The notes under the pieces are model-generated. The model ran no database searches. It was not told the origin of the DNA and saw only the letters and a list, made by a program, of their open reading frames with translations. From Podarcis muralis (Eukaryota), in contig NC_135673.1 in NCBI RefSeq assembly GCF_964188315.1, forward strand, positions 10,850,001-10,914,000: a stretch of DNA of 64,000 nucleotides. The letters are read 5' to 3'. How positions within the stretch are numbered: position 1 is the stretch's first letter; every line of letters starts with the position of its first letter. This document shows positions 1 through 64,000 of the stretch, one piece after another. A program made the translations under genes and the position numbers.

Positions 1-1950
1 CGTAACATTGTACAGGAGGCAGCAACGAAAACCATCCCAATGAAAAGGAAATGCAAGAAAGCAAAGTGGCTGTCCAACGAGGCCTTACAAATAGCGGAGG
101 AGAGAAGGCAAGCAAAATGCGAGGGAGATAGTGAAAGATACAGGAAATTGAATGCAGATTTCTAAAGAATAGCAAGGAGAGACAAGAAGGCCTTCTTAAA
201 CGAGCAATGCAAACAAATAGAGGAAAACAACAGAATGGGAAGAACCAGAGATCTGTTCAAGAAAATTGGAGATATGAAAGGAACATTTCGTACAAAGATT
301 ACCATAATAAAGGACAAAAGTGGTAAGGACCTAACAGAAGCAGAAGACATCAAGAAGAGGTGGCAAGAATACACAGAGGAATTATACCAGAAAGATATGG
401 ATGTCTCGTACACCCCAGGTAGTGTGGTTGCTGACCTTGAGCCAGACATCCTGGAGAGTGAAGTCAAATGGGCCTTAGAAAGCACTGTAAATAACAAGGC
501 CAGTGGAAGTGATGGTATTCCAGCTGAACTATTTAAAATTTTAAAAGATGATGCTGTTAAGGTGCTACACTCAATATGCCAGCAAATTTGGAAAACTCAG
601 CAGTGGCCAGAAGATTGGAGAAGATCAGTCTACATCCCAATCCCAAAGAAGGGCAGTGCCAAAGAATGCTCCAACTACCGCACAATTGCACTCATTTCAC
701 ACGCTAGCAAGGTTATGCTTAAAATTCTACAAGGAAGGCTCAAGCAGTATGTGGATCGAGAACTCCCAGAAGTGCAAGCTGGATTTAGAAGAGGCAGAGG
801 AACCAGAGACCAAATTGCAAACATGCGCTGGATTATGGAGAAAGCTAGAGAGTTCCAGAAAGACATCTACTTCTGCTTCATTGACTATGCAAAAGCCTTT
901 TACTGTGTTGACCACAGCAAACTATGGCAAGTTCTTAAAGAAATGGGAGTGCCTGATCACCTCATCTGTCTACTGAGAAATCTCTATGTGGGACAAGAAG
1001 CTACAGTTAGAACTGGATATGGAACAACTGATTGGTTCAAAATTGGGAAAGAAGTACGACAAGGCTGTATTTTGTCTCCCTGCTTATTTAACTTATATGC
1101 AGAATTCATCATGCGAAAGGCTGGGCTGGATGAATCCCAAGCCGGAATTAAGATCGCCGGAAGAAATATCAACAACCTCAGATATGCAGATGACACAACC
1201 TTGATGGCAGAAAGTGAGGAGGAATTAAAGAACCTTTTAATGAGGATGAAAGCGGAGAGCGCAAAATATGGTCTGAAGCTCAACATCAAAAAAACGAAGA
1301 TCATGGCCACTGGTCCCATCATCTCCTGGCAAATAGAAGGGGAAGAAATGGAGGCAGTGAGAGGTTTTACTTTCTTGGGCTCCATGATCACTGCAGATGG
1401 TGACAGCAGCCACGAAATTAAAAGACGCCTGCTTCTTGGGAGAAGGGCAATGACAGGCCTAGACAGCATCTTGAGAAGTAGAGACGTCACCTTGCCAACA
1501 AAGGTCCGTATAGTTAAAGCCATGGTTTTCCCAGTAGTGATGTATGGAAGTGAGAGCTGGACCATAAAGAAGGCTGATCGCCGAAGAATTGATTCTTTTG
1601 AATTATGGTGCTGGAGGAGACTCTTGAGAGTCCCATGGACTGCAAGAAGATCAAACGCATCCATTCTTAAGGAAATCAGCCCTGAGTGCTCACTGGAAGG
1701 ACAGATCGTGAAGCTGAGGCTCCAGTACTTTGGCCACCTCATGAGAAGAGAAGACTCCCTGGAGAAGACACTGATGCTGGGAAAGATGGAGGGCACAAGG
1801 AGAAGGGGGCGACAGAGGGCAAGATGGTTGGATAGTGTTTTCGAGGTTACCAGCATGAGTTTGACCAAACTGCGGGAGGTAGTGGAGGACAGAGGTGCCT
1901 GGCGTGCTCTGGTCCCTGGGTTCACGAAGAGTCGGACACGACTAAACGAC

Positions 1951-1990
<40 letters not shown>
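1..1990 (+). mobile_element. BovB (RTE clade) LINE, 3' part, running off the window start
   Basis: Frame 1 is open from position 1 apart from a single TAA at 163-165. ORF 235-1953 has RT motifs (KAFxCVDH, RQGCILSP, LRYADD) and a BovB-type C-terminus (WCWRRLLRVPW, RRRGRQR). It ends in GAGTCGGACACGACTAAACGACT plus a (CAA)n tail to 1990. Confidence 0.97.
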
Positions 1991-1992
<2 letters not shown>

Positions 1993-2199
1993 TGGAGTTA
2001 GCCAACCCCCAAGCCATCTGAAGGTAATCCTGTATGGGGAATGTATTTAAATTTTTATGTTTTATTATGTTTTTATATATGTTGGAAGCTGCCCAGAGTG
2101 CTGGGGGCAACCCAATAAGATGTGTGGGGAATAAATAGTAAAATTATAATTATGGAATGGGATGTCCTTATTTTCATCAGAGTAATGTTGAAGCGCATG
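1991..2199 (+). mobile_element. Right part of a composite non-autonomous DNA element (same family as 59923-60285), interrupted by the BovB insertion
   Basis: Aligns colinearly with 60073-60285: gagttagccaacccccaagccatctgaaggtaatcc, then an L2-like tail, then ggatgtccttattttcatcagagtaatgttgaagcgcatg. Confidence 0.75.
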
Positions 2200-2376
2200 T
2201 ACATTTCTGAGCACAATTCAAAGTGTTGGTACTGACCTTTAAAACCCTAAACAGCCTTGGCCCCATATACCCCATATGTCTGCACCCCCATTGTTCAGCC
2301 CAGACACTGAGATCCAGCTCTAAGGGCCTTCTGGTGGTTTCCTACCTGCGAGAAGTGAAGCTACAGGGAACCAGGC

Positions 2377-2466
2377 CATAGCTGTCAACTTTTCCCTTTT
2401 CTTGCAAGGAATCCTATTCGGAATAAGGGAATTTCTCTTTAAAAAAGGGAAAGGTTGAGAGCTATG
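2377..2466. mobile_element. 90-bp palindromic hAT-type MITE
   Basis: TIRs catagctgtcaacttttccctttt / aaaaaagggaaaggttgagagctatg. The 8-bp TSD aaccaggc is at 2369-2376 and is restored at 2663-2670 once the later insertion is removed. Confidence 0.85.
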
Positions 2467-2471
2467 AACCA

Positions 2472-2654
2472 AAACAAAAAAAATTCCTTCCAGTAGCACC
2501 TTAAAGACCAACCAACTAAGTTAGTTCTTGGTATCATACCAAGAACTAACTTAGTTGGTCTTTAAGGTGCTACTGGAAGGAATTTTAAAAAAAAATTAAA
2601 AAAATTTTTTTGTTTTGACTATGGCAGACCAACACGGCTACCTATCTGTAACTG
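2472..2654 (+). mobile_element. Penelope-like element pseudo-LTR fragment forming a fold-back hairpin
   Basis: Left arm about 2471-2534 is the reverse complement of the right arm from 2536 (ataccaagaactaacttagttggtctttaaggtgctactggaaggaatttt), with apex C2535. It ends in cagaccaacacggctacc. A 13-bp TSD gagctatgaacca is at 2459-2471 and 2655-2667. The family call is recalled from reptile PLE pLTR sequences. Confidence 0.75.
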
Positions 2655-3066
2655 GAGCTATGAACCAGGCAGAGGGCCTTATTCATAGTGGCACCCACCT
2701 TGTGGAACATCCTCCCATCAGATGTGAAGGAGATAAAGAATTACACAACTTTTAGAAGACATCTGAAGGCAGCCACTGGTATAGGGAAGTTTTTGATGTT
2801 TGAGCTTTTACTGTGTTTTTATATATTTTGTTGGGATAAATAATAGAAATATAATAATTTTTCTATAATCGATCTATCTATCATCTGTCTACACACACAC
2901 TCTCACACAAGTGGATCTACTATGAAACTAATGAAGCTTAAGCTTCAGGGCTCCTAATCGGGGGGGGGGGGGGAGGGGGCAGAAGCAACTTTAGTCTGCA
3001 TTGCTTTAAAAAATTGGGTCTAGTGGCTTGACTAAAATAGATTAATTTTTGCTGTATATATTTGTA

Positions 3067-3289
3067 CAGTCAAACCTCATGATACGGATGCTTCAGGTTA
3101 CGCGTTTTCGGATTGCGGACCGCAGGAAACCCAGAAGTACCGGAACAGGTTACTTCCGGGTTTCACGGCTCACGCATGCGCAGAAGTGTCAAATCGTGCC
3201 CGCGCCAGCACAGCGCTTCAGGATGCGAACGCTGCGGGTTGCAGACGTTCCTCCATCATGGATTACATCTGCAACCTGAGGTTCCACTG
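3067..3289 (+). mobile_element. Tc1/mariner (Tigger-like) MITE
   Basis: TA|cagtcaaacctc ... gaggttccactg|TA termini. A related copy is at 55038-55282 in the opposite orientation. Confidence 0.85.
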
Positions 3290-3350
3290 TATGTATTTCA
3301 ACAATCCCATAGTTTGAGAGTCAGTAGCACAGAGGTTGTAAAGGATCATA

Positions 3351-3717
3351 AAGGTAAAGGTAAAGGTACCCCTGCCCGTATGGGCCAGTCTTGACAGACT
3401 CTAGGGTTGTGCGCTCATCTCACTCAAGAGGCCGGGGGCCAGCGCTGTCCAGAGACACTTCCGGGTCACGTGGCCAGCGTGACAAAGCTGCATCTGGCGA
3501 GCCAGCATCAGAGCAGCACACGGAACGCCGTTTACCTTCCCGCCATTAAGCGATCCTTATTTATCTACTTGCACCCGGGGGTGCTTTCGAACTGCTAGGT
3601 TGACAGACGCTGGGACTGAGCAACGGGAGCGCACCCCGCCGCGGGGATTCGAACCGCCGACCTTTCGATCAGCAAGCCCTAGGCGCTGAGGTTTTACCCA
3701 CAGCGCCACCCGCGTCC
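3351..3717 (-). mobile_element. Full-length Sauria SINE
   Basis: tRNA-derived head with B box (GGTTCGAATCCC on minus) and an (ACCTTT)n tail. 12-bp TSD taaaggatcata at 3339-3350 and 3718-3729. Confidence 0.95.
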
Positions 3718-4589
3718 TAAAGGATCATATTTATACTAAATAAGTAAGCAGATGAGACACACACAAAGATTTCAGTTCTATAACATGCATAGCAGCAAAA
3801 TTAATTAATTAATAAAAAATATCAGTGAGAACAGCAATTACCGGAGAAGAAAAAATCCTCAGCAAAAGATAAAACCCTCCAAACAGCTTCAAGTAACTCC
3901 TAATGTCTTCTGAAAGATCCAGGTTTATGTACTTCCTACATATATTATTAAAATGTTACTACCATTAAGCAAAGCACATTTTTAAAATGTTTTTCAGAGA
4001 CCACCAAGGAGCGTAATTAACACATTTAGCACAACAAGACAAAGGTAAAATGGGACACAGTACCTGCTTTTGTCTTCAGGTCACACAGGAAAGTGCCAAG
4101 CGTTTATTTCCCTCCTCCTTTTCACCCTACAAATAAAAAACCAGAAAATCCCCCAGAGCAAGCATGTTTCAAAAACATTTCCTGGATCAGAAAAGTTAAT
4201 GCAAAGAATCCCCAGCTCTTCCAATCTATCCCAAAAATATGTATAAGACCATCAGCCAATAGTCTGATGTCTTGTCTTGTTGGTCGCAGGAGAAAAGTAG
4301 GAGGAGATGAGAAGATCCAGAGATGCATCACAGTATGCAAATTATTTTAGCAGGAACAGCTAGCATGATGTAAAATTTGAGTTTAGTGGAAAAACAAGCC
4401 TAACAAGTGGCTGAGGAAAGGAGATCATAATCTGCTGTTCTTTGAAGGAAAGTCTAGCTGTGATTCACAATCCTGCTGCGATGTTGACCCAGAAAAGGGA
4501 GAGAGAAGAGACATACCTGGGCATCATGAACTGAATTAGATGGGAGAGCTTTCAGTGTGCAGTTCACATTTTCCTGATCTCTCCCTCTC

Positions 4590-4730
4590 TCCTTTTCATC
4601 TAATCCAGGTGTCACCCTGCCTGTCCTGAGCAGCTGTTTGGAACCAGTAATGAGCTCAATTTGGGTGAATGAACTGAAGCTTGATCCACGCAAATAAGAA
4701 GTGCTGTTAGGTAATAACAAATTACCAAAG
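4590..4730 (+). mobile_element. Old L2 RT remnant
   Basis: Translates to VLSSCLEPVMSSIWVNELKLDPRK*EVLL, resembling the L2 motif CL..V..WM..NKLKLNP.KTE.L. Confidence 0.55.
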
Positions 4731-5791
4731 GATGAAAGTGGTTCTCATGTTCTGGAAACCCACAGATTAAATGACTGCAACATGCCAGATTCAGGTCTGC
4801 CACCGAGTTACACCTTCAAATTACATTTTGGACAAGGTGCAGTCTATAAATATTATTTATAAATAAACTGGGAGGAGATTTCAAACCATTCAGAAGCATC
4901 CACACAGATGCTAGATTGTTCACTGGGACCAGCTGAATGGGGGTCATATTTTCAGTTCTTGGGACTTTCTCCAGATGGCCTGTTTATGGATAATTTGTTC
5001 TGATTTGTTTGCAGGATGCTTATATGATAATGAGCATTTTTCCTGTGTTCAAGCTTATTTGCTTCTGGGCTGTTTAAGTGTTCCCATGGGTTATTCGTTC
5101 ATCCCATACGTTTCTATGCATTTCCTAGTCACTTAACACACACACAAAGTCTGGCTCTAGGATTTCCCTGCCCTCAGAATGGTGAAACTCTTAAACATCT
5201 TGGCCAGCTGCCAGTCTGTTTCTGAGTAAGTGTCCAGAGTGTGTTAGGTATAAGGTTGCCATCTTTGTTCTGGCAAAACAGGACATGGAATCATTGTCTC
5301 AATTTTCCAAGGACAGTCCCAGAATTACAGAAGCGTCTGATCCCAGAATGTCCCAGTTTGCCTTTTTCTCCCCCTCCATGTCTCGGAGAACAATTAAAGT
5401 GAAGCGGGGGGGTGGGGTAGGGGTAGGGTATATTTGTTTTTATAACGAAAATAAAATACCTGTGCCAAATTAAGGCATGCAAAGTCCTTCCTACAATTTC
5501 AAAGGAAAATGTCACCATTCCACTATAAATTCTTTAATTGCAATGCTTCAACTGCCAACCATTTCTTAGGAAACATATGAAGTGTTTATTCTTTTATTGT
5601 AAATGGAGCCTTACCCTATCTACTCAGAAGTAAGTCCCACTGTATTAAATGGAGCTTACTCCCTAATAATAATAATAATAATAATAAATCTTTATTGTCA
5701 TTGCCCCCTCTCGGGGACAACGAAATTACTTTACCTAGTGACTCGGTAAAGACTGGGCAGCCTTACACTGCAATCCAAAGCATTTTTACAT

Positions 5792-6127
5792 GGTTGGCGC
5801 TGTGGTCTAAACCACAGAACCTAGGACTTGCCAATCAGAAGGTCGGCGGTTCGAATCCCTGCAATGGGGTGAGCTCCCGTTGCTCGGTCCCTGCTCCTGC
5901 CAACCTAGCAGTTTGAAAGCACATCTATGTACTGCTCCGGCAGGAAGGTAAATGGTGTTTCTGTTCTCTGCTCGGGTTCTCCAGAAGCGGCTTAGTCATG
6001 CTGGCCACATGACCCAGAAGCTGTCTGAGGACAAACACCGGCCCCCTCGGCCTATAGAGCGAGATGAGTGAGCAACCCCTGTAGTCCGGACTGGACCTAA
6101 GGGTCAGGGGTACCTTTACCTTTACCT
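5792..6127 (+). mobile_element. Sauria SINE, second subfamily, slightly 5'-truncated
   Basis: ggcggttcgaatccc B box, agaagcggcttagtcatgctggccacatgacc core and an (acctt t)n tail. No clear TSD. Confidence 0.92.
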
Positions 6128-6171
6128 AAGCCCCACTGAGCTCAATAGGATTCACTGTCTGGTATGTTCCT

Positions 6172-6531
6172 GGGACGCGGGTGGCACTGTGGGTGAAACC
6201 TCAGCGCCTAGGACTTGCGGATCGCATGGTCGGCGGTTCGAATCCCCGCAGCAGGGTGCGCTCCCGTTGCTCGGTCCCAGCGCCTGCCAACCTAGCAGTT
6301 CGAAAGCACCCCCGGGTGCAAGTAGATAAATAGGGACCGCTTACTAGCGGGAAGGTAAACAGTGTTTCCATGTGCGGCTCTAGCTCGCCAGAGCAGCTTC
6401 GTCACGCTGGCCACATGACCCGGAAGTGTCTGCGGACAGCGCTGGCTCCCGGCCTATAGAGTGAGATGAGCGCACAACCCTAGAGTCTGGCAAGACTGGC
6501 CCGTATGGGCAGGGGTACCTTTACCTTTACC
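6172..6531 (+). mobile_element. Full-length Sauria SINE
   Basis: gggacgcgggtggcactgtggg head, B box and (acctt t)n tail. 9-bp TSD tatgttcct at 6163-6171 and 6532-6540. Confidence 0.95.
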
Positions 6532-6629
6532 TATGTTCCTGCTCATTCTCGCAGTTTCTATTACTACTATTATTATTATTACTATAATTATTACTAATAT
6601 TATCATAATTATAACTTTTTCCTTTCTTT

Positions 6630-7080
6630 TAGGAGTATCTCAGATGTCCCAGAGACCCAAATAATTTTCTTCTCTATGCAACTACAGCAGCCCGAAGAAT
6701 ATATGCCCAGAAATGAAGGAAGAGAGCAGTACCAACAGCAGAGGAATGGCAGATGAAAATGATCCAATATGCAGAATTGGCAAGCCTAACCAGTCAAATA
6801 AGAGATCAAGAAGAAAGGGTATTTAAGGAAGATTGAAAAATGTTTGTAGAATATTTGAAAAATCATTGTAAACTGGTTAGAACGTTAGCAGGTTTAGAGT
6901 AAATCCAGCAGTAAAATATATGTTGATATAAATAGAGAAAGGGAAAAACCTGGACTAGAATATGCAGCAGTAAGGGGTAATCAGAAGGAACCGTGGAAGG
7001 GGGGGGGGTTGTTTAATTCAATGTTTTGCTTTGTTTATGTTATCATGAAAAATTATAAATAAAACTTTAAAAATAAAATA
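6630..7080 (+). mobile_element. L1 LINE 3' end (decayed ORF2 C-terminus, 3'UTR and A-rich tail)
   Basis: Translates to LLYATTAARRIYAQK*..VPTAEEWQMKMIQYAELASLT...F.ED*KMFVEYL, an L1 ORF2 terminal domain. Followed by aataaa and an A-rich tail. Confidence 0.8.
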
Positions 7081-8139
7081 ATTTTTTATTTAATTCCATT
7101 TATCTGTGGAAGGTGGTGTAATTGGCTCAAGGGGACCAATGTACGTAGGTGTGCATATGACATCTATGTATATAGTGAGATCAAATATGGGAGAAGCCTT
7201 CTGATGTATAATTAGATGTCCCTATTTTCACTGGAGAAATGTTGGAGCGTATGCATTCCACCATCAGTGCCTAGACTAGGATCTCTTAAGTGTTTACACT
7301 CTCTCACACAGGCCAGACCGCCAAAACTTGTTCTGGGTTCCAGAACTACTCTAACCTGTTTTGGATGCTGTTGCTTAAAGAGAGCAATATTAAGCAACAA
7401 CTAAGAGAAGAATAGAACTCACTGGCAATGACTCACATGGATCTGGGGCGGGAATTTCCATGCTTCCTTTTCCCTCTGTATGCTTTCCACACAAATGCAC
7501 ACACCCAAACCTCTGCTGCTGATACTAGGGCTTGGATTATTGCATTAGATTATTGCACCCTTGGCAGATAACCCTGGCTATGCAGGAAGATGTCAAATGA
7601 AAAGAGATGTTCACACACTCTCAATATACGTGTATCACCTTGCCACTCCAGATCCACTCCACTTTGCAATGCAAGTACAGAAATACATGGAAGCAATATA
7701 GCAAGCAAGTGACAACAGTTGTGACTGACCAATCTCTCCTTTCTGTAGAGGCACTAGGAATGCCTGGAAAAGAAGAGTCCTGCTGGATCAGACGAATGGC
7801 CCATCTGGTCCAGCATCCTGTGGCCAGTTTTTCTAAAAAAAAAAAAAAGTTTAGGGGTACTCTCATTTCGAAATACTGCCCCTCAATGAGGCCAAATTTA
7901 GATTCACAAAATGTTTAGGGGTATGCGCACCTCTGTATTCCCCCAGAAAAAAAGCACTGATAGTGGCCATCCAGATGCCAAAATGGGAAGCCTGAAGTAC
8001 AAGTGCCCTGCATGTCTACAGTGAATGTTCTGTGTGGGTTAGTTCACACAGAAGTATTTGCTCTTTTAAAACAAACAGACATAACCTGAGAAATAATCTA
8101 AGGCCAGATCCAGGTGCTCTTGGAAGCAGCAGATTTTGT

Positions 8140-8235
8140 AGCTCCCTTTCTATCAGGGTTCAGTCCTGGTTTTGGCACAGAAACTGCTTTGGTCGCCTTG
8201 CATGATGATCTTTGTCAGGAGATAGAGGAAATATG
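8140..8235 (+). mobile_element. L2 RT remnant
   Basis: Translates to ..SGFSPGFGTETALVALHDDLCQE, the L2 QSGFR..H/FSTETAL motif. Confidence 0.65.
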
Positions 8236-9224
8236 TCCTTAGGTGGCAACATGAGAACAGGTCTTTTCTACAGTGACTCCCCAGAGAGGTTCGCTTGGAG
8301 CCTTTGGATGATTAATATTCTACAGCCTTTTAAATGTTTGTGGGAGGGTAAGGCTTTGGAAAACACCTGCCTGAAACCCTGTAGATCTGCTGCCAGTCAA
8401 TATAGACAAACTCAAGTTAGATTTGGTCTGACTAAAGACTTGTCCACACAGTGCTGCACTTAGAAAGCATGGGTCAGAGCAGTTTTCCACTTGAACCATG
8501 CTTTCTAGGTGCAGGTTGGAGCAGTTTTCCCTCTGACAAGATCCTTTCCAATGGAAAATCCACTCTTTAGTGATAGATTGGAAGAAATGACAATCCAGGG
8601 AAAACCCGAATTGCTGTTTGCTCTGATTGAGCACTAAATAGCAGTTGCCATGGGAGAAAGCAGCAGGACAATACGAAGTGTCAATAAGTTCTGTTACACA
8701 GTATAAGGCAGCTTCCTGTTTCTAGTTCTTAGGAAGGTACTGTACAAGCTTCCTGAATGTTCTCAGCCAATAGCGTATTTGGCTTGATTGGTTTGAAAAA
8801 GATGCAATCTGGAGATCTGTGCTCATAATTTTAAATTTCCAGTATAGGGGGAGGGGGATGAGGCACTGTGGCTCCTACAACGTGCCAGATACTCTGCTAC
8901 TGAGCTAAGGCCACTCCCCAACTGCTTCACACTTCTTTAGAGATATTTGGACCGGCTCCTTTCCTGAAATCTCTCTCAGCAGGGACACACAGAATTGATT
9001 ACCATATTTGCTAGGGTGAGCGGCTAGGAAGGAAAGGGTTCCTGCATTTTTAAGAGTTATGCAGAATGGAAATGTGGGGTTGTAAAGGCTAACAAGAGGA
9101 AAGGGCTTTTGGTCCCATACCCTGCAAGTTCTTTTTCCACTCAGAGAGACTCCTAGAGTTTCTGCCACAGCTTGTATTATTAGTTCCAGCCACAGTTTGG
9201 AGGAAAAAGAAGAAAATCCAAAAC

Positions 9225-9480
9225 CATCAGATAAATTCTTTATTCAGGACCAAATAAACTGCACAAAATGATAAGCAAGTTTTTCAAAACTATTCATTGG
9301 ACAGGATGTTAAGCAACGAAACAGTGAAAAGCGAGAGGAATAGAGAAACAGTCGGTGAATTACAGTTCCTAGGATTTTTTGAAGGAAGCCATGACAGTTC
9401 TAAGAGTATGACCTTAGGGCAATCTATAGTGTAGATTTAAGTCCAGGTAACAGTGAATAGAAACTGATGTCTGGGGAAAA
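9225..9480 (-). mobile_element. Decayed Penelope-like pLTR remnant with a degenerate hammerhead-like segment
   Basis: The minus strand reads cctgtccaatgaatagttttgaaaaacttgc...ggtcctgaataaag. This resembles the recalled PLE motif cctgatgaagagttc...gaaagcttgc...aataaag. The extent is uncertain. Confidence 0.4.
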
Positions 9481-9656
9481 TATGTTTTTTTTAAAAAAAA
9501 TCCTTACAACTTTACTGAGCATACAGCAGGTGGTTGTACATTTCTAATTGTAGAATTAAGTTCTACAAATTTAGCATATGGATTGTACCAGCACTTTGTT
9601 ACTAAGTAATTTTGTATGTGTAAAAATACAACTGTTTATAAAAGCTACAATGCCTC

Positions 9657-10973
9657 CTAGAATTTATTCCATCTAAACTTGGAACTCTTTCTAGGGAATT
9701 GTTTTTCAAGTATGTTGTTAACATTATTAATCAAAGAAACATTGTATCTCCAGATCGTTGTGTCCCTAATGAGGTATTTTCCAGGGACCTCTTTTTCAAC
9801 ATACTGTCTGCAATGATAAAGAATTGCAATCTCTTTGGGAACTACCAGCGTCTTACTATAACCTTTGAGAATGGTGTGGACTGAAGTCTGAACCACTGCT
9901 CTTGGATTAACGATCATCTTTCTCTGATTACTAAACTTCAGTTTAATGGGCTCTCTGTAAATATGCTGCAGTATATTAGTTCCTGGGACCATTTTCCAGG
10001 ATGAAATGTTGAGTGTGTCTGTAGAGGAAAAGATATGCTGAGGAAATAAATGGTTCTCAAACAAGAAGATGCCTGTCTCTGGATTTCGATCCTCAAGATC
10101 GCTTACCATTGTTTTCCAACTCAGATGCTTAATGGGTAGGATAATTTCATCAATGTCATTAAGAACCACATATTTGCTCCTGTACATATTGCGGTAGATG
10201 CAATCATTTAGGACTGTAGCTTTCCCATAGTCCCAGTCTTTGGAAGAATACCAGAAAGAAGAGAAATTAACATATGAGAAAATTGGCCATGGAATAATAT
10301 CAATGGTGCCTTCTGCAACATAAAATTCCAATACTTTCTCTATGAGTTGGCTGCAGTTGTACATGTAGACCAGCACTTTCTGTGCACCAAGAATTTTATA
10401 CATTTCCATGCTTTGTATGAACTGCAAGACATTGCTGTAGTTTCCAAACATGACAGGGAGACAAAGGGTGAATTCAGCAGAAAATGAATCCTCGGGCACA
10501 CGGTTCTTAATTTCAAACCTTGGTAGCTTGTCGATTTTCCCTCTAGGAGATGAATGAATTGACACGTATTTTGGAGAGCACTTTCTGGGTTCCAAGCACA
10601 CGATATCTGCTGGACCAAAAGGGAAATCAGTTCTATCCAAGTGAATGTCTATGGCTGCTCTTATTATGGAGACGTGGCCATCATGACTACAGCAAAACCA
10701 ACAATAAAGGTCCTGTATTTTCTTGTAGCGCACTACTGCGATCACACGAGTTAGGTTTCCTTCTCTGTCATCATGATATGGTGAAATGATAAATGTTTTA
10801 TTATATTTTAAAGCTGTTATTGTACCATTGGCAATCTCACCTTTGCAGAGATCCGTTGACTGTATTGTTTGTGGCAGCAAAGGCGTTTGCATCAGCCACA
10901 AGTATGCTTCAAAGGACAGTACAATTAGAAAAGAAACTACCACCATAAAATTGTTTCTTCTACAGAAATACAT
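9657..10973 (-). CDS. Glycosyltransferase family 92 (DUF23), beta-1,4-galactosyltransferase GALT-1/beta4GalT(Gal)-like, 438 aa, coding sequence in one exon
   Basis: Intact ORF with type II membrane topology: short basic N-tail then TM VVVSFLIVLSFEAYLWLM. GT92 motifs LTLCLPVMFGNY, KVLVY..NCS, LNDCIYRNMYRSKYVVLNDIDEIILP (DxD) and C-terminal LYHCR. Eight N-x-S/T sequons. Confidence 0.9.
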   Translation of the reverse strand: MYFCRRNNFMVVVSFLIVLSFEAYLWLMQTPLLPQTIQSTDLCKGEIANGTITALKYNKTFIISPYHDDREGNLTRVIAVVRYKKIQDLYCWFCCSHDGHVSIIRAAIDIHLDRTDFPFGPADIVCLEPRKCSPKYVSIHSSPRGKIDKLPRFEIKNRVPEDSFSAEFTLCLPVMFGNYSNVLQFIQSMEMYKILGAQKVLVYMYNCSQLIEKVLEFYVAEGTIDIIPWPIFSYVNFSSFWYSSKDWDYGKATVLNDCIYRNMYRSKYVVLNDIDEIILPIKHLSWKTMVSDLEDRNPETGIFLFENHLFPQHIFSSTDTLNISSWKMVPGTNILQHIYREPIKLKFSNQRKMIVNPRAVVQTSVHTILKGYSKTLVVPKEIAILYHCRQYVEKEVPGKYLIRDTTIWRYNVSLINNVNNILEKQFPRKSSKFRWNKF

Positions 10974-11001
10974 CTTTACTCCTGGCCTTGCAACAAAGTG
11001 C

Positions 11002-11030
11002 CTGTAACTGAAATGGAAAAGCAGGGAGAG
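11002..11030 (-). promoter_or_regulatory. Splice acceptor just upstream of the GT92 start codon (implies a non-coding 5' exon)
   Basis: The minus strand reads ctctccctgcttttccatttcagttacag|GCACTTTG..., a polypyrimidine tract with two AGs 6 nt apart. The proximal AG is 28 nt before the ATG. Confidence 0.65.
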
Positions 11031-11759
11031 AATGTTATTATCAACTTACTCAAAACCAAGAAACCAATTTTAAGGAGACTTAGAAAGATGCTTAACAAGG
11101 CCTTAAAATATTGAATAATTGTGACACTGGAATACATGCCAACTCATAATGATGATATTATGTGTGATCAGATCTCCCATATATGAAATATCTTCTCACA
11201 CTCCCTAACCATAAATTAGTCCAGTTTAGTTCCTCACACTCCTACTAAGGGGGACTTTGCTTTATCCTCCTGGAGAGGATGGGAGTGGGGAGTGATTTAA
11301 ATAAGCTTCCCTTCTGCTATAAATGACCCCCCCCCTTTACTTTCTGTATCTCCTCCCTCCTCCCCAACACCAATAAATGTGGGATAATTCTTCTATACTG
11401 TACAGTATAGACAAAAAGACAATATCATCCCTGCCCAAACAAGACAAGTTACTCCAGCTTTATAGATGAGCTCTCTGACCCATGTTAAAAAGCTATCCCT
11501 TACCCCAAATAAAAAGTTATTAGCTAGCGCCATACTTATTTATGTGGGTTTCTCTCATCCCCCCTCCTAGTCTGTGAGAAATACCTCTCAACTCTTGCAA
11601 ATTCGGGATTTTCTGTCTCTCCCCCCCACCCCCAGCACCTATTCATAAAGGGTTCCTATCCGTTTTCCTTTCAAAATGGCGTTTGGTCATTCCTGCTACT
11701 ATTAATAAAGTTACCACACGGTCCCCAAACTGGTAAGGGGATGGCACCCCCCACTCCAT

Positions 11760-12440
11760 TAATATGCGCGCTTCCCTTCCTTGTTCATGGATCCAGGACC
11801 CACCCCCCAATATACAAAGTGTGTTTGTGGTGGTGGGGGACGTGTTTCCCCAGCTATAGAAGGTTGTTGTGATCTGCTCTCCTCTCCCCCCATAACGAGG
11901 GAGCGTATTCTTCACCAACAGAATGGGGGGGCGGGGGCGGTTAGAATTACCTCTTATACAAGGATTTGTCACGAAGCGGGAAGAAAGCGCGATTTAAAAG
12001 AAACTTAAGACCTGCTCCTTCCTGCCCTCCTACCTCCCAGCACTTTAAGGCCTCTGAGGACAGAAAGAAAAGGCGGGAAGCGTCCCTTTAACTGCATCCT
12101 GAGGGGATTTTTTTTTTTTAAGGCTGCAGTTAAAGGGACGCTTCCCGCCTTTTCTTTCTCTTCAAGTCATCTTTCCCCTGAAATGGCTCCTGGGCGAGTG
12201 CGATGGAAAGAAAACGGACATATCCGTCTAGGGAGCAAAAAGACAACAACACAAATGAACAATCTTCTTCAAGGTAACAGTTTAAAATAGATCAAAAAGT
12301 TAACTGTTTTTAGACTGTGAATATGACCTCCCCTACATGGCGCGCGCGCACCAGGAGTGGGGAACCCTGCCCTCAAGATAGCAGTTTAAATAGATTAACA
12401 CGTGTAACGACGACGACGGTGGATAAACGGATCAAGAAGG
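11760..12440. promoter_or_regulatory. CpG-enriched segment, candidate promoter / first exon of the GT92 gene
   Basis: About 30 CpGs counted by eye in about 700 bp, well above the flanks. Contains a GC box-like gggggcgg, ggcgcgcgcgca, and a minus-strand donor-like GAG|gtaatt at 11951/11950. Confidence 0.4.
12062..12159. repeat. Near-perfect inverted repeat (39-bp arms, 1 mismatch, 20-nt spacer)
   Basis: 12062-12100 agaaagaaaaggcgggaagcgtccctttaactgcatcct versus the reverse complement of 12121-12159. Confidence 0.95.
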
Positions 12441-12599
12441 TAACATTATTATTTATCTCATTTCGCTCTGGTGGTTTAAATCTAGGGGCCCTTTTCTGTT
12501 CTGCCCTCAAAATGTAGCCTCTCACTTCCCCTCCATCTGCCCCTGCCCAACCAATGTATTGTTTTAGAGATCGTTAATGCCCTATTGATTTTTCAGCCA

Positions 12600-12815
12600 T
12601 ATAATATGCCCTTTGTGTTAACTGCAATGTTTAGCTTATTTTTCGTTGTTGTTTTGTTAATTTTGTTTTACAGATTGTAATTGTTGATGTTTTCTTAATC
12701 ATTTTATAGGACTTGCAATGTATTCGCAATGCTCTTACTATTGTTCTTGATTGTTTGTAAGCTGCTTTGAGATTCATTTGAATGAAAAGTGGCATAGAAA
12801 TACAATAATAAGATA
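12600..12815 (+). mobile_element. L2-type LINE 3' tail
   Basis: A T-rich tract followed by tgtaagctgctttgag...gaaaagtggcatagaaat...aataa, a typical L2 3' terminus. Confidence 0.55.
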
Positions 12816-12840
12816 AAATCTGTTCGAAAAGGGGACGGGG

Positions 12841-12920
12841 AAGGCAGCTGGAGTCTTTAAAAATCGCCTCAGAAAAAAGAAAGAAAGCCTGAGGGGATTT
12901 TTAAAGACTCCAACTGCCTT
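12841..12920. repeat. Inverted repeat (32-bp arms, 2 mismatches)
   Basis: 12841-12872 aaggcagctggagtctttaaaaatcgcctcag versus 12889-12920 ctgaggggatttttaaagactccaactgcctt. Confidence 0.92.
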
Positions 12921-13160
12921 TCCTCAGGGTGGGATGGGAAGAAAATTGAGACAAACTCTTGGTAAAACCTGCCTTTTAATAACAGTTATAACGATGGTGA
13001 TGATTATGTAACCTATCGCTTTCTTTTTATAAAAATAGCTCAAGGCAACTTAAAACATGCATATGAAAACCAGCATAAAACAAAACACATAAAAATCTCA
13101 AGCACCTTCATATTTTTAAAAGTCAGTAGGACTAAAAAATCCTACCCATCGATAATAAAA

Positions 13161-13231
13161 GAATCATAGAACGTAGAGTTGGAAGGGATCCTAAGGGTCA
13201 TTTAGCCCAACCCCCTGCAATGCAGGAATCT
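13161..13231 (-). mobile_element. CR1 LINE 3' end fragment
   Basis: gaatcatagaacgtagagttggaagggatcc...tagcccaaccccctgc, the reverse complement of the CR1 terminus with its (ATTCTATG)-type tail. Confidence 0.75.
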
Positions 13232-13322
13232 CAAAGGGCACTTTCCCTACTTTCTAGGACCCTTCCCCAATGGCATAAGGTATAAATATTTATATTTAGG
13301 GTTGGCAGCCACTAATCTGAGG

Positions 13323-13961
13323 GCCATCACCTCCTGGCAAATAGAAGGGGAAGAAATGGAGGCAGTGAGAGATTTTACTTTCTTGGGCTCCATGATCACT
13401 GCAGATGGTGACAGCAGTCATGAAATTAAAAGACGCCTGCTCCTTGGGAGAAAGGCGATGGCAAACCTAGACAGCATCTTAAAAAGCAGAGACATCACCT
13501 TGCCAACAAAGGTCCGTATAGTAAAAGCCATGGTTTTCCCAGTAGTGATGTATGGAAGTGAGAGCTGGACCATAAAGAAGGCTGATCGCCGAAGAATTGA
13601 TGCTTTTGAATTATGGTGCTGGAGGAGACTCTTGAGAGTCCCATGGACTGCAAGAAGATCAAACGCATCCATTCTGAAGGAAATCAGCCCTGAGTGCTCA
13701 CTGGAAGGACAGATCCTGAAGCTGAGGCTCCAATACTTTGGCCACCTCATGAGAAGAGAAGACTCCCTGGAAAAGACCCTGATGTTGGGAAAGATGGAGG
13801 GCACAAGGAGAAGGGGACGACAGAGGACGAGATGGTTGGACAGTGTTCTCGAAGCCACCAGCATGAGTTTGACCAAACTGCGGGAAGCAGTGGAAGACAG
13901 GAGTGCCTGGCGTGCTCTGGTCCATGGGGTCACGAAGAGTTGGACACGACTAAACAACAAC
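13323..13961 (+). mobile_element. 5'-truncated BovB LINE
   Basis: Highly similar to 1315-1960, with an open frame and a (CAA)n tail. 9-bp TSD aatctgagg at 13314-13322 and 13962-13970. Confidence 0.97.
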
Positions 13962-14731
13962 AATCTGAGGAACCCAGCACTATAGAGCACAGTAGGAGTA
14001 GGCCTGAGGCGGAAACCTGCCAGTTCCCAGTCTTCAATCATTCAGTGTTCCCACCCTAAGTCTACTTTAATAATTTGACTGAAAGGATTAATGCATTCAC
14101 CTTGATAAGCCTGTTTGGACTTCCCCCTCTCAGAACACTCAGATTCACTTAACCAAAACACTAGTTTTATTATTGTAACCCATAAGATCTGTGCTGTATG
14201 AGGCCAAAGGTTAATCTAGTCCATCCTGTTTTTGTAGTGGCCACTTAGATGCCTCTGGTAACTCGCACTTGTGATTCCCGGTAACACATTCAGAAAGCAT
14301 GGTGCCTCTGAAAGTGAAGGGAGAATGCAAAGTATAATTTAGCTACAGAAATAAAAGCAAAATGATGCCCAATACTTGCCTATAATTGGCACAGTGAGAA
14401 AACAGTGTTTACTAGGTTACAGAAAAACTACACATGAACTGAAGGAGCTACCTTATGCTGAGTCAGACCTTTTTTAGAGCAACATTTTCTGTGTCTTTTG
14501 TATTGGTGGAACCCAGAGTTGTCCAGTCATGTTGAATGGTGGGAGATTCAGGATGGAGACAGCATACAATTAAACTATGGAATGTATTAACACAAAGATG
14601 TGCTGATACTCACCAACTTAAGACTGCTTAAAGCAAAGTATAAAGTATAAAGCAAAGTATAAAGCAAAAGGGGAATGCCTGTTTCTCTTTCAGTATAATT
14701 TGTTCTAGTCAGGTCAAGTCAGGAGTGTATT

Positions 14732-15074
14732 TAGGGGTTGGCCCCTAAGGCCGCAGGCCAAAAACTGGCTCCATTGCAGCAGCCCTGCAAGACCCCCTCC
14801 AGTTGGCCAGTGGCGCTTTTAGTTCCTTGCCAAGGGTGAAACCACCATCCCAATCTACCTTCATACAATGGAGAGACCTGCATTGTCCCAGACTTGTACA
14901 AGCCTGGGTGAAACCACCTCAGCTCTCGAGGTGAGAGCTGGAAAAGTTTCATCCGGTGTCTTGCGGGCAGAGGCCAATGCAGAATGTTTTTTCAACACTG
15001 CAGTATACCACCAAACCACAATGTTTGGCTGGTGACACATCACAGTGTTGAAAAGCTGATATCGTCCAGCCCTA
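14732..15074. mobile_element. Probable decayed hAT-type non-autonomous element
   Basis: The right end ctgatatcgtccagcccta is a TAGGGCTGG.CGATATC-type TIR. There is an internal 12-bp inverted repeat at 14989-15000/15043-15054. The left end and TSD are unclear. Confidence 0.4.
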
Positions 15075-16499
15075 ACCTCTGGGAACAGAGACACATTGCG
15101 TCTGGGTACTAGTCTCTCTCGAGGACCAACAGCAGGAGAAGGATATTGCACTTAATCATGCTTGTGGTTTTCCCATAGTCACATGGGAGGCCACTTCAGC
15201 AGGCCTTTGGTCTGTTCTTAGTTTTCCCCGAGAAAACATTTTATGTACATAAAACTGTAACCAACCTGATGCCTCTAGGAAGCCTGCATGCAGGACATTA
15301 AAGAGCTCTCTCCTAACATCCCCTACACCTGAAATTCAGTGGCATATAACTGTAAAAGTTCTCTTTGCAGTATCATTGAGTATAGTGCTATTCAAGAGCT
15401 GTGTGAAAATTTTGACAGCTTCACTTGACACCAAGGGCCACTTCTAATGTTGTTTTTCCCTATTCAGGTTTTTTTTTGGGGGGGGGAGCATGTAGTCGAG
15501 AATTAACGATAAAATGCCAGCAAATTTGTGTGAACAGTTTGATGAAAGTCTTAGCAGCTTTTGCCTGACTGTTTTCCCCAACATTTTCTAGTTTTCTTTA
15601 TACATATTTTATTCTTGTCAGGCTTTATGGAATTGTCTTTTATTCTTCGGAACCTCAACAGAAACAAATTCAACTTCCTGAACCCTGGAGGCTTCTGCCA
15701 ATACCCATTGCAGTTTCAAATATAAATTTCACTGATATCACAAAGGATAGAAGCCTTTTATTTTTAAAAAACAAGAAAAGTTGAAATCCTCAAGAACACT
15801 AATTCTGCAAAGTTTTTAGGTTTTGGAAACTCTTGGGCAAGTGGACCAACTGTCTCTGAATCGGGCCGTCTCTTCTTTAACCCTGCCACTGCTGCCCATT
15901 TGCTTCCCCACTTTCAGCCCAATCCACTCAGCAACTAGGAGGGGGAGTGCAAAGCAAGTTGGGTGTGCTGCTCTATATCCTCACTTAATGTAGTTAGTTG
16001 TACACTCATTGAAGGCAGCAGCATCAAGGGGCAAAAGCAGCAGAGCCAGAAAGTTCTTGATCAGCAAACATCCTCTTCAGGAATGTGGCCCTTGGCAAGA
16101 GCCTGACAATGCTAACTTGGCCTCCCCAGACTTCTTTATCCGCACCTGGTAAACAACAACCTATTGCGTGTGAGTAGCTGCTAGTGGAAATCACGCTTTT
16201 GTGTTACTCCTTTGGGGGGTGATGAGGATGAGGGTACTGCTGCTGCATGACTGCTTGTGGATGTGAGAGATTGGATGAGCTGGGCAAGGGGTGTATGTGT
16301 GTTAGTTAACCTGGCTCCCAAGTGAAAGGTGGAATGCCGGGGAGCTGCATGTTAAGTGACAGCATGGATGCTGTTGACAAATGCACAACCAGTGTAATTG
16401 TGATCTGCTATTTTATATTAATTGCATTTTTCTTTTATATTAATATGTTCATAACTTTGGGGGCCTTTGGGTCAAAAAGCAGTTATAAATCATACGTGT

Positions 16500-17285
16500 A
16501 AAATATGTGCTAAAGAAAGAAAACTATATTTTATTTTTACATTAAAGTTTTTAATTAGTGAAACAATTATCATCAATGTAACAAGCTGAAAAATACAGCA
16601 ACCTGATAGAAGACTGAGGTAACAAAATACTGTGCCAAAAACCTAAAAGACTCCCACACAAGAGTTAAAAGTTCAGTGGTTATTATGAGAGACAATTCAC
16701 AAGATTTTTTAGAAAGAGGCCTTACACAAATGGCATGCAGTGGGCTGCTGGAATACAGCTAAAAGTAAAAATAAAATAAAATAGTGCAACAGTTCTCACA
16801 AGAAACAAATTGAAATATAGAAATTGGTTTACATCACAATGTGACAAATGGGTCAAAAATTGAATACTATTGTCTATACCTTGACTGAGTGCTAATTGGA
16901 AAAACATGCATTTTGGCACTAAGTTTACTTTTAAATTACATACACGCTAATAAATTAATAATAAATAATATTGCTCAATACAGCTAAACAAATCATTAAC
17001 AGTCATCCTGAAAATAATTTGATAGGGACCCTTTTGCAGAATAGCTGAACAAAAAGACTAGCTTTGTACATTTATCACTGTTCACTAGGACCTGATCCAG
17101 TAATCTGTTCTGGGCATAGGAATACTGATGTGCAGTATGGGGTTATCTCACCTGCACCAGCACCACTATTCATTTCAAAGGACAAAGCCAATTTGCCTTT
17201 GCACATGTGGATCTGTTGCCACCATTGAAATTATTTGAACTGTTTTCAAGCACAAGAGCTGAGTGTGAGTTTGTGTGTATTTTTA

Positions 17286-17317
<32 letters not shown>

Positions 17318-20300
17318 TGCCAGGGCACAGTTTTTGTGATATGCTTTGAGGGAGGTGGTATTTTAAATAGTACCAATATGCATCACTTGAATTCACAGTA
17401 AAAGGTGCACACACACAAAAATCAGTAGCTAAGTAGAGCTTCATGCTTTTATAGGACGAGAACCATTTAAATGTGGATTATGCTAATAACAATTTCCATA
17501 TACTGTACTAACACTCGTTTATTTCATCTTCTCAAAACACTGCAGTAAAGATGCTTATATTGCTGAATACTGCATCATATCACACAACTCATTATTCTAC
17601 AACTTTCCATGTCCATATACAACAAATCAAAATCATGGCCAGCCATTTGCATCACTGGTTCTTGCTTTCTTTTCTTAAAAACAAAAACAAAACAAAACAT
17701 TCCAAATGCAGATTTGCAGAGGGACTTTCAAGTAGCTTAATTCCAAGAGATTTCCCCCCTCTACAGATGCATGCAAGTTTCATTCATTACAAAAGGAGAT
17801 TTCCCCTCTCATGGGTGTCACCATGACAAGTGTTATTTTCATTAATGCAATGTCATTATCAAGGACTGTGCTGATTTCTGATCCAAATTCCTTTGGATTG
17901 AGGTGCTTGATGTAAAAGGGTGGAGGCTGATGAGATTTGGGAGGCATTTTTCTTGTGATGTGGGGATTCTTCACAAGCCAAAATATTTTCCCTTGTTTAT
18001 CCAGTAAGTAAAATATAAAGCAAAATACAGATCTGCTTTCTGTGAGTGTTTGTTCTGAAAGAGTTTTGCAGCCAAATACCACACATTCTTACTTAGAAGG
18101 CCCACTAGATTCAATGGGACTTATTTCCTCATAATTTACCTAGTTTTCCAGCCTTCATGGTTGACAGCTGTTTCTGTCCACTCAGGGGCATCTAATAAAC
18201 TCCCTTTGCCTTCAATAGTGTATGGTTTTTGGATGTAGCCACTGTAATTTCAGTTTGTGGTTCACACTGACTTATGAACAAGCCAGTAAGTGTAAGCATT
18301 TATTATTTAGGTTTAAATGTTGCTCTTCTGACTAACTGTGAGCACCTGGATTACTGATGAATCATTATATAACTAGGTCTTGGAACTTATTCTGAGCAGT
18401 TCAAATTTATTTTGCTTCAAATATGTTTTGACGAAAGAGCTACAGTTTGTATTCTAACCAATGCATATTTTAACCCCTAAGGGACTGAGGTAAAATTTAC
18501 CATACAGATTGTTCTTCTCCATCCGATTATTTGATTGGTAGGCAACCCAAACACCACTGTTTTTCCTTAAGCCATTCGTTGACAATGGAGTCACTAAATT
18601 ATGCATGTCATAATTCCCTTTCTATAGTATTTGGTCTTTGGCAGCATGAGAAGGCCTAGTCCTTTTAACCATTTATTAGTTTCCCTGCATCAGGTGGGTG
18701 CTCCTTGCATTTTTGGCATCCTTGGAAGTTACAAAGGATAAAATTCAGGCTGGGCTGTCAACGGAAAGGTCCTTTGATTTAATACAACTGTAGAAGTGAT
18801 GATAATGTTATCCATGGTTTTGTAATGAGTTTCTGGATTAAATACGGACATTTAAAACTTGAGTACATGCCTGGATGAGGCTAATTATTTAGTATAAAAG
18901 AATGGTGTTGGCTTTTCAGCATTAAGTAGGAGGTTTGGAGGTCAGACTTTTAATAACCATCATTCAGCTGGCAAGAAGTGTCTCTTTCTGCATCCTGCAG
19001 GTAGGTGGGATATTATCAGCACATATATGCAGAGAAGTTACAAAATCATACACCTTTGCTTTTGATGGCAAATCCAGAGAAATGTTCTTCTTGAAAAAAC
19101 AATCCAAACATGTAAACTCCATCTCTCTGTACAAGAGAACCCTTCAAAATTGTATCCCAACACATTATGAGATGGTGATGGCTGAAAAGAGAATTCCATT
19201 CATTGGCCGATGATAAGAGTTTGTTGATAGACCTATAGATATCCTATTACAACTACCTCACTCTCATGAATTTAGCTTTTGGATTGGCAAGAAAGCCAGC
19301 TGTCCAGCTCCCAACTGTAAAAAGGGTGTTTGGGGATACATCTTGCTGTAAAATTGCCTATTGCCCCTTTTGGGTAGCTTACTAGATTCAGTAACTAGGT
19401 TCTCTTTGACAGCCAGTTTCATACTGGATTTCAGTCTTAGATCTATGACACAAGCATACAACATAATATTTAAAAACAATACAGTCAACAGACATTGAAC
19501 ATTAAAGGAAATTATTTAAAATAAAAATATTCAAAGATTAACAATATCCAATTAGATCAATAGACAGCATGCCCTTGCCAGAGCTTTCTTCAGATGCAGA
19601 GTTCTGTTAATCCGAAATGGCTTCCCATGTTTATTAAAAGCTGTACCACTTAGTTGTAGTCTTGCAGATGTTCAGTGGCTGAGTGCTTACTGACTGCTAT
19701 TCATATGTTAGGAAATGAGGGAAAGGGAGATAATCAATGTATTCTTTCCTTGCTGAATACAGCCTTAACACTGATTTTCTGTGAAAGAAAGGTATGTGAA
19801 GTATCAAAAAAGGTGGGCTCAGGAAGGATATACTGGCAACCGCCCCCCACCCCCAGAGAAAGGGAGAGGGTGTAACCCCTTATCCCAAGGCAGGAATGCT
19901 CTTGCAACTTAACTGATCGAGCAGATGCCCTGTGTCCCAGAAGACCCGGGGGGAGGTGACACACAGCTAGACATTTTTTATGAATAGCACCCACAGTAAA
20001 AAGAAAAACAAATAATTTAAGGCAAATATTTCTTTTTGGAGTGAAAGAACCCAGGAGGAGCGTTAACACCAACTGATTTTTCAGCAGCAAGAGACCCTTC
20101 ATTTGCCTGGGCACCTGTAGTTAATTAAAACAAAGCAGCACAACCAATTACAAGAAACAAACACTAAATTGAAGGTGGTTTATCTTGTGCCAAAATACAC
20201 ATTTCTCAAATAGCTCAGGTATGAACATTGGTTTGTCCCTATGTTTGATACAAAATCTGAGGCAGCCACATTGCCAAGCAACTCAGTGCACTTAAGGTTA

Positions 20301-20809
20301 TAAAAACGTTGTTCCACAATGTCCTATTCTAATTGACACTTTGCAGCAAAGTTAACACTGTCATCATTTTGTGCATTAGAAATAATTGAAAACCCAACAT
20401 GGGCTAAATGTTCTTCAGTCACATAAAGCAGCTCAACAATAAAAAGAGCAGTTAAAAAAAAAAATCCGCAGAAGATGTGATGCACAGTTTGTGGCAGAAC
20501 AGAAATCCACGGTAGTCTGTGACCACAAAGCTAAAGTCAAGGATCCTGCCCTAAGCAGGTTATATCTTCAATCAGTCTAAATCACCTCTCTCATCAGTGC
20601 ATTGAGTTAGATCCTGTCCTAAGGACAACATTCACTTTCTGCTTTTAGAAGCTGTGTCATAATTACTTTCAAGTTATATAAGAAAAGTGCTGAAGTCACT
20701 GTTACAGACAGCTGGCTCACTCTAGAGTCCCCTTCCTCCATTTTCCTGTGGGAATGATTTTCCCATCCTGCAGTTTGGCACTTGAAGTCACATCACATAC
20801 TGGAGCACG
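16500..20809 (-). other. RALGPS1: RALGPS1 3'UTR (3' limit uncertain)
   Basis: Follows the stop codon in the last exon and is an AT-rich stretch of about 4 kb almost free of TEs. Several AATAAA/ATTAAA candidates exist (e.g. tttatt at about 16517 and 17517), and the one used cannot be determined. Confidence 0.55.
17285..17317. repeat. (CA)n microsatellite
   Basis: Read directly from the sequence. Confidence 0.95.
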
Positions 20810-20839
20810 TTATTCAAATGACATAAGGTTTGCAGGTAC
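20810..20839 (-). CDS. RALGPS1: RALGPS1 last coding exon (VPANLMSFE*)
   Basis: ag|GTA CCT GCA AAC CTT ATG TCA TTT GAA TAA, matching the recalled RALGPS1 C-terminus. Confidence 0.95.
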   Translation of the reverse strand, partial: VPANLMSFE

Positions 20840-21228
20840 CTGGCAGAGAAAAGTAAACTGGTCAGTACAATGAATGGTCAGCCTATCATGGATAGAAGAC
20901 GTCAGCATCCCAGGGCAGTGGAAGTGCTCACGCAAAAAGAAAAAAAGGAAGTTATAAATTGGTTCTACATCTATAAAAGCTATTTATTTATTTAAACATA
21001 AGAAAACCAGAGGAAATTGCATATACCAGCAATAGTTTCATCAACCAGGAATGTATGATTAACAGCTTCATGCGTGGTCTGAGTGATTTGCTGCATGTTC
21101 TGAAATCATTAACCAGAGTAGCTGAGTTTGCTTTCTCCCCTCCTCACCCCAATCCCTTTTCTGTGGTGTAAATTGTAAGCCTGAGCGTGGGGACTTCTTT
21201 ATTTTTGATATCTGAAAATGGTTCTGGA

Positions 21229-21358
21229 CAGTGATATTTTTCTAGAAAAAGAGGTGCCGGAACTCACCATGAATGCCTCCCTTGTTCTCTTATAATGGCG
21301 CTCACCTGAGAGGTGCCAGAACTGAGTTCTGGTGAGTTCCGGCTGAAAAAAAGCCCTG
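21229..21358. mobile_element. hAT-type MITE
   Basis: TIRs cagtgatatttttc / gaaaaaaagccctg, internal gccggaactc / gagttccggc repeats, and a degenerate 8-bp TSD (gttctgga / gcttagga). Confidence 0.7.
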
Positions 21359-22026
21359 GCTTAGGAAGTCTTTTTGGCTGAAGAGCAGGGTAAAAATCTT
21401 CTCAGACCAAGAGTAAGAGTACTTTAACAGAGAAACCATGGGCTGCACACTGAATTAAATTTCCATATCATAAATTAAAATGTTTGCAATATAGTTAGTA
21501 TTGCATAGTTAGCGAGTAGTTGGGCCGGGCTCAGGTCCTCTCAATGCTCCTTATGTGTAAGGGGCTTTGATGCAGCAACATCTCCTTCCCCTTGCCCCCT
21601 GCTCTAAAATCACATTCAGCTGCCAGAGTCAAGGAAGCAAAAGTGTGGTGTGCATGTGACACATTATTAGGCGGAACACCCTGGGGAGCACCAGGCAGAG
21701 TGCCTCTTGCCGGGAAGGGGGTGTAGTAAAGCATTTTTTTAAAGGAAGGGGCAAGGCGCATAGAGACAGGTGGGATCAAAGCATGGTGTGGCAAATTAAC
21801 ATCTCTCCACCACAAGACATAAGAAACTGCGTGAAGACATGGGACAGTGATTATGTGTTGCCTTACCTACTAGCCATCACTTGGTACCTGCTCTGCTCAG
21901 GGCAGATTCCAAGCTCTATAGAGCAACTTTTTTACTATACAGTCCTGCAGAAAAGAGCAGCTTCCCCCACAACCCTCGTGGATGAATAAAAATAGCCAAG
22001 ACCACTGTCAAGCCGACTGCTTCTTA

Positions 22027-22331
22027 AAGGTAAAGGTAAAGGTACCCCTGCCCGTATGGGCTAGTCTTGACAGACTCTGGGGTTGTGCGCCCATCTCACT
22101 CAAGAGGCCGGGAGCCAGCGCTGTCCGCAGACACTTCCGGGTCACGTGGCCAGCGTGACAAAGCTGCATCTGGCGAGCCAGAGCCGCACACAGAAATGCC
22201 GTTTACCTTCCCGCTAGTAAGCGGTCCCTATTTATCTACTTGCACCCGGGGGTGCTTTCGAACTGCTAGGTTGGCAGGCGCTGGGACCGAGCAACGGGAG
22301 CGCACCCCGCTGTGGGGATTCGAACCGCCGA
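22027..22331 (-). mobile_element. 5'-truncated Sauria SINE
   Basis: (ACCTTT)n tail, truncated just upstream of the B box. 8-bp TSD gcttctta at 22019-22026 and 22332-22339. Confidence 0.95.
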
Positions 22332-22795
22332 GCTTCTTACTCTTCCCTTGAAAAAGGCAGTCTGGAGGTAGCAGGCCCAAGGGTGCTGTAGCTGAGCTTG
22401 GTGATAAGATGTTGACATTGTTGCTGAGGGGTGCCAAAAAAAAGGCCTTGTGACCTGTGTGTTGAACTACACTGCTTTAAATATATAAATAATAGTTGTC
22501 TCCAACTATGTTCTACTCGGAGTAGACCCACTGAAATTAATGAATCTAAGTTAGCCTTGCCCATTAATTTTAATGGACACACTTGAAATAAAACTAATAT
22601 CGGTTACAATTCATACAATAATATTTTACACCATTTGCAAACAATGCAATTTTGGGGAAACTTTGAGAGCTCAGATGCAGGTGGTGTAAGCACTCCTAAT
22701 TTGCCTAGGGCTTTTGTTGTGGTTATAACCCCGTTCTAAAAGTTTCCACATGGCTACTATTTTAGCTTCAAACAGAAACAGAAGAAAAACCTTAC

Positions 22796-22887
22796 CTGAG
22801 GCCTGTTGCTTCTGCATGCGTCATCCAAATGTTTGTGCCACAGTATTGCATGAAACCTTGAACCAGTCTGAAACTTGTAAACATTGC
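22796..22887 (-). CDS. RALGPS1: RALGPS1 exon, PH domain end ([31 protein letters not shown])
   Basis: 92 nt, ag/gtaagg boundaries, phase 1 to 0, and a near-identical recalled peptide. Confidence 0.97.
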
Positions 22888-23476
22888 CTACAAGTTAAAA
22901 ATATAAGGTAAGAAGGAACCCTTGAGCTTTGGAAGAAACAGAACAAGATGCTGAAAGGTTTAAAAAAGCCAACAATTTATCTGGTAAGAGAGAAGATCTT
23001 GGTAATGACCAGTTTGGGTGACCACTGAAGAACCTTAGTCTGAAATGTCAGAGTACTCAAAAGAGTGAGTACGAATAGATCAGAACACCAACCAGTCTAA
23101 AAATCTTAACCAGCCTCGCTGTCTTTGTTTCTACTGAGTAAAGCTGGTAGTTTAAGAATGTATTCAGTATTTACCTTGTTGATTTATAAGAGCTGGGGGA
23201 TATACTGTTTAGCATGCTGAAGCAGGAGCAGCTTATTGACTCCTGCCTTGCCAGTTTTCATAGCAGGCTAGCTGGACAGGCAATGAAATAGTGGTGGTAC
23301 TTTACATAGGCAATTATGAAAGAATCTGAAACTTGTGTTGCGGGTGGAAACCCAGCACCTTTTTGTTGCTGAGGAGTGTTTAATGGAGGGGTGAGGAAAG
23401 TTTTTCAACATGAGGGCTGTGTTCCCTTTTGGGGAACCTTCTGCGGGGTCACATGTTAGTATGGGCAGGGCAAAAG

Positions 23477-23701
23477 CATACCCTCCAACATTTCTCCGAT
23501 AAAAATAGGGACTTCATAGTAATAATTTTACGATTTATACCCCACCCATCTGGCTGTGTTGCCCCAGCCACTCTGGGCAGCTTTCAACATATATAAAAAA
23601 GCATATATAAAAGCAGGACGTTCTAGGGTCAAATCAGAAACTGGGATGGCTTCTGTAAATCTGGTACTGTCCCTGGAAAATGGAAACACTTGGAGGGTCT
23701 G
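23477..23701 (-). mobile_element. Composite MITE (CATACCCTCCAA / CAGACCCTCCAA ends) carrying an L2 tail, internally deleted, nested in an older hAT fragment (about 23385-23995)
   Basis: Termini cataccctccaac ... cttggagggtctg with a 6-bp TSD caaaag at 23471-23476 and 23702-23707. Contains ccatctggctgtgttgccccagccactctgggcagc. Confidence 0.8.
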
Positions 23702-24099
23702 CAAAAGTGGGCAAAGCAATGGATGTGACTATTACTATGTACAGACATTCCAGCCACACAAAAGCCAGGGCTTCACACCCAAACACCCACCTTTCAATCC
23801 TTCATCCCAGCAAACATTATCAGACACATTTAAATGAGGCAAAAGCACTTAAGGAAGCTGTAGAGGAGAAGTAGTGAAGGGTGTGGCTTGGTGAGAGGGG
23901 TGTGGCCTGCAAAGGGGAACAGCTTAGATAAGAGAGGGCTGGAAGATTGCATTCAATCCTCAGACCTGATGTTTCCTACACCCGTTTTAACAGATCCTGA
24001 TCGTTTCCTTTGCATTTTACAGTTTTGAAAGTAAATTGAATTATAAACAGCATTTTTTCTGAATGCTCCCATGTGGGTATATACCCGTCAGCCAAGGAT

Positions 24100-24175
24100 A
24101 ATGCTTTATATTATCTGATGAAGTAGACTCTAGTACAGTACACAAAAGCTTGTGCTACAGGGCTTTTGGTTGTTT
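24100..24175 (+). other. Degenerate Penelope-type minimal hammerhead ribozyme relic
   Basis: CTGATGA at 24115-24121, then agtagac-tcta-gtacagtacac and cAAAAgcttgtgc where the intact motif would have cGAAAgcttatgc. Confidence 0.5.
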
Positions 24176-24481
24176 TAACAAAAGCATAGTAAATGATGGT
24201 GTGCGGTCATTGGATTAAGGGGACTAGGCTAGTCCCCTAAATGTTCCCCTGGCGCCTCCTTCACAAAGCCTGGGAAATTTCTACTTGGCTTAGGGAGGGA
24301 GGCATGATGCTCACGTGTGCAACGTCACATGCATGACATTGACACCCCAGACAAGCTAGTGCCTCTGGCCTTAACTGTTCCCCTCTGAAAAATTTCGCCG
24401 CATGCCACTGATAGGAAAGCTTACTGTTACTTAGCACACTTAATGTTCTGAAGAAAGTCCAATTAAAAATAAAACACCCAC

Positions 24482-24587
24482 CTTTATCTGGGTTATTTAG
24501 CTGAAAAATATCAGGGTGTTCAGGGTCATCAGGCAGTGCTACCATCCAGCCCACAACAGAAACCTTTTTCCCCGGAGTAGATTTATA
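24482..24587 (-). CDS. RALGPS1: RALGPS1 exon, PH domain ([35 protein letters not shown])
   Basis: 106 nt, ag/gtgggt boundaries, phase 0 to 1. The peptide [18 protein letters not shown] distinguishes RALGPS1 from RALGPS2. Confidence 0.97.
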
Positions 24588-24639
24588 CTAAAAGAGAGAA
24601 AAAGTCAAGGAAGAATATCAATGAGCTGAATTGTGAAGT

Positions 24640-24760
24640 ATAGGCGACTCCCGACTTACGCAGAGGTTGCATTCCGGGCTCCTTATGCATAACTGAAATG
24701 TGTGTAAGTGGGGAGCACCCTTACGTAAGCGGGGAGTCCATTTGTGGCTTGTGAGGAGGC
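24640..24760 (+). mobile_element. Tigger-like MITE left end
   Basis: ta|taggcgactcccgacttacg resembles a CAGG.AGTCCCCGACTTACG TIR, with repeated cttacg/cgtaag motifs. Confidence 0.5.
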
Positions 24761-25192
24761 CCTCCTCAGAACCCAAAGAGGATGTCCTCTGGGGAGAATC
24801 TCCTCCCAAGCCAGAGGCACAGTGGGGCTTTTTTGAGCTGCTTAGCTGACATGTGGGAAAGCTTCCCCATAAGTCAGCTGAGCAGCCTCAACAAAGCCCC
24901 GCTGAGGAGACACTTCCTAGAGCCCAAAGAGGACATCAGCTGAGCAGCCCTGCACATCAGCTGTTAGGTGGGGAGCCACAAGGACTCTCCAGGGTACTCC
25001 CACTTCCAGGTTCCATTTCCAGCTTCCTGGCACCAGGCATGTACACAATAGCATGCAAGTTGGGAGTTGCCTTTATTCTGCTACCCTGGGCTGCTTTGTG
25101 TTTTTGTGAATACTGCAGCCAATTGATTCTCTGAAACAATTGCAGATAGGATGTGCACTTGGTCTACAAAATAAGGCAAATTATTTGCTTAC

Positions 25193-25285
25193 ATGCTTTC
25201 TTTCAGTGCCTCTTAATGACTTTGCTCCAAAGTAGATCAGAGTAGATCCTGAAAGGGTTACCCAATATCTAGTCCAGGAGGAAAG
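25193..25285 (-). CDS. RALGPS1: RALGPS1 exon, PH domain ([31 protein letters not shown])
   Basis: 93 nt, cag/gtaagc boundaries, phase 0 to 0. Confidence 0.97.
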
Positions 25286-26599
25286 CTGAAAGGAGGAAAT
25301 TAAAAAAACTTTCAAAAGCATACATAAATTTCCAGAACTAACATGAAAGAAGGTGAGATGCTTCAGACATGCTATCAACTATGAGGCTGCATTTGCTGTG
25401 AAGAAAACCCAGCTATTCTGCCTTCACTTTGAAAAACAAGGTTATGTGCTGTCCCCTGCTGGTGGTGATGGATGCATTACAGCTCAGTAAGTCAGCTCCA
25501 GTCAGAATGATAATAAATGCACTTCAAACCTTTAGTATCAAGCAATGGCATTTTCACAAAAGGCCATGAGGAAATGTAGTGGTATGCGGGGCAAAGCCTA
25601 AAGGCCTGAGTATCCTTTCCTCTCCTACGGAATGCGAAAAATAGCAGATATGTACTCTTTGTTTTGTACTCTTTCTTGTACATGTCTGCCTTTCTCCTCC
25701 CCCCCCACCCTCTTGAAGGCAGTGAAAATTACTGCCAGTAGGAAATAGTTGCTATATAAGAAAGAATCCTTGGCCTAAAACTCTTCCATTCCCCCCAAAC
25801 CAATGCCATTTCATATATTCTCAGTGTTTTTTTCTGGGGGTACATAAGGGTGCACATTATTGGCACCTTTTTTCTAGAAAAAAAGCTTATGGGGAGGAGG
25901 GTTCCAGGGTGCGGAATATAACCTGGTTTTGAAATTTAAACAAAAGTTCTATATGGTGTAGGATGCATGGTGGCAGATTCTTTTCTTTGGGTGTTTCCAT
26001 GAGCATCTCTTAAAACAGCAGCCAGATCTGGAACCCATATTTAGCCCAACCTGCAACACATTTGATCATATGCCACCAACCCTAGTCTGCCCCAGCCAGC
26101 CAACACCTGTCTGTCTTACAACTTGCAACTAGTCCAGGTAGTGTCTTCTGGCTGTCAGTTTCCATCTGAGTCTCATGCTGCTCTTGTAGAAGTCAGCAGG
26201 GAGGAGGACAAAACTGTAGAGTTACCTGGATCTGTCCTTAGTGCTGGTTCCTACTATTGGGCCTCCCTGCTTTCCATCCTGCCTGTCCCAATGGGAATCG
26301 GGCACCTCTATTGGCACTATGTGCAACCATTGTAGGTTTGGTCATGACACACTTGTAAGAAGAACATCAGAACCGTAGAAAGGAGAGGGAGATACAGAGG
26401 GTTATTATGAAAGAGGGCACTGCAACAGGATGCTGGTTGTCCCTGTACTGTCCACTAGTTCAAATAGCATGTATAGCCTTGGAGACAGTTGTCTTAGGTT
26501 GAAAATGTTGTTGGTCAGTGCCAAGCCAGTAAATGGTAAAACAACAAGACAAGCATGCCAACCCATCTTGTGTTAAAGAAAACTGGTGGGATGAAACGG

Positions 26600-27060
26600 G
26601 GGAGGTTATTCTCTCTCAGCTCTGTCAACCTGGATTCGCTGCAGAACAGCATCCAAGTCTTGGGGGTTGAGGAGGCAGTGTTGCAGTGGGGCTATCATGA
26701 TTGCATCTCCCTGACCATGTGTCCTCTCCTGCAGTCTGCTCTGTTCAAGTGTGTTTATCCTAGTGAGGCTAGACTGGCCTCCTCCTTGTTGAATCTTCTC
26801 CTTGGCAGGTGAAGATTGTTCTATTCAGGCAGGCTTTCAGGAACTGGCTGCTTTTAAGGAAAATGGTAGTGTTTAAGTAATTTGTTCTTAACATTGTTTT
26901 AATTCCATTATTGTTTAATTACCTTGAAGGTAATTACTTTTATGTGTTTTTAGATTTCTGTGGTTTAGTTGTGCTCATTTCAATTTTTGTAAAGGTGCCT
27001 TAAGTCCGAGTTTTGGGGAAAAGGCAGGAAATAAATAAATATTATTAACAACAACAACAT
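26600..27060 (+). mobile_element. Decayed L2 (RT scrap plus 3' tail)
   Basis: An LGV..AVLQW-type RT remnant at about 26640-26690, then a 3' tail ending gagttttggggaaaaggcaggaaataaataaat. Confidence 0.55.
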
Positions 27061-27216
27061 GAGACATAGCCCATGGCTCTTTCTGTTCAGCCAGAGTTAG
27101 CTGCCATGCTGTTTTTGACACTCTACTGCTTTCTTTAGCAACCATAAAATATTATTCAAATTGTAATGAGGGGTTTAAAAGCATAAGCAAAGGGGGGGGG
27201 GAGGAGAACCCCTTAC

Positions 27217-27322
27217 TGTAGGCTTCCTGCCTTCTTTTAGTAATGTCTTTCTTCTTAATGGCCCTTCCATGGTAACAACCCCCACGGAACTCCCTGATGC
27301 GCAGCTGCAGGCACCTGTTGGA
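27217..27322 (-). CDS. RALGPS1: RALGPS1 exon, PH domain start ([35 protein letters not shown])
   Basis: 106 nt, cag/gtaagg boundaries, phase 2 to 0. Confidence 0.97.
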
Positions 27323-29644
27323 CTGAAATAACAAATGTCAACTCTTTGGTGGGAGCAAACAAAATCAAATAATCCAGTGATTAAATTGTTCAAAAAATTA
27401 CACAGGCCTTGGCTCGTGCCATCAATATTGTCCTAAACATTGGCTGCAGACTTCGTAGTTCATGACTAGTATTACAGTAAACAAGTTTTTAAAAAGAAAT
27501 TTAATGTAAGTTTTCCACTGAAGTGCATAAACAAGGACATTAGAAATAACCTCTTGGCATGAACCAGGAAGTAGCCTATGCAGACAATGAAATGGTTGTT
27601 TCTGCCCTTCAAAACAGCTTTTTTTAAAGGAAAGTTTTGGCTACACGAGCACAGGAAGACTAATTTGTATTAATATATAGATTTTAAAAAATAATAATAA
27701 AAAATTGGTAGACCTTTTTCAGATCATGTTACAATATGAACCATACAAGTAATCTGACCTTCTAACATAAAAAACAATGGAAACACAATAACCAGATTAT
27801 GATAACTGTGGACAGGAAACATGATTCTTTTTCACAACACAGAAGGAATCCTTAAAGAGACTGGTGGAGACAGTGTCAACCAGGAAAGAGACCAACATAT
27901 GGTAAAGTATGTCCTCCATCATATTGTGAGCTGGTGGAGGTTTAGAGATACGTGGCCAGTGTTGAGCCCATCATTCTTTGTCTTCTGCCATCCAATTAAG
28001 TTACTATGACTATTATGAATATAAATAAATACATTTTATGCACACTTCTTAAGAGATTTTTATTTTATTAAACAGTTTATGTATATTTTCCTAATAATGA
28101 ATGAATGAATGAATAAAATAAATAAATAAGTAAATAAATAAATAAATAAAGCTGTCATGCTACTGAATGCCAACTAAATGGTTTATGGATGCCAATATAC
28201 AATGCCAAGTGAATCATAAACCCTACTACATTATTAAATGAGTGCTAGCAGCCATCACATCCATTACTAAATACTTAAGTTAGATTCAGGAAGATTTAAC
28301 AGCAGGGAAATACTGATTGAGTTAGAAGCTTGCCCAGTAGGAATTTCCTACTTAATAAACATTCATTGCCCAGAACACTTCATAGTCCCATATCTATAAG
28401 GATGTCAAACACAAAGGGACCAATTCAAGCAGAAATATGTTTGCTTTCACTTAGTTCTAAGCAAACAGTAGAGTAGCTATTTCAGTCATGGGAAAGACAT
28501 GACAATAAATGCATATAGAACAAGCTAACTTGGGTTCTCTTTGACCTCATCTGCTAAGCCTATATGCAACTGGCCCCAATTCACAGCCCTGTGTGAACCA
28601 CCTTCAGATGAGCATGTGTTAACTGCACAAAGGACATGTGCCAAATTCCACAAGCTTGTGAATTAAACTGTGAGCGCTGAATCTGGGAATGGCAGTTGTT
28701 TGAACTGTAGCCTATTAATTATTAACATATTTGTATAGATAGTCCACATAACTATTTGTTTCTGTGTGCATTGGTTCAAGGCCATTATCTGAATACTTGT
28801 CCTTTTTCTTCTATTTCTCTCTTTCTCTATAAAACAAGGAGTCTTCTGCAATTATACTTCGAAGCTGAGCATATATAACACAGCAGACTGAGTGAATTGC
28901 TTTGGAAGGAAACTGGGTTTTGTACAGCAAACTGACACCTGCCATTTTTACAAGGTAAGTTTGTCTGTTAATGGTGTAACAGAGGGTGAGCTGTTATGAC
29001 TTGCCACAGTCTGAAGCCTTTGCTGCAAATTAACAAAGAGTCTTGTAAACTGATTATGGCAGAAACTCTTATGGGCCACAGCCCACTTCGTAAGATGTTT
29101 GGAGTATAATTCTGAGTGTCAAGAGAGAGAAACACCACACTTTTATGTGTAAATCAGCATACCTGCAATATCTCTTAGAAATCTGTCTTACCATAGATAT
29201 TCACTGAGTATCGTAGCAAATGCCAGGTGTATACAAATAGGATTTTTTGGAGATATTTATCAGAAAGTTACAAATATATGAAGAAATAAAAGCAGACAAA
29301 ATAAGGATTGAAATGGAAAATGCTTGAGAGAGATTATTTAGAAGGCTTGCATATCTGCTCACATCACCTTTGCTAGATTTCCCCCAAAGGCTGCACCAGA
29401 AAGCAAGCCTAGCGAAAAAAATCAGTAATTATGAAGAGGAATAGAAGACACTATAAAGAAGAATAGAAGAAGCCATGAGAAGATGCACTATAAAAAACTA
29501 ATATTTTCTTCTGGGTAACATTAAACAAACTTGTTAGAATGACTGCAAGATAATTTGCGTCAGTGTACTATTTCTTTCCAAGTCACATTTCTTTGCTTCC
29601 CACAGATATCAGTTCGATTTGAGGAGTTCTACAGGTGGAACTAT

Positions 29645-30000
29645 GGGACGCAGGTGGCGTTGTGGTCCAAACCACAGAGCCTAGGGCTTGCCGATCAGAA
29701 GGTCAGTGGTTCGAATCCCCGCGATGGGGTGAGCTCCCATTGCTCGGTCCCTGCTCCTGCCAACCTAGCAGTTCAAAAGCACGTCAAGTGCAAGTAGATA
29801 AATAGGTACCGCTCCGGCGGGAAGGTAAACGGCATTTCCGTGCGCTGCTCTGGTTTGCCAGAAGCGGCTTAGTCATGCTGGCCACATGACCTGGAAGCTG
29901 TACGCTGGCTCCCTTGGTCAGTAAAGCGAGATGAGCGCCGCAACCCCAGAGTCATCCGCAACTGCACCTAACAGTCCAGGGTTCCTTTACCCTTTACCTT
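29645..30000 (+). mobile_element. Full-length Sauria SINE, second subfamily
   Basis: gggacgcaggtggcg head, B box and acctt t tail. 12-bp TSD tacaggtggaac at 29630-29641 and 30001-30012. Confidence 0.95.
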
Positions 30001-30904
30001 TACAGGTGGAACCACAGGTATCAAGTTGTTTAATTACTCTAAAAGAGTTAAGTTGTTCTGCTATTCTTTTGTGTAAGAGGGTACTGAGGCACTTGGATTT
30101 TAGACCCCCTCTGTTTATTGAAGGAAATGCATGGTTTTTTAGGAAGTCATCAGAACAGCAAACTGAGTTGTGATGAGACTGGAAAAGGAAGCATCAACTT
30201 GAAACCCAGTGTAATTCATTACATAATAAGATAACAAAAGTTAAGCATAAGAAAATAGAGCTTCACCACGTGTATGTGTATTATTTAAACCAGAAACTGG
30301 TTTTAAAAATGAGAACCTCCCTTTAAATTATGGTATGATCCTATGAAAGCTAAGTTCTGTTCATTTCAATGGGACAGATAAAGTGCAGGGCTTTAATATA
30401 CACATATTCACACACACTGTTAGGTGGGGCTCTCCGTGAGTTCCCAACTAAGGTTCTTAGCAATTTATTATGCTGTTCTGCAGCATCAAAATGCTCCTAG
30501 AATATTCACTGGGCCCCAAGTTAAACATATGCTTAATATGCTTCAATTGAAATCAATGAAGCTTTAAAAGTGTTTAACTTTGTGGTGGTGCTGTTAATTA
30601 CCCTGCATTTCTCAGTATGATAAGGAAGAGGAACAGTCAGCACTTATATGAAGTATATTTATATGCAGTGTGGTATATAAATATGGTGAGGCTTATGAAG
30701 GTGAAAGCATATGAATGAACAATCTTCTTACTCCTGGCAACTCTTATGAGAATGGAAGGAAAGTCTTTGCACAGATGGAAGGAAACAATGAAAAAGCTGT
30801 TGAAAATAAGCTCTCCTAATTAGCAAGAGGAAAACAGACTGAAAATAGAATTAACACCACAGTCTAGGGAGAGACACACCAACCAACCAACCACCTAATT
30901 GTAC

Positions 30905-30985
30905 CTGTAGACACAGCTCCGACTTCTGGGAGAATTCCGAATTGGTACCCGCCAGTTGGGCCCCAGCGTGGCGTACAACCGACCC
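30905..30985 (-). CDS. RALGPS1: RALGPS1 81-nt frame-preserving (cassette-type) exon (RGRLYATLGPNWRVPIRNSPRSRSCVYS)
   Basis: Phase 2 to 2, acag acceptor and a weak donor AG|gtacaa. The peptide matches the insert recalled from long vertebrate RALGPS isoforms. Confidence 0.9.
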
Positions 30986-33900
30986 CTGTTTATAAATTTA
31001 CATGTAAGTTCTTTTCTTATAGTGCAGGTACTGTGGTAACATCCAACAAAACAAAGCATACAAGGAAACATGGGACACACATGTATTTGATGCTCTCAGT
31101 AATTGGAGAGGTGTATTTAGTGAAGGGCTGAATGCCCATTAAATAATGCTCATTTTAACACATAGGAACAAAGCAAGTAATGCTGAGCAAAAGAATATGG
31201 GGGCAAGAATCAAGTGTCTAAAAAGGAATTCAGAACCGATCTTTGTGATGCTGCTTCCATCTCACTGACTTTTGTAATGTTTATTGATCTTCTGAATGGG
31301 AATAAGAGAAGTTTTAGGAAAGTAGGATTTGTCCAATCATATCACAATGCAAAGCAGAAGAACCTTTAGAAATAAAAACATTAAGGCACTATCGTAAGAA
31401 CAGCTCTAGATGATCAGAACCAGCCAGGAACTGATTGCAGAGCATATGAAGTAATAATGAAGAGTATACTTCTAACCACACGAAGGATACATTTTCAGCA
31501 TTAATGAATAACATTAGCTAGCTCCAAAAAAATCAAGGTTTCAGGGATCAGGTGCAGTTGCTCACGAGGAGGCTGAAGCCCTGACATCTCTTTGAAAACA
31601 TTACTACTGGAGTCATGGATAAAAGTGTTATTTAATGCAATGCTTTGGCCCAGCAAAAAAAAAAAAAATGTTTGAAGAAAAGATGAAGCAATCTATTTGG
31701 GAAGACCGACTTAGTCTAAGGGCCCTGAAGGTTAGCCCCAAGCCTCCCCATCCAGTCATTCCTCCAACTCAGTTGTTGTGGCAAAATTTTTGGCTGCTTA
31801 GCTGAACCCTACTTAATGAAATTGTGCATGTTTGATTAGGTGAATGGGGCATGTGACTTTTCAGGAACGAAACAAGGTCCTTTAATGTTTGAATGTGAAA
31901 AGTATGCTATCATGAGCAACTAAATAGCTTTCATAGTCTTCAAACAGTTGTACACCTAAGTTAGTGTGGCACAACAAGCACTAATGGTATCATTGCACAA
32001 GGCATTCCAGTTATCTGCTAATATGCATACACACTATGCCAGAAATGTGAATCCTTGTTTTCTCTGGTAGAGTCAGGGGGCATTCTTCATCCTTTAAGCA
32101 TGTAACAGCACAATGCTTTAAGGTAGGACTCCAATAAAAGAAAATAATTTAAAGACCTCAGAACCCTCTGAAGAATTATCCACCCAAATGCCGCAACTGC
32201 TAAGGAAAAAGAATTGATTTTACAATATTGGACAGCCTATGTGATTGCCCTGTAAATTTCTTCCAGAGAAAATCTACCCCAGGCAGCAGCCATGATAACT
32301 GCCCCCTAAGAGAACAAACTGTAATCACCTGGGGAAGGGTACTTTCCCAGGGAGGGAGATGCCAATTCAGTGAAGACCTTCAGACTTTCTAAAAACCAAG
32401 GTCTTGCTCAAAAAGATGCCCAGGGTCCTAAACACATCCAACCTGTTTTCAGGTTTTCTTGTGCATATTTCAGACAGGAAGGCAGAATGTGGAACATATG
32501 GAACAGTAAGTTGACTTTGGGCAGAAAGGATGGGTTTCTCTCAACACAGCTTGTCAAGATGAAATAAGCCCAAATGTAGGATTTATTTTTTTTTAAATAG
32601 CACCCTTAGCTCTAAAACCAATCTGGTGAGGTATTGGCTAAAAATAAAGTTCTGAGAGAACTATGTTCATAATTTCTGATAGGTGGCTTCAGCAGAGCTG
32701 ACAGAACCCAGCTGAGGTTCTAGTTCAGGAACAGGTTGTCTGCAGACGGATTCATCAGCACTACCCCTTTAAGAAAATGTTTTATGTGTGGATGGCTGCA
32801 AAGGTTATCCTTTATACCAGAGATACTGTTGAGAACTGCTAACTGTCTTTTCAAAGTGCTGGTGCCGAGATATTTCTAGTCTGTTCTGTAAAAATTATAG
32901 AATGGACTGGATTTATGATTACAGCAGGCTATAAAATCTCTCCAGGAAGACTTGTAACTATGAACAAATGCTTAGATGCCAAAAGAGTTATCAGAGTAGC
33001 AAAAACAATTTAGCCACTTTTGCTTAACATCTATGCTGCCAGCTAGAATATGTGCAGTTGCTGTTGAAAAAATGGTCTCTCGGACATGATGTTCCAATGT
33101 TGTTTCATGGACATTTTGACTAGCTTTGAGAACCCCAGGCCTTTGGACCAGTGGAGTTCAACTGGTATAAATACCACTTTTCTTTCATCTTCCTGAGGAG
33201 CATAGAAATCAGGGTGAGAGAAGGAAAGCGCACACAGCTGGCCAGTCTATGTATTCTGATTCCACATACTGGCATTGTGATACAAAGCTTCTGACCTGTC
33301 TGTCTGTGGGTCTCCCAAAGGGCTGTGTCACCAGGTTGAATATTTGAGTGTTTGGACTTCTGGATGATGGTCCTGCTCAGTCACTCCATACCAGGTTATA
33401 TATGGCCCAAAACAATTACAGTGAAGGTCTCCTTATGGAGACTGTGTGGCTGAGTAACACCCCACCCCCTTGCATCCCACTGTTATATGTGTTTGTTGAA
33501 CTAATTGGATAAACACATGGTGACCCATAAGTTTTTCTAGAAGGCCAAAAGAGACAGTATGAAGCTCCAGGAAGTTGATGCTGTGTTGGCTTTCAGAGTA
33601 CTCCAGTTGCCCTGAGCCCCATGTGTGCTCCCCAATCTGACAGAACTGTGTGTGTAGTGATCTTCAGCCAGGTTATGTGGCCAAACTCACCCCTATTCTC
33701 TAACAGCCTATTCCCTAACAACCACCTGTCCAGTGACTTCCTCACCCTGCCTAGAATGGGAAACAATCAAATCTGGCAAGTGCTTTCTTCTTGAAAGGAA
33801 GGGAGGATGGAATGTATACAAGACCACTCCACAACATTCTGTAATTGGACTCTCAGTCCTAGGGAGAAGTCCTCAACTTCTTTGTGAAAATTTCCATAGT

Positions 33901-34229
33901 GGTAGCCTTTTTTGTCTCTTTCAGCAAAGACAATCAAAAGCTTATAGTAAACTCAGTTCTACTTAGAGTAGACTCACTGGAAGTAATGAACCTAAGTTAG
34001 TCATGCATGTTAATTTCAATGGGTCTACTCTGAGTATGAAGAGCAGGGACTATGCAAATCTTCTCTGTATTGCTCCAATTTTAGTTTATGTGCTGCCCAA
34101 ACAAGCACAAAAAATATGGAATGGTTCACAAATTTGCATGTTGCTCACATGTGCCCTGTGGCCCATCTGTGTCAGGAATCCAATACCTTCAGGGGTTTTT
34201 TGTCATCTCCCTACCTTAAGAATTTGACT

Positions 34230-47700: not shown

Positions 47701-49160
47701 TAATGATTGGCCATTTTCTTCTGTCCTCCATGATTCTTCCCAGAGACTGTATTGGAAGTTCAAGGGTCAAACAGTGCAAAGACCTAACACACAACAGTCC
47801 AGACTATGGAATGCTTCACAGATAATGCTTTACCTATGGTGAGATAATCTCTACAAAGGGAGGGGTGTGTGGAGAGTGTACACTGTCTTTTGTTTAGCGT
47901 GTGTTGGGTTTTAATTCTAATCACAAGGACATGGATTGTGATGCTGGCTTCCAGAGTCATGTTTTTGCACCTTAATTACCGGTAATACTTCTTTCTAAAA
48001 ATATACAGCAGTTAGTAAATCAATTTTAACTTCATCACTGACATTATTTCTGTGCAAGAAAATAACTTGTGTGAAGTGAGTCTTATATGTACTGTATCCA
48101 CTAATGTGTTTGGTTTCTTAAAATGACACTGATCGTATTGAAATGCATACAGCAAAAATGCAAAGCAGGTTTGCATCAGACCAAAATCCATTACTGAGGA
48201 ACACGGAAAGCTGCTAGAAACTTAATGGTGAGGTTTTAGGAATGAGGACAATTCTTTAACACTTTTCTACATTTAAGAGCTATCAGATGCTGGGAACATA
48301 CACAATTTCTGCTCTGTATTACGTTAAAACATTCTCTGGGAAAAATTATTGAAGCACATGTTCCAAAACAATCCGTCTGCTGGCTATGGTGCTCATGTTG
48401 GACATCTTTTCGTCTACGTTACAGGAACACAGATGGCTTTTTTCATCATAAGACACTTGATTGGAAAATGTGAACAGTTGAAATATTTTAAATGCTGTCC
48501 AAATAGATATTGTCTCCCAGTCCTCATGATTCTGTGGCACCACTAAAGAACTTAAAATGTCCCCATTAGAATTCTACAACTTCTAGAAACGTAGGTACTT
48601 TGTACAACCCTGAATTTGAAAGCTTTTTACTACATATAAATGGTAGTAATGGGCTAGTTTTACTCTATGGGTAGCATTCAGAATTTAGCATGAATGGTGG
48701 CAGCAGAAACAGAAAACCAGCCATCAATATAAAACTACTCTGTTGTGAAAAGTACTTCTGTCTCTTGTCCATCACTTGGTCTGATTTCTGGAAAGTTGGT
48801 TGGCAAACAAGCAGACAGCTGGTTTGCTCTGACATGTCAAAGCCAAAATTGTCGGAGAATAAAGCTGTATTGACTGAGTTTCATGTTGCCACAGGACACT
48901 TTGCAAGAAAACCACATTTCAATGAAATGATCTTCAGTGGAGTAGGAGCAGGCATTTGCTAAAGATGGGTAGGAACGAACCCTTAATTCTGCAGTCATCA
49001 GATGGCCAACATACAAACTTCACTAAAGAAAAGGAATCAAAGAAGCTGCTGCTCACCTGAATGGATTATGATAATTCAGTTCATTAGCACTACAGAACAC
49101 CCCATGTGTGACCTCAGCACAGACATTTTATTAATAATGATGATAATAATAATGTTATTA

Positions 49161-49456
49161 CTGTATTTTTGTGTGTATAAGATGCTCCCATGTATAAGAC
49201 AACCCCTATTTTATTTTAACACAAAATTAAGAAATCAGTATTTTAAACATCAAACAGAATAATTCTGGTGGGAGGTGGCCCAAAGTTTGGATTGCCATAT
49301 TTCAAGAGGCTTAGCCTGGGCCACCTAGGTCACCTGCATCAGAGTCTGAACCCAAGCCCAGGCCACCTGCGCCAGAGCTCAAACCCCTGTGCATTCACCA
49401 TCCATGTATAAGACAACCCCCAATTTTTTACTATATTTTTTTAGCAAAAAACGTCG
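49161..49456 (+). mobile_element. Tc1/mariner (CCGTATTTT-type) MITE, right end disrupted
   Basis: ta|ctgtatttttgtgtgtataagatg with repeated catgtataagacaaccc subterminal motifs. Confidence 0.65.
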
Positions 49457-49625
49457 TTATTTATACCCTGTCCATCTGGCTGGGTTGAACCAACCACTCT
49501 GAGCAGCTTCCAAAGGACATAAAAATAAAATAAAACACCAGACATTAAAAACTTCCCTATACAAGGTTGCCTTCAGATGTCTTCTGAAGGTTGTAGTTAT
49601 TTATCTCCTTGACATCTGATGGGAA
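49457..49625 (-). mobile_element. L2 3' end, same family as 2208-2840
   Basis: ttataccctgtccatctggctgggttgaaccaaccactctgagcagcttcc...gttgccttcagatgtcttctgaagg. Confidence 0.75.
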
Positions 49626-52600
49626 TAAATGATAATGATAGTGATAATGATCTTCCTTTTCAACCTTCAACTTTCCCATGTCTCTTTCCTTTGGTAGCTT
49701 CCTTTTTTTCCAGGCTAATGAGTCTATATGCCCCTATGCAGTCCTGACTGGCACACACTGCTTTTTATTTAGTACCAGAAACCCAGTTTTTTTATTATTG
49801 CTGTGAAAGCTCTTTGTCTTCTGCTGTATGAGTAAGATTACAGAAAACAGTTTTCATAATCAGGTAGCCCCTGGTGGACTGAAGGAACCACTGCCAGGGT
49901 TGAGGGGCAGAGGGAAAGAATAATTGTGTCTCCTCTAAGATGAAAACAGTCTTAGTGGAATGGAACTTTACTGAATAACCCTCTCTGCTGAACACGTACT
50001 AACCCCTGTCTTTCAGAGGACTGTAACTTGGCTGACCCTGGGCAGAATTTCACACATGCTGCAAAAGCCAGTACGGCTGATGTAAAAGGGACATGCTGAC
50101 CCTACCACGTTGCAAATCTAGAATCCAAAGAATGGAGACAATAAAGAAATCCCCCTCTCTTCATTTTTAGTAGTGATTGAGATAAGCTCCATGGTCCAGG
50201 ATATTCCAGCATGAACTAAGGGAAAGTTATGAGCCACTAAAAATAGGGATTTCTAATAGAAATATCTTGGAACACCTTAACAAAAAATGTCTGCTCCAGT
50301 TCCAACTATACAATGTATTGACCACACTGAACGTTTTTGTTGCTGGGGCAACAGCTGAATTTTTTGTGTTTATTTAGTTGTCCTCAGTATCACACCACAC
50401 AAGCAACTCTGCTTAAACAACTTGGTTCAGGAATGCATTTAAGCTTCAGAAATGTTCATTTCTTGATCTGTTTAACAACACTTTTATAGTCCTATAAGTG
50501 CTTCTTGCTTAGTGGGCACTAACACACATACGTATGAAAAACCGATGGCATTTATTGTATTATTGGCAGCAGATTAGAGCTTCCCAGCTGGGCAAGGACC
50601 AAAAGGCAGTGGTGAGCCTGTCAAAACTGCATGCTAGAGCCAGCCTCAGATGGAAAACCTAATGGAAGAATGAAGCTACAGGAGTATTTCCAAAGGCCAC
50701 TGTGGGCAGCCTTCAACTAAACAAACCAACCTCCCCCCCCCCCCGGCACAAAAAGCTTATATGGGAGAGACGTGGGCCTGATCAAGCCCAACCACAACAG
50801 ATGCTACTGAAAGCTTACGGTGACAAAGTGATAAAGCTCACAGTTTGCAAAGAATCTGTTCTTCAGGAATTATTCAGTATCATTCACTTATGTGACAAAA
50901 TAAACACTCATCCTGTTCCAAAGGAATTTGATCTCAAAGAGATGGATGATAATCTTTCCTGGATACAACAATGCCAAAGGATCCTGTTTTGCATCCAGCT
51001 CAACATTTCTTTTTAAAACTTTATTTTTAAAATTTGAACTTTCTTTCATCATTCCTATAATGCACTTGAGGACTATTTTAAAAATAAATAAACAGGGCCA
51101 ATGTGGGCCAAACTACATGTGATACTGGAGCAATAATTTTGGTGCTTCTGACATTAATTTTCTTTTTGTAAAAACAATTGCAGAACCCTTAGTCTGTGGT
51201 CTGAGGGGTGGGAAATAACTGCTGCTGCAGCCTGGTTCAGATCACACCCCCTGGAGCTGCTATTAGCTACAGAGAAGAAAACCTGCAAGCTTAAATGAAG
51301 AATGGTAAAGTGACTTCCACCTTGGAATATATATGTATATATATATAAGCTTTCTCGGCAAACTACTATAATATTAACACTTACGGTCCTCCAGATGTTA
51401 TTGGTCTATACCTCCCATCATTCCTAGCCATTGGCTATGCACTAACATATTAAATGAGTGTCATAACTTACCGAATATCCACAAATTCCAGGGAACCAGT
51501 AGCGGGAGGGCCAAACTACAAGCAGGTGCATGTATCTTTATTCTGGCACTTTTTTTTTTAACCAAAAGAAGTCTCTGCAGGCTGTAAGATTCAGCAAGGA
51601 AGAACACTCTAATCTAAAATTGCTAGATGATTAATCACCTTGCAGATAGTTAAACCTGTGATATAGACCCTGCAACAAGCAAATGCCAACTATGCCCACA
51701 TAATCTACTCCGCTACAGAACTCAAAACCAGCAACCACAGCATCAGTGGCTCACTCATCTGCACATCCTCCAGCTTAATATAAACCATCCCTTGACAACA
51801 CTGCCCTTCTCCTGTCTACATGGGACAAACAGGCCAAGCAAGAGGAAAAATGTAAAGCTTGGCATAAGAAGTGGCAATATTCTGACACCAGTAGGAAAAC
51901 ATTTCTCTACTGTTAATCTAGAAGCCACCACTTTTCAACAGCAAGAGTTCAAAGAAGGTTCCAGCATGAAATAGCTGAACTATTCAATCAGTGAATTTAA
52001 TTCAGTTTGGGACTTAATTGGCACTTTGTGTTTCTTTTACCAGTGTTGAATCAACATAGCTAGTAAGTTTTGATAATCAGTGGCAACAATTGTGAATGGA
52101 CCACTTTTTTGCTCTCTTGAATTCATTGGGGCCATGTATTCCCATGATGCAGACCTACTGCCACTCTATGTATTTCAGGTCTTTGGCTCCACTGAACTTT
52201 TCTTATTTGTCTCAATGTATTTATCTCTATCAGGGGTGGGGAACTTTCTTTATTCCAATGGCCATATCCCCTTCTAGGCAAATTTCCATGGGCTGCATGC
52301 CAGTGATGGGTGGGGCCAGAGGCAAAAGTGAATGTGACACAGAATTGATCAGATCCCAGCCTCACAAAGCAGCTCAGGGAGGGTTGCCATGCGCCATGAA
52401 GGATGTCAGGTGCCCTTCAATCCCAACTTCACCCTTGAGGGGCTGGGACTGAAGGGTGCATGGTGTCCTCGCACCACCCTGCGCAAGCTGGGGGCGGGAG
52501 GATCTGATCAGAGCCCTGTGCAGCTTTGCAAGGCTGGGATCATTTTAATATTGAAAAAGAGGATGTGTCCAGGAAAGAGAGGACATATGGCAACCCTACA

Positions 52601-52955
52601 GATTGTTCTGATGAGTAATGATAATAGCGATAAAGAAGGGCCTTTGGATGAGACAACTGGCATCCTGGCTTAAATATATCAGGGAAACCCATCATCTTCG
52701 CTGCCAAGTGTGGGCGATTGGGTAAGCTGCATTGGGATGCAGAACAGTGACCAGAGTGTACCCCAAGAGGAAAGAGAAAGCCTGGAGGATTCCAGGGAAG
52801 CTGGAGATTGCTTGAAGAGGAGATGTTATTGTGTTTTTAAATGTGTCATGTTTCTATGATCTACTTTGATGTTGTGTTCTGAATACTGTTAGTATTTTTT
52901 CTTTTATTTCTTGCATAGCTGTGGAAAGCATTCCCTTTTGCTGAAGGGGTGATGG

Positions 52956-53530
52956 TGTTATAGATTTCGGAGGGACCCTCCTGAACCCCAGAAATTAATA
53001 AATGGTAAGATTTTTATTATTTGGGATGTGAAGGGAGAGATACAATCTGCAGAGGAATTCCTGAGCTAGCCTATGCAAAATGACCTGGCCAAGCTAGGGC
53101 CATTAAGAGACAATACAGGGTCATTGAGATCCATTGGCAATGCAAGAGAACTATCCTCCCTTCTTGCCCTGAGGTGTGAACAGAGACTGGGGGTTTAGAA
53201 GGTTGCCAGTGTAACTAGGTTTAGAGGAAAATATAGTTTTTAGTAGGGTGTTCTGAGAAGAAGGAGGAAGAATCCATCTTTGGCAGGCTGGCTGCACTGC
53301 TGAGGGGGGACAAGCCTCTCATGAAATGACTATGCTGTAAGATCTGGACTCCCTCCATGCAGGTGTAAATAAGTGAATATACTTATTTATTATTAAGAAT
53401 ATACTTTCCTAAAGCTACGACAGTGTCTCAGTTCTCCAAAGGAACACAGACCCCAGGGGAGTGCCTGGAACCCCATAGACTCTTGCTACTGCTCAGCAGA
53501 AAGAGGGGGAGGCACCCAACTTTTGTAACA
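52956..53530. mobile_element. Probable solo LTR (575 bp)
   Basis: TGTTA...TAACA termini with LTR-like internal composition and no flanking internal domain. The TSD is not recognisable. Confidence 0.5.
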
Positions 53531-55037
53531 TTATGATGATCTAAAAGCAGCAATGGATTGTACGAAAAAGGCAAAGGAAAATGTGGCAAACAGAAGCAGA
53601 CACATTTTGTAAATTCAATGATTTCGTCTTACAAAGGAATATGTTCAAATAGTTCCCACTGAGATACAAGACAAACTTATACAAAAGCACCTCTAAACAT
53701 CAAGTGAAATCCTTCTCCATATCTTACATGGGTACTTCCAAAGCAGTTATACTTATTTCTGTCAATATGGCAAAACACAAAGCTGGCACATCAATGACAG
53801 TTTAGAACAGAAACTGCCTTCAGGATAATAGCTGGTATATCAGTTTGCATGTCCTGATTTGTTTAGTCTGGTTTGAAGACATATTTATACTACCTCTCGT
53901 GTTCCAAAACGAACTTCTGAATTAGGGAATTAGGAACGTTGTGCATACCACATTCCTCTTGTCCATGCATATCACAGAAACAGGATACAGCACAGTTAAT
54001 TTGGACACTTCAGTCAACTGGCAATTACAGGGAGCTGGGTATCACTTACACATACTTAAGAATGCATATGGAAGCTCATGAGCAAACACTGAAAATGAAG
54101 TCAGCAACAATTCAGAAATCTATTATTTCAACCCTCTGCTCATTATGAATTCTAGATTCTAGAATTCCAGATGTCAGGAAAATCTCACAGATACCTGTTT
54201 CAGAGGGGGGAAAGTCAATATGTATATATTGTGAACTCTGTCATGAATGGAATTAAGCAATTTCAGTAAAAATAGTCATGATATTTTTAGAGAGCAAACA
54301 ATGAATAAAAGGCAATTGTATCTATAGAATTATCTTTGCAATGCTTCACTTCCATAGGATGGGCAATCTTCAAAGGTGTAGTTTAGGAAGAGGACTTTGT
54401 ACAAACCAAGACCCTGAAGCTAGCAGTAAAGTTGCAGAATAACTAGTCGGTATTTGATTTTTAAATTGATAGGACCTGTGTCACTGCCTAGAAATCACAC
54501 TATTTAATCTAGATATCAGGAGGTAACTATTGGCACCACATATTAAGGTAGTTTGGTAACTTTCTTTGATAGTATCACTATCTATCCCCAAAACTGCAAG
54601 ATTTTGGCCTCTAGTCATAATGTGGATTTTTGAGGAATTTTTTGACTGTGCCTAGCACTTCACAAATGTTGCTAGTAATCATTACAGCAATCTTATCAGG
54701 TAGGTCAGCATTTCCAAAACTGCGGAGAAGAGGGGATGGGAATGAGGCTGAGAAGCTGTACTTTGCCTATCAGATGAGTTCGTGGCTAAGGCTCGATGAT
54801 TCATAGCCACTATATAACACTCACACACATAAAAATGGTTCTTGAAAATGCAGGATTTACTGTCATTTGAGACAGGGAACATTCTTGTGAAAAGTGACCA
54901 GTCATTCTGAACTAGATTACAGCTCTCTGGTTTACACAAAGATGTAATCTGTGGAGCCTTACTCATAAGATGTTTTTCCTGTATCTCCCTTTGATGTACT
55001 GTGGTGGGAATATTGCAGAATTATCCTGAGGAATGTA

Positions 55038-55282
55038 CTGTGGACGCTTGGGTTGCAAACGTGATCTGTGCGGGATGCACATTCGCAACCCGCAGTGGCG
55101 TTTCTGCGCACGCACGGGTTGCGATTCGGCGCTTCTGTGCATGCGCAAAGCACAATTTAGAGCTTCTGTGCATGCGCGACCGCCGGAACCCGGAAGTAAC
55201 ACGTTCCGGTACTTCTGGGTTTCGGCGGATCCGTAACCCAAAAAAATGCAACCTGAAGTGTTTGTAACCCAATGTATGACTG
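55038..55282 (-). mobile_element. Tc1/mariner (Tigger-like) MITE, same family as 3067-3289
   Basis: TA|ctgtgg ... tatgactg|TA, sharing the ccggaagtaac..gttccggtacttctgggttt core with the 3067 copy in reverse complement. Confidence 0.8.
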
Positions 55283-56138
55283 TATTTGAAGAATCTAGTG
55301 GTATCTTCCATTGCATTTTCTATGCCATGTACTGGAAGTAATTTTACTCCAAGTCTGCCAGTGGCATTTATCTATTGCATGCCCTATGGAAGTGCATGTT
55401 TATTCAGCTGCACAGACCTAGAAGACAGATACTGTATAATTCAAACAAACTATGGAACTATTGATAGGATGGGATACTATCAGCTTAACTGCAGGAGCAA
55501 AATACTTAAGAAGAGCATTCCCTAACATATCAGGCGTAAGAGGTGTGTTCTATAACACAATGCCTCAGCACAAGTGAAAGTTAGCTAAACTCATTGCCAG
55601 TATTAAGTCTACTGAGAAAGATACAACAGTATGAACACATCAGCATGGCAACATTTATACTGCACGCTAAATCAATTTAACAACGCTGATTTTTCATGCA
55701 AGAACCACTTAGACAGCTCTCAAAGAAAGAAGGATTTAAATAGTTATAAACCCTGAAGGAGGCATGTCATGGGAGATTGCCTTGCTTTCTGATTTGTTGG
55801 TAGGGGCTGATAAAAAGGTAAATGTATATAATCAACCTCAAGCACATCAAACTATGGTAGTTACAGAGTATTCACTTCTACCCCATGGCTATGTTCCTTT
55901 ATACAACAGCAGTTTGGGTTTTTAAAAATCATCTCCTGTCCAAACCAGTGGGATGCACAGTGGAAATAAACCTAACAGCGAGGCTCTGAATCAATGCCAC
56001 CCAGGAGAACTGGTCTCTGGCAGTCTCCATGTGGAGGTGGGGGCTGGTGAGGTGGGCTTGGCTAGCTAATCTTGCCCCTGTGCCAAACTGTTCTGGCCAA
56101 GCCCACAGATTTAGAAATAGTTCTATTTTATTGTACAT

Positions 56139-56308
56139 NNNNNNNNNNNNNNNNNNNNNNNNNNNNNNNNNNNNNNNNNNNNNNNNNNNNNNNNNNNNNN
56201 NNNNNNNNNNNNNNNNNNNNNNNNNNNNNNNNNNNNNNNNNNNNNNNNNNNNNNNNNNNNNNNNNNNNNNNNNNNNNNNNNNNNNNNNNNNNNNNNNNNN
56301 NNNNNNNN
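56139..56308. other. Assembly gap (170 N)
   Basis: Run of N. Confidence 1.
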
Positions 56309-56391
56309 GGCAACCTATGCTTCTAGCTACTCTGCTCTCTGTGTGGTTCAGAAGCTTGTTCTACTTTTTCAAAACTACTCAAGCTGAACTA

Positions 56392-56563
56392 CTGTATTTT
56401 TCCGTGTATAAGACAAGGTCCCCCCCCCCCCAAAAAAAAACAATGTCAAAAATTAGGGGGCATCTTATACTCTGGGCCATCTCCCCCAATTTTCTTAAAT
56501 CTGAGTCCCCCAAAATAGGAGGCGTCTTATACATGGGGGCATCTTATAGGCGGACAAATACGG
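56392..56563. mobile_element. Tc1/mariner (CCGTATTTT-type) MITE
   Basis: TA|ctgtattttccgtgtataagac ... gtcttata ... acaaatacgg|TA. Confidence 0.85.
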
Positions 56564-57399
56564 TATATGTATTCTATGACACAGGGGTGTAGCATGGATA
56601 GGGTGAGGGGGGCTGTCGCCACAGGCACAGGGATTTTTGAGGGTGCATTTTACTCCTCACGTTGCCCTTGCCAGCCCTGCACCGCTTTGCAAGTCTGACC
56701 CTCATCTCCGCCTCACAAAGCAGTGTGGGGCTGGCAGGGCGTCAGGAGGACACAACAGAATTGTGCCCTTCCAATCAGCCCAATCAGACTGTTTTTAAGG
56801 TTGTATGCCTGCTCCGCTGCATCCTCCTCACATCACCCTCCATACCCCCTGATGTGCCCGCCTGCCCCAGGCACCTTGAAGACACACACTGCTGCTGCTA
56901 TGACAACAAGATGAAACTAGTACTAAAAACCCATTGCTGAAGGCAAGCATAGAAACCTATGTATGAGTGGGTGTGTTTTTTAAAGCCACCTTAATATAAA
57001 AATGCAAAGTTTATATTATAGAGATTCCAACACATCTGCCTATTGTTTCGTATTTGCTATATATTTTGGTGGCGGCTTCTGTTCTTCCCTCTATTGTATA
57101 TATTCTATATACAAACATCTATCTGTGTTGTATATCTGCTACACAATGGTGTTTAGCGGCATGGAGTTGGCTTGGTTTCACTTCACTTTTATGTGTTCTC
57201 TCAAGCTATTCTGCTCAAGGCACTCCAGCTTATTGCATGTAACTCCACTGATGACATTGTATAGCCATTATTATCGTTTCTGAACAGGTGGCAACAGTAT
57301 GGTAGAATGCTCTCCCTACAGAAATACGAGAGACCAATCATTACTGTCATTCTGCCAGCTCTTGAAGACATACCTGTTTAGGAAAGTGTTCCATGAACT

Positions 57400-57617
57400 C
57401 AACTTCTGATCTTTCTGTCTTAACTGTTCAACTGTTTTAATTATCATGCTTTTTAAATGGTTGTTTTAGGGTACATGTTAATTATGGATGTTTTCATGTC
57501 CTAATGGAATTGTTATTGTATATTTTAATTATGTATGGATTTTCTAACTGGTTTTATAGTTGTAAACCATCTAGAAGCCATTTTGGCATATAAGCGGTGT
57601 ATAAATGAATAAATAAT
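57400..57617 (+). mobile_element. L2-type 3' tail
   Basis: A T-rich tract then tgtaaaccatctagaagccattttggcatataagcggtgtataaatgaataaat. Confidence 0.6.
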
Positions 57618-58780
57618 ATATTACTAAGTCTCTTCCAATGTAACACACAAAATGACCTATCTAGTTTCCCAATCGTTTTCCAACCTACTTTCCTATTCAC
57701 AAATGGAGTTTTGCTTTGGTTTTTGCATGCAAGTCTATTCTTAATGGCAGCTGAATTGCTAAGATACACGTTTAAGCTTCAGATATATTATAATCCTAAT
57801 TATTATTTGTAAAATGAATGAAGACAGCTTTGTCAATTTTGTATACATTCTGCAGTGAACATTCAAAATGCAAAAACTACCACAACTACCCAAGATTGTT
57901 GCTGGTAAATATTCAAAATTATGGAATTACAATAGTGAATACGAACAATCACTGTATGTTGACAATCCCTGATAAATGTCAATGTTCTGAAAGCTCAAAT
58001 CTGTGCTGGTTAACCATCCATCCACGGCCCCAACCATTACCAGAACTGGTCAGGTGGGAAGGATGACTCCTCCTCCTTCTAGAGAGGAGAAGAAAGCTTT
58101 CAGTAGACCCTGCTTGTCCTTCCAGTAGGAAGTATCATCACTAAAAGGAATTCATAAGTAATTCTCAGGTAAATATCATTGTCAGCATTTATTTGTTAAT
58201 ATCCAAGAACTGAAGAAACAGAAATCTATTTTCAGGCTCAGGCATTCACAAAATTTATCAGGCATTGTCAAGCATTCACACGTGAATGCCACTGATCACT
58301 AAATTTTGAATATTGATTGTGACAGAGAAAGCACACTTCTCAAATTGGAATCAGACTATTGATCGATGGATTTTATGTCTTATGCAATAACCAGTCTTCT
58401 CAACCATTATTGATCTAAGATAAAACTTTTACAGTAAGGCTTTCTGAAAACCACAATCCCAGTACAGTAGCTCTGAATGCTATGAAACACTCCAGTCATT
58501 TCACCTCATCTCCATAAAACTGTGGGATCTGACCCTTCACTATACATTAGAAATAGTTTTTCAACTTCTGAGGACGTCTGTCAAAGGAAAACAAACAGGC
58601 CCAAGTGTGTGTCACAACCACATAAACATCAGGGTGCCTATGCAAAAAGGAATCGCCAGGGTGGTCCTTGGATAGAAAATGGCGTGCAGCCCTGACCAAT
58701 AGCAAAAAGACTGTGAAATTGTAAAGTTAAGTAATGCTATGTTGTAGGCTTCTTAACATTCCCAATAAATTTAATCATAC

Positions 58781-58848
58781 CTGCAAGATCTTCCTTTGAA
58801 GATACCAGTCGCGGAGAGCTGTTTCCTGGCTCAATTCTTAAGGATAAT
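58781..58848 (-). CDS. RALGPS1: RALGPS1 exon, end of the CDC25/RasGEF domain ([23 protein letters not shown]); earlier exons lie beyond the window end
   Basis: 68 nt, ctag/gtatga boundaries, phase 2 to 1. Joins the 39685 exon in frame across a 19-kb intron. Confidence 0.96.
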
Positions 58849-59136
58849 CTAGAAAAGAGAAATGGTGACATGTCAGGAATTAAATAGCTTAACAAAAGCA
58901 AAGGGATAAACTTTTTTTATGTTATCGGTTGAAAGCAGGAAATCTAGCTTAGCCTGGACATCTCTTACATTCTTTGGATATGACGGGTGCATACTAAAGT
59001 ATTAAATCCTTGCAGTGTGAAGCCCAACAGAATTTTTTACACTTGGTAAACACAGATCTTTACTGAGAAGATGTTTAAGCAGCTATTAACACTAGGTAAG
59101 ACATGAATGAAAAACAGCTCTTTTTGTTTGCTTATA

Positions 59137-59378
59137 CAGTGGTACCTCGGGTTACATACGCTTCAGGTTACATACACTTCAGGTTACAGACTCCGCTAAC
59201 CCAGAAAAAGTGCTTCAGGTTAAGAACTTTGCTTCAGGATGAGAACAGAAATCGGGCTCTGGCGGCGCGGCAGCAGCGAGAGGCCCCATTAGCTAAAGTG
59301 GTGCTTCAGGTTAAGAACAGTTTCAGGTTAAGTACGGACCTCCGGAACGAATTAAGTACTTAACCCGAGGTACCACTG
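59137..59378. mobile_element. Young Tigger-like MITE
   Basis: Perfect TIRs cagtggtacctcgggtta / taacccgaggtaccactg with a TA TSD and internal cttcaggtta repeats. Confidence 0.92.
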
Positions 59379-59922
59379 TACTGTAATGCGTAAGGACTGG
59401 TAACTAGTGAGCCCTGAACCAGTCTGCCTCCACTCCCCAAAAAGTGATTCCTGACAGCAAAATTTCAAACAAAGAGGCCAAAGAGATGTGAAGAAAGTGG
59501 CAGCTGCTGTAATGAGAAGTGCCAGGAGGCCATATCTCCACTCCTTTGTCCACTGATCCTCTGCTGTTTAGTGGCTTGCTGGTTGTTTTTTTCCAGTTGC
59601 CCTTCTTTCTTCCTACCATTCCTCTTTCCAGAACAGGACCTTCTCTTCTATATTTATTTGTCATTGCTCTTGGGAAAGTGTGGGCTACTAACTGAAGTAA
59701 ACATAAAAAAGAAAAAGAAAAAAGCATCACTGTGCATCAGGGAAAACTGCATATGTATACATGAAAACAGATCTTGTTCTGGAGGGACTGAAGGTGGTAT
59801 GTGGTTTGACAAACAAGAAGCTTGAGGTTTGTAGTTAGATAGCCTCTGATGTGTGCATTCCCAATACAAATCTCTACACACTTGATTAAAAGCCTGGTTT
59901 ATAGCCCTCCAGAAGTGAGCTG

Positions 59923-60285
59923 CAGACCCTTCCAAGTCTCTCTATTTTCCAGGTATGTCCCTGATTTAGAGAAGCTGCCTCGGTTTCTAATTTGATCCTG
60001 GAATGTCCCACTTTTCCTTAGAATGTCTCGATTTTCATTGGAGAAATGTTAGAGGGTATTGAGTTAGAGGGTATAGAGTTATCTGACCCCCGAGCTGTCT
60101 GAAGGTAATCCGGTATAAGAAAGGGTTTTTTTTTAATGTTTAATGTTTTATGATGTTTTCATATATCTTGGAAACTGCCCAGAGTGGCTGGGGCAGCCCA
60201 GCAAGATGTTTGGGGTATAAATAGTAAAACTATCATTATGGAATGGAATGTCCCTATTTTCATCGGAGAAATGTTGGAGGGTATG
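59923..60285 (+). mobile_element. Composite MITE with a captured L2 3' tail, most complete copy
   Basis: Termini cagacccttccaag ... gttggagggtatg and a 6-bp TSD gagctg at 59917-59922 and 60286-60291. An internal TIR-like copy lies at about 60047-60073 and an L2 tail at about 60130-60230. Confidence 0.85.
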
Positions 60286-60822
60286 GAGCTGTAAACTGCC
60301 ACTCTCATATGAAAGTTATGTTAACCATGGGGAAGCAAGAGGTGGGGTCCTGTGCAGGCAGAGAAAGATGAGAAGGGAAAGAGAAGGGAAACACAAAAGA
60401 CAAAGAATGCATTGTAATAAGCCAGCTCATGTTCCAGAGTTCTGGCGTCGAGTGCAACATTATCAAAACACTGCCCACCCCCAAAGTAGGAGGTATGCAC
60501 ACATGTCTGCAGAGAAGACATCCATGAAAATGCACTTTTCCTTACAAACAGCATTAAATAACTTTAACAGCTACAGATTCTCTCACCAGACCCTTGAACA
60601 TATTCTATTAATTCTCAGTTGTCACAGTCTTCATGTATAACTCACAAACACTGCAAAGCAATAGGATATCCCTGGCTAAGACTACCCCAAGTCTTTGGTG
60701 AGCTATATTCATATGTTGACAAGTGTGGATCACATTATTTGAGAGAAACAAACATTCACTCTGTAAGGCCAGACAAACATGCAACCTGTTCCACTTCCGA
60801 AATGGTGTGGACACCCCGCCCC

Positions 60823-60824
<2 letters not shown>

Positions 60825-60872
<48 letters not shown>
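60825..60872. repeat. (GA)24 microsatellite
   Basis: Read directly from the sequence. Confidence 0.97.
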
Positions 60873-60876
<4 letters not shown>

Positions 60877-61253
60877 CATATAATGCACAAGGTGCCAACA
60901 GATAGATTGTCTCTGGAATACAGATTAACCTCCTGCTACCTTTAAGAGGAAGTTCCCTGAAGATGTTGTTTTTTGTCTTTAGCACAAAGTTCAAGGGCAT
61001 TGTTACTGCAACTGAACGAAATTTTGATTTCCCCCTTTCCCCCCACAGCATTTTGTTAAGCATGACTAATCTAGGACTCACCAATAACCTAATTTATGCA
61101 AAGAGAAGAGCTTTGCAGAGTTTTACACACAAAGAAGAGGATTATACACTTTTGAAACAGCAACCAATTCTTTATTCAAACATTGACTGCTTCTTTGTTT
61201 TTAACTGTTTTAAATTATCTTAAGTGTAAATTGCCTCAAGGCTACAGTTTAGG

Positions 61254-61280
61254 TAATAATAATAATAATAATAATAATAA
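61254..61280. repeat. (AAT)n microsatellite
   Basis: Read directly from the sequence. Confidence 0.95.
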
Positions 61281-61597
61281 ACCAACTATTTTCATTTGAT
61301 TCTGTTTTTGAACTATTTTAGTAATTTAATTTACCCTTTTTTTATCCCTTTCATTCCTTCATTTCTTTAGAGGATAAGAAAGAAGCTGTGGCTATCTCAT
61401 ACTACCTTGCATTGCTCTTATTGTGAGAGCATAAGGGGGAATTAATGAATATCACTCTTACAACACAGACATCTGCATATTCACTCCCCCTGTAAGTTCC
61501 ACTGTATTTAATGGCATTTACTTTCAGGGCAAGTATGTATAGCATTGCAACTGGGTTCTTTTTGTGCTTTCTTTTTTCTTTTTGCAGGCAGGATTTA

Positions 61598-61853
61598 CCG
61601 TATTTTTCGCTCCATAGGGCGCACCAGACCATAGGGCGCACCTAGTTTTTAAGGGGGGGGGGGGAATAAAGGGAAAAAAAAAATTCTTTGCAGGCTGCTA
61701 TCCGCAAGCCTTCTGAGCCCGGTGGGAACCCGCACTGACCCCTCTCGCTCTCCAGGCTTCAGCGAAAGCCTGCATTCGCTCCATAGGACAAACACACATT
61801 TCCCCTTCATTTTTGGAGGGGGAAAAGTGAGTCCTATAGAGTGAAAAATACGG
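61598..61853. mobile_element. Tc1/mariner (CCGTATTTTTC-type) MITE
   Basis: TA|ccgtatttttcgctccatagg ... cctatagagtgaaaaatacgg|TA. Confidence 0.9.
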
Positions 61854-62760
61854 TACTTGTTATACTAAGTAGAGAAATACCCAGAGGGCTATTTTGAATG
61901 GTAACACACATACACACACACTTTGTTTAAGTACTATATAAATGTGATTCTAAAACATAAAACCTGCTCTGCTAAATGTTGAAGTGTGCAGTTACGGTTG
62001 TTGTCATACTCCAGAAAAGGAGTGATAACAATGCTGGAAATGTTCCATTTTCTAAGATTCAGTCCTAGTCTGTAGGCGTCTGTAAGATACCCCTGCAAAC
62101 TGCAAAAAATTATAAATTTCCCAGGTGTCAAAATAAGATGGTTAGGTACCTGTCACCAGGAACAGTGGTTTTTTAAAAACACTAAGTATAATACCAGTGG
62201 TGTTATTATGACCCTTGTTTGTTTATAGGGAGTCCAACCAAGCCTTCTAAAAATTGCCAAAGTACGGACAAGAGCTGGCCCACAAACTAAGCAAGTAGAG
62301 CTGCTCTATGCTGTGGAGGCAGCCTGCGCCGCCACTGACAAGGGTGATCCAAGAGCATACCCAGGCTGCAAATCTGTTCCTTCAGAGGGAATGTGACCCC
62401 ATCAAGAACAAGAACACCATTCACAACGGTTAAAATTCCCGAGTGTAGCCTTGGTACTAGAAGTGTCTCATTTGCTTCCTATCTCCAAGAAAGAACTCTT
62501 TTTTTAATTGGCTGCAAGCTCAGCAGCAACTCAACTCAAGTCTTTCTTTCCCAGAACTTTCAATGGCTGTTCCACTTAGGTCATTGCAATAACAGTAAAT
62601 GCCTTAAATGTAGTCCATGTATTAGACTGCAAGCATGTAGGAAGGGCTGTGCTGCTTTTAAATGTTTGTCCAGCAACAAGAAAACTTTAGGAGCCTTATA
62701 AACAAACCATTTCATGTACAATTCCATTTCAGGCCAGCTGGGTCTACAATTCATGAACAT

Positions 62761-63462
62761 CAGGGGTCGGCAAAAATTTTAACTGAGGGCAGGTCCCTCA
62801 GACCTTGTGGCAGGCCGGAGAAGCAGCATGGGGGGGGGGGGGAGAGGGAGCTGGAAGAAGAGGCGAGGGGGGCCAACCATTGTGCTTACCTTCCCAGGGG
62901 CACGATCCATAGCACATTTCATTCTCAGCAGTTCTTCAGGCGCTGAACAAGCAGCCTTGAAACGATTGCGGCTTACTTGCGATTAAGTGCGTCTTTAGGA
63001 CTCTTAGTGTCCGTGCATCCAATGGCAGGGCAGGGTGCATCTACGCGCCAAGATGTGGCATCTCCTGGCGGCGCAGGTGGAAGCAGGCGGGGAAGGGAAA
63101 GCGGACTTCTAGAGTTGGGGAGGAGCCAGAGCAGGCAGTGGGCGCTGTCTTGCCTCCTTGCAACGGGAGGAAGAGGCTGAGTGGCAGCGGCTCTGCCAAT
63201 CAGACATCGCGCCTGCTTTACCTAAGTGCGGTGTGGGGACATCTCTGCCAATCAAACGCTGCTGAGGTAAACCAGGCACAGCGTTTGATTGGCAAAGACG
63301 ATCCCGTGCCACACTGAGGTAAACAAGGTGCGGTGATTGAGTGGCAGAGCTGCATCGCCGGGAGTCTTGGCTTCACGGCGGGTTCCATCTTCACGGCGCA
63401 GGCCGGATTTACAACCCAGGTGGGCCTGATCCGGCCCGCAGGCCTTAGTTTGCCAACCCCTG
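62761..63462. mobile_element. hAT (Charlie-like) non-autonomous element, 702 bp
   Basis: TIRs caggggtcggcaaa / tttgccaacccctg, 8-bp TSD atgaacat / gtaaacat (6 of 8 match), and subterminal ccggcccgcaggcc. Confidence 0.88.
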
Positions 63463-64000
63463 GTAAACATTCTCAGTGGGTGGGAAGGATGCATCTAGCA
63501 TCAAGGAAAACAGGGTGTTTGGAAAATTAGGGCCACCAAAATCTGCCATTGGGTAAAAATTCAATGCGAAAAATATATAACTCAATCTTAGGAGGTTGTC
63601 CTGCTCAAGCCCCATTAAAATGAAAGATGTAAAAGAGAGTTCTTGTGTGGCTCTCATTCAAACCAATGGTTTATGTATGAGAACTTTGTGAAGAACTGGT
63701 CCCACAATAACTACTTGAGCACAGAGCAAATCTATTACCCAAGTTTCAGTTTTATAAAAAGTTAAGACATATCAGATTAAAGACACAAATGCAGTGGATA
63801 GTCTTGCACTGACTCTTATCTTAGGCTTTAAAATGTATAGATTTGTTATTTATAAAGTTATTATTGTAAATGAATCCCTCATTTTCATGGAAGGAAAAGC
63901 TCAAAAGACATATTTTTAAATTCCCATTTGTCGGATTTCAGCATCTGAAAAATGACGACATGCTTCTTGTAAAAAGCAAGCAATGCTGAGGAAGTTACAA

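What the first reader, a model, noticed from the sequence alone, without database searches (positions are those of the whole stretch)
9657..10973. Intact GT92 galactosyltransferase gene directly downstream of RALGPS1: an uncharacterised reptile glycosylation activity
Seen: an undisrupted 438-aa type II membrane protein with a DxD motif and 8 sequons, in a TE-dense neighbourhood where the repeats have decayed, which suggests purifying selection. Known: CAZy GT92 includes C. elegans GALT-1 (Gal-beta1,4-Fuc on N-glycan cores) and pigeon beta4GalT(Gal), which makes Gal-beta1-4Gal. Homologs occur in fish, amphibians and birds but not mammals, and I recall no such gene between human RALGPS1 and GARNL3. 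Inference: lizards may display non-mammalian Gal-beta1-4Gal type epitopes relevant to pathogen, toxin or egg-coat recognition. This locus marks either the mammalian loss site or a lineage-specific relocation (single coding exon).
Basis: partly seen in the sequence, partly recalled or inferred. Interest (0 to 1): 0.7.

Follow-up and report, generated by a model that had tools for sequence, protein, structure and literature searches.

The report
Squamate glycosyltransferase with remodelled active site
This is a real wall-lizard gene of a known sugar-transferase family, but it belongs to a lizard-and-snake-only copy whose active site differs from its bird, turtle and frog relatives, so it likely builds a different sugar linkage or has become a non-enzyme.

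Summary
The ORF is real (minus strand, 438 aa, GT92/PF01697, GalS1-like fold), is already annotated 'galt-1-like', and follows RALGPS1. The site is shared with birds and probably turtles, so it is no lizard relocation, and a 2013 paper already names an anole homolog and the epitope hypothesis.

(1) A second, canonical GT92 lies 18 kb downstream, outside the window. It is the better candidate for the bird-type Gal-beta1-4Gal synthase.
(2) The window's gene belongs to a squamate-only clade (support 100/100) with a shorter active-site loop and Lys (40 of 41) where all 296 other homologs have Gln.
(3) In that clade the second DxD Asp and two conserved histidines decay repeatedly (kept in 22, 30 and 12 of 41 sequences). 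The lacertid copy keeps all three.
(4) An in-frame 234-nt intron inside the 'single exon' removes most of the N-terminal accessory domain; the splice is seen in one RNA-like run.

The two copies were detected in different samples. Best reading: a neofunctionalised Golgi glycosyltransferase with changed substrate pocket; a pseudoenzyme is a close rival. No activity was tested.

The parts
9657..10973 (-). GT92 gene A, 438-aa ORF (P0001), member of the squamate Lys clade
10887..10961 (-). N-terminal helix aa 5-29 with the predicted type II membrane anchor
   Evidence: hydropathy; model
10509..10796 (-). N-terminal beta-rich domain aa ~60-155, within the range aligned to GalS1, whose N-terminal domain is CBM95 (likely acceptor binding)
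   Evidence: (aligned range 57-426)
10607..10840 (-). In-frame 234-nt intron inside the coding exon (exitron), GT..AG; removes aa 45-122 and gives a 360-aa isoform
   Evidence: splice sites; annotated isoforms; spliced contig in run X1
9741..10475 (-). GT92 catalytic GT-A domain, aa 167-411
10221..10253 (-). Remodelled loop aa 241-251: four residues shorter, Lys251 in place of the otherwise invariant Gln
10146..10157 (-). D273-I-D275-E276 motif, intact here; D275 lost in 19 of 41 clade sequences
9876..9878 (-). His366, aligned to a conserved GalS1 His (likely the catalytic base; assignment recalled); intact here
   Evidence: alignment
9813..9815 (-). His387, likely the metal-binding C-terminal His; intact here, lost in 29 of 41 clade sequences
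   Evidence: alignment
9239..9244 (-). AATAAA signal; the transcript contig of X1 ends at 9250
11585..11646 (-). Annotated alternative upstream coding exon (isoforms X1/X4), spliced to an acceptor at 11008/11007; this joint was not seen in the runs laid
20810..38688 (-). 3' exons of RALGPS1 (PH domain and last coding exon); its 3' UTR runs to an AATAAA near 16535

Best explanation
This is a transcribed GT92 gene of a squamate-only paralog lineage with a shortened active-site loop and Lys for an otherwise invariant Gln; it likely encodes a Golgi glycosyltransferase whose donor or acceptor pocket has changed, so that it would make a linkage other than, or less efficiently than, the bird-type Gal-beta1-4Gal. 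Shown: ORF, family, clade, residue pattern, tandem canonical neighbour, exitron splice, and detection in different samples from the neighbour. Predicted: type II topology and GalS1-like two-domain fold. Inferred: a tandem duplication before the turtle-squamate split freed this copy, and the loop and Gln>Lys change arose once in the ancestor of skinks, lacertoids and toxicoferans. In lacertids the intact D273/D275/E276, K352, H366 and H387 would still bind Mn2+ and a UDP-sugar. In snakes, iguanians, anguids and skinks the metal ligands and sometimes the His base decayed, so those copies would be metal-free or inactive. The neighbouring canonical copy would be the ordinary Gal-beta1-4Gal synthase. 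Exitron splicing would switch between forms with and without the accessory domain.
For: Clade: 19 of 124 rows form one clade, SH-aLRT 100. It holds at 100/100 with the diagnostic columns dropped, sister to two turtle proteins at 99/97; holding it together with birds is rejected, p-AU 0.009 (44 of the 124 rows). Residues: position 251 is Gln in 235 of 276 de-duplicated sequences and Lys/Glu in the other 41 (40 K, 1 E), all of this clade, and Gln in 61 of 61 further frog/fish rows. The loop has 8 residues in 15 of 19 against 12 in 103 of 105. The clade keeps D273 41/41, E276 41/41, G250 41/41 and K/R352 41/41, which suggests a pocket still in use. P0001 keeps D275, H366, H387 and R389. Fold: GalS1 is the best match over both domains, Z 29.3, rmsd 3.3, 329 residues (Foldseek 1e-21). 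Selection: 6 synonymous and 6 non-synonymous changes, ratio about 0.26, p=0.02, from the 12 listed ORF differences (23 rows of the table were hidden). Expression: A present and B absent in X1; B present (525 reads, one strand) and A absent in X23. PMC7185993 (passages) reports GT-A families that stay active after losing DxD or C-His, using basic side chains or water.
Against: No activity was measured, and the pigeon enzyme's own sequence was not obtained (birds, including a ground dove, served as proxy). The role of the Gln rests on a weak sequence alignment to GalS1 (E 0.2) and on recall; the GalS1 paper was not held. Across the clade, 26 of 81 otherwise invariant columns erode in three or more rows, against 3 and 6 in two sibling squamate clades, with many different replacements at H387. 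That looks like loss of catalytic constraint and favours the pseudoenzyme rival, though the Lys clade is also somewhat more divergent overall (66% against 72-74% mean identity). The lacertid copy may have kept its ligands by chance. The exitron form had the higher contig depth in X1 (65.9 against 22.5, a poor measure) and folds with less confidence (pLDDT 70 against 85). The counts include isoforms and close relatives and are not independent events. Gene conversion among tandem copies could distort the deeper tree.
Confidence: 0.45

Rival explanations
1. Pseudoenzyme lineage: catalysis was lost with the loop and Gln>Lys change, and the protein is kept as a glycan-binding, scaffolding or regulatory Golgi protein, as COSMC is for T-synthase. 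The catalytic residues then decayed at random, least in lacertids.
For: D275 kept in 22, H366 in 30 and H387 in 12 of 41 clade sequences, against 235/235, 234/234 and 234/234 ungapped canonical rows and 61/61. The losses fall in separate branches (snakes, Sceloporus, Anolis sagrei, skinks, pleurodont iguanians). The first-strand loop 173-177 also erodes. The ORF stays intact, one cluster per species among the listed hits. Precedent in GT31: PMC7185993.
Against: The window's own protein, Zootoca and Rhineura keep D275, H366 and H387 across a split dated about 150 MYA. D273, E276 and K251 are near-invariant in the clade. A and its neighbour were detected in different samples, which argues against an obligate chaperone for that neighbour.
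Confidence: 0.35
2. One reading: an ordinary co-ortholog of pigeon beta4GalT(Gal) that makes Gal-beta1-4Gal on lizard glycoproteins.
For: 55-60% identity to bird proteins; 94 of 96 columns conserved at 95% or more are matched; the metal ligands are intact; all characterised GT92 enzymes named in the papers read transfer beta-1,4-Gal.
Against: Invariant Gln and Tyr248 are replaced and the loop is shortened; the clade is separate from the bird genes; a fully canonical, expressed copy sits next door.
Confidence: 0.16
3. A decaying duplicate or retrocopy without function.
For: Nearly intronless ORF; no reads on the ORF in 3 of 3 raw RNA runs of the same species label (6-12% of each run read, tissues unknown).
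Against: Intact orthologs from skinks to snakes, dN/dS about 0.26, spliced transcript. The neighbouring copy has the same single-ORF layout, so the layout looks ancestral.
Confidence: 0.04

Closest known systems
Pigeon beta4GalT(Gal) and other vertebrate GT92 proteins (Suzuki & Yamamoto 2010, not held; described through PMC3602017)
   Same: Same family, length, type II layout and genomic site (bird gene models join RALGPS1 exons to GT92); 55-60% identity to bird proteins.
   Different: Separate paralog clade; Gln>Lys and a loop four residues shorter; metal ligands and His decay in relatives; exitron isoform. Activity unknown.
Populus GalS1 (GT92 + CBM95; PDB 8D3T/8D3Z)
   Same: Best structural match over both domains (Z 29.3); D-x-D-E, Lys and two His align.
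   Different: 14% identity; GalS1 extends plant galactan, has the Gln, and its CBM95 binds RG-I (PMC11062476).
COSMC (C1GALT1C1), GT31 pseudoenzyme chaperone
   Same: Duplicate of an active GT-A enzyme kept while its catalytic motifs decay (PMC7185993).
   Different: Different family. The lacertid copy keeps its DxD, and no partner or chaperone role was shown.
C. elegans GALT-1, GTNT-1, BAH and SRF GT92 proteins
   Same: Same Pfam family and TM + GT92 layout; their loss alters toxin or pathogen sensitivity (PMC13520123).
   Different: Distant. The database name 'galt-1-like' is a similarity label, not evidence for Gal-beta1,4-Fuc synthesis.

Membership tests
CAZy GT92 / PF01697 | Profile match above the curated cut-off | tested here: met
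   120.7 bits against cut-off 23, aa 167-411
CAZy GT92 / PF01697 | Type II layout: N-terminal membrane helix, stem, luminal domains | tested here: met
   one hydrophobic segment aa ~7-30, helix 5-29 in the model; predicted, not localised
CAZy GT92 / PF01697 | N-terminal beta domain plus GT-A fold as in GalS1 | tested here: met
   Z 29.3, model 57-426; the 360-aa isoform lacks most of the N-terminal domain
CAZy GT92 / PF01697 | D-x-D-E motif and the two conserved C-terminal histidines | tested here: met
   D273, D275, E276, H366 and H387 present in P0001; not met in many orthologs
CAZy GT92 / PF01697 | Inverting beta-1,4-galactosyl transfer from UDP-Gal | not testable with these tools
   needs an assay
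Pigeon-type beta4GalT(Gal) | Groups with the bird genes | tested here: not met
   Lys clade plus birds rejected, p-AU 0.009; the pigeon sequence itself was not in the tree
Pigeon-type beta4GalT(Gal) | Canonical G-Y-Y-G-Q loop shared by tetrapod GT92s (feature defined from my alignment, not from a paper) | tested here: not met
   Lys251, Asp248 and an 8-residue loop; the neighbouring copy B meets it
Pigeon-type beta4GalT(Gal) | Makes Gal-beta1-4Gal on N-glycans | not testable with these tools
   needs an assay and glycomics
GT-A pseudoenzyme (COSMC-like) | Loss of DxD and catalytic base | tested here: not met
   intact in the window's protein; partly lost in snake, iguanian and skink orthologs
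GT-A pseudoenzyme (COSMC-like) | No activity, and a role as partner of an active paralog | not testable with these tools
   needs assays; the two copies were detected in different samples

The most novel reading that the evidence does not exclude
Skinks, lacertoids, iguanians, anguids and snakes have kept, for more than 150 million years, a GT92 pseudoenzyme (or a metal-free enzyme in which the new Lys replaces the metal) that is caught at successive stages of catalytic decay: intact ligands in lacertids, C-His lost in toxicoferans, DxD and His base lost in some snakes and iguanians. In lacertids it is Z-linked and an exitron switches its accessory domain off.
Probability: 0.33. Interest if true: 0.7.

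Novelty: new variant of a known kind. Interest (0 to 1): 0.45.

Why it matters
That lizards have GT92 genes is ordinary and in print. The remodelled clade matters because it is a natural series in which one glycosyltransferase active site is rebuilt and then loses metal ligands in parallel lineages, with a canonical control next door in the same genome. Assays on the pair would show what the invariant Gln and loop do in GT92, and whether reptiles make Gal-beta1-4Gal (left open in PMC3602017). They would also show whether squamates have a glycan of their own or a new pseudoenzyme. For anyone testing the reptile epitope, the practical point is that the neighbouring copy, not this one, is the better candidate.

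Tried and rejected
Relocation to a lizard-specific site: rejected by bird fusion gene models and turtle SLC2A8-isoform names; these are annotation by-products, not genome alignments.

Further or broken GT92 copies: only 2 in the genome, and no remnant in 364 kb around the window by HMM.

Homodimer with Mn: no answer, score 0.00 against mark 0.32; no evidence either way.

Run search: no RNA holder listed on record; the evidence comes from the lays only. X21, X23 and X24 gave no reads on the ORF. X1, X2 and X7 gave no contig on copy B.

Sequence search of the PDB gave only a weak GalS1 match (E 0.24 and 0.22). The Atlas added only GT92 clusters. The L009:8443-8862 exon had no Pfam hit; a second exon matched Sugar_tr.

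Papers not held: Suzuki & Yamamoto 2010, a 2019 Glycobiology review, Prabhakar 2023. Any of them may bear on novelty or residue roles. Literature searches listed nothing on a divergent squamate GT92 clade; others were swamped by generic terms and are weak tests. No earlier findings of this scan.

Mammalian absence could not be tested beyond the listed hits: 341 of 461 and 394 of 514 were not shown.

Full report
Observation. The interval 9657-10973 is a complete 438-codon ORF on the minus strand. It has one N-terminal hydrophobic segment, 8 sequons and D-I-D-E at 273-276, and matches PF01697 at 1e-34. The best named hit is 99% identical and annotated 'beta-1,4-galactosyltransferase galt-1-like' in Podarcis raffonei. 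Isoforms named Podarcis muralis lie on a contig of the same length as ours, so this is an annotated wall-lizard gene. An AlphaFold model (pLDDT 85) matches poplar GalS1 over both domains (Foldseek 1e-21; Z 29.3, rmsd 3.3 over 329 residues, next-best protein Z 11.9).

Neighbourhood. RALGPS1 PH exons lie upstream on the same strand (29/31 and 34/36 identical to PDB 2DTC), with the stop at ~20810. A second GT92 (B, 441 aa, 50-52% identical) lies at C19:10840625-10841947, about 18 kb past A; these are the only two matches in the genome. Beyond B come an F-box gene (+), a sugar-transporter gene (-) and a RapGAP gene (+). I read these as FBXW2, SLC2A8 and GARNL3; the names are recalled from sequence motifs. 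The human order RALGPS1-GARNL3-SLC2A8, with FBXW2 megabases away, is recalled. If right, the GT92 site coincides with a rearrangement in mammals, which is compatible with loss there but does not show it. Two bird gene models (crane, thrush) join RALGPS1 PH exons to GT92 domains, and sea-turtle GT92 proteins are filed as SLC2A8 isoforms, so the site is likely ancestral for reptiles and birds. Fibrinogen-domain exons nested in RALGPS1 about 117 kb away are likely ANGPTL2, which PMC6534595 (passages) uses as a Z-specific marker in lacertids; Z-linkage is therefore inferred.

What is known. PMC3602017 (part 1 of 6 and passages) reports homologs of pigeon beta4GalT(Gal) in fish, frogs and green anole, says the reptile epitope remains to be clarified, and proposes pathogen or toxin recognition. 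No mammal appears among the 120 listed hits (of 461) or (of 514).

A distinct clade. In an alignment of 124 proteins, the window's gene and 18 others carry Lys (one Glu) at position 251 and mostly a W-x-Y-G-K loop of 8-9 residues, where the other 105 have Gln and a 12-residue loop ending G-Y-Y-G-Q. The 19 form one clade (SH-aLRT 100) with one cluster per species from skinks, lacertoids, an anguid, iguanians and snakes, and no gecko among the listed hits. With the loop and motif columns removed, a 44-row tree keeps the clade at 100/100 and places two turtle proteins, which have canonical motifs, as its sister (99/97); a tree holding the clade with birds is rejected (p-AU 0.009). The deeper branching is unresolved in that tree. 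Copy B belongs to a canonical squamate clade.

Active-site erosion. Among 276 de-duplicated sequences of 330-620 aa, the 235 with Gln keep D275 and E276 in all, and H366, H387 and K352 in all but one truncated row. The 41 clade sequences keep D273, E276 and G250 in all, but D275 in 22, H366 in 30 and H387 in 12, with seven different replacements at 387 (isoforms and near relatives included). A further 61 frog and fish rows keep all of Q, D, D, E, K, H, H. As a control, of 81 columns invariant in 60 reference rows, 26 depart in three or more rows of this clade, against 3 and 6 in two sibling squamate clades (mean identity 66% against 74% and 72%). These positions align with GalS1's Q, D-V-D-E, K and two His (a weak alignment). 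PMC11062476 (passages) says GalS1 uses a histidine base and an N-terminal CBM95; which His it is, I recall and could not read. PMC7185993 (passages) gives the general roles of DxD and C-His, with both metal-free (GT14) and pseudoenzyme (COSMC) precedents. The window's own protein is the least eroded: it keeps D275, K352, H366, H387 and R389. From memory, Lys at this helix start contacts the donor in GT2 enzymes; I did not test that correspondence.

Transcripts. Annotated 360-392-aa isoforms in P. muralis, P. raffonei, P. lilfordi and Lacerta agilis lack aa 45-122, which corresponds to a 234-nt GT..AG intron with strong sites at 10840-10607. Contigs of run X1 (a related species, RNA only guessed) cover the ORF, end near the AATAAA, and show exactly this joint at depth 65.9, against 22.5 for the retained form (contig depth is a poor measure, one sample). 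A turtle sister isoform starts its deletion at the same residue and removes 100 aa, so the donor may be old. The short form is predicted with less confidence (pLDDT 70; the other four models 53-58). Three raw RNA runs of the same species label gave no reads on A. One of them (X23) gave 525 mostly single-strand reads on the stretch holding B, while X1 and X2 had no contig on B. The two copies therefore look differently expressed; tissues are unknown. Twelve listed ORF differences between X1 and the window split 6 synonymous to 6 non-synonymous (ratio about 0.26, p=0.02), with no listed indel in the ORF.

Mechanism. Most likely (0.45) A is a neofunctionalised Golgi GT92: it would still bind Mn2+ and a UDP-sugar in lacertids but with a changed pocket, while B supplies the ordinary Gal-beta1-4Gal activity. 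A lineage-wide pseudoenzyme is a close rival (0.35), an ordinary pigeon-type enzyme less likely (0.16), and a dead copy unlikely (0.04). All statements on activity are inference.

Novelty. The family, the reptile homologs and the epitope idea are known. I found no description of the remodelled squamate clade or the exitron in searches, but three key papers were not held and several searches were weak. PMC13520123 and PMC13558309 were seen as passages only. No supplements were read. Verdict: new variant of a known kind, interest 0.45.

Noticed in passing
G000:C19:10840625-10841947 (L002:1477-2802, minus strand): Canonical GT92 paralog B, 441 aa, all motifs intact, expressed in run X23; the better candidate for a lizard Gal-beta1-4Gal synthase.
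   Followed up: yes
window 235-1953 (+) and 13356-13985 (+): LINE reverse-transcriptase frames, BovB/RTE-like by recall; the first is an open 572-aa frame with a full RVT_1 domain, so probably a young copy.
   Followed up: partly
G000:C19:10763515-10820855 (L013, L009, L007): Order GARNL3-like (+), SLC2A8-like (-), FBXW2-like (+) differs from the recalled human order; a likely mammalian rearrangement point next to the GT92 pair.
   Followed up: partly
G000:C19:10977971-10980993 (+): ANGPTL2-like exons nested in RALGPS1; angptl2 is a lacertid Z marker, so both GT92 genes are likely Z-linked.
   Followed up: partly
proteins P0061-P0118 (geckos, skinks): Geckos and skinks carry expanded sets of canonical GT92 copies, several per species on contigs of one length, while this genome has two. 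Many members of one canonical squamate clade have swapped Cys95 and Cys132 for His and Trp.
   Followed up: no
protein P0258 (Naja naja): A 936-aa gene model fuses a canonical GT92 to a Lys-clade GT92, which suggests a further canonical copy upstream of A in snakes that is absent here.
   Followed up: no
protein P0271 (Mauremys reevesii): Turtle sister paralog has an isoform lacking 100 aa from the same starting residue as the lacertid exitron.
   Followed up: partly
window 11005-12327: X1 contigs run unspliced through the annotated upstream acceptor and on to ~12.3 kb at low depth; the 5' end of the gene is unsettled.
   Followed up: no
window 56139-56308: A run of 170 N, the only one in the window, far from the finding.
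   Followed up: no
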